NCBI GenBank assembly: GCA_963702055.1
Contig: OY969702.1
Span: 1,912,301-1,976,300, forward strand
Source: an uncultured Solirubrobacterales bacterium
Lineage (GTDB): Bacteria; Actinomycetota; Thermoleophilia; Solirubrobacterales; 70-9
Length of the DNA: 64,000 bases
Direction: 5' to 3'
Shown here: in pieces, positions 1 through 64,000 of the stretch
Layout: the number at the start of each line of letters is the position of its first letter
How positions within the stretch are numbered: the stretch's first letter is position 1
Translations under genes and position numbers: made by a program
The notes under the pieces: generated by a model
What the model was told of the DNA's origin: nothing
The model's input: only the letters and a program-made list of their open reading frames with translations
The model's database searches: none

Positions 1-665
1 GCGAGAACGAGGTTTGACCGATCGACCGACTTGACCGCAAAGTAGAAAGCATTGATCAGCCGCCGGTATAGATATGGCGAAATCGGCCTTCCGTCCTCTC
101 CGTATTGGGGATTCAGGTAAAGGCTGAGGTTGGGTTCATTCAGGCCCTGCCAGTACCGCACCCTCGGCAAACCCTGAAAAGAGCCGCTGTAGCGGCGCGC
201 CGCCGCGGTCGCGAAGGCGGCAAGCGCCGCTGGGTCTGGGTCGCACAGACGACCAGCCACCGCCCGCGGTGCCTGGCACCGCTGCACCCAGGGTGGCGCC
301 CCTTCGATCGAGAGCACCGGCGTCAGGCCCGCCGCGACCGCCCCGGTGACGGCAAGGTCGATCTGGTCCCAGTCGTAGTTGGGGTCGGCCGGGTCCTCCG
401 GGTGCCAGCCGCCCGGCTCGATCTGAGGTGCAACGCTCGGCCAGCTGGCCTGAATGCGCACGAACTTTGCCCCCGCGGCTCTGACATGAGATGGAGTGAC
501 CGGGTCTTCAAAGTTGAAGTAGGCATCAGTGACGCCAGTGAACAGGGGGCGAGGGCCACTCGATGCCGCCTGTGCCGTAAGGGTGCCTCCGCAGCAGTCG
601 GCCACCAGCACGATGCCCGTCGAGAAAACCACCGCCGCCCACCGTTGAATCGCGCCGATCTTCAT
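1..665 (-). CDS. Secreted glycoside hydrolase, clan GH-A TIM-barrel type (GH5/GH39-like), N-terminal part; 3' end outside window
   Basis: Absent from the ORF track because there is no stop in the window. Reverse-strand translation from ATG 665-663 gives MKIGAIQRWAAVVFSTGIVLVADCCGG... (signal-like) ... RVRYWQGLNEPNLSLY, which contains the NEP acid/base motif of clan GH-A. The frame is open to position 1. Confidence 0.55.
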   Translation of the reverse strand, partial: MKIGAIQRWAAVVFSTGIVLVADCCGGTLTAQAASSGPRPLFTGVTDAYFNFEDPVTPSHVRAAGAKFVRIQASWPSVAPQIEPGGWHPEDPADPNYDWDQIDLAVTGAVAAGLTPVLSIEGAPPWVQRCQAPRAVAGRLCDPDPAALAAFATAAARRYSGSFQGLPRVRYWQGLNEPNLSLYLNPQYGEDGRPISPYLYRRLINAFYFAVKSVDRSNLVL

Positions 666-681
666 CCGTCTGTCCAGCCGC

Positions 682-1215
682 CTAGGCGGCTGGACTTCTC
701 CGGCGCCACACGTAAACCATCGAGCCGAAAATAGCTACAGCAATGATCAGTGGGGGCAGAATCCCGGTCTGGGTCGTCGAGGAAACTCCCGTTGCCTGCC
801 GGATCACTTCGAGCAGTCCCGACGAACCCTTCAACTCCGCGCGCGAGGCCGGTGGACGCCCTTCGCTACCGTGGTGATCTCGCGCTTTGGTCCCGGGATG
901 AGATCTAGATGTTGTCGTCGGGGGCGCTGACGTTTCGGCGGCCAGCGTGGCCGTAGCTTGGCCTTCCGAGCCCATGGCCTCGAGTCGTCGAGCGTTCTTG
1001 CCGCCGAGGATCTGTGTCGGATGCGCCGGCTTGCCCTTGTCGCCAATAGTTGTGCCGCCGATTGCCTCCGGATAGGTCTCCGTGTACTGGCTGACTGAGG
1101 AGTTGTCGGGAGGCACGACTTGCTGCGTTGCCGCAGCCGAGGCCACAGCAGCGAGGCTCGCGATAGTCGCTAAACACAGCAAGTTGCCGACCAGCGCCAG
1201 CTTTAGCGTATTCAT
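682..1215 (-). CDS. Secreted low-complexity protein with C-terminal TM helix plus RRR tail (sorting-signal-like)
   Basis: Internal ATG (M30 of ORF 682..1302) gives MNTLKLALVGNLLCLATIASLAAVASA, a signal peptide. The C-terminus is GILPPLIIAVAIFGSMVYVWRRRSPAA. Confidence 0.5.
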   Translation of the reverse strand: MNTLKLALVGNLLCLATIASLAAVASAAATQQVVPPDNSSVSQYTETYPEAIGGTTIGDKGKPAHPTQILGGKNARRLEAMGSEGQATATLAAETSAPPTTTSRSHPGTKARDHHGSEGRPPASRAELKGSSGLLEVIRQATGVSSTTQTGILPPLIIAVAIFGSMVYVWRRRSPAA

Positions 1216-1232
1216 CTCGTTATAGATAACGG

Positions 1233-3176
1233 ATGGAGACCTCGAAACTATCGGTTGATGGACTGCCCCACGTCGACTGGGAGGCCATTTGGGCCTGGGC
1301 ACTCGGGTTTGTTCTCGTCGTCTACCTTGGCCTGAAGGGCGGCGGATTCGATCCGCTCGTGCATGACGAGGTCGGAATCGTCGTCTGGTGGGTCATCCTC
1401 GCGACCGTCCTGGTCGGCACATTGCCCCGCAGCCGCCCCGGCCTTCTGGCCTGGTGCAGCCCCGGCCTTCTGGCCGCCTTCGTCCTCTGGACGGGCCTCA
1501 GTCTCAGCTGGACCGAAAGCGCCGAAAAAACATCGGCCGACCTGGCACGCGTCTCCATGTATCTGGGTGTCTTCGTCCTGGCTCTCTTCGCCCGGGGGCC
1601 GCGGAGGGCCCGGTACATAGTCGCGGGCGTGGGGGCGGGGGTCGCCGTCGTCGCCGTCATCGCCCTCCTCTCTCGCCTCCATCCCGCTTGGTTTCCGGAA
1701 GCGAATCAAGCCGCGACCTTTCTCTCTAGTGCTCGTGAACGGCTCTCCTACCCCCTCGACTACTGGAACGGCCTCGCGGCGCTCATTGCGATCGGTATTC
1801 CGGCAGTTCTCCAGATTGCGGTTTGCGCGGAGTCGATTGTGGCTCGCGCCCTCGCTGCCGCAGCGATGCCCGCGATGGCGCTGACGCTCTTCTTCACGCT
1901 CTCGCGTGGTGGCATGGCCGCCAGCGTGCTCGCACTCGCAATCTTCTTGGGGCTCTCTTCGGACAGGATTCCCAAGCTGGCCACCCTGGCCGTGGCCGGC
2001 GCTGGCAGTGCAGTCCTCATCGCCATCGCCGCCACACATGCCTCACTCCGGCACATCCTCGTCAATCCGCCCGCACTGCACCAGGGAAACGTACTGCTCG
2101 TGATTACGCTCGTCGTCTGCGCAGCGGTCGGCTTGACACAGGCGGGCTTCACCAGCCTCCAGCGCACCCGCATGCGGCCACGCTGGATGATCGTCCCTCG
2201 CAGACGCGCACTGATCGCAGTCATCGCGAGTGTGGCCCTGATTCTTGTCGCGGCGATTGCAATCAATGCCCCAGGGCGAATCTCGCACGCCTGGACCCGC
2301 TTCAAACATCCCGACAACTACTCTGTTCGAGGAGTGGACCGGTTGGGCAGCGCGAGTGGCGAGGACCGATACCAGCACTGGAGTTCTGCCATTAGAGAGA
2401 ACCAGACCAAGCCGCTGACCGGCACGGGTTCGGGCACCTTTCAATTCTGGTGGACGCGTGACGCCGACATTCCCGTTGCCGTGCGCGACACCCACTCCCT
2501 CTACCTGCAGACCCTTGGTGAACTGGGGATCGTCGGGCTGCTTTTCCTTGGAACCTTCCTACTGACGGTACTGATCGGCGGCGTGTTCTCAACCGTCCGA
2601 GCTGAGTTTCAGGAGCGCCCCCAACTCGCCGCGGCCGTCGCAGGGTGCTTCGCGTTCTGTGGCACGGCGACGTTCGACTGGATGTGGCAGATCCCGGTAT
2701 TGCCCGTCGCCTTCCTGCTGCTGGCCTCAGTGTTGATGCCAACGGCTGCCCATCCGAGACGCGAAGGATCGGCGATCTTGCCTCTGTTGCCAAGGCTCGG
2801 CTTCGCAGTCGTTGCGCTCGTCGTCATCGCCGCGATCTCAATTCCTCTCGCGTCAACGTCGCTGGTCCGTGAGAGTCAGATGGAGGCAGCGGCCGGCCAT
2901 CTACCGGCAGCGCTCGAAAAGGCCCGAGACGCACAGGACGCACAGCCGGACGCGGCAACCCCACGCCTACAGCAAGCTCTCATCCTGGAAGACGAGGGTG
3001 CCCTAGCGCTTGCTGCCTCCGCGGCGCTTGCCGCCACGGAGCGAGAATCCACCAACTGGCGAACGTGGATGGTGCTGTCCCGGATCGAAGCTAAGAGGGG
3101 CCATGCTATTTCAGCGCTTCACGCTTATCGTAAGGCCAGATCGTTGAACCCGCGATCCGCGCTATTTCGGGAGTGA
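1233..3176 (+). CDS. O-antigen ligase/Wzy-family polytopic membrane protein with C-terminal TPR-like region
   Basis: Multi-TM protein with the Wzy_C-type motif RDTHSLYLQTLGELGIVGLLFLG. The C-terminal tail is helical-repeat in character. Confidence 0.8.
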   Translation: METSKLSVDGLPHVDWEAIWAWALGFVLVVYLGLKGGGFDPLVHDEVGIVVWWVILATVLVGTLPRSRPGLLAWCSPGLLAAFVLWTGLSLSWTESAEKTSADLARVSMYLGVFVLALFARGPRRARYIVAGVGAGVAVVAVIALLSRLHPAWFPEANQAATFLSSARERLSYPLDYWNGLAALIAIGIPAVLQIAVCAESIVARALAAAAMPAMALTLFFTLSRGGMAASVLALAIFLGLSSDRIPKLATLAVAGAGSAVLIAIAATHASLRHILVNPPALHQGNVLLVITLVVCAAVGLTQAGFTSLQRTRMRPRWMIVPRRRALIAVIASVALILVAAIAINAPGRISHAWTRFKHPDNYSVRGVDRLGSASGEDRYQHWSSAIRENQTKPLTGTGSGTFQFWWTRDADIPVAVRDTHSLYLQTLGELGIVGLLFLGTFLLTVLIGGVFSTVRAEFQERPQLAAAVAGCFAFCGTATFDWMWQIPVLPVAFLLLASVLMPTAAHPRREGSAILPLLPRLGFAVVALVVIAAISIPLASTSLVRESQMEAAAGHLPAALEKARDAQDAQPDAATPRLQQALILEDEGALALAASAALAATERESTNWRTWMVLSRIEAKRGHAISALHAYRKARSLNPRSALFRE

Positions 3177-3251
3177 GGCAGTTGGCGGCCTTCGGCCTTT
3201 CCGCTGACTTTCGAAGCCCTTCCGCCTTCCACCGTTCTATTGTGTCTGACC

Positions 3252-4760
3252 ATGCCTGACGCTGCGCCGAAAGACGACCTCGCTACGAGGTCCAAAGAGG
3301 GACCATTGCGATCAGTTCAGATCCTGCGCCGGCGCAAGTTGGTCTTCCTATCGGCGCTGATCATCGTTCCGCTCGTCGCCCTCGGCGTCTCGCTGTCTGA
3401 GGCGAATCAATACACAGCGACCGCCACGCTCCTGTTCCAGGGCAGCAGCGATAGTGCCGACGCAGCGGCGCGCGAGGCCGCCACGAACAGCGAACTCGCC
3501 GGGCTGCCGGCGATTGCTGAGCAAACCGCAAATGAGATGGGCAGCCACGTAACCGGTCGCCAGGTTCTGCAAAGCATCAGCGTCGATGCCGGCAACACCA
3601 TTGCCGATGTCGGGAAGATCTCCGCAACAACGCCCTCTCCAAGGCTGTCGGCACGGATGGCTAACGCTTACAGCCGAACATTCATCAAGTTCAAGCGTCG
3701 CGCCGACCAATCGCAAGTTCAACAAGCAATCGACCTCGTCAAGCGCAGCCTGGCGGCGCTCTCGCCGGCCGAACTCACCGGGCAGCGAGGGCAAGATCTT
3801 CAGGCCAGCCTCGCCAAACTCAAAGTTCAGCAGGCAGAGCAGACCGGCAAGGCCGTGCTGGTGGAACCCGCTCGGCAGCCATCAGCCCCGTCGTCCCCGA
3901 AGACGCGCCGCAACGTCGTGCTCGGAATCCTTCTCGGGGCGTTGCTCGGATTCGGCTTCGCTGCGTTGTTTGAGCGCAACGATCGCCGTGTGCGCACGGT
4001 CGAGGAATTGGAGGAACTCTTCGAGAGTCCTGTCCTCACACGCATCCCCCGTAACCGAAAGCTTGGGCAGAGCAACCTCAGTGAGGTATTGCAGGCGCCG
4101 GAGGCGGAAGAGTTCCGGATCCTGAGGATGAATCTGCGCTACTTCAATGTCGACGACCCACTACGGTCGATTCTCGTGGCTGGTCCCGAGGCTGGCGATG
4201 GCAAGTCGACGGTAGCGCGTTGTCTCGCAGCAGCGATGGCAGAAATGGGAGACAACGTCGTTCTGGTGGAGGCTGACCTACGCAAGGGAAGCGACTTTCG
4301 TGATGTCAACGGCCGGATGGCAGCTGGACTATCAACCCTCCTCGTGTCACCACTCGATTTTGAGGTGATCGTCCGGGTTGAAGTTCAGGCCTCAGGCTCA
4401 GACCAGCCGCGCATTCTGAGCATCCTCCCCAGTGGACCCGTACCGCCGAATCCGAGCGAGCTACTTGATAGCCGGCGGATGCAGGCTCTGCTTGCCGAGC
4501 TTCAAGAGCGCTTTGAGGTCGTAGTGATCGACAGCCCGCCACTTGGCATCGTCAGCGACGCCCTGACTCTCGTACCACAGGTATCTGGAGTCCTTGCCGT
4601 AGGAAGGCTGGGGAACACTACGCGGGATGGCGCGCGCAATTTCATAAAACAGCTATCGCTACTAAAAACCCAGCCGCTTGGCTTGGCCGTCAACTTCGCC
4701 GAAGTAGAACATGGTCACTATTCCTACTATCGGCACGCTGGCGCTGTCAGCGGTAGCTAA
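3252..4760 (+). CDS. Polysaccharide co-polymerase / BY-type tyrosine autokinase (Wzc-like)
   Basis: N-terminal Wzz-like TM plus coiled region. Walker A GPEAGDGKST, A' VVLVEADLRKG, B VVVIDSPPLG, and a C-terminal Tyr cluster HGHYSYYRH. ATG at 3252 is preferred over TTG at 3240. Confidence 0.85.
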   Translation: MPDAAPKDDLATRSKEGPLRSVQILRRRKLVFLSALIIVPLVALGVSLSEANQYTATATLLFQGSSDSADAAAREAATNSELAGLPAIAEQTANEMGSHVTGRQVLQSISVDAGNTIADVGKISATTPSPRLSARMANAYSRTFIKFKRRADQSQVQQAIDLVKRSLAALSPAELTGQRGQDLQASLAKLKVQQAEQTGKAVLVEPARQPSAPSSPKTRRNVVLGILLGALLGFGFAALFERNDRRVRTVEELEELFESPVLTRIPRNRKLGQSNLSEVLQAPEAEEFRILRMNLRYFNVDDPLRSILVAGPEAGDGKSTVARCLAAAMAEMGDNVVLVEADLRKGSDFRDVNGRMAAGLSTLLVSPLDFEVIVRVEVQASGSDQPRILSILPSGPVPPNPSELLDSRRMQALLAELQERFEVVVIDSPPLGIVSDALTLVPQVSGVLAVGRLGNTTRDGARNFIKQLSLLKTQPLGLAVNFAEVEHGHYSYYRHAGAVSGS

Positions 4761-4969
4761 CCGAGTCCTGGCTCCGGTCAGACGCCACTTAGTCCTAACC
4801 ACAGTCATATGACAGCGCCAATGACTGAGCTGAGGCGAGAAGGACCAAACGGGGATCCGTTTATGCAAGGGGCCTCCAGTCAGCGAAACTGCGCTGATCG
4901 CCCAGGTCATGGACAAGTTAGTGCGGAGACAGTGGAGGCGTCGTCGCAGATGGGGCCACGGCCAACAAT

Positions 4970-5590
4970 ATGGGGACAATGAGGGACGGATTAAACCGGA
5001 TGATCGTTCGGGCTGGCCTCACTCCGAGAGTCCGCCGATTCCGATCGTTCCTTGATCCCGTCTGGGGCGGAGCATCCATGCTGGTTGGTGAATTAATTGG
5101 GAGATTCCCGAGTCGTTCTCTCCGTACATTGCTCGCTCGGAGAGTCCTAGGGATGCGGATCCATCCGACCGCGCAGCTTTACAGATGGCGTGAGGTGAGA
5201 GATTCGCAGGGCGTCTCGATAGGCGCCAATTCGACAGTTGGCTCTTGGGCCATCCTTGACGGCCGGCGGACCATAGAGATCGGGCGCAACGTCAACCTCT
5301 CAAGCGAGGTCGCGCTCTGGACGCTCCAGCACGACCCGCGCAGTGAGGACTTCACTGCAACCGGCGGACCGATCGTTATTGAGGACTATGCATGGATTAG
5401 TTTTCGCGCGACGATCCTTCCCGGGGTCACGATCGGAAGAGGTGCGGTCGTTGCCGCGGGTGCAGTAGTGGCGAAGGACGTACCACCAAATAAGATAGTT
5501 GGCGGAGTCCCAGCGAAGGTGATCGGTGAGAGACCGCGTAACCTCTCCTATAAACTTGGCTCGGCCGGAGTGTACTTCTGGTTTATCTGA
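4970..5590 (+). CDS. Hexapeptide-repeat (LbH) acyl/acetyltransferase
   Basis: Left-handed beta-helix repeats: [65 protein letters not shown]. Confidence 0.8.
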
Positions 5591-5744
5591 GCCAGTCGCC
5601 TAGGGGTGAGCTTGCGATGTGCATGAGGTGACCTACACTCGACTGTCTTTTGCCTGGCATGTGATTCCTCAAACCCAAGAGAGCACTAGATAACGGGCTA
5701 CACCATGGATGCACGGGCTGGTAAATCACCCTGACCGGACCCCG

Positions 5745-6155
5745 TCAGTGGCGTTGCGTGGAGCGGTTCTGGCTGGCGATCCGGCACGCCCGACGCTCGG
5801 AGAGGCCGAGGCGGTCTATCAGCATGCAGACCGCCCGACGCCTCCGGGACGGGCTCAGAAGTTTCCCTTGGCGATCTCCTTGTAGGCGCGGATGTCGAGT
5901 GTCTGGTCGGCCACGATCTGCTTGAGCTCGCGGTTCTCCTTCTCGAGCTCCTTCAGCCGCTTGGCATCGGCGGCCTTCATGCCGCCGTACTGGTTGCGCC
6001 AGCGATGCAGGGTCTGCTCGGAGACCCCAGCGCTTCGCTGCCTCGCCGACCGTCTTTCCCTCCGAGAGCATCTGCTCTGCGGTGTGCAGCTTGCGGATGA
6101 TCTGCTCGGGGGTGTGCCTCTGCCTCTTCACCTGCTTGCGTCCTCCTATGCTCAT
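5745..6155 (-). pseudogene. IS3-family transposase remnant: frameshifted orfA plus the first ~35 codons of orfB
   Basis: MSIGGRKQVKRQRHTPEQIIRKLHTAEQMLSEGKTVGEAAKRWG, then a frameshift. The -1 frame continues VSEQTLHRWRNQYGGMKAADAKRLKELEKENRELKQIVADQTLDIRAYKEIAKGNF. An orfB-like LGLSERRACRIASQNRSTQRH ends abruptly. A possible IR-like end TGGCCTGTCCCCC lies near 6214. Confidence 0.75.
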
Positions 6156-6284
6156 TGTCGCGGGCGGGAAGGACTCTCAAACGGGGCGGACCGATTTCAG
6201 GGGGACAGGCCAACTCCATATCTTCGCTGTCTGTCGCGGTTGCATCGCTGGCACGGCAGCCCTTCGGTCTAACCTCAAGGTCGC

Positions 6285-7790
6285 TTACGCGGCCGGCAAC
6301 TTAACTAACGTGCGGCGGCGCCAGGGGGGAAATTCGAGCTTCTCAGGCAGGAAGCCACGGCGCGTTGCGATGAGCCAGTAGGGCAGCCCGTAAATCGTGA
6401 CCGACAGGGCGAGCCAAAACACCGCGGACAGCCGTCCGTCAGGTGTACCGACGAGAATGGTGAGCAGCGCTGGCGGAAGCGCTAGCCCAATCGCGAGCGC
6501 CCCAGTTGGCAGCGTGCCAGCTAATAAGTCTCGCGCCGAGAGCCTGAACCGTCTAAGAAATAATACGTTGAACACCACGCTGCCGAGTGTGACGGCCAGA
6601 ACGGTTCCTGTGGCAACCCCCCACAGCCCAAGTAAAAGGGCAAGCGGGATGGTGAACACGACGTTCAACGCGGCGATCAGCACCTGCTCACCCGACGCTA
6701 GACCGGGAGAGCCTGCGGCTACCGCAATCTGGGTACCGACTCCGGTATTTACGTTTACGAGGTACGCCAATGACAGAAATGGTATTAAGAGCGCGGCGTC
6801 ACCCGGCGCTGTCCCAAGCCATGCGGCTAGGAGAAACGGCGCGCTCACGGAGGTGATCGTGAGGAGCGGAAATGCAAGGGCGCACGTGCGAAGGGTATAG
6901 CGACGGAAGATCTCGCCGATTACCTCATGACCCTCCTCGACAATCCTGGCGGTCGCGGTTGGGATCATTGCAGAAACAGCTAGCAAAGCTGCACTCCGCA
7001 CGGCGATCACAACCCTCGAGGCGATTTCGAAGATAGCCGCCGCCCGCACGTCAATCATGAAAGCAATGATCACCTTGTCTGTCTCCAGGTTAACCAGATA
7101 TGCGACCGCCCCGATTTGGAGCTTTAGACCGAAGGGCAGGACCTCTTTTACTAGGCCGCGCGAGGGAACCGCAAAGTAAGGAGCAGGCCAAAGGTAACGC
7201 ATGGCGAAAAAGGTTGGGCCGATCGCGATCAGCCAGGCAATCGCGTTCGCGACCGCGAATACGGTGAGGTTGGAACTTGTGACGAGCGCCGCCACGCTGA
7301 GGGCGAAACTGAGACCCGCCGCTATCGTCATTGCCACGTTCGCTGGCACCATGCGGCGCTTGCCGTCGCCAACTGCGTTAAGCACTCCAATGAATCCGTT
7401 GGATGTGAAGATCGCGACGGAAGCGAGCAAGACGATCCGCATGTCACCCGTTCCAAGCACCCCGAGCTTTTCGCTCACGAGCGGCGCGATGGCGGCCGCA
7501 GCGGAAGCCGCGAGTAAACCTACCAATGCAATTGCAATTAAGCCCAAACCGACACACTCGCGAATCCGTTGATAGTTGCCGCTCGTGTCGTAAATAGCAA
7601 TGAAGCGGGAGAGAGAGCGGCCGATGCCAAGGTCGAGAAGGCCAGCGTAAGTCGCAAACGCGCCGGTGACTGCCCAGACGCCAAACGCATCGAGTCCCAG
7701 ACGCGCGATCATGAACGGCGCCAGGATGAAGTTAAAGACGTAACCAGCCAGAACACTGGCGGACTGCGCCAAGGTATTGCGAAATAGCAT
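6285..7790 (-). CDS. wzx: Polysaccharide flippase, MOP/Wzx family
   Basis: About 12-14 TM segments. The N-terminus MLFRNTLAQSASVLAGYVFNFILAPFMIARLGLDAFGVWAV is typical of Wzx/PST flippases. Confidence 0.85.
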   Translation of the reverse strand: MLFRNTLAQSASVLAGYVFNFILAPFMIARLGLDAFGVWAVTGAFATYAGLLDLGIGRSLSRFIAIYDTSGNYQRIRECVGLGLIAIALVGLLAASAAAAIAPLVSEKLGVLGTGDMRIVLLASVAIFTSNGFIGVLNAVGDGKRRMVPANVAMTIAAGLSFALSVAALVTSSNLTVFAVANAIAWLIAIGPTFFAMRYLWPAPYFAVPSRGLVKEVLPFGLKLQIGAVAYLVNLETDKVIIAFMIDVRAAAIFEIASRVVIAVRSAALLAVSAMIPTATARIVEEGHEVIGEIFRRYTLRTCALAFPLLTITSVSAPFLLAAWLGTAPGDAALLIPFLSLAYLVNVNTGVGTQIAVAAGSPGLASGEQVLIAALNVVFTIPLALLLGLWGVATGTVLAVTLGSVVFNVLFLRRFRLSARDLLAGTLPTGALAIGLALPPALLTILVGTPDGRLSAVFWLALSVTIYGLPYWLIATRRGFLPEKLEFPPWRRRTLVKLPAA

Positions 7791-8235
7791 TACGAGCCAC
7801 CTGACAAGTTATTGCTCTCCCCGTTGACAGGCAGAGATGATCCCGTAGCACCCCATACGCCGATCGCCGGATTTGCCGCTTGCTCCTTTGCCGCAACCCA
7901 GCGAGCCATCGAATACCCAACGACGCATACTAGGTTTCGTCGCCGAGGCGCCAAAGACCTCTTGTCCGTAGATCTCGATCGAGGAGGGCATGATGTCTGG
8001 CTGACGGTAGCGAACCCAAACTCGCCACAGTCCCCTCGAACGAGTGGCTAGTAGGTAATTCTGAGCATAGAGGAGCGATGAGCGACCGAACTCGCGGCTC
8101 AATCGGCAGACCCTCAAGGCGCTCTCTAGACGTTAGAACGCCCTGAAGCAACAAGCCTCGTTCCTCCGTCTCGGCTGGGATGTATTGTCCAGGCATGCTT
8201 TGCGGCGCCGCCGACACGCCAAAGGGCTGAATCCA

Positions 8236-9705
8236 ATGGCTGGTTTCGCGCAGTCAAAGGGGGGGCGATTCATCCTCGTCGCCCTAGCCGGCACTGTCAT
8301 CGGAGTCGCGGTGGCGTTGGGGTTCGCTATCCCAGCTATGGCCGTTGCGTTGGTGATCGCATTCCTCGCCACGACCAGTCCCCTCGTTCATCCGGAGCGC
8401 GCCTTCATCGTGCTTGTCCTCCTGCTGGCACTCGTACCGGTTTACGCTTCACCTCAGATCGGCCATATCCTGCTCATGCCGGCGGCTGGAGCGGCCTGGA
8501 TTCTGGCCGGCGTCCTTATGTGGAGATGCCTGGTGCTGGACGGGTACTGGTTTCGGGCCACTGCGGTTGACGTTGCAGTCGGCGTATTTGCTCTGTTTAT
8601 GGCCGTATCGGCCACCTTGTCCCCGCAAGAAAATGTGTCCAGCTATCTAGAACTGGTGTTTTCCTGGGGAGGCATTTACGTGGCAGCGCGCCTATTGCTC
8701 CGAGAGACACATCGACCCACCTTCCTAGTGGCTACATCCTTTGCCCTTGTCACGGCCCTCTTGGCGCCGGTCGCGATTCTTGAGACAGCCGGGAGATCCA
8801 ATCCATTTTTCGCTTTCCAATTTGACCCCGTGCAATCTGCCGCATGGGCTAAAGAGGCGGGTCGCCTCGGACAAATGCGCGCAGAGGCTTCATTCGGACA
8901 CCCAATTGCGCTATCCATGTTCGCTGCGACCTCAGCGTTACTTTCCCTTGCGATGGCTATTAACACTGCTCAGCCGCGCAGCCGCCTCGTCTGGTTCGGA
9001 CTGGCGATCTTGGCGGTGGGTGTCCAGACGTTAACTCTCTCACGTACAGGATGGGTCATGCTAACGCTCGGCGTTGTGGTGCTCAGCTTGACTACCGCAA
9101 GCGGCGCCGCGCGCCGGCGCCTCATTGCGACTATTTTAGTTGCCCTCACAGTGGTGACTGCGACTTTGTTTGTGTCTACATCGTCCAGCCAACTGCAGTT
9201 GCTCTCTGGCTCCGGCATCGGTGCCGGAGCCGACATGACAGCTGGCAGTGCAGAGGTCGCGAATAGCGGGGCTGGTAGGACCGCGCTGCTGAATCGTGCC
9301 CTTCAACCAGGAGTCTTACAGGCATGGGGTAGCCCGGTCAACAGGATCACACCTGCAGTCAGCAATCCCACCGACTCCACTGACAATGAATATGTTTTGT
9401 TGGCTGAGGAATGGGGGCTGATTCCATTGGCCGCCTTCGTGCTGGTGGGGTTGACACTCATGCCACTAATCCTACGATCCCGATTCAGAGAATCCGAGCC
9501 GGTGGTAGCCCTGCCAATAGCCGCCTTCGCCTCTCTCGTCGGCCTGTTTTTCGTTGCCTTCATCACTCAGCAACAGCTGATGATCTGGCTGCTATTGGGC
9601 GCGTCGGGAGCGATTGCAGAGAGAGTGCGCAGTGTATCGAGGGTCCGACGACCACCCCATGGACCACGCCGACCTCGAACAGCGTTGTCGTCATCCGAGT
9701 CATAG
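8236..9705 (+). CDS. Second O-antigen polymerase/ligase-like (Wzy-family) membrane protein
   Basis: Polytopic membrane protein with LTLSRTGWVMLTLGVVV and a large periplasmic-type loop. ATG 8236 is preferred over TTG 8185. Confidence 0.75.
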   Translation: MAGFAQSKGGRFILVALAGTVIGVAVALGFAIPAMAVALVIAFLATTSPLVHPERAFIVLVLLLALVPVYASPQIGHILLMPAAGAAWILAGVLMWRCLVLDGYWFRATAVDVAVGVFALFMAVSATLSPQENVSSYLELVFSWGGIYVAARLLLRETHRPTFLVATSFALVTALLAPVAILETAGRSNPFFAFQFDPVQSAAWAKEAGRLGQMRAEASFGHPIALSMFAATSALLSLAMAINTAQPRSRLVWFGLAILAVGVQTLTLSRTGWVMLTLGVVVLSLTTASGAARRRLIATILVALTVVTATLFVSTSSSQLQLLSGSGIGAGADMTAGSAEVANSGAGRTALLNRALQPGVLQAWGSPVNRITPAVSNPTDSTDNEYVLLAEEWGLIPLAAFVLVGLTLMPLILRSRFRESEPVVALPIAAFASLVGLFFVAFITQQQLMIWLLLGASGAIAERVRSVSRVRRPPHGPRRPRTALSSSES

Positions 9706-9950
9706 GTCAACCGCCCTCCCACCTCCACCAGATCGCTTGACGGGCCATGAGGGCTCCTCGTCAAGGCTGGACCAGCGATACCCCCGCGGTCCATCTGTCC
9801 AGAACCAACACGAGCAAGTCGAACATACGTCCAGAGGGTCCGAATGCCGCTTAATGGTGCCGCAAACCAGCCGAAGACGCTTGCATGCGAGATTTGGCGA
9901 CAAGCCATTTGGCCTCCGGCCGCAGGACGCTCTGCTCTCGGCTCGCTTGG

Positions 9951-10973
9951 ATGACATTGGCGCTTTCGATGGCGGTGGCGACAGGTGGCGCCGGCACGGT
10001 TACTGCATTTGCGAACGCGACGAACGCCCGGGCTCATACCGGCCGGAAGGCTCGCCTCCGAGGCAGCGCGAAAAGGCAGGGCCAACTCATGGGCGTCTCC
10101 AATGCCCGCAAAGTTTACTCCCGTCCTCAGCCTTCACGGCAACACTCAACACCCGGCGCAATATCGATTCGCCCTACGCCAACACGGTCTCCTTCATCCG
10201 CCCCTTTGCCGACGCCCCCTCCAACAACCAGCCAAAACGATCTCCTTTTCAGCGGAAGCCATTTAGGCGATTTTTCGTTGATACAGGCGGCATCTGGAGC
10301 CGTGACCGAAGTTGGCGATCCCGCTGGCAGCGGCCATTCCGCCCTCAAATTCACCGTCAGCGACAATGATGTCTACCCGATCACCCCGACCGAGAATCCC
10401 CGCGCCCAAGCCGAAAGCCCAGAACTCATTAAAGAAGGAACTGAAGTTTGGACCTCCTTCAAGTTCTTTCTGCCTGCAAGCTTCCCCGATTCCTTTCCGA
10501 AAGCCAAAGTCTGGAATGGATCGTGGGTAGACTTGTACGAGGTATATGGTCCTCCTTTCGATGGAACGGCTCCTGTAGGAATCTCGATTAGGCCATTTAA
10601 AGGAAATGGACTTGGAATCGGGTGGCAGCGTAATAGTACCTACGGTGTAGATAGCCCTTGGGTGATGCCTTTGGTTAAGGAGCGGTGGGTTACCGTTCTG
10701 ACGCATGAGCGCTTCGCCACCGACGGATGGGTGGAAATGTGGATCGACGGCAAACGCGTTACATTCTTTGATCCCTCGGGCTTCGATTACTATAATCCGA
10801 ACAATGTAGCTCCCACGCAACGGCTTGAAATGGCCACAATGGACTCGAGCAACAACGAACGGCCCAACTACGCCAAGATCTCGAACTACCGAGATGTCGG
10901 AATGTTCGACTCCTTAACCGTGTACTTTAGCGGGCTGCAGATTGGTACTACCCGGGCTTCGGTAGACGGCTAA
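9951..10973 (+). CDS. Secreted protein, concanavalin-like polysaccharide-lyase-type domain (tentative)
   Basis: Signal-like MTLALSMAVATGGAG and a Pro/Ser linker. The C-terminal domain (EVWTSFKFFLPASFP..WVDLYEVYGPPFDG..WVEMWIDGKRV) resembles the polysaccharide lyase (PF14099-like) fold. This assignment is from memory only. Confidence 0.45.
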   Translation: MTLALSMAVATGGAGTVTAFANATNARAHTGRKARLRGSAKRQGQLMGVSNARKVYSRPQPSRQHSTPGAISIRPTPTRSPSSAPLPTPPPTTSQNDLLFSGSHLGDFSLIQAASGAVTEVGDPAGSGHSALKFTVSDNDVYPITPTENPRAQAESPELIKEGTEVWTSFKFFLPASFPDSFPKAKVWNGSWVDLYEVYGPPFDGTAPVGISIRPFKGNGLGIGWQRNSTYGVDSPWVMPLVKERWVTVLTHERFATDGWVEMWIDGKRVTFFDPSGFDYYNPNNVAPTQRLEMATMDSSNNERPNYAKISNYRDVGMFDSLTVYFSGLQIGTTRASVDG

Positions 10974-11063
10974 CAATAGGCGTGCTGTGCATGGTGCGGG
11001 ACTTCCTGTAACTTAGTTAAAGATTCGCCTTGTTCGTTGAGGGAGCAGCATGCCATACCCTAC

Positions 11064-11972
11064 CTATGACTTCGCCATGGTTTGGTCGTATGCCTCCCGC
11101 TTTAACCGCAGCGCACGCCTGAGCCGGTGTCGATGCTCTGCTCGAACGAAGCGCTTAAAGTCCTCATCTTCCACGCGTTCGGCATGACGCCATAAGCAAA
11201 TTAGATATCCCCAAACAAACGCAAGGCCAGAGATCCCGAATGGGTGCTTCTTGACGGAGACCTTTGTGGACCTCATCAATACCCAGATGAACGAGTAACG
11301 CGCAATATACGCACATTGACCTTCTCGCATGCGGCCGCGAAGCTTTCCGTCAGAACTCCCAGTGGGTCGATGGTGTTTGGCCACTAGCTGCCGATTCCGC
11401 TCTGTCTGGAAACCATGCATGCGCGCGTAGGTTTCGTCGATCATGTCCCAGCCGAGTCGCTCCTGGATTCCCCCCACCGTCTCGAAGCATTCGCGGGTAA
11501 AGAGCTTCAAAGCGCCGTGCACATGGTAACTAGGCGCAGTTACCGATATCCAGCCCCCTGTCGGGCCCGCTCTCTCGATGATTGAGCCACCGGAAATACC
11601 GAGTTGCGGATTTCGCTCCATCTGCTCAAGGAGTCGTTCAAAGTAGACTGCCGGCAGTTCGATGTCCCCATCGAGCTTTCCGATATGGGTAAAAGCCCCA
11701 ATATCAACCTCACGAATCGCGCGGTTGAACGCTTTCGCCTCGAGCGCCTGCGCCAAACGATCCCTGCCGCTCTGTGACGCTGGCGGTAGTTCGATCACTC
11801 GTAGGAACGCGACTTCGCTCTCAAGTGAGTGCAGGATCTGGAGGGTTTCATCCTCCGACCCGTCGTCTGCGATGATCCACTTGTCGGGAGGCCGCGTTTG
11901 CGCCATTACGGATCGCACCATGAGTTCGATATGAGCGGCCTCATTTCGTACGGGCGAAACGATTAGCAGCAA
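11064..11972 (-). CDS. Family 2 glycosyltransferase
   Basis: LLIVSPVRNEAAHIELMVRSVMAQTRPPDKWIIADDGSEDET (GT-A DxD region). TTG start; an in-frame TAG lies two codons upstream. Confidence 0.85.
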   Translation of the reverse strand: MLLIVSPVRNEAAHIELMVRSVMAQTRPPDKWIIADDGSEDETLQILHSLESEVAFLRVIELPPASQSGRDRLAQALEAKAFNRAIREVDIGAFTHIGKLDGDIELPAVYFERLLEQMERNPQLGISGGSIIERAGPTGGWISVTAPSYHVHGALKLFTRECFETVGGIQERLGWDMIDETYARMHGFQTERNRQLVAKHHRPTGSSDGKLRGRMREGQCAYIARYSFIWVLMRSTKVSVKKHPFGISGLAFVWGYLICLWRHAERVEDEDFKRFVRAEHRHRLRRALRLKREAYDQTMAKS

Positions 11973-12089
11973 GGCCTAGCCTTCCCTTGAAAGAGTCATT
12001 AGACGGACAATATAGCGTTGCAACCTTCACGCTGTGGGTGCCCTCCCTAGGGCACCCACCTTGGACCTGCGGTTGCTATTCTGAGCCAG

Positions 12090-13049
12090 ATGCAAACGCA
12101 CCGCAGTTCTATCTCCAACCCGCCAGGAACTCTGGACGTGACGGCTGTTGTAGTAACCCACAACAGCGCGCGACACCTCGCTGAGTTGGGAGAGTCGTTT
12201 GCAGCTGGCTCTACGCTGCCTGCACGATTGCTAGTCGTAGATAACGCATCTACTGATGATATCGTCGAGAGTGCTGAGTTAGCGGGGTTCGAGACACATA
12301 TGACAGGGTCCAACGATGGCTTTGGTGCTGCGTGCAACGTTGGCCTACACGCAACAACTACCAACTTCGTGTTGTTCTGTAATCCGGACGTGCGGCCATC
12401 ACCCACCGCACTTGAGCGGCTTTTGGTTGCGCTAACAAATACTCCTGCCGCGGCTATCGCTGGCCCGGCATTAGAGACCCCGGCTCAAGCGCGGCAATTT
12501 TCAAAACTTAGCGCGAACATTGTGGGATTTCTTCCCCGCCGATTAAAACGCCACGTGGCACGCTTCGGGCAAAATCTACCCGTCGATATGAGTAAGGAGA
12601 AAGTCGTAGTCAATTATGCTGTGGGTGCCTTTATTTTATGTCGAGTGGCCGCCTTGAAATCAGTCGGTGGGTTTGACGACCGCTTCTTTCTCTACTGCGA
12701 AGAGGAGGATCTTTGTCGTCGTCTTGGCGAACGGGGATGGCAGACACTGCTGATTCCGTCATCAATCGTTACGCATGAAGAGAGCGCGTCAAGTGCGGGC
12801 GTCGACGAGACGGTAATGGCTCCATTTCGTATCCACAGTCTCTACTGGTACTACCGTAGACACCGCTCTCGTGCATACGCCGAGTGGGCCCGCTGCCTGC
12901 TCGCGACGTTCATAGCTGCCGATCGCGCATACCGCACGATCACTCGAAGAGCACAAGGATATGGCCCGAGAGCAGCAATAGCTCCCTTTCGCAGCATTGA
13001 CGCGATCCGTCGTGACTACGAACAGCGTGTAGCGGGGCGCGTAGCATGA
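12090..13049 (+). CDS. Family 2 glycosyltransferase (rhamnosyltransferase-like)
   Basis: VTAVVVTHNSARHL...LLVVDNASTDD...GFGAACN...FFLYCEEEDLCRR. Confidence 0.85.
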   Translation: MQTHRSSISNPPGTLDVTAVVVTHNSARHLAELGESFAAGSTLPARLLVVDNASTDDIVESAELAGFETHMTGSNDGFGAACNVGLHATTTNFVLFCNPDVRPSPTALERLLVALTNTPAAAIAGPALETPAQARQFSKLSANIVGFLPRRLKRHVARFGQNLPVDMSKEKVVVNYAVGAFILCRVAALKSVGGFDDRFFLYCEEEDLCRRLGERGWQTLLIPSSIVTHEESASSAGVDETVMAPFRIHSLYWYYRRHRSRAYAEWARCLLATFIAADRAYRTITRRAQGYGPRAAIAPFRSIDAIRRDYEQRVAGRVA

Positions 13050-13756
13050 GGTTGAACCGACGCGAGCTTCGCCGTGCGATACCTCAGCCATTGCGCCAGC
13101 GACTCTACGACTGGAGTCCATCACGGCGACGTCGGTGGCGCGAAGTCCCTGGAGTAACTCATATACCAGCCCCTGCGAAGGTTGCGCTTTCTTTCGATGA
13201 CGGACCCGACGAGTGCTGCACCCCAAAGATTCTTGACGTCCTGAGCAGAGTAGGCGCCACTGCCACGTTTTTCGTGATCGGTGAGCGTGTTGCTAAGCAC
13301 CCAACTCTCGTGCAGGAAATTAAAGCCAGGGGACACGAACTTGGTGTTCATGGAATGACCCATCGTCGACATGATCTCCTGTCGGAGGAAGAGGCTAGAG
13401 CCGAACTTCTCCAGGGCATTGAGGAAATCCAGAATGCCTGTGGCTGGCGACCACAACGGTACAGACCCCCATTCGGCGCCGCCTCTCCGCAACTCGCGTC
13501 AATCTCGAAAGAACTTGGGCTGCAGCTAACTTACTGGAGTTCTTGGGGCCAAGACTGGGACGAAATCTCCGCATCCCGTATCGCTCACCTCGTGATACGC
13601 GACCTCGATGTCGGCGCCGTGGTTCTCCTCCACGATTCCGCTCTATACGGCCAGCGTGACGATGCGACGGCCACTATTGAATCAATACCAATAATTGCTC
13701 AGTCGGCGTACGACCGAGGATTCGAGCTCGTATCGCTCGCTGCCGCCTTCAATTGA
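13046..13756 (+). CDS. Polysaccharide deacetylase (NodB/CE4 domain)
   Basis: VALSFDDGPDECCTPKILDVLSRVGATATFFVIGERV..HELGVHGMTH. ATGA overlap with the upstream GT2. Confidence 0.85.
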   Translation: MRLNRRELRRAIPQPLRQRLYDWSPSRRRRWREVPGVTHIPAPAKVALSFDDGPDECCTPKILDVLSRVGATATFFVIGERVAKHPTLVQEIKARGHELGVHGMTHRRHDLLSEEEARAELLQGIEEIQNACGWRPQRYRPPFGAASPQLASISKELGLQLTYWSSWGQDWDEISASRIAHLVIRDLDVGAVVLLHDSALYGQRDDATATIESIPIIAQSAYDRGFELVSLAAAFN

Positions 13757-14223
13757 AAGTTCGGCCTGATCGAAAGCCCAGCGTCCTGCTTGTCTGCTCT
13801 CCTGGCGGACACCTTCTCCAACTGCTGCGTTTACAACCCGCCTGGAACGATCTGAAGCGTACCTGGATCACCTTGGAAGCCCCGGACTCCAACTCTCTAC
13901 TTAAGCAGGAGCACGTGATCCTTGCATACGGACCGACGAACCGCAGTATCAAGGCTCTACTCATAAACCTCCTTCTCGCCTGGCGGGTAGTGCGTCGCGA
14001 GAGACCTGACGCCATCCTCTCGACCGGCGCCGCCCTCGCCTTTCCCTTCTTCTTGGTTGGCAAGCTCTTCGGCGTGCGCTTGATCTTTGTCGAGAGCCTG
14101 ACACGCATCAATGGCCTCGGGCTCACCGGGCGACTGGTGTATCCACTTGCTAGCGCAATTTTCGTGCAGTGGCCGAGCGCCGCCCGGCGGAGGCGAACTC
14201 GATTCGTGGGTGGCTTGTTGTGA
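13753..14223 (+). CDS. Alg14-like membrane-anchoring subunit of a split glycosyltransferase (PssD/Cps14F-like)
   Basis: SVLLVCSPGGHLLQLLRL..ILSTGAALAFPFFLVGKLFGVRLIFVES. TTGA overlap with the deacetylase stop. Confidence 0.75.
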   Translation: MKVRPDRKPSVLLVCSPGGHLLQLLRLQPAWNDLKRTWITLEAPDSNSLLKQEHVILAYGPTNRSIKALLINLLLAWRVVRRERPDAILSTGAALAFPFFLVGKLFGVRLIFVESLTRINGLGLTGRLVYPLASAIFVQWPSAARRRRTRFVGGLL

Positions 14224-14684
14224 TCTTCGCGACCGTTGGCAGCCACCCCACGTTCAAGTTCGATCGGTTCCTCCGTCTGCTGGAATCAGTGCCGGGAGAT
14301 GACTTAATCGTCCAATCCGGCCCAGGACGTCCTCCGGCAAACGCTCGCGAAGCACTGCCGTGGATGACGTACGAGGAGATCCTCGAGTATATGAACTGTG
14401 CTTCCCACGTGATTAGCCACGCTGGCGTGGGCACTATCCTGACCGCAATTCGGGCCGGACATGTCCCTATCGTTTTTCCGCGACTGCGTCGCTTCGATGA
14501 GACCGTGGACGATCACCAACTTGAACTATCAACAGCCCTAGTGGAGACTGGCCGAGTCGTGCTCGTCGAGGCGGCTGTCGACCTGAACGATGCAATTCAG
14601 AACGCGCCGCCGCGGAACTCTGGCTCCCCACCCAACGATGCCGCTCTTATTAAGGCGGTTCGGTGTGAGTTACTGAAGAAGTAG
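14220..14684 (+). CDS. Alg13-like catalytic subunit (GT28 C-terminal domain; PssE/Cps14G-like)
   Basis: V(M)IFATVGSHPTFKFDRFL..VISHAGVGTILTAIRAGHVPIVFPR..DDHQLELSTAL. GTGA overlap with the Alg14-like stop. Confidence 0.75.
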   Translation: MIFATVGSHPTFKFDRFLRLLESVPGDDLIVQSGPGRPPANAREALPWMTYEEILEYMNCASHVISHAGVGTILTAIRAGHVPIVFPRLRRFDETVDDHQLELSTALVETGRVVLVEAAVDLNDAIQNAPPRNSGSPPNDAALIKAVRCELLKK

Positions 14685-14754
14685 CGGCGATTATGCCGCA
14701 GCTGGCACCTTTTGGGCGTGTTCATTACATGTAACGCGCGGCTTGGCACCTAGA

Positions 14755-15987
14755 TCACATTTTAATATTTGGCCTGTCTTCATGCTGCCTTGCCACTTCA
14801 TCTATATACACACTGACTAGGCGTTTGCCAATCTTCTCCCATAGGAACTGCTCGGCGTGGAGAAAGCCTGCCTTAATTCGGCAACCGATCGCTTCAATGT
14901 CGGCACGAAATTTATAATCAAGGTCCTGAATATGCATTGCGAACTGATCTGGAGTGTCGCCAAACAATGCATGAACATTGGGTTGGAGCGAATATCCTTC
15001 TAGGCCAATGGATGTCCCCACAAGCGGCAGTCCCTTCGCCAAGGCCTCGACGACCTTCAGACGGCTCCCTCCACCCGAGAGAAATGGTGCAAGCGCGACG
15101 TGATGGCTGCTGTAGTAGTCATCTAGTAATGGCACGTGACCGACGAGCCGACAAAGTGGATGATCGAGCCAATCCCAGTTGGAACCAATAACGGTTACCT
15201 GAGGATCAACACGACAATCTATGGCTGGCAGCACATTTTTGACAAACCATGCCATCCCCACACGATTCGGTTCCCATGATCCGCTACCCACGAATAGCAG
15301 TTTGAGAGGCTCATTCTCGTTGAGCGCTGTTGGCGGGGGTGGTGTTGGATGACGATTGACCCCATTTGGAACGCATACCGCATTTGCACCTAACGTCGCA
15401 CAATAATTTGCATCCTCGTTCGAGACACCGAGACATAAGTCAAATTCAGCCAAGTGCGACACTTCCCATTGACGGAGGAGCTCGGCCTCTTTCATGTACA
15501 GCATCTTTCGTAACCGTTCGTGCGTGGTGGTCGCCATCCGCATCATGAGGCGTGACTCGACATTGTGAAGTGCCATGACGCGAACGATTGACGTTGGTGC
15601 GAGCCGGGCGAGGTTGCCGAGCACCAGATCGTCGCAGTGCAGAAGATCGGGCTCAAAGACATTGATGGTTTCCATGAGAGCTTTGACCATGGGCTCATCC
15701 GCATGGGTTTGGAATCCATAGGACCGTCCGCGCAGCATCGTTTGAAGCTGTAGCCAGCGCTTCTCCTGTCGCGGACGTGGAACGAGGGTGACGGCCTCGG
15801 CATTCGGGAGTGCAGCAGCGACGCTCGCCTCACTCTCCCTTGGCAGGGTACTTCCGGGCTGGGCGTCGAACCCCAGGAAGTGTAAGTCCGTAGCCATGGA
15901 CAACTCCCTGGCAAGCGCATGCGTTCGCATTCGCGCTCCGTTGTCGAGAGGTAGGGGAGGCTGACGTGAAAGGAACAGGACCTTCAT
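14755..15987 (-). CDS. Family 4 (GT-B) glycosyltransferase
   Basis: MKVLFLSRQPPLPLDNGARMRTHALAREL... and C-terminal ..PFLSGGGSRLKVVEALAKGLPLVGT (E-x7-E region). Confidence 0.85.
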   Translation of the reverse strand: MKVLFLSRQPPLPLDNGARMRTHALARELSMATDLHFLGFDAQPGSTLPRESEASVAAALPNAEAVTLVPRPRQEKRWLQLQTMLRGRSYGFQTHADEPMVKALMETINVFEPDLLHCDDLVLGNLARLAPTSIVRVMALHNVESRLMMRMATTTHERLRKMLYMKEAELLRQWEVSHLAEFDLCLGVSNEDANYCATLGANAVCVPNGVNRHPTPPPPTALNENEPLKLLFVGSGSWEPNRVGMAWFVKNVLPAIDCRVDPQVTVIGSNWDWLDHPLCRLVGHVPLLDDYYSSHHVALAPFLSGGGSRLKVVEALAKGLPLVGTSIGLEGYSLQPNVHALFGDTPDQFAMHIQDLDYKFRADIEAIGCRIKAGFLHAEQFLWEKIGKRLVSVYIDEVARQHEDRPNIKM

Positions 15988-16101
15988 TTCAATACCTACC
16001 CTATGGGTCTGGGCCGGCAGCTACGACGCGCTATGCCCGATCTGCGCATGAGAGAGAAGCGAAGGTAACTTCGCGAAGGGGCCTGATGTGGCGACAATTC
16101 C

Positions 16102-17655
16102 CTACAGGCCCCGTCGGCCTAGCACGAACGGGACCGTTCGCAGAAGCGTCTTAATGTCCAGCCACAGTGACCAATTGGCCCCGTAGAGGTAGTCGATCTT
16201 GGTCATCTCGTTGAGAGGAATGCGAGCGGAACCGTAAATTTGCCAGAGGCCGGTGATACCGGGGGGCAGCAGTAGGCGATGGCGGTGGAGGCCCTCGATC
16301 AAGCAGTCCTCGTCGACCGGCAGCGGGCGAGGACCCACCAACGCCATGTCCCCGCGCAGGACGTTGAGCAACTGGGGCAGTTCGTCGAGTGAGGTTTTCC
16401 TGATGAAGCGACCAACGCGTGTGATCCGTGGATCGTTCTCGATCTTGAATATGCCTCCACCAGCCTCGTTGCGGTCGGCAAGTGCCGCTTGCTCGGCATC
16501 GGCGCCATCGACCATGGTTCGGAACTTGTAGATCTCGAACACCTCGTCGTCGCGGCCGACCCGACGTTGCCTGAAGAAGACCGGGCCACGTGAGTCGAGC
16601 TTGATCGCCACCGCAATTATGGCCATAAGGGGGGCTAGCAGCAGCAGGGCGAGCAATGCGCCGGCGAGGTCGAAGCTGCGCTTGAGGATCCACGAGGACC
16701 GGCTGAAGCCGTGGCGGCGCACTCCGAGGAGGGTCGCGCCCTCGACGTCGTCGAACTCATATGCGGAGCCCACCACCTCAAACATCCGTGGCAGCACACT
16801 GATCCGCACGCCCAGGCGCTTGACGACGCGGATTGCATCGAGCAATCGGTGGTCGGAATCGCCGCGACCCGGAGCGATCAGCGCGCGGTCAACTCTGTGC
16901 TCGGCGAGCGCGCTGCCGAGGGAGTCGAAGCTCCCCAGCATGGGCAGGGCATTGCTGCTGGTGTCCTCGGGACTGAGCGGAACTCGGCCCACGACCCTCG
17001 CCTTGGTTTCCTGAGAGCGCTCCAGCTTGGTGGTGAGCCAGTGGGCCGCGTCGGCGTTACCGAGGATGATGCAGCGCTCCTCGTCCACCATTTTGCCCGC
17101 CAAGCGCCTGGCGAGTCCGCGCATCAGCAACATCGAGACGAACAGAAGGCCCCAGAGCACCGCGGCCTGTCCGCGCCCGAAAGTGCCGTCGACGATCCTC
17201 TCGCCGGCGAAGAACGCCAGTAGCGTGTAGAGCGCCGCGACTTGAAATAGGGCGGGAGCCTCGTCGAGGGTCGTCTTGCGGAGCAGGTGCTCGTCGCGGT
17301 CGTAGAGCCCGGCCAACTTGCAGACAGGGACGATGGTCGCAATCGCAATGATTGCCCAGACCCCGAGAGAGTCGTTGCCCAAGACCGGGATGGCGACGAC
17401 GAAAGCGGTCGTTGTCGCCACCAGGTCGGCCACGGCCAGCAACCTCCGGTAAAGGGTGTCGCGGGACACCGAGGCCGATGTCGATCCGCCTTCGGCGACG
17501 CCGTTCGCGTTTCCCTTGGGTTCGAGCGGCCGACCCTCCGATGCCTTGACATCGGAGGGCAAACGGAGCTTTCTCGTCGTTGTTCGGCCAGCCCGGAAGA
17601 GCGACCCCCCCTGAAAGGCTTGCGATTCGGCTTCTAACGCTCCCTGATTAGACAT
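16102..17655 (-). CDS. Priming polyprenyl-phosphate glycosyl-1-phosphate transferase (WbaP/EpsL-type bacterial sugar transferase)
   Basis: C-terminal KRSFDLAGALLALLLLAPLMAIIAVAIKLDSRGPVFFRQRRVGRDDEVFEIYKFRTMV..DELPQLLNVLRGDMALVGPRP, with N-terminal TM helices. Confidence 0.9.
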   Translation of the reverse strand: MSNQGALEAESQAFQGGSLFRAGRTTTRKLRLPSDVKASEGRPLEPKGNANGVAEGGSTSASVSRDTLYRRLLAVADLVATTTAFVVAIPVLGNDSLGVWAIIAIATIVPVCKLAGLYDRDEHLLRKTTLDEAPALFQVAALYTLLAFFAGERIVDGTFGRGQAAVLWGLLFVSMLLMRGLARRLAGKMVDEERCIILGNADAAHWLTTKLERSQETKARVVGRVPLSPEDTSSNALPMLGSFDSLGSALAEHRVDRALIAPGRGDSDHRLLDAIRVVKRLGVRISVLPRMFEVVGSAYEFDDVEGATLLGVRRHGFSRSSWILKRSFDLAGALLALLLLAPLMAIIAVAIKLDSRGPVFFRQRRVGRDDEVFEIYKFRTMVDGADAEQAALADRNEAGGGIFKIENDPRITRVGRFIRKTSLDELPQLLNVLRGDMALVGPRPLPVDEDCLIEGLHRHRLLLPPGITGLWQIYGSARIPLNEMTKIDYLYGANWSLWLDIKTLLRTVPFVLGRRGL

Positions 17656-17735
17656 GGTTCCGTGACCAAAGAACGCGCTTGGAACGACCTAACTCGCGCG
17701 GGCGGCCAAATTTTTTCGGGGAAGCAGCGCGCCAC

Positions 17736-18083
17736 TCAATGCATCTGAGGAGTCCCCAACATGCGCTCCTGCTCCGAGGCCTCATCGAGATCGGCTAGGT
17801 AGACGAACACCGCGTGAGCCATCAGCAGCTCGACAGGCGCTGCGAATTTGCGGGCCTCGCGCTCCAACGCCCTCCGAACCTCCGGTTCAACGGACAGCTC
17901 GAAGTCGACTCCGGTGGCCTCCAGGGGGTATTCGCGGCGGAAGCGGGGAAACTCAACCGGCCTCCAGCCCAACTTGAGGCGATGCGCGTAATGCCGAAGG
18001 GCCACCTGAACGCCCGCGGCAAGGTCAACTCCGAGGCGGGCCTCGATACCCGAGCGCGCGAATGTGCCGAGTGCGACTCTCAC
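17736..18083 (-). CDS. Small protein with two ribbon-helix-helix-like units (paralogue family 1 of 3)
   Basis: VDFELSVEPEVRRALEREARKFAAPVELLMAHAVFVYLADLD has a beta-strand plus two-helix pattern like CopG/Arc. It is similar to 20816..21193 and 18963..19187. Confidence 0.45.
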   Translation of the reverse strand: MRVALGTFARSGIEARLGVDLAAGVQVALRHYAHRLKLGWRPVEFPRFRREYPLEATGVDFELSVEPEVRRALEREARKFAAPVELLMAHAVFVYLADLDEASEQERMLGTPQMH

Positions 18084-18328
18084 CGGTCTTCTGCCGTTAA
18101 GAACGCCCGATGAGGCTCAAGATTTTCACGATTGCCGCAGAAATCCTCCCAAGTTCAGCCCGTAATAGTTGTGCAATTGCTCTGCATTCACGGCGACTTG
18201 AGCGTCAGATGGGAATTTGGACGAATATTTGGCATTGACAAATGACCCATACGCCCCAACCCTGTATCGCAGGTTCCGTAAGAAACGCTGAGTTTTCTTG
18301 CGGAAAATCGAAAAGGCAGGGAGACGCC

Positions 18329-18955
18329 GTGATCAGCCATCAATCGGAGCGGGGCCTACGGGACTCCGGCGATCCGTCCGGTAGCGCCGCAGGAAGCCCC
18401 AGCGACAGCCGGCTCGTAAAGAGGGCTGTGGAGCGAGCCAAGGCGGGCGACGTGGAGGGGCTGCATTTCCTCTACGTCCGCTACGCGCCCGACGTGCTTC
18501 GCTACGTGGCGAGTTTCGTCCAGGACCGCCACGAGGCCGAGGACATCACGCAGAACGTGTTCGCCAAGCTGATGACGGCGATCGGCAAGTACGAGCAGCG
18601 CGAGGTGCCGTTCACGGCATGGATCCTGCGCGTCGCCCGCAACGCGGCCCTCGACCACCTGCGTGTCCGGCGCGCAATCCCCACGGAGGAGGTGCGGGTC
18701 GTCGACGTCGGTCAGGCGCAGATCAGCTTCGAGCGCGGCCAGGATCTGCGCCATGCCCTCGAGCAGCTGCCCGAAGACCAGCGGGAGGTGCTCGTCCTCA
18801 GACACATCGTCGGCCTCTCACCGATTGAGATCGCCGACGCGGTCGACAAGACCGAAAGCTCCGTCCACGGGCTACATCACAGGGGGCGGCGCACGCTTCA
18901 GGCGAAGCTGACCGAACTCGGCGCGGCCCCCGTGGTCGTGCCGTCGCCGATCTAG
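18329..18955 (+). CDS. ECF-type sigma-70 family RNA polymerase sigma factor
   Basis: Region 2 DRHEAEDITQNVFAKLMTAIGKYEQREVPFTAWILRVARNAALDHLR; region 4 LPEDQREVLVLRHIVGLSPIEIADAVDKTESSVHGLHHRGRRTL. GTG 18329 follows GGGAG. Confidence 0.8.
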   Translation: MISHQSERGLRDSGDPSGSAAGSPSDSRLVKRAVERAKAGDVEGLHFLYVRYAPDVLRYVASFVQDRHEAEDITQNVFAKLMTAIGKYEQREVPFTAWILRVARNAALDHLRVRRAIPTEEVRVVDVGQAQISFERGQDLRHALEQLPEDQREVLVLRHIVGLSPIEIADAVDKTESSVHGLHHRGRRTLQAKLTELGAAPVVVPSPI

Positions 18956-19187
18956 GCTCGATTCAACCCTCAGTTTCGAGACTGTCGAGGATGAGCTGGG
19001 TGGCGCGACCGGCATCCCGATCCGCGGCGAAATAGAGCGCCGTGTGCTCGATCAGCTGCTGCGTGGAGACGCCTTGACGGTCGGCCTCCAGCTCAAACGA
19101 GCGCCAGACCTCGTCGTCGACGCTCAGTTCCAACTCCACCTCCTCCCCACCGGTCTCTTCTCCATTGCGCAGGAAGCCGGGGTACGG
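18925..19187. repeat. Direct repeat copy 1 (~263 bp), partner at 20776..21040
   Basis: Hand alignment: the two copies are near-identical along their length. The repeat contains the last ~10 codons plus stop of the sigma gene and the C-terminal RHH unit on the opposite strand. Confidence 0.85.
18963..19187 (-). pseudogene. Truncated RHH-family paralogue (second unit only), inside repeat copy 1
   Basis: ..PYPGFLRNGEETGGEEVELELSVDDEVWRSFELEADRQGVSTQQLIEHTALYFAADRDAGRATQLILDSLETEG. The upstream part of ORF 18963..19310 overlaps the dehydrogenase 3' end and is Arg-rich noise. Confidence 0.4.
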
Positions 19188-19263
19188 CTTCTTCCATGGG
19201 AAGCGGCGATGCTGCCCGGTGTGGAATCGGCGGGCTTGACTATCTTGAGGTCCGCTGAGCCGC

Positions 19264-20511
19264 CTAGAGGCGAACGAGATTCTCGGCCGCGATCTCGCGG
19301 GTGACGCCACGGAAGTCGATCACCCGTGCGGCCTCCGACACGACCCGCTCGTAATCGAGCTGGGGGTGCGCGGTGACGATCGCCGCCAGGTCGGCTTCTG
19401 CCAGGGCCTCGGGCAGATCGACCGAGGCGAGGCCCAGGTCGGCCAACTCGGCGACGTGGGGGTCATGATAGGAAACCTCGCCGCCGCGGTCTACCAGCAG
19501 CTGGATGATCTTCAGCGCCGGGGACTCGCGGATGTCCCCGACCCCCGCCTTGTAGCTGACCCCGAGGACCAGGACCTTGGAGCCCTTGACCGGCTTGCCG
19601 GCGTCGTTGAGCGCTCGCTCGATCCGCTCGACGCAGTAGGAGGGCTGGGACTGGTTGATCTTCCCCGCCAGCTCGATGAACTCGGGGTAGAAGTTGTGCT
19701 CGCGCGCCTTGAAGGCCAGGTAGAAGGGGTCGACGGGAAGGCAGTGCCCGCCCATTCCGGGCCCCGGCTCGAAGCGCATGAAGCCGAAGGGCTTGGTCGA
19801 GGCGGCGTCGATCGCCTCCCAGACGTCGATCCCCAGCCGGTCGCAGAGCTGGGCCAGCTCGTTGACGAAGGCGATGTTGACCGAGCGGAAGATGTTCTCC
19901 AGCAGCTTCGCCAGCTCCGCCGTCTCGGGGTTGGAGAGGACGACCACCTCCTCACAGACCTCCGCGTAGAGGGCGCGGGCGCGCTCGGCGCAGGCCTCGG
20001 TGAGGCCGCCAACCAGCTTCGGCGTGGTGGCGACCGTGTAATCGGTGCGCCCCGGGTCGATCCGCTCGGGCGAGAAGGCGAGGTGGAAGTCGCGGCCCGC
20101 GGCCATCCCCGATTCCTCGAGGATCGGCAGCAGCCGCTCGCGGGTGGTGCCCGGGTAGGTGGTCGACTCGAGGACGACGAGCTGCTCGGGCTGCAGCACA
20201 GCCGAGAGCGAGCCGGCAGCGTCGAGCAGGTGGGTGAGGTCGGGCTCGCGGGTCCCGGTCAGCGGGGTGGGGACGCAGACGATCACCGCGTTGCAGGAGG
20301 CGAGGTCGGCGTGGCGGGGGGTCGGGCGGAGTCGGGCGGACAGCGGCACGAGAGCCTCGTCGGGGATGTCCTCGATGTAGCTGCGCCCCTCGCCGAGGGC
20401 GTCGAGCTTGCGCTGATCGGCGTCGAGCCCGACCACCTCGTGCCCGGCCTGCGCAAAGGCGACCGCGAGCGGTAGCCCGACGTAGCCGAGGCCGATGATG
20501 CCGATCTTCAT
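19264..20511 (-). CDS. Nucleotide-sugar 6-dehydrogenase (UDP-glucose/GDP-mannose dehydrogenase family)
   Basis: MKIGIIGLGYVGLPLAVAFAQAGHEVVGLD (Rossmann)...GPGMGGHCLPVDP (catalytic Cys)...VLGVSYKAGVGDIRESP. Confidence 0.9.
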   Translation of the reverse strand: MKIGIIGLGYVGLPLAVAFAQAGHEVVGLDADQRKLDALGEGRSYIEDIPDEALVPLSARLRPTPRHADLASCNAVIVCVPTPLTGTREPDLTHLLDAAGSLSAVLQPEQLVVLESTTYPGTTRERLLPILEESGMAAGRDFHLAFSPERIDPGRTDYTVATTPKLVGGLTEACAERARALYAEVCEEVVVLSNPETAELAKLLENIFRSVNIAFVNELAQLCDRLGIDVWEAIDAASTKPFGFMRFEPGPGMGGHCLPVDPFYLAFKAREHNFYPEFIELAGKINQSQPSYCVERIERALNDAGKPVKGSKVLVLGVSYKAGVGDIRESPALKIIQLLVDRGGEVSYHDPHVAELADLGLASVDLPEALAEADLAAIVTAHPQLDYERVVSEAARVIDFRGVTREIAAENLVRL

Positions 20512-20775
20512 CCAAGAAAACTACTAAGTAAATGGCCGGCAGGATGCTGTACCAATTTTTGCTACTGACTCCTTGGGAGTTGGGCAAGCGCCAGACGCGC
20601 TTCGAATACAGCGGCCATGTGGTTGGTTTGGCACTGTGTCCGTTTTGACCGCGGCCCAGGTCAGTGTCTCCCCGGCCACGGCCGCCACGAAGGAGATCGC
20701 CGTCGCCACGATCATCCCTATCGCGGCGCCAAGCTCGGGCGTGTAGAAGTCGAGCTCATTGAACGGCGAGCGCCA

Positions 20776-21040
20776 GGCCCCAGCGGCCTCGTGCCGTCGC
20801 CGATCTAGGCTCGACTCAACCCTCAGTTTCGAGACTGTCGAGGATGAGCTGGGTGGCGCGACCGGCATCCCGATCCGCGGCGAGATAGAGCGCCGCGTGC
20901 TCGGCCAGCTGCTGCGTGGAGACGCCTTGACGGTCGGCCTCCCGCTCAAACGAGCGCCAGACCTCGTCGTCGATGCTCAGCTTCAACTCCACCTCCTCCC
21001 CACCGGTCCCTTCTCCATTGCGCAGGAAGCCGGGGTACGG
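20776..21040. repeat. Direct repeat copy 2 (~265 bp), partner at 18925..19187
   Basis: Includes an orphan copy of the sigma-gene 3' end (..GLVPSPI-stop) with no sigma gene upstream. Confidence 0.85.
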
Positions 21041-21193
21041 CCAATCGGGCCGACCAGAGCCGCTTACGGGGTCACTGAGGTAAAAGCGGATGGCGCGAGC
21101 AACTCGAGTAGCCAAATGCTCTTCGGCGCCCTCTTCGCCTGCCAAGGCGGCGGCAGTGAACTTGCCGAATCTGAGGGTTACGTTCTGGGCCAT
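20816..21193 (-). CDS. Double RHH-like small protein (full-length paralogue)
   Basis: ATG 21193 follows GGGAGAAG. MAQNVTLRFGKFTAAALAGEEGAEEHLATRVARAIRFYLSD is unit 1 and EVELKLSIDDEVWRSFEREADRQGVSTQQLAEHAALYLAAD is unit 2. Confidence 0.5.
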   Translation of the reverse strand: MAQNVTLRFGKFTAAALAGEEGAEEHLATRVARAIRFYLSDPVSGSGRPDWPYPGFLRNGEGTGGEEVELKLSIDDEVWRSFEREADRQGVSTQQLAEHAALYLAADRDAGRATQLILDSLETEG

Positions 21194-21386
21194 AGGGGCT
21201 TCTCCCGCGGGAAGCACCCCAGCCGCTATGCCCACAGGTTTCCTCTCTTCCAATCCTGCGCCCCCCATGCCCGACATCGCAAGACCCTATACAAACTTCA
21301 TATCTGCATTACTAAAAATTCGCTGTTTAGCCAGCCGACTTTCTGATAAAGCCGAATGTGGGGACTCACCGGGGGCCGACAAGCCC

Positions 21387-22451
21387 TCAACCGCCGCAAA
21401 CCTCACATCCCGGCTCCGGCACAACCGGCTCGCGCTGGACCTCCATCGTCCGCAGGTCGCAGATGTGGGCGACGCCCAGGGTGGAGGGCGTGCTGAGGCC
21501 AGTCAGGTGGTGCAGGATCTCCATCCCCACCTGTCCGCCGATCAACCCGCAGGCGGGTCCCAGCGTGGCCGCGGGCGAGGGCTGGGCGCGGCGCTGGGCG
21601 ACCGTCGCGTCGAACAGGGGGTAGTCGCGGCGGTAGGCGGTCTCCTGGCAGGCGAAGCAGCCGGTCTGTCCCGGCACGTACAGCGGCCCGATCCTGGCCA
21701 CCGGTGGGAAGTGGCTCATCGTGATGTAGGGGATGGCGGCGGCGAAGCAGGCCGAGTTGACCCAGCGCTCGACGTCGTGGGCGGGCCAATCGGCGGCGTC
21801 CACCACCACTGTTGAGCCTTCGATGGCCGCGGCGATCTCGGCTTCGCTCTCCAGGCGCTTCGGCAACACCTCGAGTCGCATCGCCGAGTTGAAAGCCCGG
21901 AGGCGCTCGGCGGCGGCGGCCGCCTTGGGCTCGCCGAGGTCGGCCTCGGTGTAGAGGATCTGGCGGTTGAGGTTGCTGGCCTCGACCCGATCGCCGTCGA
22001 TCAAGACCATCTCGCCGATCCCGCAGCAGGCGAGCGCCCAGGCGGCCCATGCCCCCAGCCCCCCCACTCCGAACATCACGACCCGGGCGGCGCGCAGCCG
22101 TTCCTGGCACTCGGAGGGCGTCGGCCCGTCGGTGGCGACGTCGCTGAAGTAGCGCAGCTGGCGGTCGAAGCGAGCCAGCTCGCCCTCCTCCAGGCGGTCG
22201 TCGTCCGCCGCGTCCTCGACCAATCCCAGCTCGCCGAGGCCGGCCAGGGCCTCGCGCACGGCCCCGGGGCTGAACCGGCCGTCCAACTCGGCGCGGGGAC
22301 GGGTCCCGTCGAGGGATGCCAGCAGCAACCGCTGCTCGCGGTCGGGCCGCTCGATGCGAACGTCCGCGTCGGCGCTGGGGCGCAGCAGGAGGAGATCGCC
22401 GTCGGGCGACTCGATCAACTCGGTCGTGCGCTTCAGTCGCGGTCTGAGCAT
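21387..22451 (-). CDS. ThiF/MoeB-fold E1-like adenylyltransferase with a ~115-aa N-terminal extension, possibly peptide-binding (MccB/PaaA-type architecture)
   Basis: VVMFGVGGLGAWAAWALACCGIGEMVLIDGDRVEASNLNRQILY (nucleotide loop plus Arg/Asp), two CxxC pairs (GCFACQ, GCEVCGG), and an N-terminal extension LIESPDGDLLLLRP...LLASLDGTRPRAEL...LGELGLVED. Confidence 0.85.
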   Translation of the reverse strand: MLRPRLKRTTELIESPDGDLLLLRPSADADVRIERPDREQRLLLASLDGTRPRAELDGRFSPGAVREALAGLGELGLVEDAADDDRLEEGELARFDRQLRYFSDVATDGPTPSECQERLRAARVVMFGVGGLGAWAAWALACCGIGEMVLIDGDRVEASNLNRQILYTEADLGEPKAAAAAERLRAFNSAMRLEVLPKRLESEAEIAAAIEGSTVVVDAADWPAHDVERWVNSACFAAAIPYITMSHFPPVARIGPLYVPGQTGCFACQETAYRRDYPLFDATVAQRRAQPSPAATLGPACGLIGGQVGMEILHHLTGLSTPSTLGVAHICDLRTMEVQREPVVPEPGCEVCGG

Positions 22452-22481
22452 GGGCGGGGGTGACGACGCAAGACAGGGGCC

Positions 22482-22519
22482 GAGTCACCCCGGCCCGCTC
22501 AATCCGGGCCGGGGGACTC
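22482..22519 (-). terminator. Strong GC hairpin between peptide gene A1 and the E1 gene (attenuator/partial terminator or RNA-stabilising element)
   Basis: Transcript sense GAGUCCCCCGGCCCG-GAUUGAG-CGGGCCGGGGUGACUC: 15 bp stem with one bulged A. It is followed by UGUCUU, which is only a weak U-tract. Confidence 0.45.
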
Positions 22520-22530
22520 GGCGCTGCGGC

Positions 22531-22593
22531 TCAGGAAGCCTTAGTGACGGAGACCGCCGGGATGGCGCGCTCCTGCGTCTTGCTGATCTTCAC
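22531..22593 (-). CDS. Short peptide gene A1 (20 aa): MKISKTQERAIPAVSVTKAS; candidate precursor/substrate peptide
   Basis: GTG start lies 7 nt after GGGGGTGA (SD-like). The gene ends 80 nt upstream of the E1 gene. Paralogue at 24196..24255 with synonymous differences. Confidence 0.55.
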   Translation of the reverse strand: MKISKTQERAIPAVSVTKAS

Positions 22594-22723
22594 GCTGCTT
22601 CACCCCCTCCCATTCGTTCGCGATTGACTACTGCTAAAGACCCACCGATTACTCAAATTCGTTTCACTATTTAGATCGACGACCGTCTGAACGGCAATTA
22701 GGATCGACTGGCCAGGAACTTCT

Positions 22724-23347
22724 GTGCAAAACGCAACCGAAGGAGCCGGCGTGGCGCCTGCCGCTACACAAACGATCGATCAGAGGGTGGCGAAGGTGCT
22801 GACGCACCCTGTCCGCGTGCAGATCATGGCCATCCTCGACCAGCGTGTTGCCAGTCCAAACGAGATGGCCAATCAGCTTGGCGTCGGGCTGAGTCACGTC
22901 TCCTACCACGTCAAAGTCCTCAAGGAGTACGAGTGCATCGAGCTGGTCAAGACGCGGCAGCGGCGAGGTGCCGTCGAGCACTTCTACCGGGCGATCATGC
23001 GCCCCTACTTCAGCGACAGCGACTGGGGGCAGCTGCCGCGTTCGGCTCGACAGGGGATCTCCTCCGCCGTCGTGCAGATGATCGTCGAAGACGCGGTTGA
23101 GTCCCTGGACGCCGGATCATTCGACTCGCGCCCGGACCGCCACCTGAGCCGCTTGCCGCTGGTGATGGACGAGGAGGGGTGGGAGGAGTTGAACCAGCTT
23201 TTGAACGACCTGCTGGAGCAGGCCCTCGACCTTCAGGCCCGCTCCGCCTCCCGCATGGCCGAGGAGAAGACCGAAGGCATCACGTCGAAGCTGGCGCTCT
23301 TTCACTTCGAGTCGCCGGAGCCAAAAAAGAAAGCCCCCGCCAAATAG
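22724..23347 (+). CDS. ArsR/SmtB-family winged-helix transcriptional regulator with C-terminal extension
   Basis: KVLTHPVRVQIMAILDQRVASPNEMANQLGVGLSHVSYHVKVLKEYECIELVKTRQRRGAVEHFYRA. Confidence 0.8.
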   Translation: MQNATEGAGVAPAATQTIDQRVAKVLTHPVRVQIMAILDQRVASPNEMANQLGVGLSHVSYHVKVLKEYECIELVKTRQRRGAVEHFYRAIMRPYFSDSDWGQLPRSARQGISSAVVQMIVEDAVESLDAGSFDSRPDRHLSRLPLVMDEEGWEELNQLLNDLLEQALDLQARSASRMAEEKTEGITSKLALFHFESPEPKKKAPAK

Positions 23348-23383
23348 TTGAAATTATCTGAGCAATAGGGGAGGCTAGGGGGC

Positions 23384-24199
23384 GTGAGCGTCCTACCCGC
23401 CCCGACGACTGCCGCCGCTGAGAGCTACGACGAGCTGGCTCCGTTCTACGACGCGTTCACGTCCCACCACGACTACGAGGCCTGGACTCTCCACCTCGAG
23501 GCGGCGGCTCTGGACGCGGGGCTGGCCGGGCGGCGGATGCTCGACATCGCCTGCGGAACGGGTAAGAGCTTCCTGCCGTTCCTGGAACGCGGCTACGAGG
23601 TGACCGGCTGCGACGTCTCGGCGGAGATGCTCGCCGAGGCCGCCCGCAAGGCCCCCGAGGTGAGGTTGGAGCGCTGCGACATGCGCGACCTTCCGGTACT
23701 GGGCCGCTTCGACCTGGTGACCTGCCTCGACGATTCGCTCAATTACCTGCTGAGCGCCGAGGAGGTGGAGGCGGCGCTACGCGGCCTCGCCGCGAACCTG
23801 GCGCCGGGCGGCGTCTGCGTGTTCGACCTCAACACCCTCTCCGCCTATCGCACGACGTTTGCCGGCGACGCGGCGGTCGAGGACGGCGGCGCCTACCTCT
23901 TCTGGCACGGGGAGACCAGCGATGACGTGGCGGCGGGGTCGACGGCGCAGGCGACGATCGAGATCTTCGAGCCAACGCCCGATCGCCTCTACCGCCGGCG
24001 CAGGAGTCGTCACGTTCAGCGCCACTACCCGCCCGAGGCAGTGCTCGACTTGCTCGAGGCCGCCGGCCTCCGCTGCCTGGCCGTATATCGCCAGCTGATC
24101 GACGGCTCGCTCGAGCGCAGCGGCGCGGAGGAGTCGACCCACAAGTCGGTCTACGTCGTCGGGTTACGCGATGCAGAGGGGGGAGGTGAGACCAGGTGA
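23384..24199 (+). CDS. Class I SAM-dependent methyltransferase (small-molecule MTase fold)
   Basis: YDELAPFYDAF..MLDIACGTGKSFLPFLERGYEVTGCDVSAEMLAEA..RFDLVTCLDDSLNYL..LAPGGVCVFDL. Confidence 0.85.
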   Translation: MSVLPAPTTAAAESYDELAPFYDAFTSHHDYEAWTLHLEAAALDAGLAGRRMLDIACGTGKSFLPFLERGYEVTGCDVSAEMLAEAARKAPEVRLERCDMRDLPVLGRFDLVTCLDDSLNYLLSAEEVEAALRGLAANLAPGGVCVFDLNTLSAYRTTFAGDAAVEDGGAYLFWHGETSDDVAAGSTAQATIEIFEPTPDRLYRRRRSRHVQRHYPPEAVLDLLEAAGLRCLAVYRQLIDGSLERSGAEESTHKSVYVVGLRDAEGGGETR

Positions 24200-24255
24200 A
24201 GATCAGCAAGACGGAGCACGTCGTGCCGGCAGCTTCGATCACCAAGGCGGGCTAA
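24196..24255 (+). CDS. Short peptide gene A2 (19 aa): MKISKTEHVVPAASITKAG; paralogue of A1
   Basis: GTG overlaps the methyltransferase TGA (GTGA). GGAGGTGA lies 7 nt upstream, inside the MTase 3' end. The first 7 codons are nucleotide-identical to A1. Confidence 0.55.
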   Translation: MKISKTEHVVPAASITKAG

Positions 24256-24307
24256 CCGCAATAAGAGGGCGAACTCAAACTTAGCTGCTTTGCCAATCGC
24301 CGACGTA

Positions 24308-24329
24308 CGTTCCGCAATATGCGGGAACG
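24308..24329. terminator. Imperfect hairpin between convergent peptide A2 and the Fic gene
   Basis: CGTTCCGCA-ATA-TGCGGGAACG, with one bulge. Confidence 0.3.
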
Positions 24330-24332
24330 GTG

Positions 24333-25361
24333 TTAATTTTCCTTCGCCAATTCTGACTTGTGCCAGGCGGTATTCGGACCGCTGCCCCCCTTGCACCAAA
24401 TGGCCTGCTGATCGCGCAGCTCATGCAGCGCGTTGCGGATCGTTTTGTCGCTCATCCCGGGCAAGTTTGCGCGGATCTCGTCGAAGCGAAATTGCTCTGG
24501 AGCGGATTCCAACACCCAGCGCCGTACCCACTCTTGCTTGTTCACTCCTTTCGGTGGCTGTGCAAGCGCCAGGCGATCCTCGAATTCCTCGTGGGCGCTG
24601 AACAGGGCTGTGGTGAGAAACGTCGCCCAGGCCCAAATGCTGTGTTCTCCCCTCCCCCAGCCCTCCCGCGACTTGCGCAGGGCCTTCTTGTAGGCGTCGC
24701 GTCGCTCGCAGATCACCCGCCCGAGGCTCACGTACCGAAGGGCGCCGTAGTCATGGCGGTCCAGCTCCCGGTCGAGCAGGAGCAGCGCGACGCGCTCGTT
24801 GCCGCCAGCAAACGGCTCTATTGCGTGCAGGTCGAGGCTGAGGGCGGCGAGCAGCAGAATCGGGTGCGCGGCCTCACCCTCGTCGGCTTGCCCGTAGGAG
24901 CGCAAGAGGGATCTGAGCAACCGTTTGGCTCGCGGCGAAGGAGCTCGACTGGGATCGCCACCCCTTCGCCGGGCACCGGCTGATATTTCGTGCCCGTACA
25001 AGCGGTCGTGGAGCTCGATCGCGAGCTCTGGGGTCGGCGGACCGGGATCCTCATCGAGGATCAGGGCGTCGAAGGCGTCTCGGTACCCGGCAACTTCCCG
25101 CTCGCCCTGATTACGCAGCTGGGACTTCTCCATCCCGATCAGCCGCTCCGTGCGCTGCTTCGTCACCCTGAAGCCGGCGATCGCGTTCGAAGCCCAGATC
25201 GATTCGAGCCGCCTGCGGGCGGCGAGGTCTCCCAGTAGCCTCGCCGCTTGCGCGGGCCTGGCTTCGCTACGTCCTTTCGCCGCGTCGGCCTTGCAGAGCA
25301 GCACGCCGAGTCGCGGCGGCATCGCGCCGAAGGTCCTCTCGAGATCGTCAAAGCTGCTCAT
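24333..25361 (-). CDS. Fic-domain protein with degenerate active-site motif and C-terminal winged helix
   Basis: The Fic core position reads LHAIEPFAGGNERVALLLL, against the canonical HPFx(D/E)GNGRxxR. C-terminal DKTIRNALHELRDQQAIWCKG. Confidence 0.8.
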   Translation of the reverse strand: MSSFDDLERTFGAMPPRLGVLLCKADAAKGRSEARPAQAARLLGDLAARRRLESIWASNAIAGFRVTKQRTERLIGMEKSQLRNQGEREVAGYRDAFDALILDEDPGPPTPELAIELHDRLYGHEISAGARRRGGDPSRAPSPRAKRLLRSLLRSYGQADEGEAAHPILLLAALSLDLHAIEPFAGGNERVALLLLDRELDRHDYGALRYVSLGRVICERRDAYKKALRKSREGWGRGEHSIWAWATFLTTALFSAHEEFEDRLALAQPPKGVNKQEWVRRWVLESAPEQFRFDEIRANLPGMSDKTIRNALHELRDQQAIWCKGGSGPNTAWHKSELAKEN

Positions 25362-25774
25362 CGAGCTGCCACCCAGGGCGCAGTCAAAAAGCCCGCCGCC
25401 ATTTCATCGAAGACGACGGGCGTGGCAGGGCAGCGATTAACTGCCTGGGCGGATTCTAAATTCTCCGCAGTTTGCGGGGACCTCCCACTTGGGCCCTGGC
25501 ACCCACCTCGACCAGGCGCTAGGTTGCGCTCTGCGACCGGGAGAGAGCGGGGCCGCGGAAGCCAAGCGGCTCTCGATCTCGAAGGTGGCGCGACGAGCTT
25601 CAAGGCACGAAGGCTACGTGTCAGGCAGGCGACGGGCGCCATCACCGGTCGCTTTTTCGTGCCGCGAGGGGACGCGTTGGGATCGCGGGTGAGCCGACGC
25701 TGTGTTTCGCACTCTCCACTTTGTCCGGAAGCCGCCCCGAGCCTGGCAGCGGAAGGAACGGCCTACAAGGCGCC

Positions 25775-25860
25775 GCTTCGCGGGCCTCGCTGACGCGCCC
25801 TCGCTAAGGCTCGGGTTCCGGCCTTCCCTATCCGCTGCCCTTCGGTTCGGCGACTTCCGT
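25775..25860 (+). repeat. Diverged third copy of the ~85-bp intergenic repeat (see 45351 and 46731)
   Basis: cttcgcgggcctcgctgacgcg...ggccttccctatccgctgcccttcggtt aligns loosely with the other two copies. It lies ~20-30 nt upstream of the 25882 start. Confidence 0.3.
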
Positions 25861-25881
25861 CAACAAGTTGAGGAGGACGCG

Positions 25882-26202
25882 ATGAGCGCCACGGCAATTC
25901 AGTGCAAGCCCGGCCGACCGTGTGAGGTTGGCCGCTACCGAGCCGACGATCAGGAACGGATGCTGGTCGGCCGTCGCATCGACGGCGTGGTCCACGTCTT
26001 CGATTACCCCGCCGACGGCAAGGGACGCCGTTACTTCGTTGAGGCTGGTTTCGACTCCAAGGCTGAGCTGGCGGTTCTGCTCGCCGATTACCGCCGCCAA
26101 GCGAACCGACTTGGCGCCTGCCCGATGAGCCGCGAGGCGATCGAGCGAGCGTTCGTGCTGGCTCCTGCGGAGCCGATCCCTCCCCAGGTTCGCACGCCCT
26201 GA
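25882..26202 (+). CDS. Hypothetical small protein
   Basis: ATG 25882 follows AGGAGGA (25871-25877). The long upstream extension of ORF 25702 is Arg-rich and overlaps the repeat. Confidence 0.5.
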   Translation: MSATAIQCKPGRPCEVGRYRADDQERMLVGRRIDGVVHVFDYPADGKGRRYFVEAGFDSKAELAVLLADYRRQANRLGACPMSREAIERAFVLAPAEPIPPQVRTP

Positions 26203-26266
26203 CGGGCGTGCGTGGGGCTCGGGAATCGGCCCCGCAGTGGGCGGGGCCCTCCGTGAAAGGACGGCA

Positions 26267-29200
26267 ATGCCAGCCACCACCCGACCTTCCGAGCGTTCCC
26301 AGGCCAAGCGCGGAGCGCTCACCGGTGCCGCCCTCAGCGATGAGGTCTTCGACTCCTCCACCTCCCTGCTGCGCCCGACACGGGGGACCAATGCCGTCAC
26401 CGGCCTCCAGCAGTTCTTCGCTCCGGGTGAGGCCGCCGAGCTGATCGCCGCGGTCAACGGCCGCTCACTCAGCACCCTCGACCTGACCGCAGGTGACGGC
26501 GCCTTGCTCGCCGGGGTCGACCGAGAGGTCCGCTTCGGAATCGAGATCGACGCCGACCAGGCAACCGACGCCCCCTACACCGCGATCCAAGGCGACGTGC
26601 AGCGCGCCTACCCGCTGCTGCGGCTGCTGGGAACCGAATTCCCCCGCCTTGCCTGCAATCCCCCTTTCGGGCTCGACTGGGCGCCGAACGGTCACCGCGA
26701 GAACTCCACGCTCGCCACCTGGCGGATGGCGAGCGCGCTGCTTGCCGACTCCGGCGCCGGCGTGTTCATCGCCGGGCGCGATCGCTTCGCCCGCGAGATG
26801 ATGCCGCGACCCGACGCCGCCGGCGTCTATGCGCTGATCGAGTGTGCCGACCTCTTCGACGGGGTGGAGTTGCCCTGCCTGATCGCCTTCTTCGTGGCGG
26901 CCGACAACGTCGCCTCGCCACGCGAAGGAGGGCCGCTGCGCCTTGAGGCAGCTCGCGAGGAGCTGGCGGGGCTCGCGGAGGAGATCACTTCTGAGCGACG
27001 CCGGGTCGGCGCTCAGGTGATCGACTTGCCGCGCTGCCCTTACCGCGCCTCGCTGATCGAGCGCTTCGAGACGGTCGGCAAGGAGCTGGCCCGACGGCGT
27101 GAGTCCGCGGCCTCTACCCGCCAGCGCCATGACCTGGCGCTTCGCGGCAACCGCATCTCGGCGAGGCCGAGTCCCTTCGCCCGCCTCGCGCTCGGCCAGC
27201 GTCGCGTGCTTCGCAACGTCGAGCGCCTCCACGGCCAGCCGACCACCTACTTCGCGCTGAACCTGCGCGAGTGGCGCCAGCTCTACTCCCTCGCCGCCGA
27301 GGACGTCTTGACCTTGGAGCCGGCGCTGCGCGAAGCGGTCGCCGCAGCGACCGTGGCGGCCGAGCAGGCGGTCTGTCCGCTCTATGAGGTCCGCCCCCAG
27401 CAACGACTCGCCTTCCTCGATGACCTCGACTCGATCCGTTGCATCGCGCCCGATCCCGAGCGCGGCTTTGAGGCGGGGGAGAGCTACCCGCTCGCGACCT
27501 CTAGCGACGTTCAGCTCACCCACGCCGAGCGGCCCCACCAGAAGCGAAACGGCGACGTTGAGATTCGCCGCTACGAACACGAAGCCAAGGTGCTGCGGGT
27601 CGAGATCGACGGGCACGTATTCAACGAGTCCGCAGCCGACGTCGCCTATCTGCTGGGTCACTTCGAGCTGCCCGATCCCGGCGACCTGGCGACTCGCTTC
27701 CCTGAGCAGGTTGAGTCGGCGCGCGGCGTGCTGCGCCGCCTCGCCGATCGCCACGGGTTCGAGTTCAAGCGCTCCGATGCCGAGGACTGGCAGCTCGAGG
27801 ATCTGGCTCGCCTCCTCGTCAAGGGCTCGGGGGTGTTGGGCTGGGAGCAGGGGGGAGGCAAGAGCCTCGGCGGGGCGACCCTGATCCACGCCCAGTGGGA
27901 GCGCGGCGCCGCCCGCAAGGGCCTGATCGTCTGTCCCCAAGACCTGGTGCCGCAGTGGAAGCGCGAGATCAAGCGCTTCTATGACGAAGAGCCAGAGCAC
28001 ATCACCACCCCCGCCCAGGCAAGGGCGGTGGCCCGCCACCTGCGCCACGGCGGCCAGGGCCTCTACATCACCCACTACGAGGTGCTCTCGCTACTGGGCC
28101 GCGTCGATGAACCGTTGCCGGTCACGGCGATCCGCTCCCCCTCGATCGAGGGGGAGGACGCCGAGCGCCTCGCCCTTGACTCCGAGGAGTTCTGCCCCTC
28201 CTGCCTCGCCGATCACCACGCGGGCTGGCAGAAGCAGAGCCCCTACGTCTGCGAGCGCTGCGCCTACGTCCACAAGCGCCTGCGCGTAAAGACCGCCGCC
28301 CACTACCTGGCCGGCGCCTTCCACGACGGGGTGATCGTCGTCGATGAGGGAACCCTCGCCAAGGGCAACGACAGCCTGCGCTCCAAGGCGATCCGCGGCC
28401 TTCGAGCCCGCCACCGCTACCTGCTCACCGGCACCCCGATCTCCAACTACGTAAACGACGTCTTCTGGTTGCTGTGGTGGACGCTCGGCAACGCATCGCT
28501 GCGCTTCCCCTTCGACTACGAGGGCGGGCGGGCGAAGTTCGAGGCCGACTTTTGCGTGATCGAGTACTTCCGAAAAGGCGGCCGCCGCGAGGGCCGCAAG
28601 GTGCTCCCCCAGGTCACCAACGTCTCGCGCCTTTGGCGCTTGCTCTCCGGCGCGATGGTGCGCCGCCGCAAGCAGCACATGGGGGAGCTGCCGCCGCGCA
28701 CCATGCGAACGATCGCCGCTCCGATGGGAGAGGCCCAGCTCGACCTCTACAAGTTCTGGCTCTCCGCTCAGAACTTCGAGCGCTACTTCGCCTGGCGCCA
28801 CCCCGAGCACCCGCTGCTCGAAGCGGGCCTGGTCGAGCGCTTCGCCGCCGGCCTCGGCCAGCTGACCAAGCTGGAGTACGCGACGACCCTGCCCGAGGCA
28901 GACCCCGACCGCGAGTGGGAGGGGCTGGCCGAGCTGGCGCAATCCAACTGGACGCCGAAGAACCTCAAGGTTCTCCAGGTCGCCCTTGAGCACGTGAACC
29001 GCGGCGAGAAGGTGCTGATCGGATCGGACCTGATCGAGACCGGGCGCTGGCTATGCCAGCGGCTTTGCGAGAAGGGCGTCGACGCCACCCACATCGTCGA
29101 AGAGCGAGCGGGCCGGGCGGCGACGATGAATCCCCGTCGCCGCGCCAAGGCGATCGAGCGGTTCAAGACCGGCCCGACGCAGGTGCTCTGCTGCGGGATC

Positions 29201-29686
29201 CCCTCGATCCGCCTCGGCCACTCCCTGGAAGCGGCCTCCTGCGTGATCGCCAACGGGCTTGTTTTCTCCTATGAGATGTTCGATCAGTTCATCGCCCGCG
29301 CCTGGCGGCTCACCTCGCCGGGTCCGGTCTCCGTCTATGTGGCGCTGACGCTCGGTTCTCTTGACCCGAAGAAGTGGGAGCTGCTCTGTCAGAAGGCGAA
29401 GGCCGCCGATCTCGCCCTCGACGGGCAGCTGGTCGATGAGCCCGAGCAGCCGATCTCACGCGAGGAGTTCCTGCGCGAGCTGCGCCGCCAAGGGGTGAAG
29501 CCGAGCGGTGAGGAGATCGCCGAGGCCGACATCGAGGCGGCATGGGAAGCCACGGCGATGCTGGCGAGTAGCGCAGCTACGCAGCGGGCAACCTGCGGAG
29601 AAGGCGAGGGCTCTCAGCAGACAGTCGACTGGCACCGGGTCTCGGTGCAGGGCGCCGAGCAGCTCGATCTCTTCGCTGCGGCCTGA
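26267..29686 (+). CDS. Fusion protein: N6-adenine DNA methyltransferase-like domain plus SNF2-family helicase with an inserted zinc ribbon
   Basis: LDLTAGDGALLAG (motif I) and LACNPPFGLDW (motif IV NPPF). Helicase motifs GWEQGGGKSLGG, VVDEGTLAKG, LLTGTPISNYVNDVFWLLWW, plus a C-terminal helicase domain. Zinc ribbon CPSC..(17)..CERC. Confidence 0.85.
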   Translation: MPATTRPSERSQAKRGALTGAALSDEVFDSSTSLLRPTRGTNAVTGLQQFFAPGEAAELIAAVNGRSLSTLDLTAGDGALLAGVDREVRFGIEIDADQATDAPYTAIQGDVQRAYPLLRLLGTEFPRLACNPPFGLDWAPNGHRENSTLATWRMASALLADSGAGVFIAGRDRFAREMMPRPDAAGVYALIECADLFDGVELPCLIAFFVAADNVASPREGGPLRLEAAREELAGLAEEITSERRRVGAQVIDLPRCPYRASLIERFETVGKELARRRESAASTRQRHDLALRGNRISARPSPFARLALGQRRVLRNVERLHGQPTTYFALNLREWRQLYSLAAEDVLTLEPALREAVAAATVAAEQAVCPLYEVRPQQRLAFLDDLDSIRCIAPDPERGFEAGESYPLATSSDVQLTHAERPHQKRNGDVEIRRYEHEAKVLRVEIDGHVFNESAADVAYLLGHFELPDPGDLATRFPEQVESARGVLRRLADRHGFEFKRSDAEDWQLEDLARLLVKGSGVLGWEQGGGKSLGGATLIHAQWERGAARKGLIVCPQDLVPQWKREIKRFYDEEPEHITTPAQARAVARHLRHGGQGLYITHYEVLSLLGRVDEPLPVTAIRSPSIEGEDAERLALDSEEFCPSCLADHHAGWQKQSPYVCERCAYVHKRLRVKTAAHYLAGAFHDGVIVVDEGTLAKGNDSLRSKAIRGLRARHRYLLTGTPISNYVNDVFWLLWWTLGNASLRFPFDYEGGRAKFEADFCVIEYFRKGGRREGRKVLPQVTNVSRLWRLLSGAMVRRRKQHMGELPPRTMRTIAAPMGEAQLDLYKFWLSAQNFERYFAWRHPEHPLLEAGLVERFAAGLGQLTKLEYATTLPEADPDREWEGLAELAQSNWTPKNLKVLQVALEHVNRGEKVLIGSDLIETGRWLCQRLCEKGVDATHIVEERAGRAATMNPRRRAKAIERFKTGPTQVLCCGIPSIRLGHSLEAASCVIANGLVFSYEMFDQFIARAWRLTSPGPVSVYVALTLGSLDPKKWELLCQKAKAADLALDGQLVDEPEQPISREEFLRELRRQGVKPSGEEIAEADIEAAWEATAMLASSAATQRATCGEGEGSQQTVDWHRVSVQGAEQLDLFAAA

Positions 29687-29773
29687 GGCTGGGAATCGGT
29701 CATGGCCCAACGCCTAGCAGACCTCCTCCGCCCGGCTGCGCCGGGCTCCCCCGGCCCGCTGTTCGGCTTCGCC

Positions 29774-30049
29774 ATGACCGATTCCCAGCTACATAAGCCG
29801 AGTCCGAAGCAACTGCGCTACCTCAGGGATCTGGCGATGCGCGCCGGCGAGTCCTTCGCCTACCCCGCCACATCCGCCGAGGCCGACCGTGAGATCAAGC
29901 GCCTGCGACGCAAGCGGCGCACCCCCAGCGCGGATCGTCGCCGCGAAGTTGCGGCCGTGAGGCGCGACATGGCCGAAGGCGGCGGCGACGGCGCGAGAGT
30001 CAGACGCGAAGAGCTCTGCGGCTATGGCGCCAGCGCCACCTGGAGGTAA
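29774..30049 (+). CDS. Hypothetical small basic protein
   Basis: MTDSQLHKPSPKQLRYLRDLAMRAGESFAYPATSAEADREIKRL. Start choice is uncertain (29702 or 29774). Confidence 0.4.
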   Translation: MTDSQLHKPSPKQLRYLRDLAMRAGESFAYPATSAEADREIKRLRRKRRTPSADRRREVAAVRRDMAEGGGDGARVRREELCGYGASATWR

Positions 30050-30680
30050 TCCGGTGGCGGGCGCCAATGCAGTCGCGCAGATGAGCCTGCTGGCGGCGCC
30101 GGCCGAGGGCCCCTTGGAGGTGCCGATCTGTTGGACGGTCCTTCACAGCGGCGCCGACGCCCGCCTTGGGCCAAGGAGCCCTCACCCGATGTTTGCCCAT
30201 CGTCACGTCCCCGCGATGCCGGCGAAGCTTCGCGACGAAGCCGAGTGGCTGGCGGCACTTGACTTCGCGGAGGAAGCCCGCCGCTACAACCAGGCCCCTC
30301 GCGCCAGGCTCGATCTCTCCGGGCGCGACGGCGCCGGCTCCAACGGGCCGATCGGGCGCGGCGGTCCCGACGGTCTTTCGTTGATGGCCTCGGGGCGTGG
30401 AATCGAAGTCGATGGCCGCCTCACAACCTGGCCCCAACTCCTCGCCGGGCGCTCCGAACAGCGAGAGGTAGAACCCGAGGTGGCTCGCGCCCGCGACCTC
30501 GCCGAGGCCTACCACTACCTCGACTACTACGGGCACGCCTATCCCGAGCCGGCTGAGGGCGATACCTGGAGCCCGGTCGCGCTGATCGCCCGGATCGCCG
30601 CCGAGGCCCGTGCGCTGGGCGGTGACCCCACCCAACTCCAACCCCGTTCCCACTACATGCGAGAGGGACTTTCGCGGTGA
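30024..30680 (+). CDS. Hypothetical protein
   Basis: Only ORF evidence and codon bias. Start uncertain (30024, 30081 or later). Confidence 0.3.
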   Translation: MAPAPPGGNPVAGANAVAQMSLLAAPAEGPLEVPICWTVLHSGADARLGPRSPHPMFAHRHVPAMPAKLRDEAEWLAALDFAEEARRYNQAPRARLDLSGRDGAGSNGPIGRGGPDGLSLMASGRGIEVDGRLTTWPQLLAGRSEQREVEPEVARARDLAEAYHYLDYYGHAYPEPAEGDTWSPVALIARIAAEARALGGDPTQLQPRSHYMREGLSR

Positions 30681-30792
30681 GCGCTGCCGATTGGGCCGCG
30701 CCGATCCCTCCCGATGCTGGCACGGCTTCGCCGCGCGGTCGGTCGGCAACCGGCCCGGCAAAGCGGCTGGGCCTCGAATCGGAGGTCTTGAG

Positions 30793-31320
30793 ATGACGAT
30801 CGACCCAGGACGTTTCACGCGAGCAGCGATCCACTGCGAAGCGGGCGAGGTCGAGGTGCGACTCAGCACCCAGGGCAACTGGCAGCTGAATGTCCGCGAC
30901 GCCGGCGAGTCGGAATGGCGGCTTGCTTGCAGTGGCGACCTTGACGGCGGCGTGGTTTCCCCGCAGCGCGACTTGTCGCGCGAGCCGGTTCGGCTCGGCG
31001 ACCTGCTGCTCGACCGCAAAGGGCGCCGAGTCCTGGTCGGCGATGCGGAAGTGGCGCTGCAGAACCGTGAGTACGAGCTGCTGGTGATGCTCGCCTCCCA
31101 GCCCGAGCGGGTCTTCTCGATCGCCGAGCTGCAGCGAGGTGCCTTCGGCTACGTCGATGCGGTCCCCACCTCGCGCACCGTGGCGAGCCATGCCAGTCGT
31201 CTGCGGGTGAGGCTGCGCGAAGCGGGAGCCGCGGGTTTCGTCGTCAACTGCCACGGCGTCGGTTACAAGCTTTGGGGTGGGGAGCGCCTTGCGGATGCTT
31301 CGGTGCGGTCGGCGGCCTGA
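30793..31320 (+). CDS. Stand-alone OmpR/PhoB-type winged-helix DNA-binding protein (no receiver domain)
   Basis: ATG follows GGAGG. C-terminal LQNREYELLVMLASQPERVFSIAELQRGAFG...SRTVASHASRLRVRLREAG...VGYKLW. Confidence 0.6.
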   Translation: MTIDPGRFTRAAIHCEAGEVEVRLSTQGNWQLNVRDAGESEWRLACSGDLDGGVVSPQRDLSREPVRLGDLLLDRKGRRVLVGDAEVALQNREYELLVMLASQPERVFSIAELQRGAFGYVDAVPTSRTVASHASRLRVRLREAGAAGFVVNCHGVGYKLWGGERLADASVRSAA

Positions 31321-31345
31321 CGGTTGACCCGTCTGCTTTCCTATA

Positions 31346-31359
31346 CGAACAGGTGTTCG
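31346..31359. promoter_or_regulatory. LexA (SOS/Cheo-type) box CGAACAGGTGTTCG immediately upstream of imuB
   Basis: Perfect GAAC-N4-GTTC palindrome ending 2 nt before the GTG start at 31361. Confidence 0.65.
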
Positions 31360-31360
31360 T

Positions 31361-32575
31361 GTGGTTGCTTGTGTCCTCATTCCTCGCTTCGCGCTTCGGG
31401 TCGCCAGCGGTGATCGGCTCGATCGTCTCGCTGCGCTCGCGCCGGCGCCCGGTGAGCGACAGGTGGTGGGGGAGGTTTCTCGTCTCGCTGAGAACGAGGG
31501 GGTTAGCGCCGGAATGGCCCTCGGCGAGGCCCTCGCCCGCTGTCCCTCGCTGCGACTCGTGGCGGCCGATCCGGCCCGCGTCGCCGAATCCTGGGAGGGA
31601 TTGTTGGTGCGGTTGGAGGGAATCGGCGCCGCGGTGGAGTCTGAGCGCCCCGGCGAGGCCTTCTTCGCGATCGACGGATTGCTGGGGATCCACGGCGGCG
31701 AGGTGGCGGGAGTCCTCGCGGCGGCGCGGGGGGCGACGGGAACGTCGGTGCGGATCGCCGCCGCCCCCACTCGCTTCGCCGCCTTTGCCGCCGCCCACAG
31801 AGGGTCGCGCCTGCCCCGTGGACTCTCGGGGTCAGGCGGGGCGGCGATCATCCCTGCCGCTGCGCTCGCCAAGTTCCTCGCTCCCCTGCCGGTCTCGGCG
31901 CTTCGGACCCGGCTGGGCCGCGAGCGCGAGGCTGTCGAGCTGATCGCCTCCCTGCGGCGGCTCGGGCTCGCCAGCCTCGGGGCACTCGCGGCGCTCCCTG
32001 CTTCGCAGGTCGCCGATCGCTTCGGCCCGCTCGGGCTGGCGGCGCTTCGCCTCGCCCGCGGCGAAGACGAGCCGCTGCGTCCGCGTTCGCCGCAGCTGGA
32101 GCTGGTTGCGGAAGTGGAACTGCCCGAGGGGATCGCCGGAAACCAGCTCGACCGCGCTCTCGAGCTGCTGGTCGAGCGCTTCCTCGCCTCCCCCCGGCGG
32201 CGGGGGAGGACCGTGTTGGCGCTTCGTCTCGGTGCACCGTTTTGTGACGGAGGGAGTTGGAGCGTCGATCAGGGGCTGGGTCGACCGACCGCTTCGGCTC
32301 AGACGATCACCGCGCTCCTCATCCCGAAGCTGGAGGCCCTGCCCCGGCCGGTGACGGCGTTGCGACTGCGGGCGCTCGCCCTGGGGCCCCCGGCCAGCGA
32401 TCAGCTCGCCTTCTCACTCGGCGGGAGCGAGTCCCGGCGCCGACGCCTCGCGGCGGCGGTGCGCGAGGTCCGCGCGGCGGCGGGAGCCGAGGCGCTGCTC
32501 AAGGTGATCGACGCCGAGCCTCGCTCCCGCGTCCCCGAGCGCCGCCTCCTGCTCACTCCCTATCCCGACCGATGA
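31361..32575 (+). CDS. imuB: ImuB-like Y-family polymerase homologue
   Basis: MVACVLIPRFALRVA...GEAFFAIDGLLGIHGG. Position directly upstream of dnaE2; SOS box. Confidence 0.8.
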   Translation: MVACVLIPRFALRVASGDRLDRLAALAPAPGERQVVGEVSRLAENEGVSAGMALGEALARCPSLRLVAADPARVAESWEGLLVRLEGIGAAVESERPGEAFFAIDGLLGIHGGEVAGVLAAARGATGTSVRIAAAPTRFAAFAAAHRGSRLPRGLSGSGGAAIIPAAALAKFLAPLPVSALRTRLGREREAVELIASLRRLGLASLGALAALPASQVADRFGPLGLAALRLARGEDEPLRPRSPQLELVAEVELPEGIAGNQLDRALELLVERFLASPRRRGRTVLALRLGAPFCDGGSWSVDQGLGRPTASAQTITALLIPKLEALPRPVTALRLRALALGPPASDQLAFSLGGSESRRRRLAAAVREVRAAAGAEALLKVIDAEPRSRVPERRLLLTPYPDR

Positions 32576-32817
32576 GCGCGGCCCGGCGGATCTATGCGCC
32601 GCGGCCGGTCGCCGTCGAGAGCGACGACGACGGCTCTCCCCGAGCGCTCGACGGTGTTGGCGTCGAGGCGATCCGCGAGGAGTGGGTGGTCGAGGATCGC
32701 TGGTGGACCGAGCGCCCTCTGCGCCGTCACTATTACGAGCTGGTCTTGGTCGACGGCCGCAACGTCACCGCCTTCCGCGACCTGCGCAGCGGGCGCTGGC
32801 ACCGCCAGGCGGCCTGA
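32572..32817 (+). CDS. Small conserved protein between imuB and dnaE2 (DUF6504-like, from memory)
   Basis: ATGA overlap with the imuB stop. ..IREEWVVEDRWWTERPLRRHYYELVLVDGRNVTAFRDLRSGRWHRQ. The stop overlaps the dnaE2 ATG by 1 nt. Confidence 0.55.
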   Translation: MSAARRIYAPRPVAVESDDDGSPRALDGVGVEAIREEWVVEDRWWTERPLRRHYYELVLVDGRNVTAFRDLRSGRWHRQAA

Positions 32818-35800
32818 TGACCGCCACCGCCCCCTACGTCGAGCTGCACGCCCACTCGGCCTTCTCCTTTCTCGACGGCGCTTCGACCCCGACCGAGCTT
32901 GCCGGGGAAGCGGCGGCGCTTGGTTACCCCGCCGTGGCGCTGACCGACCACGACGGGGTCTGGGGGTCGATGGAGTTCGCCCACGCCTGCAAGGGGCTGG
33001 GGGTGCGGCCGATCACCGGGGCGGAGCTGACCGTGGGATTGGGAGAAAGCGAGCCTGAGCTTGCCCACCTGACTCTCTTGGTCGAGTCGGCGACCGGTTA
33101 CCGCAACCTCTGTCGGCTGCTCACCGAGGCGCACTCCGGCACGCGGGAGGGCGCCCAGCGTCGCGCCGGACAGCCCTGGGTTCCCCTGGCGGCGGTCAAG
33201 GAGCGAGCCGAGGGGTTGGTCTGTCTGACCGGCTGCGCCCGCGATGGCGTCGTCGCCGGCCGCTGGGAGCGCGGCGAGCGCTCCGTGGCGGCGGCGCTCG
33301 CTCGTGAGCTGTTGGGCGCTTTCGGAGCGGAGCGGCTGCGGGTCGAGTTGCAGCGCCCCTACGAGCGCCACGATCGCGCCCGCAACCGCTGGCTCGCCGG
33401 GCTGGCCGAGCGGTTGGGAGTTCCCTGCGTGGTGAGCGGCGACGTCCACTGCCACGCCCGCTCGCGCTCGCGGCTGCAGGATGCCTTCGTCGCCGTCCGC
33501 AACGGCGTCGGGCTGGAGGAGTGTGAGCCCTTGCGCCGCGGCAACTCCAGTTCAGCCCTCGCCTCGCCGCAGGCGATGGCCGAGCGCTTCGCCGAGCACC
33601 CGGAGGCGGTTGCCGAAAGCGCGCGGCTCGCCGAGCGGCTGCGCTTCGACCTCACCGAGGAGCTGGGCTACCGCTATCCCGGCGCCGAGGACTCCGGCGC
33701 TGAGCGCAAGCTGGCCGAACTCAGCCGAGCGCTGCTGGCTGAACGCTACGCCGGCTCATCCGATCGGCCCGAAGCCGAGCGGCGCTTGGAGGAGGAGCTG
33801 GCGGTGATCCGGGGGCTCGGCCTCTCCGGCTTCTTTCTCCTCCACCGCGACTTGCTCGAGCTGGCGCGCGAGGTCGCGGTAGAGGTGCGGGGACCGGACT
33901 CGGCGCGCGCGATGCTGGCGCCGGGACGGGGGCGGGGCTCCAGCGTCAGCTCGATCGTCTGCTACCTGACCGGTCTCTCCCACATCGACCCGGTCAAGGC
34001 CGACCTCTTCGCCGCCCGCTTCCTCAACGAGGAGGTAACCGCCCTCCCAGACATCGACCTCGACTTCCCCCGCGACATCCGCGAGAAGCTGATCCCCGCG
34101 GTCCACCGCCGCTACGGCTCCGAGCACTCCGCGCTGGTCGCCGCCTTTCCCACCTACCGCCCGCGCGGCGCGGTGCGCGACCTCGGCAAGGCGTTGGGGT
34201 TGGCGGCCGGGGAGATCGAGCGGGTCGCGCGGATGGTCGGCTTTCACGGCGAGGCGGGGGAGATCGAGCGCCACGTCATCGAGGCGGTCGGGCGCGAGCG
34301 TGCCCGATCGCCGCGTTGGCGCTCGCTGGTCGCGTTGTGCGGGGAGGCGATCGGGCTGCCCCGCCATGTCTCCCAGCACCCGGGCGGGATGGTGATCTCG
34401 ACCCGGCCGCTGGTCGACGTCTGCCCGGTGGTGCCGGCGGCGATGGCGGGGCGCCAGATCGTCCAGTGGGACAAGGACTCCTGCGCCGACGCGGGCTTTT
34501 TGAAGATCGATCTGCTCGGGCTGGGAATGCTTTCGGCGGTCGAGCGCTGCGTCACCGAGATCGAGCGGGTGCGGGGCGAGCGGGTCGACCTCTCGCGCAT
34601 CCCCCACGACGATCCGCAGACCTTTGAGTCGATCCGGGCGGCGGAGACGACCGGCGTCTTTCAGATCGAGAGCCGGGCGCAGATGCAGATGCTGCCGCGC
34701 ACCCTGCCCCGCGACCTCGACGACCTCACCGTGCAGGTGGCGCTGGTGCGGCCCGGCCCGATCCAGGGCGGCGCCATCCACCCCTACATCGAGCGCCGCA
34801 AGGCGCTGCGCGAGGACCCCGGCTTCGAGGTCCCCTACGAGCACCCGCTGCTGGAGCCCGTGTTGAAGGAGACGCTGGGGACGATCGTCTTCCAGGAGCA
34901 GGTGATCGAGGTGGCGATGGCGCTGGCCGGCTTCTCGGCCTCAGAGGCCGAGGGGCTGCGGCGGGCGATGAGTCGCAAGCGCTCGGAGGCGGCGATCCGC
35001 TCTCACCACGAGCGCTTCTGTGCCGGGGCGGCGAAGCGCGGTGTAGCGGCCGAGGTCGCCGAGCGCGTCTGGCTCCAGATCCAGGGCTTCTCCGGCTTCG
35101 GCTTCCCGAAGGCGCACTCCGCTGCCTTCGGCCTGCTCGCCTACCAATCGGCCTGGCTGCGCGTCCACTACGGGGCCGAGTTCCTCTGCTCGCTGCTGAA
35201 CGAACAGCCGATGGGCTTCTACCCTCCCGACGCGCTGATCCACGAGGCCCAGCGGCGCGGGGTGAGGGTGGCGGCGGCCGACGTCAACCGCAGCGCCGTG
35301 CTCTGCGCGGTGGAACGCCGCCGCGGCGGGCTCGCGGTGCGGATCGGGCTCGCTTACGTCAAGGGCGTGCGCTCCGAGGAGATGGAGGCGCTGGTCGCCG
35401 AGCGGGCGCGCGGCGGCCCCTACCGGGGCATCGCCGACCTCGCCTCGCGCTCGGGCGCCGGCCGCGATGGGCTGGAGCAGCTGGTCTGGGCCGGGGCGCT
35501 CGACGGCCTTCCCCTGGAAGGGGGCGAGTCGAGCGAGCGCCGCCGCGAGGACTCTTGGCGACTCGGCGTCGCCGGGACCGCGCGGGGGGCCGATGGCGCC
35601 AGGCAGCTCTCCCTGCCCCTCGAGCCCCCGCCCGCGCCGGGGCTCTCGCCGTTGGGGCGCTGGGAGAGGGTGATCGAGGACTACCGCGCGACCGGGGTCA
35701 ACCTCGGCGAGCACCCGCTGGCCCTGTTGCGAGTGGCGCTGGGCGAGGGCGTCATCTCCAGCTCGGGGCTGGCGCGGATCGAGGACGGCGCCGCGGTTGA

Positions 35801-36206
35801 GGTCGCCGGCATGGTGATCGCCCGCCAGCGCCCCGAGACGGCGAAGGGGATCACCTTCATCCTGCTCGAAGACGAGCGGGGGACGATCAACCTGATCGTC
35901 GGGGCGGCGGTCTATGAGCGCAGCCGTGCTCTGGTCCGCGCCGCTCCGCTACTTCGCGCCCGTGGCCGCCTCGAGCGCCGCGAGGGAGCGATCAACGTCG
36001 TGGTCTTCGAGCTGGGCGCCTTGGAGTGGAGCGAGCGGCCCTCGGCCGAGGTGATGAGCATCGATTCGGCTGCGGTGAGTCAGTCGTCCGGTGTCGTGGG
36101 CGATCGTCACAACCTCGCCGAGTGTCGTCGCGCCCGTGAGCTGGCGGTCGCCGAGTTGCGAGCTGTAGCTCCTGCCGGGCACAGCTTCGGACGGCGGGGC
36201 CGGTAG
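32817..36206 (+). CDS. dnaE2: Error-prone DNA polymerase III alpha-type subunit DnaE2
   Basis: MTATAPYVELHAHSAFSFLDGASTPTELAGEAAALGYPAVALTDHDGVWG (PHP domain), PDIDLDF, GGMVIS, ~1129 aa, adjacent to imuB. Confidence 0.9.
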   Translation: MTATAPYVELHAHSAFSFLDGASTPTELAGEAAALGYPAVALTDHDGVWGSMEFAHACKGLGVRPITGAELTVGLGESEPELAHLTLLVESATGYRNLCRLLTEAHSGTREGAQRRAGQPWVPLAAVKERAEGLVCLTGCARDGVVAGRWERGERSVAAALARELLGAFGAERLRVELQRPYERHDRARNRWLAGLAERLGVPCVVSGDVHCHARSRSRLQDAFVAVRNGVGLEECEPLRRGNSSSALASPQAMAERFAEHPEAVAESARLAERLRFDLTEELGYRYPGAEDSGAERKLAELSRALLAERYAGSSDRPEAERRLEEELAVIRGLGLSGFFLLHRDLLELAREVAVEVRGPDSARAMLAPGRGRGSSVSSIVCYLTGLSHIDPVKADLFAARFLNEEVTALPDIDLDFPRDIREKLIPAVHRRYGSEHSALVAAFPTYRPRGAVRDLGKALGLAAGEIERVARMVGFHGEAGEIERHVIEAVGRERARSPRWRSLVALCGEAIGLPRHVSQHPGGMVISTRPLVDVCPVVPAAMAGRQIVQWDKDSCADAGFLKIDLLGLGMLSAVERCVTEIERVRGERVDLSRIPHDDPQTFESIRAAETTGVFQIESRAQMQMLPRTLPRDLDDLTVQVALVRPGPIQGGAIHPYIERRKALREDPGFEVPYEHPLLEPVLKETLGTIVFQEQVIEVAMALAGFSASEAEGLRRAMSRKRSEAAIRSHHERFCAGAAKRGVAAEVAERVWLQIQGFSGFGFPKAHSAAFGLLAYQSAWLRVHYGAEFLCSLLNEQPMGFYPPDALIHEAQRRGVRVAAADVNRSAVLCAVERRRGGLAVRIGLAYVKGVRSEEMEALVAERARGGPYRGIADLASRSGAGRDGLEQLVWAGALDGLPLEGGESSERRREDSWRLGVAGTARGADGARQLSLPLEPPPAPGLSPLGRWERVIEDYRATGVNLGEHPLALLRVALGEGVISSSGLARIEDGAAVEVAGMVIARQRPETAKGITFILLEDERGTINLIVGAAVYERSRALVRAAPLLRARGRLERREGAINVVVFELGALEWSERPSAEVMSIDSAAVSQSSGVVGDRHNLAECRRARELAVAELRAVAPAGHSFGRRGR

Positions 36207-36406
36207 GTCAGCCCAAGGCAGACCGACGATCAGCCTGCACAGGCCTCCGCAGAGGCAGGCCCGAATTCCTCACCTCAGGGTGGCACGCGCCGCCCGCGCT
36301 TCAACCCCGCAAGGGGGTTCCCCTCGCCTTCGGCTCGGTTCCGCACGTTCGGTCGCGCGCCCTACCTGGGCTCGTCAATCGAACCACCTCTAAAAGGAGG
36401 CCCCAA

Positions 36407-36769
36407 GTGCAGGACATCAACAGCGTCACCTTCACCGCCAGGCTGACCAGAGACCCCGAGCTCCGCTCCACGGCCTCGGGCAAATCCGTCAGCACCCTGC
36501 GGGTCGCGATTCAGCGCCCGGGCGGCAAGGACGGCTCCGACCGCGGCGCGGTTTTCTACGACGTCGAGGTCTGGAACGGGCTCGCCGAGAGCTGCACCCG
36601 CTACCTCTCCAAGGGCAGCCGGATCGCGGTCGAGGCTCGCCTCGAGCATCAGGAGTGGACCGACGATCACGAGAACGCGCGCCAGCGCAACTACGTGGTC
36701 GCGACCCAGGTCAACTTCCTCGATCCCGCGTCGAAGAAGGACGACGAGGAGCCTGGCGAGGACGAGTAG
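36407..36769 (+). CDS. ssb: Single-stranded DNA-binding protein (short, non-canonical acidic tail)
   Basis: INSVTFTARLTRDPELRSTASGKSVSTLRVAI...FYDVEVWNGLAESCTRYLSKGSRIAVEARLEHQEW (OB fold). AGGAGG lies 7 nt upstream of the GTG. The tail ...DDEEPGEDE lacks the DDDIPF-type tip. Confidence 0.85.
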   Translation: MQDINSVTFTARLTRDPELRSTASGKSVSTLRVAIQRPGGKDGSDRGAVFYDVEVWNGLAESCTRYLSKGSRIAVEARLEHQEWTDDHENARQRNYVVATQVNFLDPASKKDDEEPGEDE

Positions 36770-36861
36770 TCCAAGCCGGTCCCCGAGGGCGCCCACCCGA
36801 GAGGGTGGGCGCCCTTTCTCTTGCACTTGCACCCTGGCGGCGAAGGCGAGACGATCACGCC

Positions 36862-37422
36862 GTGAGACAGACTCCCCTTACCGCCCTTGGACTCCTCACG
36901 CTCGCGCTTATGGGCTGCGGCAGGGCCAGCGTTTCGGCCTCATCCCGGTCGCTTCGCTTCTCACCGCTTCCTCGCCACGCAAGGATCGACTATGCGGTTG
37001 ACGGCGACACCCTTCGCGTTCGCCTTTCATCCGGCCAGCTCCCCTACGTGCGCCTGGTCGGCATCGACTCCGCCGAAGACGTCCGGCCCGGCTACCCGGT
37101 CGAGTGCGGGTCCGAAGCTGCCGCTGCGTCGATGCGCCGGCTTGCGCCCGAAGGTTCGAGGGTGATGCTTCGGGGCGACTCCGTCGCCGGCGCCGTCGAT
37201 CGCTACGGGCGCATCCTCGCCCACGCCTTCGTCGACGGTCGCCAGCTCGAACTCGCCCAGCTGCGCCGCGGCTGGGCCTACCTCTACCGCTACCACGGCC
37301 AGCGTTTCGATGGCCTGGCGCGCTTCCAGCGGGCGGAGCGGCTCGCCCGTCGGGAGCGCCGCGGCGTCTGGCGGCTCTGTGGCGGTGACTTCCACTCCGC
37401 CGAGCCGGGTTTGCAGAACTGA
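36862..37422 (+). CDS. Thermonuclease (SNase)-like lipoprotein nuclease
   Basis: Lipobox LTLALMGCG. VDGDTLRV...VRLVGIDSAE...DRYGRILAHAF...GWAYLYRY...AERLARRERRGVW. Confidence 0.75.
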   Translation: MRQTPLTALGLLTLALMGCGRASVSASSRSLRFSPLPRHARIDYAVDGDTLRVRLSSGQLPYVRLVGIDSAEDVRPGYPVECGSEAAAASMRRLAPEGSRVMLRGDSVAGAVDRYGRILAHAFVDGRQLELAQLRRGWAYLYRYHGQRFDGLARFQRAERLARRERRGVWRLCGGDFHSAEPGLQN

Positions 37423-37580
37423 CGCCGTCCGGCTCGGGCAGCAGCGCCTCCGGCTGCGATCCATCCATCGATCGCAAGGGGGGAGGTTTCGCGCCGCTGA
37501 TCGCTTGAGCGGGTAGACGAATCAAACGCCCCGGGAGCGCTGGAACGCCCCCGGGGCTCGCACAGGAAGGGGGACTTCCC

Positions 37581-37859
37581 ATGCACGACGACGATAGCCC
37601 GCGGCGCGATGCGTCGCGCCACCGCGAGGAGGAGAAGATCGAGCGGGCGGTGCTCGCCTACGTCCTCGCCCGCTACCCGGATCTGGTCACGCTGAAGGAG
37701 CTGATCGACGAGATCGCCGGTCCACAAGGTGACCAGGCCGAGCGCGGTGCGGTGCATCGCGCCGTCGCCGAGCTGATCGCGGTCGGATTGCTGCACCACT
37801 TCGGCGAGGCGCTGCTGCCGAGCCGGGCGGCGCTTCACTTCGACGCGCTCGGGCTCTGA
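37581..37859 (+). CDS. Small winged-helix-like protein (possible relaxosome accessory factor)
   Basis: ERAVLAYVLARYPDLVTLKELIDEI...AVAELIAVGLLHHFGE. Lies just upstream of the oriT candidate and relaxase. Confidence 0.4.
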   Translation: MHDDDSPRRDASRHREEEKIERAVLAYVLARYPDLVTLKELIDEIAGPQGDQAERGAVHRAVAELIAVGLLHHFGEALLPSRAALHFDALGL

Positions 37860-37866
37860 TCGATCG

Positions 37867-37896
37867 CCCCGCGCCGCCCTGCCGGTCGGCGCGGGG
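37867..37896 (+). terminator. Hairpin terminator after 37581..37859
   Basis: CCCCGCGCCG-(10 nt)-CGGCGCGGGG, a perfect 10-bp stem, followed by CGGGTTTG. Confidence 0.5.
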
Positions 37897-37904
37897 CGGG
37901 TTTG

Positions 37905-38094
37905 CGGCGGTCGGGGTTGGGTCAGTCGGCGAGTCCCGGCGAAGCTCGATCAGACCTGCATCGAGACCGTGTACGCAGTTCAGGCAGTGATCTGAGAGAC
38001 GAACGCTGGCTGCTGAATCGGAGCTTCGCAGCCCTGCGAGAGACCGATCGGGCCCTCTCTCGAAAGCTCTCCGCAACCCCAACCCCGACCGCCG
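37905..38094. promoter_or_regulatory. Candidate oriT region: perfect 16-bp inverted repeat arms (37905-37920 and 38079-38094) upstream of the relaxase
   Basis: CGGCGGTCGGGGTTGG ... 158 bp ... CCAACCCCGACCGCCG. It lies in the non-coding leader of the MOBF relaxase gene. Confidence 0.35.
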
Positions 38095-38156
38095 ACACAC
38101 TGTGCATCCTCCGGATCAACCGAGGCAACGCCCCCTCTCCGTGGACATCCAAGGTG

Positions 38157-41100
38157 ATGGTGGGCATGACGAAGATCCAGCGCGGCAACGCCAACTACTG
38201 GATTGAGGCGGTGGCCGAAGGCGGCGAGGACTACTACACCAAGCCCGGCGAGGCGCCAGGAGAGTGGCTGGGATCACTGGCGCGGGAGTTGGGCCTGGAA
38301 GGCCAGGTAGACCGCAACGCCTACATCGCCGCTCTCGCCGGCCACGACCCGGCCTCCGGCGAGGAGTTGATCCACCGCCCCGCCCCGCGCCGCTACGTCG
38401 ACTCGGGTGGCCGCCAACGGGTAGCCGAGCCCGTCCTCGGCTACGACGTGCGCTTCGCGGCGCCGAAGTCGGTCTCCCTGCTCTACGGGGTCGGCGAGCC
38501 CGAGGTCCGCGGCGCGGTGCTGCGCGCCCACGACAGCGCCGTCGCCGAGGGGATCGGCTACCTGGAGGAGCAGGCCTGCCTGGTCCAGCGCGGCCACAAC
38601 GGCACCGAGATCGAGCGCGGATCGGGCTTGCTCGGGATGGCCTTCCGCCACCGGATGAGTCGCGCCGGTGACCCGGCGCTGCATACCCACGTGGTGGTCG
38701 CCAACCAGACCCGCGCCGCCTCCGACGGCCATTGGCTGACCCTGGCCAGCCCCAAGGGCCGCTCTCCCTTTTGGCAGCACGCGAAAGCTGCCGGCTACGT
38801 CTACCAGGCGGCGCTGCGGCGCGAGGTGGCGCGCGAGTTGGGTGTCGAGTGGGGCCCGGTCCGAAACGGCCACGCCGACCTCGCCGCGATCGGGCGTCCC
38901 GTGATCGAGCACTTCTCCCAGCGCCGCAGCGAGATCCTCGAGTCGATGGAGCGCTTCGGCGCCTCCTCGGCGAAGGCCGCCGAGGTCGCCGCATACCGAA
39001 CGCGAGATGCCAAGGACTACGGGGTCGACGTCGACACCCGGCGCGAGGAGTGGACCGCGAGAGCGGCGGAGTTCGGCCTGACTCCGCGTGGGATCGGCGA
39101 GCTGGTTCGCGAGGCGGTTCCGCGCGAGGCGGCGACGATCTCCCCCGCTGACGTGGCCGCCGCCCTGGCGAAGCTGGAGAGCCACCGCTCCCACTTCGAC
39201 CGCCGCGACTTGCTCTGCGCGCTCGCCGACCGCCTCCCCGACGGCGCCGAGGGACGCTCGCTCGCTACCGCTGTCGATGGGCTGTTGGTGAGCGAGGCGG
39301 TGGTCGAGATCCATCGCGGCTCCGACCTGATCGCCCCCACCTACTACACGACCCCGCGGCTTTGGGAGCTTGAGCAGGGGTTCATCGAGACGGCGAAGCG
39401 GGGGCAGGGCGCCGGCGCCGCGGTGGTCGACGAGCGGACCCTCGCCGCAGTGCTGGAGCGCCACCGCTACCTCGGGGAGGACCAGCGCGAGATGGTCGCC
39501 CGCCTGCTGCGCGGCGGCGAGCGGATCGTCCCGGTCGCGGCGCTGCCGGGCACCGGCAAGACGACGGCGCTGCGAGCGGCGCGGGAGGCATGGGAGGAAG
39601 CCGGGTACCCGGTGATCGGCGTCGCCACCGCGCGCAGCGCCTCGGGCGAGCTCTCCGACGCCGGCGTGCCGGCCACCTCGATCGCGGCGCTGCTGGTTCG
39701 CGCCGAGCGCTGGGCTCAGAACGGCCTTGAGCCGCTTGAGCCAGGAACCGTCGTCTTGGCCGATGAGTCGAGTACCACCGCGACTCCGCACGCCGCGGCG
39801 CTGGCGGAGATGGTCGAGCGCTGCGGCGGCAAGCTGGTCGCGATCGGTGACCCGCGCCAGATCGGCGCGGTCGGCCCGGGTGGCACCTACGGGCACCTGA
39901 CCAAGGTGATCGAGCCGAGCGTCCTGCGCGAGATCCGTCGCCAGCGCCGTCCCGTCGATCGGCGGATTGTCGAGTTGGCCCACGCCGGTCGGGGCTCCGA
40001 CGCGCTCGACCTGCTGCGCTCCGAGGGCCAGCTGGCGATTGCCGACACCCTCCCCGAGGCGCTCGGCGCGGCGGTGCTCGACTGGCACGAGTCCTTCGGG
40101 CGCGGGGAGGACGCGGTGATGATCGCGCGGCGAAACCGCGATGTCGCCGAGCTAAACGCCGCGGCGCGGGAGGCCCTGGTCGCCGACGGGCGTCTGGGGG
40201 ACGCGGAGCTGGAAGTCGCCGGGCACCCCTTTGCGCTCGGCGACCGGGTGCTGACCCGGGTTAACACTCACGAGGTCTCAAACCGCGAGCGCTGGGAGGT
40301 AATCGGCGTCGATTTGGGCGGCTGCTCGGTCGAGCTGCAGCGGATCGGTGGCGACGAGCGGATCGTCAGCCTCGACGCCGCCTACCTGGAGCAGCGCACC
40401 CCGAGCGGCGAGCCGGCGCTCCAGCACGCCTACGCGATGACCACCTACGCAACCGAGTCGAAGACCTTCGAGCGCGCCTTCGCCTTGATCGACGCCGGCG
40501 CCACCCAGGAGGAGTTCCTGGTCTCGGTTTCGCGCAGTCGCGGCCCAACCGTCGCCTACGGGGTCGCCGCGATCGAGCTGACCGATCCCGAGCTGGGGCC
40601 GGGGCTGCGCGAGATCTCCGACGAGGCCCACGAGCTGCGCGCCGCCGCCGAGCGCCCGGCCGGAGAGTTGGCGGCGCTTGAGGTCCCCATCCGCGAGCGG
40701 CTCGCCGAGCTGGAGGAGGTCGACCTGATGGCCCGGCGCTCCTACCTTGAGTACGAGCTGGAGAAGCTGGATCAGCCCTCCGCCGAGCGCCTACGCCTCG
40801 ACTCGGTCGAGGAGCAGATCGCCGAGGTCGAGGGACTGCTCAAGGACTACGCGAGTCAGCTGGAGGAGTTGGCGGCGCAGCGGCGCCCCGACCCCCAGGA
40901 GCTCAACCGGGTCGAGGGCGCGCAACGGCTCGGATCACAGCAGCTGGAGCGGTTGGGGGAGGAGCGCGAAGGCCTGATCGAGGCGGTGGGGGTCGAGCGG
41001 CCGGCGTCTCCGCAGCGGGAGGCCGAGCTGCGGGTGGAGACGGCAATGGTCGAGGAGCGCCTCACCCAGCTGCGCCGTCGCCAGATCGCCGCCGAGCGCC

Positions 41101-41375
41101 TGCAGCCCTCGGCAATGATCGAGAAGGCGCTGGGAGAGCGTCCCCGCGAAGCCGATCGGGCGGCGCTGTGGAACGAGGGAGTGGAGACGATCTATTCCTA
41201 CCGCCAGCGCCATGGGATCAGCTCGCGCAGCGGCGAACCGCTCGGGCGGGAGCCCCACCCCGGTCAGGACCGCAGCGATTGGGTCAAGAGCCAGCTCCGG
41301 CTCAGTCAGGTCCAGGTGGCGCTCGATCACACGCCGGCGCGAGAGGTCGAGCGGGGGATCGCTATCGAGATGTAG
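38157..41375 (+). CDS. MOBF-family conjugative relaxase (TrwC/TraA-like) fused to a RecD-like helicase, with C-terminal coiled-coil
   Basis: GGEDYYTKPGE (Tyr motif), YDVRFAAPKSVSLLYG, FRHRMSRAGDPALHTHVVVAN (His motif), helicase ALPGTGKTTAL / VVLADESS. Start is 38154 GTG or 38157 ATG. Confidence 0.9.
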   Translation: MVGMTKIQRGNANYWIEAVAEGGEDYYTKPGEAPGEWLGSLARELGLEGQVDRNAYIAALAGHDPASGEELIHRPAPRRYVDSGGRQRVAEPVLGYDVRFAAPKSVSLLYGVGEPEVRGAVLRAHDSAVAEGIGYLEEQACLVQRGHNGTEIERGSGLLGMAFRHRMSRAGDPALHTHVVVANQTRAASDGHWLTLASPKGRSPFWQHAKAAGYVYQAALRREVARELGVEWGPVRNGHADLAAIGRPVIEHFSQRRSEILESMERFGASSAKAAEVAAYRTRDAKDYGVDVDTRREEWTARAAEFGLTPRGIGELVREAVPREAATISPADVAAALAKLESHRSHFDRRDLLCALADRLPDGAEGRSLATAVDGLLVSEAVVEIHRGSDLIAPTYYTTPRLWELEQGFIETAKRGQGAGAAVVDERTLAAVLERHRYLGEDQREMVARLLRGGERIVPVAALPGTGKTTALRAAREAWEEAGYPVIGVATARSASGELSDAGVPATSIAALLVRAERWAQNGLEPLEPGTVVLADESSTTATPHAAALAEMVERCGGKLVAIGDPRQIGAVGPGGTYGHLTKVIEPSVLREIRRQRRPVDRRIVELAHAGRGSDALDLLRSEGQLAIADTLPEALGAAVLDWHESFGRGEDAVMIARRNRDVAELNAAAREALVADGRLGDAELEVAGHPFALGDRVLTRVNTHEVSNRERWEVIGVDLGGCSVELQRIGGDERIVSLDAAYLEQRTPSGEPALQHAYAMTTYATESKTFERAFALIDAGATQEEFLVSVSRSRGPTVAYGVAAIELTDPELGPGLREISDEAHELRAAAERPAGELAALEVPIRERLAELEEVDLMARRSYLEYELEKLDQPSAERLRLDSVEEQIAEVEGLLKDYASQLEELAAQRRPDPQELNRVEGAQRLGSQQLERLGEEREGLIEAVGVERPASPQREAELRVETAMVEERLTQLRRRQIAAERLQPSAMIEKALGERPREADRAALWNEGVETIYSYRQRHGISSRSGEPLGREPHPGQDRSDWVKSQLRLSQVQVALDHTPAREVERGIAIEM

Positions 41376-41458
41376 GGGCGGGGACGTGGGTTGGCGGTCT
41401 TCGGCTGGGCGTCCGGCGGCCAGTTTTGCACGGCTTCGCCGTGCGGTTGGCCGCCTGC

Positions 41459-42019
41459 ATGGACGCCCAGCCGAAGGCCCCGAGCACAACCCGAGAGCGA
41501 CGCGCACGGACCCTCGATCGGCTTCTCGCCACCGAGGGGGACCTGCTTCGTCGACAGGCGCTGCGGAACTCACTGACCGAGAGCGATGCAGAGGACGCCT
41601 TGCAAGACGGTTGCATTCAGTTCCTGCGCTTCTTCGACGGTGAGGAGGACCACGCCCGTCCCTGGTTGATGCTCGTCGTCAAACGCTGCGCCTGGAGGCA
41701 AAGCGAGCGGATACGGCGCTTCGATGCGCACGAGCGGGTTGTCACGGTCGATCCGCTTGAGATCGAGAACGAGATCATCCTGATCGACGAGCGCAGCGGT
41801 CCCCAGGACCTGGCCGAGCGCTCCGAGGCAGTCGCGTTCAAGGTCGAGATGCTCGAACAGCTGAAGCCAGACGAGCGCACGACGCTGATCCTGATCGGGT
41901 TCGGAGCCACTTACCAAGAGATCGCTGAGCTGCGTGGCTGGAGCATGCGGAAGGTCGAGCGATGCGCCGTTGAAGGTCGTGCCCGGCTGAACGCATTGAT
42001 CGAGAGGGGGGAGGAATAG
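41459..42019 (+). CDS. Sigma-70-family-like protein (regions 2 and 4) carried by the conjugative element
   Basis: ESDAEDALQDGCIQFLRFFDG..ARPWLMLVVKRCAWRQ and LKPDERTTLILIGFGATYQEIAELRGWSMRKVERCAVEGRARL. Confidence 0.6.
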   Translation: MDAQPKAPSTTRERRARTLDRLLATEGDLLRRQALRNSLTESDAEDALQDGCIQFLRFFDGEEDHARPWLMLVVKRCAWRQSERIRRFDAHERVVTVDPLEIENEIILIDERSGPQDLAERSEAVAFKVEMLEQLKPDERTTLILIGFGATYQEIAELRGWSMRKVERCAVEGRARLNALIERGEE

Positions 42020-42021
42020 CG

Positions 42022-42372
42022 ATGCCCAAGTCTTCAGAAACCATGGAGGCCCTTCGGCCAATCGACTTCACGACCGCCCTGGTGTGGCTGCAGGAGATGA
42101 TCGGCTGCGAAGTTGAGGTGATCGTCAACCACCACGGCAGCTTCTTTGGCTGCGGCTTTCAGAGCAGGCTACTCTGCGTGCAGACCCTGCCACCCGATGA
42201 CACGGCGGTGCGAGTAGTGATGGAGGACGGACAGGGCCTCTTCCTCGATCCTGCCGAGCTTCAGGCGTTCGCTGGCGGCCTTGTCCAGGCCAGCGATGCT
42301 TGGCTCGAGTTCCACATGGCCTTCGGCTCGGCGGTGCAAATCGAGCTTGCCGAGCGTGACGACCAAAACTAA
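42022..42372 (+). CDS. Hypothetical protein, 2 nt after the sigma-like gene
   Basis: ORF plus tight spacing only. Confidence 0.4.
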   Translation: MPKSSETMEALRPIDFTTALVWLQEMIGCEVEVIVNHHGSFFGCGFQSRLLCVQTLPPDDTAVRVVMEDGQGLFLDPAELQAFAGGLVQASDAWLEFHMAFGSAVQIELAERDDQN

Positions 42373-42544
42373 TTTCAAGATCTCCTCAAACATCAACCTC
42401 TGTTGCCTCGTCGCGAAAGTGAAAGTGAGCCGCGGATCGGTCCAGACCTTTCCTCCCGTCTGACGCAGGAGCCTGGGTGGCGCCCCATCAACGGGCTCGC
42501 AACTACGTGGCAGCGAAAGTTCCTTGACCTCGCAAGTGTGAGCT

Positions 42545-42566
42545 TGCCTCGGCGTACGCCGAGGCA
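42545..42566. repeat. Perfect 22-bp palindrome TGCCTCGGCGTACGCCGAGGCA
   Basis: Read directly from the intergenic region 42373-42777. Confidence 0.85.
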
Positions 42567-42757
42567 GAATGCTGGTGCGTTAGCGCGACCGAGGACCGCC
42601 TTGCACCGCAGCGTGGCCGATCTGTGCTCGGTCCGTCGCCGCCTGGCCGCCGCTCGCGATTGGTGGAGCCTCAACTTAGTGCCGCATTTCGACGCGCCGT
42701 AAAGAGTCGGGTCCCAAGCCACCGAATCCGTCTTTTCCGCGTACACGAGTATTTGCT

Positions 42758-42772
42758 GTCATGTACTATGAC
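42758..42772. promoter_or_regulatory. Candidate TetR operator GTCAT-GTACT-ATGAC overlapping a -10-like TACTAT
   Basis: Ends 6 nt before the TetR ATG at 42778, which implies a leaderless or very short leader transcript. Confidence 0.4.
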
Positions 42773-42777
42773 GGTAA

Positions 42778-43386
42778 ATGTCCAGTGCTTCTCGGTCCGA
42801 CACCCGCCCCTACCGCATGGGCCGCCGCGCCAAGGCGTTTGCCGAGACCCGCCAAGCGATCCTTGACGCGGCGAACGAAATCCGCGATCCGCGCACGCCG
42901 CTGTCCGTGGTCGCCGCCAAGGCCAGGGTTTCCGAGCGCACCGTGCTGCGCCACTTCGGCAGCCGCGACGGATTGGTGGCGGCGGCGATCGAGGAGGGCA
43001 CCAGGCGCGATGAAGCGGAGCGCTTCGCCGCTCCCGCCGGCGATGTCGCAGCTGTGGTCGCCTGTCTCGTCGCGCATTACGAGAACCGTGGCGATTGGAT
43101 GATGCGCCTGCTTGCCGAGGAGGGTGCAGACCGGCAAATCGACAAGATTCTCGACAACGGGCGTGCCGTGCACCGGCGCTGGGTTAGGGAGAAGCTCGGC
43201 CCGCTGCTCGATGACCGGAGTGGGCCCGAGCAGCGTCGTCGACTCGCCCAACTGGCGGCAGTCTGCGACGTCTACACCTGGAAGCTGATGCGCCGAGACA
43301 GCCATCTTGGGCGTGCCGAAACAGAACGTTCAATCTGCGAGTTGATTGAGGCCGTCGTGCGTCCGGGAGAGGGAACCGCTCAATGA
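42778..43386 (+). CDS. TetR/AcrR-family transcriptional regulator
   Basis: ETRQAILDAANEIRDPRTPLSVVAAKARVSERTVLRHFGSRDGLVAAAIE. Confidence 0.85.
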   Translation: MSSASRSDTRPYRMGRRAKAFAETRQAILDAANEIRDPRTPLSVVAAKARVSERTVLRHFGSRDGLVAAAIEEGTRRDEAERFAAPAGDVAAVVACLVAHYENRGDWMMRLLAEEGADRQIDKILDNGRAVHRRWVREKLGPLLDDRSGPEQRRRLAQLAAVCDVYTWKLMRRDSHLGRAETERSICELIEAVVRPGEGTAQ

Positions 43387-44678
43387 GGATCGCGATCCTC
43401 GTGGAGGGCACGCGCGGCGACATCTGGCCGCTGATCGCACTTGGGGCGCATATGACCTCCCGAGGTCACGAGGTTGCGGTTACCGCCAGCGAGGAGTTTC
43501 GGCCGATGGCCGACGCGGCGGGCATCCGCTTCGTCGCCCTACCGGCCAGCCGCATTGCCTACCTGGCAAGCGATCAGGGCCAGCGGTCGCTGAACAGCAG
43601 TAGCGCTACCCAAATGCGGGCGTTCCGAGCCTTCATTCGCTCTCATCAAAAAGGGATCGAAGACGCGCTCATCGACGCCGCCGAGGGAGCTGATCTGCTT
43701 GTCACCGGGCATAACACTCAGGATCTCGTCCAATCCCTCGCGATCGCCCGCGGAATCCCGCAGGCGGTAGTCAATCTCTACCCACTCTTCCCGACTGAAG
43801 AGTTCGCACAGCCGATGCTGACGACCAGGCGAGTGCCCACCCCGGCGCTGCGGCGAGCCTCGCACTATCTGATCATTCACCTCTGGTGGCGTATCAACCT
43901 CGATGTCAACCGCTCCTTCGCGCAGCGGCTAGGTCTCTCGCGCACGCCTCGATCGTCGCTCCATCTCTGCGCCGACCCCCGCACATTGGTGCTACAGGCT
44001 TTCAGCCCGAGCTTGCTGCCAAAGCCACGCGACTGGGGTGACAACCAGGCCGTCACCGGCTTTTGGCAACTCCCTCCGGTCCTCCGCGGCTCTCTTGACG
44101 AGGGGTTGGCGGATGACCTTGTGGCTTGGCTCGACGCGGGCGAGCCGCCGGTCTTCCTCGGCTTCGGCAGCATGCCCGTGCTCAACTACAACGGGTTCCT
44201 CGAGATGGCGGCCGAGGCGACCCGCGCGCTCGGGGTCCGGGCAGTCGTCAATATGCCGGTCGTTGGTCGTGACGCGGCGGTGACTGCTCTGCCGGAGCAC
44301 ATGCGAGCGGTGGGAGCGGTGGATCACGAGCGTCTTCTCCCGCACTGCTCGGCGGCAGTGCATCACGGCGGCGCCGGAACGCTTGCCGCCTCGTTGCGGG
44401 CCGGATTGCCGACGATGATCTGCTCGGTTTGGGCCGATCAACCGTTCTGGGGTCGCCGCCTCGAAATACTCGGCGCCGGTGCGCACGTGCCGTTCAAGCG
44501 CCTTGACCGCTCTAAGCTCGAGGCTGGCATACGCAGGCTTCTCTCCGATCCCGTTCGCGAGCGGGCGGCGGCCCTGGGAGAGGCGATCCGCTCCGAAGGC
44601 GACGGCACCGAGGTGGCCGCTGAGTTGCTCGATGAGTGGCTGCCCACCGCTGAGCCCTTCGCGCTGTCCGCGGGTTGA
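43383..44678 (+). CDS. GT1-family UDP-glycosyltransferase (MGT/sterol-glucosyltransferase-like)
   Basis: MRIAILVEGTRGDIWPLIALGAHMTSRGHEVAV...VHHGGAGTLAASLRAGLPTMICSVWADQPFWG. ATGA overlap with TetR. Confidence 0.85.
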   Translation: MRIAILVEGTRGDIWPLIALGAHMTSRGHEVAVTASEEFRPMADAAGIRFVALPASRIAYLASDQGQRSLNSSSATQMRAFRAFIRSHQKGIEDALIDAAEGADLLVTGHNTQDLVQSLAIARGIPQAVVNLYPLFPTEEFAQPMLTTRRVPTPALRRASHYLIIHLWWRINLDVNRSFAQRLGLSRTPRSSLHLCADPRTLVLQAFSPSLLPKPRDWGDNQAVTGFWQLPPVLRGSLDEGLADDLVAWLDAGEPPVFLGFGSMPVLNYNGFLEMAAEATRALGVRAVVNMPVVGRDAAVTALPEHMRAVGAVDHERLLPHCSAAVHHGGAGTLAASLRAGLPTMICSVWADQPFWGRRLEILGAGAHVPFKRLDRSKLEAGIRRLLSDPVRERAAALGEAIRSEGDGTEVAAELLDEWLPTAEPFALSAG

Positions 44679-45051
44679 CGCAGATCGTGCGCCTTGTGTG
44701 GCAGCGCCCTGCGAGAAGCTCCGTCAACTTACGAATGCGGTTGCCACCTTAACCGTCGCGTTTAGTGGCGGTTGAAGTCTGCCGCTTGCGGTTCAACCAC
44801 GTCCGAATCCAGAAAGGCGAGGCAGGGCGGCAGTTCCGTGGACATATCAGGTGGATGGTCGGGTCAGCCGACAGCCAGCTTGGATTCAACTCCGACGCAC
44901 GCGTCCATCGCGGTCCGCGATCGTCTCATCGCGTGCTCGGGACCCGTCAGGCGGGAGCCGCCGAGGTGCCCGCGATTTTGCACGCCGTAGGCGTGCTGAC
45001 GCTGGGCACCGGCTCCCGCACTGGGCGGGACCACGGCCACAGGAGGCTGCG

Positions 45052-45339
45052 ATGAGAGATCGAGTCGACGACCAGCTGATCGGCGACCTTGCGGAAGGCG
45101 AATGTTCGCTCACCTATGACCTGATTCGCGGACGCAGCGTTTGGGAGATCGACCGTATGGTCGACGCCTTCCTGTGTCGTCTCGCGCGGATGAGTCTGGA
45201 GGAGCGGGTGCGCGCGTCTCGCTACGGCGGCTTCACGCGCTGGGAGCGATGGGTTTGGGCGGCGCGCTTTCCTGAGCAAGTCCCGCTGATCAACGGTGAG
45301 TACGAGTGGATCGCCGTCGCAGGAGCCGACTTGGACTGA
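45052..45339 (+). CDS. Hypothetical small protein
   Basis: ATG follows AGGAGG (45041-45046). Confidence 0.45.
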   Translation: MRDRVDDQLIGDLAEGECSLTYDLIRGRSVWEIDRMVDAFLCRLARMSLEERVRASRYGGFTRWERWVWAARFPEQVPLINGEYEWIAVAGADLD

Positions 45340-45350
45340 GCTCTCCGCAG

Positions 45351-45436
45351 ACTTCGCCGTGGCTCGCGCTACGGCTGAGGCACTTCGCGTGTCGCCCTTC
45401 CAATCTGCTTTCCGCTTGAATAGCGCTCTGTCGGAC
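45351..45436 (+). repeat. ~85-bp intergenic repeat, copy A
   Basis: acttcgccgtggctcgcgctacgg...tcgcccttccaatctgctttccgcttgaatagc. Conserved hairpin GCCGTGG-ctcgcg-CTACGGC. Confidence 0.7.
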
Positions 45437-45448
45437 CGCGACGCTTCT

Positions 45449-46516
45449 TTAGGTGACGACACAGTGCCCGGAGCGGTCGCATGTGGCGAGTGACCCCTGC
45501 GCTTTGGGCTTCAGGATGCGCAAACGCCGGCCGTCCCAGCGCTCGACAAGGCGGGGCTGGTTCGCGCTGGCGCTGCTTCGCCCCCCGGTGGCCGTGCAGT
45601 CGCGCGGCGTAACGCAAGCGATGTCGTCGAGGTACGGACCGAACACGTTCCGCCGATTGGACCTGAGGCCCACCGCCCGCACCCGCTTCCATGAGTGGCC
45701 GTTCCAGCGGTAGGCCAGTACGAAGCGTCCCCCACCGACGGCAAGGCAGAATCGTGACGAGGCGCAGGAGACGCTCCTGAGTTCCTCAACCCCGTGCCTG
45801 ACCCTCGGTAGCCGTAGGTGCCGAGCGGTCCAATGATGGCCATTCCAGCGCATGAGGCTTTGCTCTACGAAGGGGCCAGCACCCTCTGCCTCCACCCCAA
45901 CGCACATCCGCGAGGAGCCACAAGAGACCGAGGCCAGTGCGTAGGGCACGAGAATGTCGGCGCCCCCAGGTCCCTTCCCTTTGACCCTCCCGACATGATT
46001 GTGTGGCACGTGCACGGGTCTCCAGCGTCTTCCGTTCCAGTGCTCGGCGAAGTTGACGCCAGTTAGGGAGTCGACCACTCGTTCGCCGACTGCCCAACAA
46101 TCCTGATCCGTGACGCAGGCGATCGAGCGCGCGAGCGCCTGCTGCGATGGCGGTCGCTGTGCGATCCAGCCTTCCTCGGTGCGAGCATCGAGGAACTGCT
46201 GGCGTCCCGATCCGAACGAGGTCACTCCCAGGGCCAAGCACAGTTCGGTCGATGGACAGGAAACCGCGCTCAGGCCGGAGAGGATGTCGCGACTTGGACC
46301 CGGCGCAAGTTCCCGGTGCCAGGCAACTCCATTCCAATGCTCGGCAAACGGACCGCGCTTGTCTCCAGCGACCGCCGTGCAGTCGGTTGCAGAGCTGCAG
46401 CTCACGCTGAGCCCGTGCTGTAGACGGTGCAGCTGGAAGTGCCCTGCGCTCGCCGCCGCGGAGCCCCCCGGGAGAGCCGCCAACACAGCCAATGCAGTGA
46501 TCACCCCACGCCGCAT
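45449..46516 (-). CDS. Secreted protein with 5-6 degenerate [HR]W[ND]Gxx[WL] repeats (beta-propeller-like)
   Basis: Signal MRRGVITALAVLAALPGGSAAASA. Repeats EHWNGVAWHRE, EHWNGRRWRPV, MRWNGHHWTAR, YRWNGHSWKRV, ERWDGRRLRIL at ~45-60 aa spacing. Confidence 0.65.
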   Translation of the reverse strand: MRRGVITALAVLAALPGGSAAASAGHFQLHRLQHGLSVSCSSATDCTAVAGDKRGPFAEHWNGVAWHRELAPGPSRDILSGLSAVSCPSTELCLALGVTSFGSGRQQFLDARTEEGWIAQRPPSQQALARSIACVTDQDCWAVGERVVDSLTGVNFAEHWNGRRWRPVHVPHNHVGRVKGKGPGGADILVPYALASVSCGSSRMCVGVEAEGAGPFVEQSLMRWNGHHWTARHLRLPRVRHGVEELRSVSCASSRFCLAVGGGRFVLAYRWNGHSWKRVRAVGLRSNRRNVFGPYLDDIACVTPRDCTATGGRSSASANQPRLVERWDGRRLRILKPKAQGSLATCDRSGHCVVT

Positions 46517-46730
46517 CGATTTCTCCGTCTCCGCACCTCAGCCACGGCACCACGGTATCGGAGGCAACCCTGGTCCGCCATCGACTCGCTCGCCACAGGA
46601 GCCGGTGCCCTCTCACTCCCGCGGGTTAATTCCCCCGCGGAGTCATCGAAAGCATTCGCCCGTTCGCATGCGACGAGTGCGAGCAGTTGCTGCCGCTTCA
46701 CCGATCTCAATTGAATCGCGAACTGCGAAG

Positions 46731-46815
46731 ACCTTCGCCGTAGCTCGCGCTACGGTTTGGCGGTGCCGCGTATCGCCCTTCCGATCCGCTTTCGTTTGGA
46801 TAGCCGCTCAGTTAG
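46731..46815 (+). repeat. ~85-bp intergenic repeat, copy B
   Basis: Same orientation as copy A and similar along most of its length. Hairpin retained as GCCGTAG-ctcgcg-CTACGGT. Confidence 0.7.
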
Positions 46816-47164
46816 CGGAGAGACGCTGGTCCTCGAAGCTGGCGCTGAGGTTCTGGTTCTGACCAGCTGCTCGGCCGACCTCGGCATCGAGTTGCGCAGC
46901 GCCTATTTGAGTGGGGAGGAACACGCTGACCTCTTGGTTGCGGAGAGCGGCGTGGTCCGGGCGGCTCCGGCCGAACTCGGCTCACGCTGGCTTACCGATG
47001 TGCGCGATGCCCTGAGTTCGCAGCGGCGCCGGGTGTTGTACGACCACCTTCAGCGGTTTCAGGACCTTGCCTTGGAGGCCGGACACGCGCTGAGCTTCGA
47101 CGGGGTCGAGTTGGCGGTTGCGCAGCTTGACCCGCTGGGCGCCGAGCACTTCGCTGGGCGGTAG
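46757..47164 (+). CDS. Doubtful hypothetical ORF (5' end lies inside repeat copy B)
   Basis: ORF only; no convincing start or SD. Confidence 0.2.
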   Translation: MAVPRIALPIRFRLDSRSVSGETLVLEAGAEVLVLTSCSADLGIELRSAYLSGEEHADLLVAESGVVRAAPAELGSRWLTDVRDALSSQRRRVLYDHLQRFQDLALEAGHALSFDGVELAVAQLDPLGAEHFAGR

Positions 47165-47175
47165 ATCGCAGCCCC

Positions 47176-47757
47176 CTACTTCAGGCAGACGACCTCGACT
47201 TCGGCGCTGGCGCTGCCTCCTGAGTCGCTGGTGATCTGACCGGCCCAACCTTCGACGCCGGAGTTGCTGAATGGCTGGGATTCGATGATTCCTACCCGAC
47301 GGTTTCCAGGATCGGTGAAGGTGACCCCGCCGCTGAGCAGGCGCTCACCGACGCCGCACTTCGCGACCTCGGTATTGGAGCTTGTCCAGGTGCTGAGGTC
47401 AGGTGACGCGTCGTTGTCCGCGATCGGAGTGGTGTGGATCACCACCGGCCCCAGTGCGTAGCCGCGAACCGAGTCGGGGGCGATTGCGTTGGCGGTGACG
47501 GCGTTGGCGGCGAGGGCATTGGTGCCGACGGCGCCGCCTCTGAGGGCGCGAGGGGTGACCGAGGCCTTTGTGATCGCGGGCCTTCTGACTGCGTTGCGCG
47601 AGAGGTTGCGGGCAGTCACCGCTCCCTTGGCGATGTCGCCCCTCTTCACCACGTTCTTGCCGGGCAGCGCCCCGGCGTTGCCGGCCAGGGCGACCATCAG
47701 CGCGGTGAACCCGAGGACCGTCCCCAGGCTGGGTAGCTTCAGTCTCAATTTGGGCAT
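47176..47757 (-). CDS. Secreted protein with N-terminal AVTxxxL-type decapeptide repeats and a Cys-bracketed C-terminal domain (paralogue of 58434..59000)
   Basis: AGGAGG SD and signal peptide. ..GAVTARNLSRNAVRRPAITKASVTPRALRGGAVGTNALAANAVTANAIAPDSV.. C-terminal C..G..LLSGG...GW...VVCL. Confidence 0.6.
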   Translation of the reverse strand: MPKLRLKLPSLGTVLGFTALMVALAGNAGALPGKNVVKRGDIAKGAVTARNLSRNAVRRPAITKASVTPRALRGGAVGTNALAANAVTANAIAPDSVRGYALGPVVIHTTPIADNDASPDLSTWTSSNTEVAKCGVGERLLSGGVTFTDPGNRRVGIIESQPFSNSGVEGWAGQITSDSGGSASAEVEVVCLK

Positions 47758-47886
47758 CTCATCCTCCTTGTTCGGACCTGGGGCTCGAAGTCGGTTTCCT
47801 TGATGTCAACACGGGATCGCAGCGCTTGTGGCGCAGCTGGGACGGACGATCTATTTCGCTCCATGCCTCTACAAGCATCCTCACGC

Positions 47887-49500
47887 TCAATGTCTCCCCC
47901 TTCGCGGCGCCTTGACGCGGATGCGGACCGGCTTGCCGGCTCCGCCGACCCAGGGGTAGCCGGCCTGGTTGGGGATCACCGCGCGTAGGCGGTAGGTGCT
48001 CGAGCGGGTGGTGCCGGTGAAGCGGTAGCGAGTGCGGAAGACGCCGTTGGCGTTCGAGGTCGCTTTGCGGAAGGTGAACCAGCGGCGCGAGTGGGGGGCG
48101 CTTGCTTCCAAGACGACGACGCGGCCGCCGGCGCTCGGTCCGGGGACCGAACCGCGGATCTTGATTTTGTGGCCGTTCTTTACCTTGCGCGGGGCGATGT
48201 GCAGGGTCGGCTTGCCGTGGGCGAAGTAGCGGACGTCGCGGGCTACCTGGTTGGCGTCGTGGCGGTAGCCGATCACGATTTCGCGGTTGGGCCCTGCGCC
48301 GACGTCGTAGGAGTAGTGGCCGGAGGCGTCGGTCTTGACGACTCCTACCGATGAGGGCTTTGGGTCGACACCGAGGGTCTGTTGCTTGACGCAGAGGGTT
48401 GCGCCGGAGACCGGGTCACCGGAGTTGGTGGCGAGGCGACCGCTGACGTCGGCGCTTTGGCCGTAGCCGACCGTGATCGTGTCGGCGTTTGTGCCGTCGA
48501 ACTGGGCGCTTAGCTGGTCGCCCCCCGCCACTGGCGATTCGGCGCAGGAGTTGTCGACTTCGACGGTTTGGGACTGGGAGCAGGTCTTGTTCGGGTCGCT
48601 GAGGGTGGCGAAGTCGCTGGCGCAGACCTCGACCGTGTTGGAGCCGTTGCGGAAGGGGTAGGCGCCGGTGTCGAGGTTCCAGCCGGCGCTTGTGTCGGTC
48701 GGGCAGGGTGTCGGCTGCTCGGCGACGGTGCCGATGATGCTCGGGTTGGAGACCTGGGCGAGGCTGCAGTTGGTCGCCTGCGGTTGCGCCGCCGGTAGGC
48801 CGTTGACCGATACCGAGAGGTTGCTGATCCCGCCGCCTTGGTCGTGGGCGTCGACGCTGAGGCTTTGATGGCCGCGCAGGACGTTGCCCGAGAGCAGCGA
48901 GCCTTTGAGGTTGGCGAGGGTCGGGGCTACCGGGTCGACTTCGGTGACGGCGAAGTAGTGGGCGTAGATCCAGGGGCCCGCCGTGCAGCTTCCTTTGCTG
49001 CCGTCGCAGCCCAGCCAGATGTCGAGTGGGCCGTAGGAGCGATTGAGCTGGAAGATCGTCTGCTGTTCGACCGAGCAGTCATCGGGCCAGTTGCCGGAGG
49101 CGATCAAGACGAAGGCGACTACCGCGCTCTGGTAGCCGTCGCACTTGGCGCCCGACATCGTCACCGAGGCCATCGTTCCGCCCGGTGGGGCGGCGATCGG
49201 CACGCTCCAGATCGAGAAGCTGGCGCTGACCGGGCCGGTTTCGGTGATCTTCAGCGATCCGCCGGGCTGGTTGCAGCTGTCGGTCGGGGTGTAGGGGACT
49301 CCGGGGTTGACGGCGAAGCTGACGCCGGCGTCGCCGCCGCCGGGAAGGGCGGAGTCACACATCTCATAGACGTAGCGGGCGGGTGCCGCCTTGGCTTGGT
49401 CGGCGATGAGCAGGACGAGTGTCGTCGCTAGGGCGGTGACGAGAAGCAATCGGATCGCGAAGTCGATTCGGTTTGGCTTTCTGTCTATTGCTGCGTCCAT
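47887..49500 (-). CDS. Large secreted protein (Ig/carboxypeptidase-regulatory-like C-terminal region), distal gene of the transfer operon
   Basis: N-terminal TM/signal IRLLLVTALATTLVLLIADQAKA. Cys-rich beta-type sequence. No catalytic motif recognised. Confidence 0.55.
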   Translation of the reverse strand: MDAAIDRKPNRIDFAIRLLLVTALATTLVLLIADQAKAAPARYVYEMCDSALPGGGDAGVSFAVNPGVPYTPTDSCNQPGGSLKITETGPVSASFSIWSVPIAAPPGGTMASVTMSGAKCDGYQSAVVAFVLIASGNWPDDCSVEQQTIFQLNRSYGPLDIWLGCDGSKGSCTAGPWIYAHYFAVTEVDPVAPTLANLKGSLLSGNVLRGHQSLSVDAHDQGGGISNLSVSVNGLPAAQPQATNCSLAQVSNPSIIGTVAEQPTPCPTDTSAGWNLDTGAYPFRNGSNTVEVCASDFATLSDPNKTCSQSQTVEVDNSCAESPVAGGDQLSAQFDGTNADTITVGYGQSADVSGRLATNSGDPVSGATLCVKQQTLGVDPKPSSVGVVKTDASGHYSYDVGAGPNREIVIGYRHDANQVARDVRYFAHGKPTLHIAPRKVKNGHKIKIRGSVPGPSAGGRVVVLEASAPHSRRWFTFRKATSNANGVFRTRYRFTGTTRSSTYRLRAVIPNQAGYPWVGGAGKPVRIRVKAPRRGRH

Positions 49501-49560
49501 TGGCGTCTCCTTGCTCGTTTGCGCCTTTGCTTCAGATGTCCATCGCGGGCTCGGTTTGCC

Positions 49561-50208
49561 TCACCGCTCAAAGCTGAACTCCTGACTGGGAGACGTAGAG
49601 AAGCTCGGTTTCGGTCCACTTGGGGGTGAAGATGGGCTGGTTGGTGCTGGGGATTGGCTTGGCTGTGGGGTCGCCGCTGGCGGTGGGGTGGGACTTGGCG
49701 TTGCCGCTGCGGTTGTCGTTGAGACCTGTTCGCTCGGTCGTGCTCGGGCCTGGGCGTGCTTGTCGGTGCGGCGGGTTCTCGCTTGGGCGCTGCGGCGCTC
49801 GCGGGTTTGGCGGCTTGCGGGACGGCTGCTCGGTTTGTTTGGTTGCACGGCCGGGTTGGGGCGCGATGCGCTCGGCTGTGCGGGGGCTTGAACAGCCGTC
49901 GTCGCAACCGCACCGCCGCGAGGTGTTGCGGCTGCGACGACGGCGATCAGGGCGATTGCGATCGCGGCGAGGCCGATCGCGGCGAGGCTGCGGGTGGAGG
50001 GGCGGAAGGGTTTGGTTCCGGCGGCGCGGACCAGTTCGATGCGCTGGCTGCGCTCGGCCTCGAAATCGTGCGCGCCGTTCAGCGGCACCGCCTCCTCGCC
50101 CCAGGTGCTCTTGGCGGTGGGGTCTGCGCAGCCGTCGATCTCCGGCTCCGAGTTCTCGCTCGGGGCGGGATCGTCGATTTCGGTTGTCGCGTCCTGCTCC
50201 AAGTTCAT
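49561..50208 (-). CDS. Single-pass membrane protein with Pro/Ser/Ala-rich tail
   Basis: TM LAAIGLAAIAIALIAVVAAA. ATGA overlap with the coupling-protein stop. Confidence 0.55.
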   Translation of the reverse strand: MNLEQDATTEIDDPAPSENSEPEIDGCADPTAKSTWGEEAVPLNGAHDFEAERSQRIELVRAAGTKPFRPSTRSLAAIGLAAIAIALIAVVAAATPRGGAVATTAVQAPAQPSASRPNPAVQPNKPSSRPASRQTRERRSAQARTRRTDKHAQARARPSEQVSTTTAAATPSPTPPPAATPQPSQSPAPTSPSSPPSGPKPSFSTSPSQEFSFER

Positions 50209-51938
50209 GGCGCGGACTCCTTGTGCGACCCGACGGGTTGCTCAAGTTTTCCTGAGTCTCTTGAGACTTTCAACCCCGCTACCTCCTGTAAAGAGCGCAG
50301 CTCGACCTTTGTCGGAGGCAGGTGGCCGTAGATCAGCAGCGCCTTGCCGCGCTCGGTCTCGCGTACAACGTTGGCCGGGGTCAGCTGGCGGTAGGTGCTC
50401 AGCTCGGTGGTCGAGCTGTGTCCCTCGCCGGAGGTATGGGAGCGCTCCTGGAACTCACCGGCTCCGACCACCCGCGTCGCGTAGTCGAGCGTCTCGGGGT
50501 CGGAGATCCCCGTCCCGAACAGCTTGGCCCGGTGGTTGTTGACGATCGTCTGCGCCTGCTCGCCGTAGCGGCTGCGGACCTGGGCGAGGTCCTGGAAGAC
50601 CGAGAGCAGCTGGATTCCTTGGCCGGCGCCGGTCGCCGCTACCTCGTCGAGGTTGGGGATCGGGGCGATGTTGGCGGCTTCGTCGAGGACGAGGAGCAGC
50701 GGCGGGTCGATCGGCTTGCCGGTTGCCGCAGCGCTCTCATAGACCACGGCGAGCAGCTCCTGGATCATCATCGAGAACAGCGGGCGCAGCCGCTCCTGTT
50801 CGTGGGCGGGGGCGCAGAGGTAGAGGGTGTTGTTGCCGTGCAGCAGGGCGGCGGGGGTGTAGTCGGCGTGCTGGGTTTCCTCGGCGACGTGGGGGTCGGC
50901 GAAGGCGGCGACGATCGTCTCCGCCGTGGTCTGGATCGAGCTGCGCTGGCGCTTCTCGCGCGCCAGGCTCGCCCGCCAGGAGCGCCTGGCCTCAGAGCGC
51001 CCCTCGCCCGCGCCCTCGAGTAGCGCTTCCACTTCCTTTGTGGCGCCCTCGCCTTCTTCCAGCCAGCGCACCACATCGGCGATCGTCTTCTTCGGCTCCG
51101 ACGCCGCCGCGAAGAGCAACGGCGCCAGCAGCTTCTCCGCCGCCGCGTACCAGAACTCCGCGTCATCGATCCCGGCGCGGGCCGGCCGCGCGGCGCGGCT
51201 CAGCCAGTGGGCCACCCGCATCGCCCCGCGCCAGCTGCCGCAGCCATTCAGCGGTGTCGCTTTGACGCGGGCCAGCTCGGTCACCCGGGCGGGGTCGAAG
51301 ACCATCGCCCTGCCAAGCTTTGACCTCGCCGTCATCGTGTCGCGCACAAGGTCGGTCTTGATCGAGGTCGCCACCGCTGGTCCCGGCCACTCCAGCAGCG
51401 CCGGGATCGCCAGCGCTGTCGTCTTGCCGCTCTGGGAGGGGGCGACGACGATCACCGATTGACGCTGCTCGGCGGCGAGCAGGCGGCGGTGGGCGCGGCC
51501 GAGGATCACCCGGCCCGGTTGTGCCTCCTTGACGAACAGCGCCCGCAGGTCGCGCTTGGCGGCCCAGCGAGCGCTCGCCGGACTGTCCTTGTGGCCGAGT
51601 TTGAGCAACGCGCCCCAGGGCTTCTCCCGTGCCAGCCGCAGGGCGGCGGCAATTGCCTCGCCGAGCGTGGCGAGGATGAGCGCCAGCGCCAGGTAGAAGC
51701 CGATCGCGCCGGGCAGGGCGTGGCGCATCGCGGCGGGCCAGGCGGCGCGCGGGTCGCCGAGGTGGGCGGGGAGACGGAGCGCCGTGGCGAGGAGTTGGGG
51801 CGCGGGGGTGCTGATCCAACCGTCGCCGAAGAGCGCCGCCCCCAGCGCCCCGCTCAGCCAGAGCACGCCGAGCGCGGCGATCGCGAAGCCGGCCAGCGGC
51901 AGCAGCGCGCCGCCGCCGGGTGGAGGGGGCTGCTTCAC
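50205..51938 (-). CDS. Type IV coupling protein (VirD4/TraG/TraD family)
   Basis: GTG 51938 overlaps the upstream stop (GTGA). Two N-terminal TMs, Walker A VVAPSQSGKTT, Walker B LLLVLDEAANI, QLLSVFQDLAQ. Confidence 0.85.
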   Translation of the reverse strand: MKQPPPPGGGALLPLAGFAIAALGVLWLSGALGAALFGDGWISTPAPQLLATALRLPAHLGDPRAAWPAAMRHALPGAIGFYLALALILATLGEAIAAALRLAREKPWGALLKLGHKDSPASARWAAKRDLRALFVKEAQPGRVILGRAHRRLLAAEQRQSVIVVAPSQSGKTTALAIPALLEWPGPAVATSIKTDLVRDTMTARSKLGRAMVFDPARVTELARVKATPLNGCGSWRGAMRVAHWLSRAARPARAGIDDAEFWYAAAEKLLAPLLFAAASEPKKTIADVVRWLEEGEGATKEVEALLEGAGEGRSEARRSWRASLAREKRQRSSIQTTAETIVAAFADPHVAEETQHADYTPAALLHGNNTLYLCAPAHEQERLRPLFSMMIQELLAVVYESAAATGKPIDPPLLLVLDEAANIAPIPNLDEVAATGAGQGIQLLSVFQDLAQVRSRYGEQAQTIVNNHRAKLFGTGISDPETLDYATRVVGAGEFQERSHTSGEGHSSTTELSTYRQLTPANVVRETERGKALLIYGHLPPTKVELRSLQEVAGLKVSRDSGKLEQPVGSHKESAP

Positions 51939-53308
51939 GGCGAGCCCTCCGGGGTGGGCGGCTCGCGGCGATCGAGCATCCGCGCGTCGGTGTCGACCAG
52001 CTCGCGCTCGATTGCCGAGAGCCGGTGCTGGACCAGGAAGGAGCGCCGCCCGACCAGCCACAGCGCCTCGCCGCGGCGCAGGGTCGGCACCAGCTCCAGC
52101 TCGGTGGCGCTGAGGCCGAGCAGATTGCGCAGCGCCTCCAGCTGATCGGGGGGCTGGGCGTAGATCACCTTGGTGTCGGTGTCGGCGATCAGCCCTTCGG
52201 CGATCCGCGCCTCCCGCGACCCCGCCGCCCCGGCGGCGCCGAGGTCGGAGAGGCGGTGCAAGACCATGATGTTCTGCACCCCGTTGGCGCGGGAGAGCTT
52301 GAAGCTCTGCTGCAGCCACTCGGCGACGCCGATATGGCTGGCGACGCGCCAGCCCTCGTCGAGGCCGACGATCACCTTGCGGCCGGGGTCGCCGCCGCGC
52401 TCGGCCTCGCGCTTTCGCTCCAAGACGATCCCCTGCAGCCAGGCGGCGGCGCAGGTCATCAGGATCCCCAGCGCCGCGGAGTCCTGCACGGCGCTCAGGT
52501 CCAATACGACCAGCGGCGCTTCGAGGTCGAGCGCCCCGCTGGTCGGCCCGTCGAACATCCCGCGCAGATCGCCCTCGCAGAGGCGGCGCAGCGCCAGCGC
52601 CGCCTCGCGGTTGGCCTCGGCAAAGCGCTCCCGGGTGCCGGCCGAGACCCCGTCGACCATTTTCTCGCCGGGGTGAAGCAGCGCCTCGACCACCTCAGGC
52701 AAGGTCGGCTCCGCGCCCTCCTTTCCACCCACCTCTTCCAGCGCGGCGCCGAGACCGGCGTCCTCCTCCGGCCCCAGCTCGCGGCGCAGCGCCGCCTGCG
52801 CTACCGAGCGCAAGAGGCTGAGCTGGGCGTCGCGCCCACCGCGTGGGCTGAGCGGGTTGAGGCGGACATCGCCGCCCGGACGAAGGGCGATCGGCTCGCC
52901 GCCGAGCGCCCGCGCCAGCGGCGCGTACTCGGACTTCGGATCGAGAATCCAGGCCTGGCGCCCGAAGACGCGCTGGCGGGTGATGTAGGTCTTTAGGAAG
53001 GCCGACTTGCCGCGGCCGATCTGGCCGACCACAAGCATGTTGGGGCCGGGCAGGATGCCGCGCTCATAGAGCACCCACGGGTCATAGAGCCAGGAGCCGC
53101 CGTAGGCGTCGCGGCCGATGTAGGTGCCGGGGGCGCCTAGGCCGCCCTCGGCGACGAAGGGGTAGGCGGCCTGGAAGTGGGCGGTGGTGGCGGAATGTCC
53201 GGGGCGCTCCCCCGCCCGCGATCGGCGCAGGAGGCGGGCGCCGCGCGGGCGGGGAAGGGAGGGGTAGCGCTCCCGGATCGCCGCCGGGGAAGGGGAGGGG
53301 GCTCTCAT
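51935..53308 (-). CDS. VirB4-like conjugation ATPase, ATPase (C-terminal) module
   Basis: ATG 53308 (ATGA overlap). Walker A VVGQIGRGKSAF, Walker B VIVGLDEGW, NIMVLHRLSDL. Confidence 0.8.
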   Translation of the reverse strand: MRAPSPSPAAIRERYPSLPRPRGARLLRRSRAGERPGHSATTAHFQAAYPFVAEGGLGAPGTYIGRDAYGGSWLYDPWVLYERGILPGPNMLVVGQIGRGKSAFLKTYITRQRVFGRQAWILDPKSEYAPLARALGGEPIALRPGGDVRLNPLSPRGGRDAQLSLLRSVAQAALRRELGPEEDAGLGAALEEVGGKEGAEPTLPEVVEALLHPGEKMVDGVSAGTRERFAEANREAALALRRLCEGDLRGMFDGPTSGALDLEAPLVVLDLSAVQDSAALGILMTCAAAWLQGIVLERKREAERGGDPGRKVIVGLDEGWRVASHIGVAEWLQQSFKLSRANGVQNIMVLHRLSDLGAAGAAGSREARIAEGLIADTDTKVIYAQPPDQLEALRNLLGLSATELELVPTLRRGEALWLVGRRSFLVQHRLSAIERELVDTDARMLDRREPPTPEGSP

Positions 53309-54801
53309 GCGAGCCCCCGACCCAGCGGCAAGCTGAAGGCAAAGCCGGCGTCTTGTTCGCCGTAGAGGCGCTGCAGCTCGAGGCGGGCGAGCTGGGCGGC
53401 GTGCTCTACCTCTGAGGCGGTGCGGTCGAGCTCCTCCAGCGACGGAGCCGAGACGGTGATGTAGCCGGCGAAGCGCATCTCGGCGTGCCCGTCGGCCAGC
53501 TCCTCCTCGCGGCGCGAGGCGGCCTGCTGGCGGCGGCGGATCCGCGCCGTGGTCATGAAGCCCTGGCGCTCGCGGGCCATCTCCTCGGCGACCTCGGCGG
53601 TCTGCGCCGCCTCGGCCTTTCGCATCGCCACCGAGTAGGGGATCGGCTCGATCGTCACCGAGACGCTGCGAAGCGCGGTGGTCTGCATCAGCAGCGGCGC
53701 CAGGAAAGCGGGGCCGACGTCGGAGCGCGGCCAGGCGGCGATCCAGTAGCTGGCGTGAAAGGCGGAGTCGGAGCGATAGTGGGCCCAGCTCGCCTGATCG
53801 GCGAGCGGCCCCATCAGGGCGGGGTCGACGCCCTCGCGCCCGGGCTCGGCGAGCGCCGAGCGGGCGCGGGCGCCGCGGCCGTAGGGATCGAAGGCGTCGC
53901 GGATCACCTCGGCGTAGTTGCGCGGTCGCAGCAGCCCGAAGACGGTTACCTCGGCGATCGTCAGCCGCTCGGCGAGGCTCTCGGCTTCGCGCAGCAGCAG
54001 CTCGCAGGCCGCCTGATCGCCGCCGCCGAGGCGGCGCAGCTCGCGGGCGCCGCGGCGCTGGTCGATCTGCAGGGCGAGGAGGATCTCGTGCTCCTGGGTC
54101 GCCGGGGCCGCGGACTCGAGCAGTTCGATGTAGGAGCGGACCAGGTTGGAGTCGAGCGGCACCGCGCGGTCGCGCTCGGCTTGCAGGTGCCCGGCCAGCT
54201 GATCGGCTGGAGCGGGCAGGGTGCGCTCGATCCACTGCAAGCGGCGCAGCGGGCTGCCGTCGCGCCCGGAGGCGGCGAGGACGGCGCCCCAGGCTTCGAG
54301 CTTTCGCTCCTGCTCGGCGGCGTCGCGCAAGCCGAAGGCGCCGGCTCGGACCGCGATTGCCGCGGTGTAGGTGCCGGCGCCGCGATCGCGGATCACGCCG
54401 ATCTCCTCCTGGCCGTAGGGGACCTCGAGCAGGTCGAGGTCGACCAGCTCGGCGGGCAGCGAAGGCTCATAGACGGCCTCGCCGTCGTGTATCCGCACCC
54501 CGGCACTCGGGGTCAGCGAGCGGTAGCCGCCCGCCCGCTCGCGGCGGCGCAGCGCCCAGCGCAGCGCGACCGGCGCCCACTCGTCGAGTGTGCGCCCCTC
54601 AAGCGGCACGAATATCACTGCTCCGGCGGCGCAGATCGCCGCCAGCCCAACCAAGAGGCCAAGAAAGCTCCGCAACCCATACAGCGCCGCCAGCCCGACG
54701 GCGGCGGCGACCGCGACGATCGCCACCTGGCCGAGGCGCAGCGGTCCGACGACCCCGCGCTGTTCCAGCGGACCGAAGCGGTAGCGGCGCGGCGTGCTCA
54801 C
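53305..54801 (-). CDS. Membrane-associated protein corresponding to the VirB3/VirB4 N-terminal module (separate gene)
   Basis: MSTPRRYRFGPLEQRGVVGPLRLGQVAIVAVAAAVGLAALYGLRSFLGLLVGLAAICAAGAVIFVPLEGRTLDEW (two TMs). Gene position and coupling. Confidence 0.6.
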   Translation of the reverse strand: MSTPRRYRFGPLEQRGVVGPLRLGQVAIVAVAAAVGLAALYGLRSFLGLLVGLAAICAAGAVIFVPLEGRTLDEWAPVALRWALRRRERAGGYRSLTPSAGVRIHDGEAVYEPSLPAELVDLDLLEVPYGQEEIGVIRDRGAGTYTAAIAVRAGAFGLRDAAEQERKLEAWGAVLAASGRDGSPLRRLQWIERTLPAPADQLAGHLQAERDRAVPLDSNLVRSYIELLESAAPATQEHEILLALQIDQRRGARELRRLGGGDQAACELLLREAESLAERLTIAEVTVFGLLRPRNYAEVIRDAFDPYGRGARARSALAEPGREGVDPALMGPLADQASWAHYRSDSAFHASYWIAAWPRSDVGPAFLAPLLMQTTALRSVSVTIEPIPYSVAMRKAEAAQTAEVAEEMARERQGFMTTARIRRRQQAASRREEELADGHAEMRFAGYITVSAPSLEELDRTASEVEHAAQLARLELQRLYGEQDAGFAFSLPLGRGLA

Positions 54802-56495
54802 GCGCTGCCCTTGCCGCCGGGCTTTGCCGCCTTCACCTCCGGCGCCGGTCGCGGCGGCTCGTTGCCGGCGCCGGGCGCCTTACCGCCCTCGGCCTGCTGA
54901 GGTCCACCGACCGAACCGCCGCCACTCTTGGTGGGTCGAGCGGGAGCCTCTCCGGCTGGTCTGCCCCCGGCTCCTGCCGAGGACTTCTCCCCGGCGGCGC
55001 CCGCCGCCTCGGCAGTCGCGGTGTCGCCAAGCCGCCCCGCTGCCGCTTTGGACGCTCGGGCCGCTGCGACCGGAGCCGCGACGGCGGCTGCGCCGACTCC
55101 CACCGCGCCACCGGCAGCGCCTGCCGCGCTGCCTCCGGCCTCGGCTCCGCCGCCGGCGGGGGAGGCGGCGGAGCCTCGTGCTCCGCCGCCGAGTCCGCTC
55201 CGCGCTCCGCCGGGCGCTCCGCCGTTTTGTCCGCCCGGAGCCCCGCCACCGCCCTGCGCTCCGCCCCCGGATCCCCACTGAGCGCGCGCGGCGTTTCGCA
55301 TCACCGCTGCGCTGCTGGTCAGCTGGGCGCCGCTGACCGCGGTGCCCGCCGCCGAGTGGCGACCGTAGGCGGCGGCCATCGCACCTTCTGCGAAGGGCAC
55401 CAGCTTGATCAGCACGAAGGGGGCGAAGCAGGCGAGCAGCATCAGCGCCGCCGCGGCGAGGATGTGCTCGACCTGGCCGTCGTTTTGGCTGAGCAGCCCG
55501 GCGGCCAGCGAGATGATCGCGACGATCACGAACTTCGAGACGATCACGACGACCAGGAGCTCTCCGGTTCGTCGCAACGCCCCCGACCAGCGGGGCCAGA
55601 TCGAGGCGGCGAGCGCCATCGGCGCAAACAGCGCCACCACGTAGATCGCTGCGTCTCGCATCAGCAGCTCGATCCAGACGAAGAAGGCGGCGAAGGCGCC
55701 GATGATCGCCGCCAGGAAGGTGACGAAGAGCGGCGCGGCGACGGCGCCACCCGCACCGCCCGCAGCGGTGCCGACCCCGGGCCCCGCCCCCGCCGTCCCG
55801 GCGGCGGCGCCCGCGGAGCCGCCGGCTTTGCTGAGGCCGTGGATCGCGCCGCGGAAGAAGTGCTCGCTGTTGTGGTTGGTCGAGACGGCGATCGCGTGGG
55901 AAAGCCCATCGGTCGCGGTGATCAGCATCTGCACGACCAGGTAGGCGACGCTGGAGGCGATGAAGGCGAGCGGCAGGTTGACCAGGACCGCTCGTCCCAG
56001 CAGCGCCGCGTTGCCCTGGGCGAGCCCTTCCAGAACGGCGAAGAGCAGCATCGCCGTCGCCAGCAGGGCGGCGATCTCCGCCATCCGCCGGTACTGGCTG
56101 ATGAAGCCCTTGGTGGTCAGCTTCGGCGTCGTCGTCTTCTCGATCAGCGAGACGACTTGGGAGATCAGCCAGCTCGCGCCGTCGGTGACCCAGCTGGTGA
56201 TCTGGTTGAAGATCCCGTTGCCGATCCCCGCCACCGCGGATTTGATCGGCGAGGTGATTGCGCCGACCGCGCCGTCGGTGACCGCATTGCAGGCGTCGCC
56301 GACCGGGTTGCCGCCACCGACCGCTCCGCCTGTGATCGCGCCGAGCCCGCCGCTGACCGCATCGGCGGGAGCGCTGCCGACGTCGCAGGCGACGTTCGCC
56401 CGCGCCCGCGGCGGCTCGGGCTGGGCGAGCACGATCAGCGCCCCGAGCAGCGCGGCGAGGCAAGCCGCGATCAGCTGTCTACGGCATAGCGCCAT
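54798..56495 (-). CDS. Polytopic membrane protein (VirB6/TrbL-like) with a ~170-aa Gly/Ala-rich disordered C-terminal tail
   Basis: Signal MALCRRQLIAACLAALLGALIVLA, 6 or more TMs, tail GGGAQGGGGAPGGQNGGAPGG... Confidence 0.6.
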   Translation of the reverse strand: MALCRRQLIAACLAALLGALIVLAQPEPPRARANVACDVGSAPADAVSGGLGAITGGAVGGGNPVGDACNAVTDGAVGAITSPIKSAVAGIGNGIFNQITSWVTDGASWLISQVVSLIEKTTTPKLTTKGFISQYRRMAEIAALLATAMLLFAVLEGLAQGNAALLGRAVLVNLPLAFIASSVAYLVVQMLITATDGLSHAIAVSTNHNSEHFFRGAIHGLSKAGGSAGAAAGTAGAGPGVGTAAGGAGGAVAAPLFVTFLAAIIGAFAAFFVWIELLMRDAAIYVVALFAPMALAASIWPRWSGALRRTGELLVVVIVSKFVIVAIISLAAGLLSQNDGQVEHILAAAALMLLACFAPFVLIKLVPFAEGAMAAAYGRHSAAGTAVSGAQLTSSAAVMRNAARAQWGSGGGAQGGGGAPGGQNGGAPGGARSGLGGGARGSAASPAGGGAEAGGSAAGAAGGAVGVGAAAVAAPVAAARASKAAAGRLGDTATAEAAGAAGEKSSAGAGGRPAGEAPARPTKSGGGSVGGPQQAEGGKAPGAGNEPPRPAPEVKAAKPGGKGSA

Positions 56496-57171
56496 AGCTG
56501 CGCAGCCTCCGGGCCAGCTCGAGGACGTCGAAGCCGCCGAGCCGCCCTCCTTTGGTCTCGATCTTCGGGGTAGGGCCGAAGCCACCGCGGGTGGCGGCGA
56601 TCTTCCACTCGCCGCCCTGCCAGGCCAACTCGGTGTGGGTGAGGCCGAAGTAGGCGCCCGGCTCTACCGCCGAGGCGTTGCCGAGCAGGGTGAAGCCCCA
56701 GGTGAGGATGCGGGCTCGGGCCGGGGAGTAGGACTCGACCCGGTAGCCGATCGGCACCGCGACGTAGAGCGTTTGGATGCCGTGGGCGATGCCCTCCCCG
56801 ATCGGCCCGGCGGCGATCCGTCGCTCGCCGGGGGAGTTGGCGGCGAACATCGTCGCCGCGTAGTCGGGTGTCGCCACGAGGTCGATCCGTTGCCGCAGGA
56901 CGGCCGGGTGCAGGATTGTCGGGTCGGCGAAGGCGCGCTGGTAGCCGGCCACCGCGGCGGCGGCCCCGGCGGCGGAGTGGGGGTAGCCGAGCGGCACGCC
57001 GGCGACTGAGTGGGTCGGTTCGGTTGAGTCGGAGCCACTCGCGGCTTGAGAGCCGGAGTGGCCCAGCAGGGCGCCGATCGCGAAGGCGACCGCGACCGCC
57101 AGGGCGAGGAGTCCGAGCGGAGCCCCGCGCCGCTTCGGTGTGGCGCGGTCGAGGGAGCGTCCGGCGACCAT
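56479..57171 (-). CDS. Membrane-anchored T4SS-associated protein of unknown function
   Basis: TM LGLLALAVAVAFAIGALLG. ATGA overlap with the pilin-like gene. Confidence 0.5.
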   Translation of the reverse strand: MVAGRSLDRATPKRRGAPLGLLALAVAVAFAIGALLGHSGSQAASGSDSTEPTHSVAGVPLGYPHSAAGAAAAVAGYQRAFADPTILHPAVLRQRIDLVATPDYAATMFAANSPGERRIAAGPIGEGIAHGIQTLYVAVPIGYRVESYSPARARILTWGFTLLGNASAVEPGAYFGLTHTELAWQGGEWKIAATRGGFGPTPKIETKGGRLGGFDVLELARRLRSYGAMP

Positions 57172-57491
57172 CAGTGGACGGCGGAGCCGGAGCTGTAGAA
57201 GAAGTTGACGATTGCCGAGGCGGCGCCGACCACGAAGGCGCCGGCTGCCCCGTAGAGCGCCTTGGTTTTGCCGTCAGCGGCCTGGCTGTAGTTGTTGGTG
57301 CGGGTGCCGAAGCCCCACTGGGCGGCGCCGATCACCACCGCGGCTCCGCAGCCGAGCAGCGCCACCGCAGCGACCCCGTTCAGCAGTTTCTCCAGCGCCG
57401 AGGTTCCGGGCAGTCCTTTCGGGTTGGGCTTGACACTGATCGCGGCAAGCGCCGAGATCAGGTGGAAGTTGATCAGCGTTGCGAGCGGCAC
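57171..57491 (-). CDS. Small two-TM protein, VirB2/TrbC pilin-like; first gene of the transfer operon
   Basis: 106 aa. LLNGVAAVALLGCGAAVVIGAAQW ... ALYGAAGAFVVGAASAIVNFF. Confidence 0.5.
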   Translation of the reverse strand: MPLATLINFHLISALAAISVKPNPKGLPGTSALEKLLNGVAAVALLGCGAAVVIGAAQWGFGTRTNNYSQAADGKTKALYGAAGAFVVGAASAIVNFFYSSGSAVH

Positions 57492-57653
57492 GACGGGCCT
57501 CCTTTGCGGTCAACAAGGTCTCTGCCTTTGTTGTCCGCGCCGAAGGCCGGTTGCCTCACCCGATCTCTCATCCGCCTCGGGAAGCCCGGATACTCCCCGG
57601 CGCCATGAGCGCCTACTACCGCCTGAGTTCTCGATCGTGCCCTCGGGGCGCTC

Positions 57654-57917
57654 TTGCGCGTCCAGTTCACGACGCAGGGTCGCGATGTCGTCGACTACGC
57701 GGTGGTCCTGCTCTTGGAGACCGAGAAGGGGACGGAGACGATTCGCGTCTACGACGGCGCCCACAGCCACAACGAGATGCACCGATATACCCGCAGCGCA
57801 GGCAAGCAGCCGGGAACGGTCTTCCACAGCGGTACTCTTGGAGAAGGAATGCGCGCCGCGATCACCGAGGTCGAGCGCGGATACCGCGAGATGATCGAAG
57901 GATGGGAAAGGCAATGA
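57654..57917 (+). CDS. Hypothetical small protein (YDGAHSHNEMHRY motif), first of a coupled pair
   Basis: Divergent from the T4SS operon. Motif IRVYDGAHSHNEMHRY. Confidence 0.45.
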   Translation: MRVQFTTQGRDVVDYAVVLLLETEKGTETIRVYDGAHSHNEMHRYTRSAGKQPGTVFHSGTLGEGMRAAITEVERGYREMIEGWERQ

Positions 57918-58141
57918 GCACCGAAAGCAGTCGTTCTCCCGCCGCCAAGGTGATGGACGAAGCGATCGACCTCGCGATCGAGGGCCGCTCGCCCTATCCG
58001 GAGCGCGCTGCGTTCATCGACGCCGACGCCCCTTTGGCCGGCCACGATATCGAGCGCGCTGCCGACGACGGCCTCGCGGTCGTTCTCGTCTCAGCCGATG
58101 GCAGCACCCGGGTTCTCAAGCCCGAACTCGCCGCTCACTGA
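57914..58141 (+). CDS. Hypothetical small protein, second of the coupled pair
   Basis: ATGA overlap with 57654..57917. Confidence 0.4.
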   Translation: MSTESSRSPAAKVMDEAIDLAIEGRSPYPERAAFIDADAPLAGHDIERAADDGLAVVLVSADGSTRVLKPELAAH

Positions 58142-58433
58142 TCTGGCGTTCCGGCTGAGTGGCCGATCGGTGCATGTCCCTGCATTCGTGTGCGGAAGGG
58201 CAGGTCGCGCCTACCTGAAGACGCCGAGGCCGAGTGCCTCATGAGACAGTGAGGTGTCCTCGTCGCGTCGAGACCGCGGTGCCCTCGTGAGAGCGCGGCA
58301 CGCTTCGGCTGGGCTTCCCGAGGAGCGGGAATGGGCCGTTACGAAATGCAGTGGCGCGACGAACTCTCCGACCTACATGGCCGCGCTTGTAGGCCCCGCG
58401 GGAGGCGCTTCCTCCCACGGGGCGCCAACTAAT

Positions 58434-59000
58434 TTAGCCGGATAGGCAGTACGCCTGCACCGTCAGCGGCGCAGGGGAGACGAGCGTATTTTTGCCCTCG
58501 ACGCGCCAACCGTTGCCCTGCTTGAGGGTCGTCCTGAGGTTGTTCTCGCTTTGAGTCCAGTAACCGCCACCGCTGAGCATGACCGAGCCGGTGGGGCAAG
58601 CAACGTCCGCCGTGCCCTCCGAAGAGCCGGGGACCTGGACGGTGTTCTGCACGATTGTGATGGTTCCCAGATCCCCTGCGCGGACCTCGCCGTCGACGAT
58701 CTTCCCCGATGTGACCGCGTTATCCGCCAGCTTCGAGGTGGTGATCGCGCTGTCGGCCAACTTCGAGGTAGTGACTCCCGCCTCGGCCAGCTTCGAGGTG
58801 GTGACCGCCGCCTCGGCCAACTTCGAGGTCGTGACCGCGCGGTTCTTGATCGCCCTCGTTGTGACTGCGTTCCGCTTGATGTTCTTGGCGCCCACGCGGG
58901 CCCTGTTCACGGCAAGAGCCGAGCCGCCGAGAGCGACGAACAGAGCGAGCAGGGCGATCGCATGCGCTGACGTGAACCGCGTGCGGATCGGCTTTCTCAT
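58434..59000 (-). CDS. Secreted decapeptide-repeat protein (paralogue of 47176..47757)
   Basis: GGGAGG SD and signal MRKPIRTRFTSAHAIALLALFVALGGSALA. AVTTSKLAEA/GVTTSKLADS/AITTSKLADN repeats. C-terminal C..G..MLSGG...GW...AYCL. Confidence 0.65.
   Translation of the reverse strand: MRKPIRTRFTSAHAIALLALFVALGGSALAVNRARVGAKNIKRNAVTTRAIKNRAVTTSKLAEAAVTTSKLAEAGVTTSKLADSAITTSKLADNAVTSGKIVDGEVRAGDLGTITIVQNTVQVPGSSEGTADVACPTGSVMLSGGGYWTQSENNLRTTLKQGNGWRVEGKNTLVSPAPLTVQAYCLSG
58701..58880. repeat. Six tandem 30-bp units (in-frame coding repeat)
   Basis: cttcgaggtggtgatcgcgctgtcggccaa / cttcgaggtagtgactcccgcctcggccag / cttcgaggtggtgaccgccgcctcggccaa / ... The flanking units are degenerate. Confidence 0.85.
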
Positions 59001-59140
59001 CTGACTGAACCTCCCATGTGGGTCTTTCCGCGGGTTCCCAGGTCGCTCAGACGCCCGCATCGCCGGATCCGACGAATGACCGCGATCCTAGCCATTTGTG
59101 AGTTACATCACAAGTGGCGACTTTTGTCATGAATCTCCGT

Positions 59141-59240
59141 ACCACCGCGGCTCCCCAGCTGAGCAGCGCCACCGCGGCGACGCCGTTCTGCATTCTGCAG
59201 TTTCTTCCGCCCCGAAGTTCCGAGCAACCTTGTTTCAATC
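59141..59240 (-). pseudogene. Fragment of a second pilin-like gene (homologous to 57332-57425)
   Basis: accaccgcggctccccagctgagcagcgccaccgcggcgacgccgttc aligns to the 57171..57491 gene. It encodes ..NGVAAVALLSWGAAVV.., has a 7-nt insertion, and has no intact ORF. Confidence 0.6.
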
Positions 59241-59319
59241 CCCTCGGTAGCCGAGGCCTAGGTTCTGGTCGGCACCAGGCGTCAGCCGGCGCTGAGGGTG
59301 TGGTGAATGTCATATTATT

Positions 59320-59332
59320 CACGTTAAACGTG
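59320..59332. promoter_or_regulatory. Palindrome CACGTT-A-AACGTG in the AT-rich abiE promoter region (candidate AbiEi operator)
   Basis: Read directly; 22 nt upstream of the AbiEi ATG. Confidence 0.35.
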
Positions 59333-59353
59333 TATTCGCTACAGTAGGCCACT

Positions 59354-60145
59354 ATGACCCGCCACACGCTCAAACCCCTCGATGACCGCCTCGCCGTCGG
59401 CAAGTCCACGCTGACAAGCCGTGAGCTGCGCGAGGAGCTGGGGATCTCCCCCCAGGCCACCTCCAACCTGCTGGCGCGTTGGCGCCAAGCCGGCCTGGTC
59501 GACCGGGTCGCCCGCGGCCGCTATGCGATCCGCCAGATCGGCCTGCTCGGGACCAGAGCTTCCTCCGAGGACATCGCCCTTGCCGTAGCCGCACTTCTCG
59601 GCTCCGAGCCCCATCGAATCGCCTACCGCTCCGCCCTTGACTTCCATGGCCTGTTGACCCGCCCGGTGCGAACGGTCCAGGTCGCCACTCCTCGCCGTCT
59701 CGCCGTCATCGGCATAAGCGGTCGTCCGATCGAGGCGATCTTCGAGCCCGCAGAGACTGTGGGAATCGGCAGCGAACCGGCCGGGCACGGCGCTTTCGTC
59801 TCCGACCTGGAGCGCACCCTGATCGACGCCGCCGCCCGGCCCGACCTGGTCGGCGGACACCTGGCGATCGCCGAGGCGCTTTCTGCCTGTAATCCCGACC
59901 CCAAGCGGCTGACGACGCTCGCCGAGGAACTCAGCGCCAGCGCTGCGCTACGGCGGATCGGCTCGCTCGCCGATCGCCTCCAGGTGGCCGGCCTTGCCGG
60001 GAAGCTCGCCCCCAACCAGTCACTCAGCGCCGACCTCGACCTCGACCCGAGGTTGAAAGAACTGGCCGTCGCCTTTCGCGATCCCCATTGGAGGATGCGC
60101 TGGCCGGTGGCCCCGGCAGCGCTTGCCGCGGAGATAGCGCAGTGA
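59354..60145 (+). CDS. abiEi: AbiEi-family antitoxin/transcriptional regulator (type IV TA)
   Basis: LTSRELREELGISPQATSNLLARWRQAGLVDRVARGRYAI (wHTH)...HRIAYRSALDFHGL. Confidence 0.8.
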   Translation: MTRHTLKPLDDRLAVGKSTLTSRELREELGISPQATSNLLARWRQAGLVDRVARGRYAIRQIGLLGTRASSEDIALAVAALLGSEPHRIAYRSALDFHGLLTRPVRTVQVATPRRLAVIGISGRPIEAIFEPAETVGIGSEPAGHGAFVSDLERTLIDAAARPDLVGGHLAIAEALSACNPDPKRLTTLAEELSASAALRRIGSLADRLQVAGLAGKLAPNQSLSADLDLDPRLKELAVAFRDPHWRMRWPVAPAALAAEIAQ

Positions 60146-60915
60146 TCCACCCCAACTTGATCAAACGCCGTGCCGACGAAGACGGACTGCCGGCCGGCGC
60201 GGTTGAGCGCGACTACGTCCTCGCGCACGTCCTCGCCGCGATCGTCAGGCACGACGAGCGAGGCCAGATCGTCTTCAAGGGCGGAACCGCGCTCCGGCTC
60301 TGTTACTTCGAGCACTACCGCTACTCTGCCGACCTCGATTTCAGCCTGATTGGCGGTCTCGGCCTTGATGCCGCGCGCCAGCTGGTCGAGAGCGCCCTGC
60401 AAGACTGCGCCGAGCAGGTCGGCTTTCCCTTGCTGGGGCTGAGCGATTCCGACCCGCCCCGGATCGAGTACGTCGGGCCGCTCGAGGCCAAGCCCAGGCC
60501 GCTGAAGCTCGACCTCGCCGACGACGAGTTGGTCGAGGACACGACCACGCTGCCGATCATTCGTCGTTACACGGACCAGGAACCCTGCCACTGCCTCGTC
60601 TACACACTGGAGGAAGTCGCTGCCGAGAAGCTGCGCTGCGTTATGCAGCGCCTTCAGTGCCGTGACCTCTACGACCTGGACAAGCTGCTGGTCGAGTGCG
60701 GGGTCGAGGCCCAGGCCATCTGGTCAGCCTTCGAGCGCAAGGCGCGCCACCGCGGCCTGGACCCCGAGCGCTTCGCCGAGCGCTTCAACGACCGAGAGGG
60801 CGAATGGCAGCGCCGCTGGGAAGCCGAGCTCGTGGAGTACCTGACCGAACCCCCGCCCCATTTCGGCGAGGTGAGACGCGCCGTGCGTCGCGAGCTGCGC
60901 TTTGTCCTCGGGTAG
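60142..60915 (+). CDS. abiEii: AbiEii/AbiGii-family nucleotidyltransferase toxin
   Basis: GTGA overlap. VERDYVLAHVL...IVFKGGTALRLCY...RYSADLDFSL. Confidence 0.85.
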   Translation: MIHPNLIKRRADEDGLPAGAVERDYVLAHVLAAIVRHDERGQIVFKGGTALRLCYFEHYRYSADLDFSLIGGLGLDAARQLVESALQDCAEQVGFPLLGLSDSDPPRIEYVGPLEAKPRPLKLDLADDELVEDTTTLPIIRRYTDQEPCHCLVYTLEEVAAEKLRCVMQRLQCRDLYDLDKLLVECGVEAQAIWSAFERKARHRGLDPERFAERFNDREGEWQRRWEAELVEYLTEPPPHFGEVRRAVRRELRFVLG

Positions 60916-60980
60916 GCCGCCAACAGCGAGCCCCTTCGCGCCGCTGTGGCTCGGTTTCCCCGGTGTGGGAGTGACCGTAA

Positions 60981-61241
60981 GGTTGGGACATCACCGCGAA
61001 TGAGAAGCCGATGCGCGACGTGCTTGACCTTGATGAGGCGACCAATCAAGCCGATGCATTCTTCAGCCATTTGAAGCGCGCCATTGACGGGACGCATCAT
61101 CACGTCAGTCGAGAGCACTTGGCCCGCTACCTGGCCGAAGTCGACTTCAAGTTCTCGACACACCAAGAGAACAATGCTGCGCGGATGAAGCGCCTGTTCG
61201 GACAGGTCCACGGGCGTCGGCTGAAATATCGACAGGTCTAG
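60981..61241 (+). pseudogene. C-terminal remnant of an IS1595-family transposase
   Basis: ..ADAFFSHLKRAIDGTHHHVSREHLARYLAEVDFKFSTHQENN matches the conserved EGFWSxLKRxxxGxxHxVSxKHLxRYLxEFxFRxN tail. No catalytic core lies upstream. Confidence 0.7.
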
Positions 61242-61459
61242 CCCTCGCCCTTCTGTTCATGCTTTGCCGTATACCGGGAGTATGCGCTGAGCATGCCTGC
61301 AATCTGCGGGGGTGTCGTATACATGACGAGCGCAGACAGGATCTCTACCTGCTCGGGGCAGCCTGGCACTCCCTCACTTCTTAGAGCGGTTTGCAGCTCT
61401 TTCAGCTTCGCGTGGGCGGGAAGATGGAGCTTGGCAGCTTTGGTCTGGAGGGGGGCCAT
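61238..61459 (-). CDS. Hypothetical small protein
   Basis: ORF only. Confidence 0.25.
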   Translation of the reverse strand: MAPLQTKAAKLHLPAHAKLKELQTALRSEGVPGCPEQVEILSALVMYTTPPQIAGMLSAYSRYTAKHEQKGEG

Positions 61460-61546
61460 TCAAAGGTGTCCTAGGTCCCTGTCAGAATACTCGTGGTATA
61501 CCGAAAACGGGTCTACCCTGTTAGATCCCGCCAAGGAGAAGGGGCG

Positions 61547-62137
61547 ATGAGCGAAAACGCGTCGGTCCAACCGCAGAGCCTCAATCGAGGCAAGTTCAAG
61601 GAAATGGTCCTCTACTTCTCCATGCGCTCAGCGGAGCTAGAAGACGAGGGCTTCGGCATGGTGAAGCTGAACAAGCTCCTATACCGCGCTGACTTCGAGG
61701 CTTACCGGACGCTTGGGAGCGCGATCACGGGAGAGACCTACGAGCGTCAAGAATTCGGCCCGGTGGCGCGTGATCTCCCCATCGTCCTTGACGAATTGGG
61801 AGCAGGCGGACGGCTGCGGTGGGAGCACATTCCGGCTGGCCCGTATACCCGTGATGTGCCCCGCGCTCAGGGCGACGACGATGTTATGCCCGACCAAAGC
61901 GTCTTTTCAGACGATGAGTTGGTCATCATGGAGCGTGCTCTAGGTGAACTTGCAACGCACGGCGGCAAGTCGGTGAGCAATTGGTCCCATGAGCAGTCTG
62001 CGGGATGGAACCTCGCAGGCGAGGATGGAAATACCATCGAGTACCGAACCGCCTTCATTTCAACTGACCAGCTTCCCCGCGATTTCATGAAACATGCGAG
62101 CGAGTATGTGTGCCAACAAGGCTGGGTAACGTCCTAA
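61547..62137 (+). CDS. Panacea/SocA (DUF4065) domain antitoxin-like protein
   Basis: AAGGAG SD. FKEMVLYFSMRS...MVKLNKLLYRADFEAYRTLGSAITGETYERQEFGPVARDL. Confidence 0.7.
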   Translation: MSENASVQPQSLNRGKFKEMVLYFSMRSAELEDEGFGMVKLNKLLYRADFEAYRTLGSAITGETYERQEFGPVARDLPIVLDELGAGGRLRWEHIPAGPYTRDVPRAQGDDDVMPDQSVFSDDELVIMERALGELATHGGKSVSNWSHEQSAGWNLAGEDGNTIEYRTAFISTDQLPRDFMKHASEYVCQQGWVTS

Positions 62138-62158
62138 GCTGCCGCCAGTCTGTGAGAT

Positions 62159-62485
62159 GTGGCGCTCCCCCCCGGTCAGAACTACGAGCACATCTACCAC
62201 GACTCGTTTGAGAAAGCCAAGAGAGACCTTGGCGTTGCTGGCCGGTCCTTCGACTATTTTTGGCACGACATCGCGCAGAACCTAGACGACGATCCCTTCA
62301 ATGTCTACGTGCGAGAAGTGCCCAATACGGGGGGGTTTTGCGTCTACCCAACAAAGCCAGAGCACCCCGACTTTATTTCCTGCGTTGTCTACTTCTCGGT
62401 TGAGAGTGTTCCTGAGAAGCGGATCAACTATTACGGCCTAGAGGGTCTCCCTGAGGACTGGAAATACGTGCCGTTGCACTTCTAG
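62159..62485 (+). CDS. Candidate cognate toxin (distantly RelE/ParE-like pattern; unclassified)
   Basis: 21 nt downstream of the Panacea gene. FEKAKRDLG...IAQNLDDDPF...ISCVVYFSVESVPEKRINYYGLE resembles RelE/ParE secondary-structure order. Weak. Confidence 0.35.
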   Translation: MALPPGQNYEHIYHDSFEKAKRDLGVAGRSFDYFWHDIAQNLDDDPFNVYVREVPNTGGFCVYPTKPEHPDFISCVVYFSVESVPEKRINYYGLEGLPEDWKYVPLHF

Positions 62486-62727
62486 GTCGGGATATCGAAG
62501 CGGCAGGGGCCGAAATGCCCGGCCTGCAAAGAACAACGCTTCCCGTCCCAGGTCTTCGAGCACCGCGCAGGCTCACCCTTCTCCTCAGCGTTCGCAGGCT
62601 CGACGCCAAACAGCGTCTGTAGCGCTTGCGTTGGCTTCAGAGGGTCTAGCGAGACGTGCTCGTCGTCGGCCATACTCAAAGAAGATAGCCCTTGCGGCAA
62701 CGGACAGACTCGGGAAGGTGAGAATAG

Positions 62728-62862
62728 ATGGCAGGCAACCTCGATTCGAACAGCAGCCAATCCTTGATGCGGATTGCGGATCAATTGTCTCTGATCAACA
62801 AGAACATAGAGACGCAAAACGCGCTACTTAGAAAGCTGATCGAGCAGGCCGAAGCGAAGTAG
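62728..62862 (+). CDS. Possible 44-aa helical small protein
   Basis: GGAAGGTGA SD lies 7 nt upstream of the ATG. MAGNLDSNSSQSLMRIADQLSLINKNIETQNALLRKLIEQAEAK. Below the ORF-track threshold. Confidence 0.3.
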   Translation: MAGNLDSNSSQSLMRIADQLSLINKNIETQNALLRKLIEQAEAK

Positions 62863-62970
62863 TGCCCCGGCGCTAGCTTTGTCAGCGCCCACATCACCAA
62901 CCAATTGCCACTGAGTGAGCGATTGATGAAATTCCTCGGACTCATGCTCGGAGAATGGAGGCTGACGCAT

Positions 62971-64000
62971 CTACTTAAAGGCTCCGAATTCTTGATTTGT
63001 CTGCTTGGCCGCAGCCGATGAGACGGTGCCAGTCGAGGTGGAACTGCGCGGTTTGTTTGTCGATGCCGTAGAGCTCGATGTCGTCGACCCCCCTCCACCT
63101 GTAGCGAAGGGATTGAACTCCTGCTGGGCCTGCTGGGCGGCAGCTTGAGCCGCGCCATTTGCGCTGTTCGACTTCGAACCGCTGCTCGTTGAAGCTGCAC
63201 GAGAAGACTTGCCGCCTTGCTTCTTGGATGAACTCGCTGTGCTGCCCGTCCCGGAGCTCGGCGAACTTGCCGATGCAGCGCTTGCCGTGCTGAACGCGTC
63301 TGTCGTCCGCGTGCTTGCCGGCCCGGCATGGCGGTGGCCGTGACCGACCAGATCGACGCCGCCGATGCCCGGGCCGATTACTCCACTGGCTAGACAAGCC
63401 AGTGCCGCTGCCCCGCAAACCCCGGCGGCGCGTGTTGCGCCACCTGCCGCCGCGGTGCTTGCCGGCTCGCCGGCGCCGCCAAGGAGTAGGCGCCGGGCCA
63501 GATCATGGAGGCGGTTCCACGCTTCGCCGATGCCGTGGCCCGCCTTCTCGGCCACCGCTTCGACCCCGGCCGGCAGGTGGAATCCGGCACCGCGTTCGGT
63601 GGCAATCGAGACCCAGGCCGCCAATCCCAGTTCGATCGCCAGCGAGTCGAGATCCTCGACCCCGAGCAGCTCACGCAGGTGTCTGAGGGCGGCGTGATGG
63701 CGGCGGTCGGCCTTGGCGTGGTCCCATCGCAGCGCTCTGCCGATTTCGCGCACCGACATCCCCTCGAAGTAGCAGAGCTCGATCACCTTGCGCTCCTCGA
63801 TCGGCAGCAGGTCGACGGCATGCTGAAGTTGATCGGCTCGATCCAACTCCAGCACCCTCTCCTCCGGCGTTGGTTTCTCGTCGGCGACCGGAGCAGCCGC
63901 GTCGATCTCGATCAGGCTCGGCGCTCGGCCCTGCGAGGTGAGCAGGTTCTGGGTGCGTCGCCAAGCGCAGTTGATCAGCCACCCGGTGGGGTTGTCGATC
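62971..64000 (-). CDS. ECF-type sigma factor with a C-terminal TM segment and Ser/Thr/Ala-rich extension; 5' end outside window
   Basis: The frame stays open to the window edge: IDNPTGWLINCAWRRTQNLL...LPIEERKVIELCYFEGMSVREIGRALRWDHAKADRRHHAALRHLRELL (region 4), then ATRAAGVCGAAALACLASGVIGPGIGG and an S/T-rich tail. Confidence 0.65.
   Translation of the reverse strand, partial: IDNPTGWLINCAWRRTQNLLTSQGRAPSLIEIDAAAPVADEKPTPEERVLELDRADQLQHAVDLLPIEERKVIELCYFEGMSVREIGRALRWDHAKADRRHHAALRHLRELLGVEDLDSLAIELGLAAWVSIATERGAGFHLPAGVEAVAEKAGHGIGEAWNRLHDLARRLLLGGAGEPASTAAAGGATRAAGVCGAAALACLASGVIGPGIGGVDLVGHGHRHAGPASTRTTDAFSTASAASASSPSSGTGSTASSSKKQGGKSSRAASTSSGSKSNSANGAAQAAAQQAQQEFNPFATGGGGSTTSSSTASTNKPRSSTSTGTVSSAAAKQTNQEFGAFK

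Follow-up and report, generated by a model that had tools for sequence, protein, structure and literature searches.

The window analysed here, a 64,000-nucleotide stretch of DNA from an uncultured Solirubrobacterales bacterium, raises the question of whether two unannotated small ORFs of 19–20 residues (A1 and A2), lying among genes for a ThiF-like adenylyltransferase (E1), an ArsR-like regulator and a methyltransferase, are real genes and, if so, whether E1 acts on their products. The features concerned are as follows.

21387..22451, minus strand: E1, ThiF-like adenylyltransferase of 354 aa (Pfam ThiF, profile and fold matches), with a predicted N-terminal RRE/peptide-clamp domain (~residues 1-80), a helical linker and an adenylation domain (96-350)
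22479..22522, minus strand: GC-rich 18-bp hairpin between A1 and E1 (RNA fold)
22531..22593, minus strand: A1, gene for a 20-aa precursor-like peptide, GTG start; MKISKTQERAIPAVSVTKAS
22600-22611, minus strand: A1 ribosome-binding site, GGGAGGGGGTGA, 6 nt before GTG
22594..22723, no strand: putative promoter/operator stretch from which A1 and ArsR diverge, with a degenerate palindrome copy
22724..23347, plus strand: ArsR-like winged-helix regulator, extended at its C-terminus by ~115 aa (Pfam HTH_20, HTH_5)
23384..24199, plus strand: class I SAM methyltransferase (Pfam Methyltransf_25, 6.6e-20)
24180-24189, plus strand: A2 ribosome-binding site, GGGGAGGTGA, 6 nt before GTG
24196..24255, plus strand: A2, gene for a 19-aa precursor-like peptide, GTG start; MKISKTEHVVPAASITKAG
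24308..24329, plus strand: weak, possible terminator hairpin after A2, common to the convergent Fic gene (read from sequence)

Two paralogous peptide genes and a divergent regulator

A1 and A2 are genuine, paralogous small genes. A profile made from related peptides and searched against 22,560 ORF tails matched A2 with an E-value of 2.9e-9 and A1 with one of 3.4e-5, and these values, together with recurrence of the gene, alike in ribosome-binding site, length and position, at 44 of 80 independent species loci, place the pair beyond chance. The initial annotation had already described them as paralogs, and their coordinates and GTG starts, like every other feature it listed, were found in the sequence save for one small error: it gave the first seven codons as identical, which holds for the first six (18 nt) and fails at the seventh, where A1 has a CAG that is extra relative to A2. 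The four codon pairs said to differ only synonymously (GCG/GCA, TCC/TCG, ACT/ACC, GCT/GCG) do so, and between the two genes pN is 0.18 and pS 0.375. A1 does lie just upstream of E1 (79 nt from its stop to the E1 start), the start of A2 overlaps the methyltransferase stop as GTGA, and the regulator is divergent from A1 across the described 130 bp, counted from the A1 start to the ArsR ORF start at 22724 (the source record starts ArsR at 22751, 9 codons later).

The Pfam matches of the regulator (HTH_20, 28.2 bits; HTH_5, 22.1 bits) are slightly above cut-off, and its match to the NCBIfam ArsR/SmtB model falls under it. The proposal that it belongs with the peptide and E1 was confirmed, as every one of the 44 peptide-bearing loci has an ArsR homolog divergent from the peptide gene or, in locus L001, from the methyltransferase-peptide pair. 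The family is broader than the peptide system, with homologs at 55-57% identity occurring where there is neither peptide nor E1. No sigma-70 consensus was found in the A1-ArsR region; it contains, at 22650-22669, a degenerate copy (TAGTGAAACGAATTTGAGTA) of a palindrome conserved in other loci as TAGTGGAAC-TTTC-TCCACTA, where it precedes the peptide start by ~100 nt. We regard this palindrome, whose 9-mers turn up in 18-19 of 50 upstream regions, as a putative operator.

Architecture of the adenylyltransferase

The ThiF domain of E1 was matched by Pfam at 1.3e-49 (residues 96-350), and profile searches against the PDB ranked MccB (3e-44) and PaaA (1.7e-38) above ThiF (4e-35); the PaaA match spans E1 residues 3-341, so that the N-terminal RRE plus ThiF architecture is common to both. 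An AF2 model (pLDDT 87.8, pTM 0.86) placed four short strands followed by three helices in the N-terminal domain, and Foldseek matched this model to PaaA (6e-25) and MccB (3e-24) over its full length, N-terminal domain included, with TM scores of ~0.75-0.8 over 348-360 columns as against ~270 columns for ThiF/MoeB. The suggestion that the N-terminal extension resembles the MccB/PaaA clamp was thereby upheld, and on the question of whether E1 might instead group with MoeB/ThiF the answer was no, by both profile rank and length of the fold alignment; the NCBIfam equivalog models for MoeB, ThiF and UbaA all scored far under their cut-offs. The nucleotide loop GVGGLG (GxGxxG), NLNRQ, DAAD and both CxxC pairs are invariant in 23 homologs, including all the motifs that the initial annotation had pointed out. 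The RRE domain shows equal conservation (0.70) whether or not a peptide gene lies near E1. Computation thus shows E1, as modelled, to have the PaaA/MccB architecture, a predicted RRE/peptide clamp joined to a catalytically intact E1 core.

NCBI and JGI records carry the automatic name 'TOMM precursor leader peptide-binding protein', and the TIGR03882 domain model does match residues 250-353 (45.5 bits; cut-off 36.9), which would fit a catalytically silent, SagC-like docking protein of the TOMM type. We think this most improbable, as the nucleotide-binding motifs are intact and invariant, the SagC family model scored 20 bits against a cut-off of 188, neither the window nor the inspected loci have a YcaO or dehydrogenase partner, and the peptides have no Cys and few Ser/Thr.

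Distribution and gene neighborhood of the peptide family

Searches around E1 homologs, suggested at the outset as a test for a conserved short ORF, found the peptide gene at 44 of 80 Solirubrobacterales species loci; in all, 49 copies occur in 46 of 83 E1 loci, in addition to the two in the window, and all are of 18-20 codons. In nearly every copy a G-rich GGGGGTGA-type ribosome-binding site stands a few nucleotides before the ATG or GTG start (TTG once). The gene lies 0-130 nt or ~1.6 kb upstream of the E1 gene in the same orientation and often translationally coupled, its stop falling 0-15 nt before the E1 start in at least nine loci (L035, L030, L012, L016, L026, L069, L064, L025 and L081); A1, placed as ArsR | peptide - E1, follows the canonical 'Type II' layout, which 18 loci show. 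The precursor consensus is MKIxKxE...VPxxS(I/V)xKx-G/N/S/A. Among the 43 copies of 19 aa, Pro at -9 is invariant (43/43) and Lys at -3 nearly so (42/43, the L016 peptide having Arg), and the last residue is G in 29, N in 6, A in 5, T in 2 and S in 1.

The hairpin between A1 and E1 is strong (-51.3 kcal/mol, z -4.4; none of 200 shuffles folded equally well), and 36 of the 50 copies carry one (z below -2) directly 3' of the peptide stop, namely those with a long spacer after the peptide; tightly coupled copies and A2 do without it, and the fold of 24250-24350, around the weak candidate beyond A2, was no better than shuffles (z -0.1). The structure is kept between loci while its sequence differs. 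It is likely that the A1-E1 hairpin is a leaky terminator or an RNA-stabilizing element that sets the peptide-to-enzyme ratio; the mcc operon, too, has a hairpin between its precursor and enzyme genes.

Several findings count against a RiPP-like reading. At 32 of 80 E1 loci neither the peptide nor the ArsR gene occurs within 5 kb, and E1 there is fully conserved; these include complete genomes (e.g., OY969417.1 and OY970198.1). Conversely, there are ArsR-peptide pairs with no adjacent E1 (L093, and L090/L097, a frameshifted copy), and in L005 the peptide is directed away from E1. The pooled pN/pS of the peptides, 0.67, indicates mild constraint only. Across the order E1 keeps the same neighbors (UDG - E1 - lipoprotein-like gene - TMEM175), and in this it resembles a core gene more than part of a mobile biosynthetic cluster. 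Finally, no exporter, leader peptidase/protease or immunity gene is linked, in agreement with the initial annotation, which had noted no adjacent exporter or immunity gene.

Some of this would suit a small ORF that serves the ArsR-like regulator, whether as an independent ArsR-controlled small protein or as a leader peptide that acts in cis and has an attenuator hairpin, E1 being a mere frequent neighbor with another substrate: every peptide gene adjoins an ArsR homolog whereas only some adjoin E1, those 32 E1 loci lack the peptide gene, a hairpin follows the ORF in the 36 copies, and the gene after the peptide differs by locus (E1, UDG, a DsbA-like gene or none). We nevertheless consider it unlikely, because at least nine loci have no hairpin and just 0-15 nt between the peptide stop and the start of E1, the sequence, length and P(-9)...K(-3)...C-terminus spacing of the peptide are kept down to ~50% E1 identity, the conserved peptide-binding domain of E1 needs a ligand, a sister clade has the peptide gene between the methyltransferase and E1 coding regions, and the ArsR homologs at 55-57% identity manage without peptide or E1.

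The C-termini bear on two further readings. Terminal Gly in 29 of 43 copies would be expected of a miniature carrier or tag that E1 adenylates as ThiF, MoeB and ubiquitin E1 do, leading to a thiocarboxylate sulfur carrier or to lysine conjugation to proteins, and the order-wide, fixed, housekeeping-like synteny of E1 and the absence of export genes agree with it. It is improbable all the same: besides the equivalog scores given above, there is no rhodanese domain and no desulfurase, E2 or JAB neighbor, the E1 crossover loop has no Cys, matches to defence E1-E2 models are limited to the ATP-binding core, the peptide has neither a beta-grasp fold nor a GG end, and the overall fold of E1 is that of a RiPP enzyme. 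Asn-ending peptides, for their part (the six of 43 in Solirubrobacterales, ending HKGN or YKTN, and three of the sister clade, ending AITKAN, AITKAN and AITKSN), recall microcin C, as does MccB being the top PDB sequence match, and E1 might then turn a C-terminal Asn into a succinimide and this into an N-P-bonded peptidyl-nucleotide. This is quite improbable, since the window peptides end in Gly or Ser, 37 of the 43 homologs lack a terminal Asn, no MccC, MccD, MccE or MccF-type genes were found, and close relatives alternate G and N at the last position, which implies that the last side chain is not a conserved nucleophile.

The methyltransferase had been proposed as part of the system, which stands in so far as the link is real: it is an accessory tailoring enzyme and a genuine linked partner, although it is adjacent at just 3 of 83 E1 loci (the window, L001 and L005). 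The methyltransferase-A2 region of the window aligns as a single block with the methyltransferase-peptide region of L001; four sister-clade loci (L106, L107, L109 and L111) have the order methyltransferase - peptide - E1; in at least one locus, L108, the methyltransferase is truly fused to E1; and the window enzyme shares 52% identity with the N-terminal half of the methyltransferase-E1 single-ORF proteins found in the sister clade. Its best NCBIfam model was the daptide RiPP methyltransferase (NF041820; 67.7 bits, cut-off 175). Foldseek searches with its AF2 model (pLDDT 91) returned two uncharacterized methyltransferases, the C-methyltransferase PsmD, and TylM1, CalS10, CcbJ and CypM (E-values of 1e-16 to 1e-19 for these four), a fold group rich in amine N-methyltransferases such as TylM1 and CypM. 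The type of methylation is only suggested by this modelled fold, as identities are 20-27%, the daptide score is below cut-off, the top matches are uncharacterized and PsmD ranks above TylM1.

A proposed pathway and its closest relatives

With an enzyme resembling those of the peptide antibiotics microcin C and pantocin A beside the peptide genes, and this pairing recurring across an order of soil bacteria, the peptide/E1 pair is most likely an uncharacterized peptide-modification system; we put the probability of a RiPP-like ribosomal peptide-modification system built around a ThiF-like adenylyltransferase at about 0.65. The initial annotation's interpretation is to this extent supported, having come through both of the computational tests run that could have refuted it. 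In the pathway we envisage, the ArsR-like repressor would control the divergent promoter, the 19-20-aa peptide would be translated strongly from its near-perfect ribosome-binding site, and the hairpin past its stop codon would pass only part of the transcripts on to E1. An E1 dimer would then bind the N-terminal MKIxKxE part of the peptide via the RRE domain, thread the C-terminal tail (P -9, K -3, small last residue) under its crossover loop and adenylate the C-terminal carboxylate with ATP. For the most speculative step our best guess, taken from what the minimal systems of IndF and EnfB do, is that the nearly invariant Lys at -3 might attack the acyl-adenylate and so close a 13-membered macrolactam ring (-18 Da); as a speculative alternative, an external amine might be coupled. 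In lineages that have the methyltransferase, including that of the window, an amine might be N-methylated afterwards (+14 Da per methyl).

PaaA of pantocin A biosynthesis in Pantoea agglomerans (PDB 5ff5) is the best structural match to E1 (Foldseek 6e-25; TM 0.76/0.82 over 348 columns), and in both systems a short ribosomal precursor accompanies the enzyme. However, sequence identity is 27%, the 30-aa PaaP carries its modification at an internal Glu-Glu-Asn missing from the window peptides, and the window has neither the PaaB oxygenase nor the PaaC exporter. MccB of E. coli microcin C7 (PDB 3h5a, 6om4), the best sequence-profile match, has the peptide clamp, the adenylation domain and the zinc CxxC pairs in common with E1 and adenylates its precursor at the C-terminal carboxylate, as is predicted for E1 (PMC12250964), and in both cases the precursor is very short and uncleaved. 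MccA, in contrast, has 7 aa and must end in Asn, whereas the window peptides, of 19-20 aa, have G or S as their last residue; the mccC-F genes are absent here, and microcin C7 is plasmid-borne while the present system is chromosomal and vertically conserved.

By description, the enterofaecin (EnfB) and IndA-cyclic (IndF) systems of Lactobacillales are similarly minimal, with one short precursor and one RRE-ThiF enzyme, and in them the adenylated C-terminal carboxylate is attacked by a nucleophile 2-3 residues upstream (PMC11256085, PMC12150305, PMC12596934). The EnfA precursor is 21 aa long and its cluster encodes no peptidase; EnfB can, in addition, use free amines to form a C-terminal amide (PMC12596934, PMC11256085). 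Their precursors, however, end in WWIVI or NWYFI and use a backbone amide or Trp indole as nucleophile, whereas the peptides here have no Trp, and their clusters have ABC transporters and quorum-sensing regulators in place of an ArsR-like regulator without a transporter. In fosfazinomycin biosynthesis (FzmZ/FzmA/FzmH), a 22-aa peptide that was overlooked because of its length is ATP-activated at its C-terminus by an enzyme with an RRE, after which an amine is attached and N-methylation follows (PMC13622209), a course that parallels the peptide, E1 and amine-type methyltransferase of the window; its activating enzyme is asparagine-synthetase-like, not ThiF-like, and the kinases, nucleotidyltransferase and phosphonate genes of that cluster are absent here. 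The methyltransferase model itself aligns with the amine N-methyltransferases TylM1, CalS10, CcbJ and CypM, the last of these a RiPP enzyme.

MccB, PaaA, GrcB, EnfB and IndF each adenylate a peptide carboxylate that is attacked by a differing nucleophile (PMC12596934, PMC11256085), and the precursors described here have none of the Asn, Glu-Glu-Asn, Cys or Trp motifs of these five characterized chemistries. The initial annotation's RiPP-like reading is supported, and its remark that the system does not fit the families it knew is too strong, since ThiF-like RiPP enzymes have been a recognized kind since 2024-25 and several of their chemistries do without Asn and Glu-Glu-Asn (PMC12596934, PMC12250964, PMC11256085). 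The best reading of the locus is a ThiF-like RiPP system under the control of ArsR.

Two peptide genes and their family in Solirubrobacterales

Our searches recovered both short ORFs of the initial annotation, the paralogous and unannotated peptide genes A1 and A2, at the positions it had named, in the following setting:

Features of the system and its downstream neighbours (window coordinates)
21387..22451, minus strand: E1, ThiF-like adenylyltransferase, 354 aa
22593..22531, minus strand: A1, GTG start, encodes MKISKTQERAIPAVSVTKAS
24196..24255, plus strand: A2, GTG start, encodes MKISKTEHVVPAASITKAG
22600-22611 (A1) and 24180-24189 (A2): ribosome-binding sites, G-rich GGTGA, 6 nt 5' of each GTG
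22724..23347, plus strand: ArsR, ArsR-like winged-helix regulator
23384..24199, plus strand: MTase, class I SAM methyltransferase
24333-25361, minus strand: Fic-domain protein, convergent with A2 (weak SoFic match, 1.3e-10)
26237-29686, plus strand: SNF2-type helicase, 1149 aa (weak DpdE and ZorD matches)

The annotation had read seven leading codons as identical between A1 and A2, where we count six; the four codon pairs it had picked out do differ only synonymously when a one-codon gap is allowed (pN 0.18, pS 0.375). The A2 start overlaps the MTase stop as GTGA and 130 nt separate A1 from the start of the ArsR ORF, which is on the opposite strand, both as first described; 79 nt separate the A1 stop from the E1 start, and the C-terminal residue is Ser in A1 and Gly in A2.

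A search for E1 homologues gathered >2,000 proteins, the best 120 of them at 70–80% identity, and those among these 120 with a named source organism belong to Solirubrobacterales. With one genome scanned per species, E1 was present in 335 species, and in the best 80 of these loci a peptide profile run against every ORF tail identified the small gene in 44, in addition to the two copies in the window. The proposal that a conserved short ORF adjoins E1 is thus borne out in 44/80 loci, at least nine of them with translational coupling, while 32/80 have no copy within 5 kb. All copies have 18–20 codons and start with ATG or GTG (once TTG); in nearly all, this start follows a G-rich GGGGGTGA-type ribosome-binding site at a distance of a few nt. 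Counting from the C-terminal end, the 43 copies of 19 aa have an invariant Pro at -9, preceded by V/I, and a Lys at -3 in 42; their N-terminus is MK(I/V) and they end in a small residue (G 29, N 6, A 5, T 2, S 1). The window copies carry Thr at -4, where the homologues usually have His. Constraint on the peptide is mild overall (pooled pN/pS 0.67), as is common among short precursors, and no model in Pfam or NCBIfam matches the family; even a gene of 19 codons, overlooked by gene callers, can be central to a system.

Some loci had irregular copies. L042 has two ArsR-peptide pairs in tandem, the peptides ending at 2319 and 3372, and a copy beside an ArsR homologue, identical in sequence in two metagenome contigs (L090:957-1028 and L097:2998-3069), has a 1-nt frame shift that puts MKIAETR... 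and ...HPMVSIVKVG* in different frames; the shift may reflect a sequencing error, or the copy may be a pseudogene.

Architecture of E1 and layout of its loci

The only Pfam match of E1 is to ThiF (residues 96–350, 1.3e-49), and GxGxxG, DGD..E.SNLNRQ, K176, DAAD and the two zinc CxxC pairs are unchanged across 23 homologues. When a profile of these 23 was searched against the PDB sequences, MccB (3e-44) and PaaA (1.7e-38) both scored above ThiF and MoeB, and the PaaA match began at E1 residue 3. In an AF2 model (pLDDT 87.8, pTM 0.86) residues 4–80 form four short strands followed by three helices, which is the layout of an RRE, and Foldseek aligned the whole chain with PaaA and MccB (348–360 columns, TM 0.75–0.8), whereas the matches to ThiF and MoeB covered only the core. 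Therefore, the proposed architecture of an N-terminal RRE or peptide clamp on a ThiF domain stands. RRE conservation is the same in E1 loci with and without a nearby peptide (0.70 vs 0.70).

E1 scored far below the cut-offs of the MoeB, ThiF and UbaA equivalog models (121 vs 266, 120 vs 275 and 93 vs 450, respectively), its crossover loop has no Cys, and neither a beta-grasp gene of the ThiS/MoaD type nor YcaO, E2, JAB or rhodanese genes lie near E1 in the window or the inspected loci. The automatic naming of E1 as a TOMM protein was the consequence of a score just above the cut-off for the docking-domain model TIGR03882 (45.5 bits vs 36.9). A SagC-like TOMM docking protein is very unlikely, given a SagC model score of 20 vs 188, no YcaO at any inspected locus and peptides that lack Cys. 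We rejected an anti-phage E1-E2 system (CBASS Cap2, Bil), as the PADLOC matches span only core residues 115–230 of E1 and there is no E2 or JAB.

The conserved block around E1 consists of UDG, E1, a lipoprotein-like gene of 128 aa and TMEM175. In the Type I layout (32/80 loci; four further loci are cut by contig ends) UDG is followed by E1 with neither regulator nor peptide; in Type II (18 cases including the window) the order is UDG, divergent ArsR, peptide, E1; and in Type III (27 loci of a single clade) it is divergent ArsR, peptide, UDG, a second ArsR paralogue, E1. An ArsR homologue is divergent from every peptide copy except A2 and the copy of L001, both of which lie 3' of MTase. In the window, E1, A1 and the divergent ArsR are a plain Type II unit, to which MTase and A2 are an added module downstream of ArsR, co-linear with the MTase-peptide pair of the closest relative, L001. 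A conserved palindrome (TAGTGGAAC-TTTC-TCCACTA) lying about 100 nt 5' of the peptide start is a likely operator.

The peptide stop lies 0–15 nt ahead of the E1 start in at least nine Type II loci, and longer spacers contain a strong GC-rich hairpin starting just past the stop (for A1, -51.3 kcal/mol, z -4.4 by RNA fold). This hairpin follows 36/50 peptide copies, its structure kept while its sequence varies between loci. A peptide gene in this position could be read as a leader-peptide attenuator; because the tightly coupled copies have no hairpin, we regard this as a minor rival to a modified peptide. No ribosome-binding site is visible at the E1 start in the window sequence, and several homologous loci are alike in this.

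Several further observations concern these loci. The E1 start codon in the window is 3' of a C-rich stretch (GTCGTCACCCCCGCCC-ATG; 22452-22470, minus strand), in contrast to the near-perfect ribosome-binding site of the peptide. In Type III loci (L013, L015 and others) the second paralogue, ArsR2, is divergent from E1, and the spacer between them is conserved, appearing as ETH*SNQ / LKLIKAI in translated upstream regions. In the majority of Solirubrobacterales loci (L081:11119-11505, L083:11120-11506 and ~45 others), the gene for the 128-aa protein starts ~15 nt past the E1 stop and may be co-transcribed with E1; its product carries a lipoprotein-like signal (..LISGCGG..) and has no Pfam match, and the window has no copy of the gene.

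Two associations were tried and set aside. A link of E1 to UDG was suggested by their adjacency in most loci and in Planotetraspora; however, the UDG of Planotetraspora is from another family, and there is no UDG in the window or the sister clade. That ArsR implies a peptide was rejected because ArsR-centred contexts show the regulator family to be broader than the system, with homologues that occur alone, without a peptide system. ArsR-peptide pairs without an adjacent E1 (L093, L090/L097 and L005) are compatible with supply of the peptide in trans.

The immediate neighbours in the window are a UDP-sugar dehydrogenase gene, a small protein of unknown function and the Fic protein, with the SNF2-type helicase further downstream; the latter two may form a defence-type island beside the system, and Fic homologues (28% identity) also occur near E1 in L017 and L061. 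Around the dehydrogenase gene (19264-20511) are three small proteins without Pfam or NCBIfam matches (17736-18083, 18963-19310 and 20816-21277, all minus strand). The last two flank this gene and have near-identical C-terminal halves (...GGEEVEL.LS.DDEVWRSFE.EADRQGVSTQQL.EH.ALY.AADRDAGRATQLILDSLETEG), and the first resembles a more distant relative of this pair.

The methyltransferase and the nested peptide genes of a sister clade

The initial annotation had counted MTase as a member of the system, and within the Solirubrobacterales clade this holds only narrowly, as MTase adjoins E1 or a peptide in three loci (the window, L001 and L005). However, ~100 further clusters with the full-length RRE-ThiF layout came from a search across 1.8 billion representative proteins, and several of these clusters are proteins of 620–690 aa with an N-terminal class I methyltransferase; their MTase half is 52% identical to the window MTase and their E1 half 54% identical to the window E1. 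The loci of this sister clade (L106–L109 and L111) all have a divergent HTH_20/ArsR-type gene. In L109 there are three separate genes in the order MTase, peptide (MLQIKKLEAPIVPAVAITKSN), E1, and L108 has a direct MTase-E1 fusion with a linker of ~20 aa, upstream of which is a peptide gene (MGIQKTSRRLAPAASTRKGV) with a ribosome-binding site and a hairpin. In the other three loci a stop-less MTase frame continues into E1 as a single ORF, with no ATG, GTG or TTG near the N-terminus of the E1 part, and the 'linker' contains, in another frame, an entire peptide gene that has a ribosome-binding site and a terminal hairpin of its own (MLKIEKLERPIVPAVAITKAN and MRVEKLDKPVVPSLSIQKGA):

MTase-E1 ORFs with nested peptide genes
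L107, 2257-4209: nested peptide about 3053-3118
L106, 6001-7959: nested peptide ends 6874
L111, 1567-3630: nested peptide ends 2449

The linker consensus of 12 MTase-E1 proteins retains KEV..A.DREAR, corresponding in the other frame to the ribosome-binding site plus the start of the peptide, and all sister-clade peptides have Pro(-9) and Lys(-3). Based on these arrangements and the two retained residues, MTase is a true partner. In Foldseek, the nearest matches of its model (pLDDT 91) were two uncharacterised enzymes together with the C-methyltransferase PsmD, followed by the amine N-methyltransferases TylM1, CalS10 and CcbJ and the RiPP enzyme CypM; the best NCBIfam model, that of the daptide RiPP methyltransferase (NF041820), scored 67.7 bits, below its cut-off of 175.

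A proposed pathway and comparison with known systems

The peptide gene, its conservation and coupling to E1, the architecture of the enzyme and the methyltransferase link are established, and we propose a pathway around them. ArsR would repress the divergent promoter; the peptide would be made in excess over E1, the start of which lacks a visible ribosome-binding site; the MKIxKxE part would be bound by the RRE, and the C-terminal carboxylate would be adenylated. We favour resolution of the acyl-adenylate by attack of Lys(-3), which would give a 13-membered lactam, because most loci have only the peptide and E1, and cyclisation inside the peptide is common to IndF, EnfB and GrcB, the characterised minimal systems (PMC12596934). 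By analogy to the amidation activity of EnfB (PMC11256085) and the precedent of FzmZ (PMC13622209), coupling of an external amine to the C-terminus, followed by N-methylation, would be a serious alternative to the lactam, while only a minority of the peptides, those ending in Asn, could undergo chemistry of the MccB type.

No exporter, peptidase or immunity gene linked to the system was found, and since the chromosomal synteny is fixed and export genes are lacking, there are hints of a physiological role rather than warfare. We speculate, with a probability of about one in four, that the system makes a vertically inherited intracellular peptide-derived molecule of Solirubrobacterales (a cofactor, signal or tag) and not an exported antibiotic, by a chemistry new to ThiF-like enzymes, such as the lactam from Lys(-3) to the C-terminus or C-terminal amine coupling and then N-methylation; that it is controlled, and perhaps sensed, by ArsR; and that the sister-clade precursor is overprinted out of frame in the MTase-E1 linker. 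If true, the gene for a modifying enzyme would enclose that of its own precursor. Hundreds of species in this order of soil Actinomycetota, which is abundant but barely cultured, conserve the system, whose enzyme and peptide are a compact pair for activation of peptide C-termini, a use for which MccB has already been applied in bioconjugation (PMC13255007).

Our literature search found no paper combining ThiF, RiPP and Solirubrobacter; one survey reports many 'bacteriocin' clusters in Thermoleophilia, without detail. Outside the order, the cultured actinomycete Planotetraspora silvatica (GCA_016863315.1) has an E1 (L110:5001-6104) of 33% identity with a shared N-terminus (MLLPRVKR..), and 3' of it a 41-aa ORF (L110:6209-6334, ...ATTKILIRKLDTTETTVCSNSTGN*) that shares a K-I-x-x-K-L-D/E motif with the peptides and ends in Asn.

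With the ThiF-like RiPP systems E1 shares an intact ThiF nucleotide site, a fused N-terminal RRE and an adjoining short precursor gene; the clamp of MccB is formed across the dimer (PMC12250964). The differences lie in the precursor and the accessory genes. Microcin C synthesis by MccA/MccB needs an Asn at the precursor end (succinimide, N-P bond), whereas 6/43 homologues here end in Asn, and no counterparts to MccC, D, E or F, its genes for export, tailoring and immunity, adjoin the system in the window or in related loci. The pantocin A precursor PaaP has an internal Glu-Glu-Asn core, but there is no EEN in A1, A2 or the 49 homologous peptides, and the precursors of enterofaecin and IndA end in WWxxx or NWYFI (PMC11256085), unlike the present peptides, which have no Trp. 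The ThiF-like RiPP enzymes treated in reviews and mining papers are MccB, PaaA, GrcB, EnfB and IndF, all with precursor motifs unlike the present one. In this small family of peptide-modifying enzymes five chemistries have been characterised, each with a new type of precursor; the present locus adds a precursor family without any known reactive motif, so its product should be new.

What the first reader, a model, noticed from the sequence alone, without database searches (positions are those of the whole stretch)
30793..36206. SOS-box-controlled imuB / small ORF / dnaE2 mutagenesis cassette carried inside a conjugative element, without a recognisable imuA
A perfect Cheo/mycobacterial-type LexA box CGAACAGGTGTTCG (31346-31359) ends 2 nt before the imuB GTG. 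That implies a leaderless or near-leaderless, LexA-repressed transcript. imuB, an 81-aa ORF (..EEWVVEDRWWTERPLRRHYYEL..) and dnaE2 are joined by ATGA and TGATG overlaps. The usual upstream imuA/imuA' (RecA-fold) gene is missing. Its place is taken by a stand-alone OmpR-type winged-helix protein. The cassette sits between an anti-restriction-type methylase/helicase and ssb-nuclease-oriT-relaxase, in what looks like the leading region of a conjugative element. Damage-inducible mutagenesis would then be horizontally transferable and possibly expressed on entry as ssDNA.
Basis: partly seen in the sequence, partly recalled or inferred. Interest (0 to 1): 0.6.

Follow-up and report, generated by a model that had tools for sequence, protein, structure and literature searches.

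The report
SOS mutagenesis cassette carried on an ICE
A conjugative element in a soil actinobacterium (order Solirubrobacterales) carries a DNA-damage-controlled error-prone polymerase operon of an already described type that never has imuA, so this is a well-documented new example and not a new kind of system.

Summary
A perfect LexA box, CGAACAGGTGTTCG (31346-31359), lies 1 nt before the GTG of a catalytically dead Y-family polymerase gene. That gene is chained by ATGA and TGATG overlaps to an 81-aa gene and to dnaE2.

The missing imuA is not an anomaly. [quoted passage not shown] The trio "inactive PolY + ImuB-C + DnaE2, no ImuA, RecA presumed" is described in the literature (2013, 2019, 2026).

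In 79 of 80 Solirubrobacterales loci the same three genes occur together. In 75 of those 79 a perfect box abuts the start codon, usually in chromosomal contexts.

The OmpR-type protein and the 218-aa ORF are genes of the mobile element, not ImuA substitutes.

New here: the cassette is the host's only copy. It lies within a 5.6-kb insertion in the variable slot between ORF218 and ssb of a MOBF conjugative element. The element sits in an 81.6-kb island at tRNA-Val. Sister elements have that slot empty or filled with ArdC-type genes.

Expression from incoming single-stranded DNA is not supported. The promoter looks like an ordinary double-stranded, leaderless, LexA-occluded one.

The parts
31324..31329 (+). 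Candidate -35 hexamer TTGACC of the cassette promoter
   Evidence: TTGA starts 22 nt before the box in 35 of 76 aligned cassettes. With a 17-nt spacer the -10 (GAACAg) falls inside the left half of the box. This is an inference; the strict sigma-70 scan found nothing.
31346..31359 (.). LexA operator (Cheo-type box) CGAACAGGTGTTCG
   Evidence: One match in the window against 0.16 expected and 10 in the genome. The host lexA carries CGAACAAGTGTTCG. A perfect box is conserved directly before the imuB start in 75 of 79 loci.
31361..32575 (+). imuB-like inactive Y-family polymerase (iPolY), 404 aa. It carries a clamp-type motif QLAFSL (residues 348-353) and a RecA-NT-like helix (residues 358-381).
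   Evidence: PF00817 at 30 bits. In the alignment to Pol IV (6jun) the catalytic DE reads GE, and the N-terminus VLIPRF lacks the Asp pair. The start codon position is shared with ATG in relatives. Motifs.
32572..32817 (+). Standalone ImuB C-terminal domain (ImuB-C, a divergent DUF6504), 81 aa
   Evidence: More than 800 standalone homologues. Fused Y-family + this-domain proteins exist: P0163 (525 aa) and P0196 (484 aa). Five of 128 relatives hit PF20114. hhalign to the canonical ImuB C-terminus gives E=1.2e-3 over 73-81 columns. The AF2 model is all-beta, pLDDT 87.6, with no PDB fold match.
32817..36206 (+). dnaE2, error-prone Pol III alpha-type polymerase, 1129 aa
   Evidence: NF004225 at 982.5 bits, above the cut-off of 939. 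PHP, DNA_pol3_alpha, finger, HHH_6 and OB domains are present. The PDIDLDF active-site motif is present. The replicative dnaE1 lies elsewhere, at genome 505547.
30671..36251 (.). 5.58-kb segment present here but absent from sister element L093: the winged-helix gene plus the whole cassette, inserted in the ORF218|ssb slot
   Evidence: Nucleotide synteny with L092, L093 and L094 stops at 30661-30671 and resumes at 36243-36251. In L093 only 150 nt separate these two points.
30793..31320 (+). Stand-alone OmpR-type winged-helix protein; an accessory gene of the mobile element, not part of the cassette
   Evidence: PF00486. Paralogs of 61% at genome 1015291 and 2201393; the first is about 1.2 kb from a MobF relaxase gene at 1016534. 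Absent from all 80 related cassette loci.
30024..30680 (+). ORF218, a conserved backbone gene of this ICE family with unknown function; not ImuA'
   Evidence: No Pfam, NCBIfam, PHROG or PDB match. It has 154 homologues. In L092, L093, L094 and G004 it lies after the SNF2 gene without an adjacent cassette.
26237..29686 (+). SNF2-family helicase fusion protein (1149 aa), ICE backbone
   Evidence: PF00176 and PF00271. 79-82% nucleotide identity with sister ICEs.
36245..36406 (-). Conserved non-coding hairpin element just after the cassette and before ssb
   Evidence: Five copies from four elements fold to one long hairpin with a consensus energy of -67 kcal/mol. One copy in the host, two in L094 and two in G004. 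No Rfam match.
36407..36769 (+). SSB of the element
   Evidence: PF00436 at 84.5 bits.
37902..41375 (+). MOBF (TrwC-type) relaxase-helicase
   Evidence: PF08751 at 245.9 bits; NF041492 MobF at 222 bits.
50205..51938 (-). Type IV coupling protein
   Evidence: PF02534 at 148 bits and PF12696, found on the ORF 50205-52319. The adjacent gene 51935-53308 has weak VirB4/TraG-type P-loop matches.

Best explanation
The locus is a self-contained SOS mutagenesis operon of the split-ImuB type. It encodes an inactive Y-family polymerase scaffold with a clamp motif and a RecA-NT-like helix. It also encodes a separate 81-aa ImuB-C beta-barrel and the error-prone polymerase DnaE2.

There is no ImuA. The host RecA is presumed to take that role, as proposed in the literature for this type.

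Transcription starts at or within a few bases of the imuB start codon, giving a leaderless mRNA. The promoter's -10 lies inside the LexA operator, so LexA blocks RNA polymerase until DNA damage triggers LexA cleavage. The two downstream genes are translationally coupled through 4-nt and 1-nt overlaps.

This three-gene unit, with the same operator and promoter, is the standard chromosomal arrangement across Solirubrobacterales. In this genome the unit from its -35 to its stop codon (about 4.9 kb) is instead cargo. It lies within a 5.58-kb insertion in the variable slot between ORF218 and ssb of a MOBF/T4SS integrative conjugative element. The element sits in an 81.6-kb island at tRNA-Val. This is the genome's only copy, and the chromosomal site used by related genomes is empty.

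Shown: gene identities, box conservation, insertion boundaries, single copy, and the ICE context. Inferred: LexA binding, the leaderless start, the RecA partnership, polymerase activity, and the direction of transfer.
For: - **Gene identities and overlaps:**
- **ImuB-C assignment:** fused homologues; weak PF20114 hits in relatives; a colinear hhalign to the canonical ImuB C-terminus, which carries PF20114; an all-beta model with no PDB match, as reported for ImuB-C in PMC12926913; an invariant C-terminal Trp and invariant Arg residues, as described in PMC3765255.
- **No ImuA but RecA, LexA and DinB present:**
- **Lineage-wide module with the box at the start codon:**
- **Published description of iPolY + ImuB-C + DnaE2 without ImuA:**
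- **ICE context:** relaxase, coupling protein, SSB and integrase; 70-bp direct repeats at tRNA-Val.
- **Cargo status:** sister ICEs without the cassette and exact insertion boundaries.
- **Second ICE-borne example:** another cassette inside attL/attR in G004.
- **Single copy and empty ancestral site:**
Against: - The direct Pfam DUF6504 model does not hit orf81, even at E<=10. Profile-profile support is weak: probability 19%, E=1.2e-3.
- The RecA-NT-like match is modest: 8 of 24 identical, reached by 65 of 5000 shuffles.
- The strict sigma-70 scan finds no promoter. The window's -10 reads GAACAG, lacking the usual final T.
- The ImuA model also failed to reach its cut-off in the Caulobacter control, so the 'no ImuA' result rests on a test of limited sensitivity.
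- There are no expression or binding data.
- I did not verify the VirB4 ATPase strongly or the oriT, so the element's ability to transfer is unproven.
Confidence: 0.8

Rival explanations
1. The cassette serves as an establishment function of the element. Being in the leading region and oriented like ssb, it would be expressed at entry, either from the incoming single strand or just after second-strand synthesis while the recipient's SOS response is on. That would give transconjugants a burst of translesion synthesis or mutagenesis.
For: The cassette lies 0.2-5 kb from ssb, on the side opposite the relaxase and T4SS. It has the same orientation as the SNF2, ORF218 and ssb genes. Sister ICEs carry ArdC anti-restriction genes in the same slot. 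A conserved hairpin element lies just downstream. Translesion operons commonly flank leading-region islands (PMC11541004). Plasmid imuABC causes transient hypermutagenesis after transfer (PMC4151985).
Against: The promoter and operator are the same as in chromosomal copies. No hairpin promoter precedes the cassette: the fold z-scores are 0.7 and -0.44. The conserved hairpin lies after dnaE2 and would serve ssb. The nick site and transfer direction are not established. In G004 the cassette sits at the far end of the element next to attL, and in L093 the slot is empty, so the element does not need the cassette.
Confidence: 0.12
2. One of the upstream ORFs (ORF218 or the winged-helix protein) is a highly divergent ImuA/ImuA' that completes a canonical three-protein mutasome.
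For: Both lie directly upstream on the same strand. ORF218 has no recognisable family.
Against: Neither gene accompanies any of 80 related cassettes. ORF218 is conserved after the SNF2 gene in sister ICEs without the cassette, and in G004 it lies 10 kb from the cassette. The winged-helix protein is a DNA-binding OmpR-type domain with paralogs elsewhere in the genome, one next to another relaxase gene. The ImuA model hits only RecA.
Confidence: 0.03
3. The 81-aa ORF is an artefact: a frameshifted or mis-assembled C-terminus of a full-length imuB, making a pseudogene.
For: Fused full-length forms exist, namely P0163 and P0196.
Against: The split form, at about 81 aa, is found in more than 800 protein clusters and in 79 of 80 genome loci, often with the same start/stop overlap. 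Conservation is strong along the whole small protein. GC3 is 0.88.
Confidence: 0.02
4. The cassette belongs to the chromosome and the conjugative element merely inserted next to it.
For: In most relatives the cassette is chromosomal.
Against: Element backbone genes flank it on both sides with nucleotide-level synteny to sister ICEs. It lies 36 kb and 40 kb inside the 70-bp direct repeats. The ancestral RCC1/CHASE2 site in this genome lacks it.
Confidence: 0.02

Closest known systems
iPolY + standalone ImuB-C + DnaE2 module without ImuA (Kyrpidia tusciae type, Timinskas & Venclovas 2019, PMC6511836; 'DnaE2X' systems, PMC12926913; first noted by Aravind et al. 2013, PMC3765255)
   Same: The gene content and order match: an inactive Y-family polymerase with a RecA-NT-like motif, a separate small ImuB-C protein and DnaE2. 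There is no imuA in the genome, RecA is present, and the operon is linked to the SOS response.
   Different: This copy is carried as cargo of a conjugative element. The ImuB-C is so divergent that Pfam DUF6504 misses it. I did not test membership of the phylogenetic DnaE2X group. The papers call the group small, whereas here it is near-universal in one order (33 of 41 relatives, and 522 relatives confirmed by tblastn in the scan).
Canonical imuA-imuB-dnaE2 (imuABC) and the mycobacterial imuA'-imuB / dnaE2 mutasome
   Same: Both are LexA-controlled. Both use a dead Y-family scaffold with a clamp motif, an ImuB-C domain and DnaE2 as the working polymerase.
   Different: Here there is no ImuA/ImuA', and ImuB is split into two genes.
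Plasmid-borne imuABC (pRalta imuA2B2C2, PMC4151985; Caulobacter sp. FWC26 conjugative plasmid p1, NZ_CP033873)
   Same: An SOS mutagenesis cassette travels on a conjugative replicon, and transfer can bring mutagenesis to the recipient.
   Different: Those are canonical three-gene cassettes with imuA, on proteobacterial plasmids. This one is the ImuA-less split type on an actinobacterial integrative element.
umuDC / mucAB / rumAB-type Pol V operons bordering leading-region anti-defence islands of plasmids and ICEs (PMC11541004)
   Same: A translesion polymerase operon sits next to ssb, methylase and anti-restriction genes near the origin of transfer.
   Different: The polymerase system differs (DnaE2-based, not Pol V). 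Here the operon is co-oriented with ssb, whereas 90% of umu operons are not oriented for T-strand transcription.

Membership tests
ImuA-less split-ImuB mutasome (iPolY + ImuB-C + DnaE2 + RecA) | Y-family polymerase homologue with a disrupted active site | tested here: met
   PF00817 at 30 bits. The catalytic DE aligns to GE and the N-terminal Asp pair is absent.
ImuA-less split-ImuB mutasome (iPolY + ImuB-C + DnaE2 + RecA) | RecA-NT-like motif in the C-terminal tail of the Y-family protein, after a clamp-binding motif | tested here: inconclusive
   QLAFSL at residues 348-353. Residues 358-381 against host RecA 18-41 give 8 of 24 identical, a score reached by 65 of 5000 shuffles.
ImuA-less split-ImuB mutasome (iPolY + ImuB-C + DnaE2 + RecA) | Separate small protein of the ImuB-C (DUF6504) family | tested here: inconclusive
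   The direct PF20114 search finds nothing. Support comes from fused homologues, 5 of 128 relatives hitting PF20114, hhalign E=1.2e-3 over the full length, and an all-beta model with a conserved C-terminal Trp.
ImuA-less split-ImuB mutasome (iPolY + ImuB-C + DnaE2 + RecA) | DnaE2 (error-prone C-family polymerase) in the same operon | tested here: met
   NF004225 at 982.5 bits, above the cut-off of 939. The start codon overlaps the orf81 stop.
ImuA-less split-ImuB mutasome (iPolY + ImuB-C + DnaE2 + RecA) | No imuA in the genome; recA present | tested here: met
   NF033429 hits only RecA, below its cut-off (the model was also weak on the control genomes). recA scores 528 bits.
ImuA-less split-ImuB mutasome (iPolY + ImuB-C + DnaE2 + RecA) | DnaE2 belongs to the phylogenetic DnaE2X group | not tested
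Canonical ImuA-ImuB-DnaE2 cassette | An imuA/imuA' (RecA-fold) gene in the cassette, and ImuB with a fused C-terminal domain | tested here: not met
   No ImuA. ImuB is split at the ATGA overlap.
LexA (SOS) regulon, Cheo-type operator | Operator matching CGAAC-N4-GTTCG at the promoter, of the same type as on the host's own lexA | tested here: met
   Conserved in 75 of 79 orthologous loci.
LexA (SOS) regulon, Cheo-type operator | LexA binding and damage induction | not testable with these tools
   No binding or expression data are available. The genome looks like an uncultured soil organism's: all close relatives are metagenome-assembled genomes.
Integrative conjugative element (MOBF relaxase, type IV secretion) | Relaxase, coupling protein, VirB4-type ATPase, integrase, and flanking direct repeats at a tRNA gene | tested here: met
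   Relaxase. Coupling protein and tyrosine integrase at genome 1978589-1979839. VirB4/TraG-type P-loop, weak only at 26.1 bits. 70-bp repeats at tRNA-Val, genome 1907021 and 1988653.
Leading region of a conjugative element | First-transferred side of oriT; genes on the transferred strand; ssb and anti-restriction content | tested here: inconclusive
   Gene content and orientation fit. The nick site and transfer direction were not determined.

The most novel reading that the evidence does not exclude
This ICE family uses the ORF218|ssb slot of its leading region as a swap site for establishment cargo. In some lineages it has captured the host order's own LexA-controlled split-ImuB/DnaE2 operon. 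On this reading, conjugation-triggered SOS in a new host would switch the operon on at entry. The element would both restore translesion synthesis to hosts that lost the chromosomal copy, as this one has, and transiently raise mutation rates in transconjugants.
Probability: 0.15. Interest if true: 0.6.

Novelty: new member of a known kind. Interest (0 to 1): 0.33.

Why it matters
This result clears up an apparent anomaly. A DnaE2 cassette without imuA is a published architecture in which ImuB is split and RecA is the presumed partner.

It adds three modest points:
- This architecture is the rule across Solirubrobacterales. It comes with a strikingly fixed design in which the LexA operator, the -10 element and the start codon overlap.
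- The unit can move as a 4.9-kb promoter-to-stop module into conjugative elements. Two well-delimited cases are this genome and G004.
- In this genome the mobile copy is the only one.

If the element transfers, error-prone repair in this group of soil bacteria is a horizontally exchangeable trait. That parallels Pol V operons and imuABC on proteobacterial plasmids.

Tried and rejected
- **Direct family searches for orf81.** Pfam searches, including E<=10 and a six-frame PF20114 search, found nothing. A PDB sequence search and a Foldseek search of the AF2 model gave no significant match.
- **Narrow profile comparisons.** hhalign of the narrow orf81 profile against one canonical ImuB, or against a narrow alphaproteobacterial ImuB-C profile, was insignificant. 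Only the broader profile gave a colinear alignment.
- **BLASTP-short of the ImuB tail against the RecA N-terminus.** This gave fragmented alignments, so I replaced it with an ungapped score and a shuffle test.
- **Strict sigma-70 scan.** No promoter was found.
- **Repeats around the cassette.** No flanking direct or inverted repeats and no tRNA-like remnant were found around the cassette in the window.
- **Other SOS boxes in the element.** One-mismatch boxes occur only at chance level.
- **Single-strand hairpin promoter upstream of the cassette.** Folds of 30685-30795 on either strand are no better than shuffles.
- **ORF218.** It has no match in Pfam, NCBIfam, PHROGs or PDB sequences. I did not model its structure because the comparative evidence already separates it from the cassette.
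- **recA upstream region.** There is no perfect box within 650 nt upstream. recA follows another gene, so its operator, if any, was not located.

Full report
**1. What is in the sequence**

The window is bases 1912301-1976300 of a single-contig genome of 2.56 Mb and 69% G+C.

- CGAACAGGTGTTCG occupies 31346-31359. One T follows, then the GTG at 31361 of a 404-aa ORF.
- That ORF ends in an ATGA overlap with an 81-aa ORF (32572-32817). The TGA of the 81-aa ORF overlaps the ATG at 32817 of a 1129-aa ORF that ends at 36206.
- The 404-aa protein is a weak but above-threshold Y-family polymerase (PF00817, 30 bits).
- The 1129-aa protein passes the NCBIfam cut-off for 'error-prone DNA polymerase' (NF004225, 982.5 against 939). 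It has the full PHP / Pol III alpha / finger / HhH / OB domain set.
- The upstream ORF 30793-31320 carries an OmpR-type winged helix. ORF 30024-30680 matches nothing.

**2. The box is a real operator type in this host, and it is conserved**

- The perfect pattern occurs once in the window, against 0.16 expected. It occurs ten times in the genome.
- The genome has a single lexA (233.6 bits, genome 945376-945975). CGAACAAGTGTTCG lies 42 nt before its ATG.
- In 80 related loci fetched from public Solirubrobacterales genomes, 79 show imuB-like, orf81 and dnaE2 together. The 80th is cut at a contig end.
- In 75 of those 79, a perfect CGAAC-N4-GTTCG sits directly before the imuB start, 1 nt before it in most.
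- The aligned consensus is TTGA-N18-ATACGAACATACGTTCGTATG. TTGA starts 22 nt before the box in 35 of 76 sequences.
- With a 17-nt spacer the -10 is GAACAT, inside the operator. The start codon is part of the extended palindrome.
- I infer a leaderless or near-leaderless mRNA whose promoter is occluded by LexA. This is not shown. The strict sigma-70 scan finds no promoter, and in the window the -10 reads GAACAG.

**3. Why there is no imuA**

*The Y-family protein*
- It has lost catalytic carboxylates. DE aligns to GE against Pol IV, and the N-terminus reads VLIPRF.
- It keeps a clamp-type motif QLAFSL at residues 348-353.
- That is followed by a helix resembling the N-terminus of the host RecA: 8 of 24 identical, reached by 65 of 5000 shuffles.

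*The 81-aa protein*
- It belongs to a large family of standalone proteins of about 81 aa (836 hits; 1118 representatives at E<=0.001).
- A few relatives are fused to the C-terminus of the same kind of dead Y-family protein: P0163 (525 aa) and P0196 (484 aa).
- Canonical ImuB proteins carry Pfam DUF6504 (PF20114) at that position.
- orf81 itself does not hit PF20114, but five of 128 family members do.
- A broad family profile aligns colinearly with the canonical ImuB C-terminus over 73-81 columns (E=1.2e-3).
- The AF2 model is an all-beta domain (pLDDT 87.6) with no PDB neighbour. PMC12926913 reports the same for ImuB-C.
- The invariant C-terminal Trp and Arg residues fit the description in PMC3765255.

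*Other genes in the genome*
- An ImuA model hits only RecA.
- recA and a separate active-looking dinB are present.

*Literature*
- This composition is published: inactive PolY + standalone ImuB-C + DnaE2, no ImuA, RecA presumed.
- PMC3765255 notes solo ImuB-C with DnaE2 and an inactive DinB.
- PMC6511836 describes the Kyrpidia-type operon.

**4. The upstream genes are not substitutes for ImuA**

- None of the 80 related cassettes has the winged-helix gene or ORF218 nearby. In chromosomal copies the upstream neighbour is a divergent RCC1-repeat gene.
- The winged-helix protein has two 61% paralogs elsewhere in the genome. One is about 1.2 kb from another MobF relaxase gene.
- ORF218 has 154 homologues. 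In three sister elements (L092, L093, L094) and in G004 it follows the SNF2 gene and two small ORFs, as here, without the cassette beside it.

**5. The mobile element and the insertion**

*ICE genes around the cassette*
- An SNF2 fusion protein, SSB, a nuclease and a MobF relaxase flank it.
- A coupling protein, a weak VirB4/TraG-type ATPase and a pilin-like gene lie further along in the window.
- A lytic transglycosylase and a tyrosine integrase lie just beyond the window end.

*Island boundaries*
- A 70-bp sequence occurs three times: at genome 1905702, at 1907021 and at the intact gene at 1988653.
- It consists of the promoter and 5' half of tRNA-Val.
- These repeats bound an 81.6-kb island, with the cassette in its middle.

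*Synteny with sister elements*
- Nucleotide synteny runs through the SNF2 gene (79-82%) and ORF218 (71-76%). It stops at 30661-30671 and resumes at 36243-36251, just before ssb.
- In L093 only 150 nt lie between these points. In L092 and L094 the slot holds ArdC and other small genes.
- So 30671-36251, comprising the winged-helix gene plus the cassette, is an insertion in a variable slot. The cassette proper, from its -35 to its stop codon, is about 4.9 kb.

*A second case*
- In G004 the cassette (69%, 63% and 78% protein identity for the three proteins) lies just inside attL of a related ICE.
- That ICE is bounded by tRNA-Met and a 43-bp repeat of its 3' part.
- L016 and L035 also have mobile-element genes nearby.

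*DnaE2 tree*
- The window copy falls in a well-supported 20-member clade together with chromosomal copies.
- It is not sister to the G004 copy. That favours separate captures, though the tree alone cannot settle this.

**6. The host's own site is empty**

- The cassette is single-copy in this genome.
- In a group of related genomes it lies beside a CHASE2 cyclase and an RCC1-repeat gene.
- The host keeps those two genes, with 74-78% nucleotide identity over 5.5 kb. Synteny ends exactly where the cassette would begin.
- The only same-genus genome held (82% complete) has no ImuB, whereas 33 of 41 relatives have one.

**7. Leading region and early expression**

- Gene content (SSB, SNF2 fusion, ArdC in sister elements, DprA in some) and uniform orientation toward the relaxase fit a leading region. 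I did not determine the nick site.
- The region before the cassette shows no hairpin better than shuffles.
- A conserved hairpin element of about 130 nt lies after dnaE2 and before ssb. It would serve ssb, not the cassette.
- The cassette's promoter is the same as in chromosomal copies.
- I therefore rate expression from single-stranded DNA as unlikely. De-repression during a conjugation-induced SOS response remains possible, but only as an inference.

**8. Comparison and verdict**

- Mobile SOS mutagenesis cassettes are well known. Error-prone polymerase genes are annotated on many plasmid records, including a canonical imuA-imuB-dnaE2 on a conjugative Caulobacter plasmid.
- Plasmid imuABC drives transient hypermutagenesis after transfer (PMC4151985).
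- Pol V operons border leading-region islands (PMC11541004).
- The present locus is a new, well-delimited example in which the ImuA-less split-ImuB type is the cargo, in an actinobacterial ICE.
- I file it as a new member of a known kind, of moderate-to-low interest.

Noticed in passing
window 36245-36406 (also L094:14599-14765 and 16594-16743; L092:13093-13267; L093:10748-10909): A non-coding element of about 130 nt before ssb is far more conserved than the flanking genes. It folds into one long imperfect hairpin on the minus strand, with a consensus energy of -67 kcal/mol over five copies. There is one copy in this genome and two copies in each of two sister ICEs. It has no Rfam match. It could be a single-strand promoter or a priming site of the leading region.
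   Followed up: partly
window 30695-30773: A short intergenic sequence (41-67 nt) before the winged-helix gene recurs once in L092 and three times in L094, each time ahead of a cargo gene in the same slot. It shows no significant fold. It may be a shared promoter or a recombination site for cargo exchange.
   Followed up: partly
genome 1905702-1905771, 1907021-1907090 and 1988653-1988723 (outside the window; window -6598, -5279 and 76353): The island's direct repeats are the promoter plus the 5' half of tRNA-Val up to the anticodon loop, and the intact gene is at the right end. An identity block on the 5' side of a tRNA gene is unusual. The three copies imply a 1.3-kb remnant element in tandem.
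   Followed up: partly
genome 1016534-1018972 and 1808714-1810897 (outside the window): Two more MobF relaxase genes, each with a nearby coupling-protein gene, show that this 2.56-Mb genome holds at least three conjugative or mobilisable elements.
   Followed up: no
G004 contig 6, about 160000-160060 (locus L089:5000-5060): A sequence resembling the 3' half of a tRNA lies about 100 nt after the dnaE2 stop in the G004 ICE. This hints that the cassette there is a separate 6-kb module accreted between two att-like sites.
   Followed up: no
L002/L049 (cassette at 7642-13635): In one genome an AAA_14/DUF4143 gene on the opposite strand is inserted between imuB and the ImuB-C gene. In several Thermoleophilaceae loci (L041, L042, L047, L060) dnaE2 starts 2-6 kb after the ImuB-C gene, so the operon tolerates insertions.
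   Followed up: no
genome 228052-228065 (outside the window): Another perfect box, CGAACATATGTTCG, has a GTG overlapping its last base. No qualifying ORF starting there was found, so whether other host SOS genes share the operator-over-start-codon design is open.
   Followed up: no
window 43383-44678 and 42778-43386: A macrolide-type glycosyltransferase (EryCIII-like/GT28) with a TetR regulator lies inside the conjugative element between the relaxase and the T4SS genes, as further cargo.
   Followed up: no
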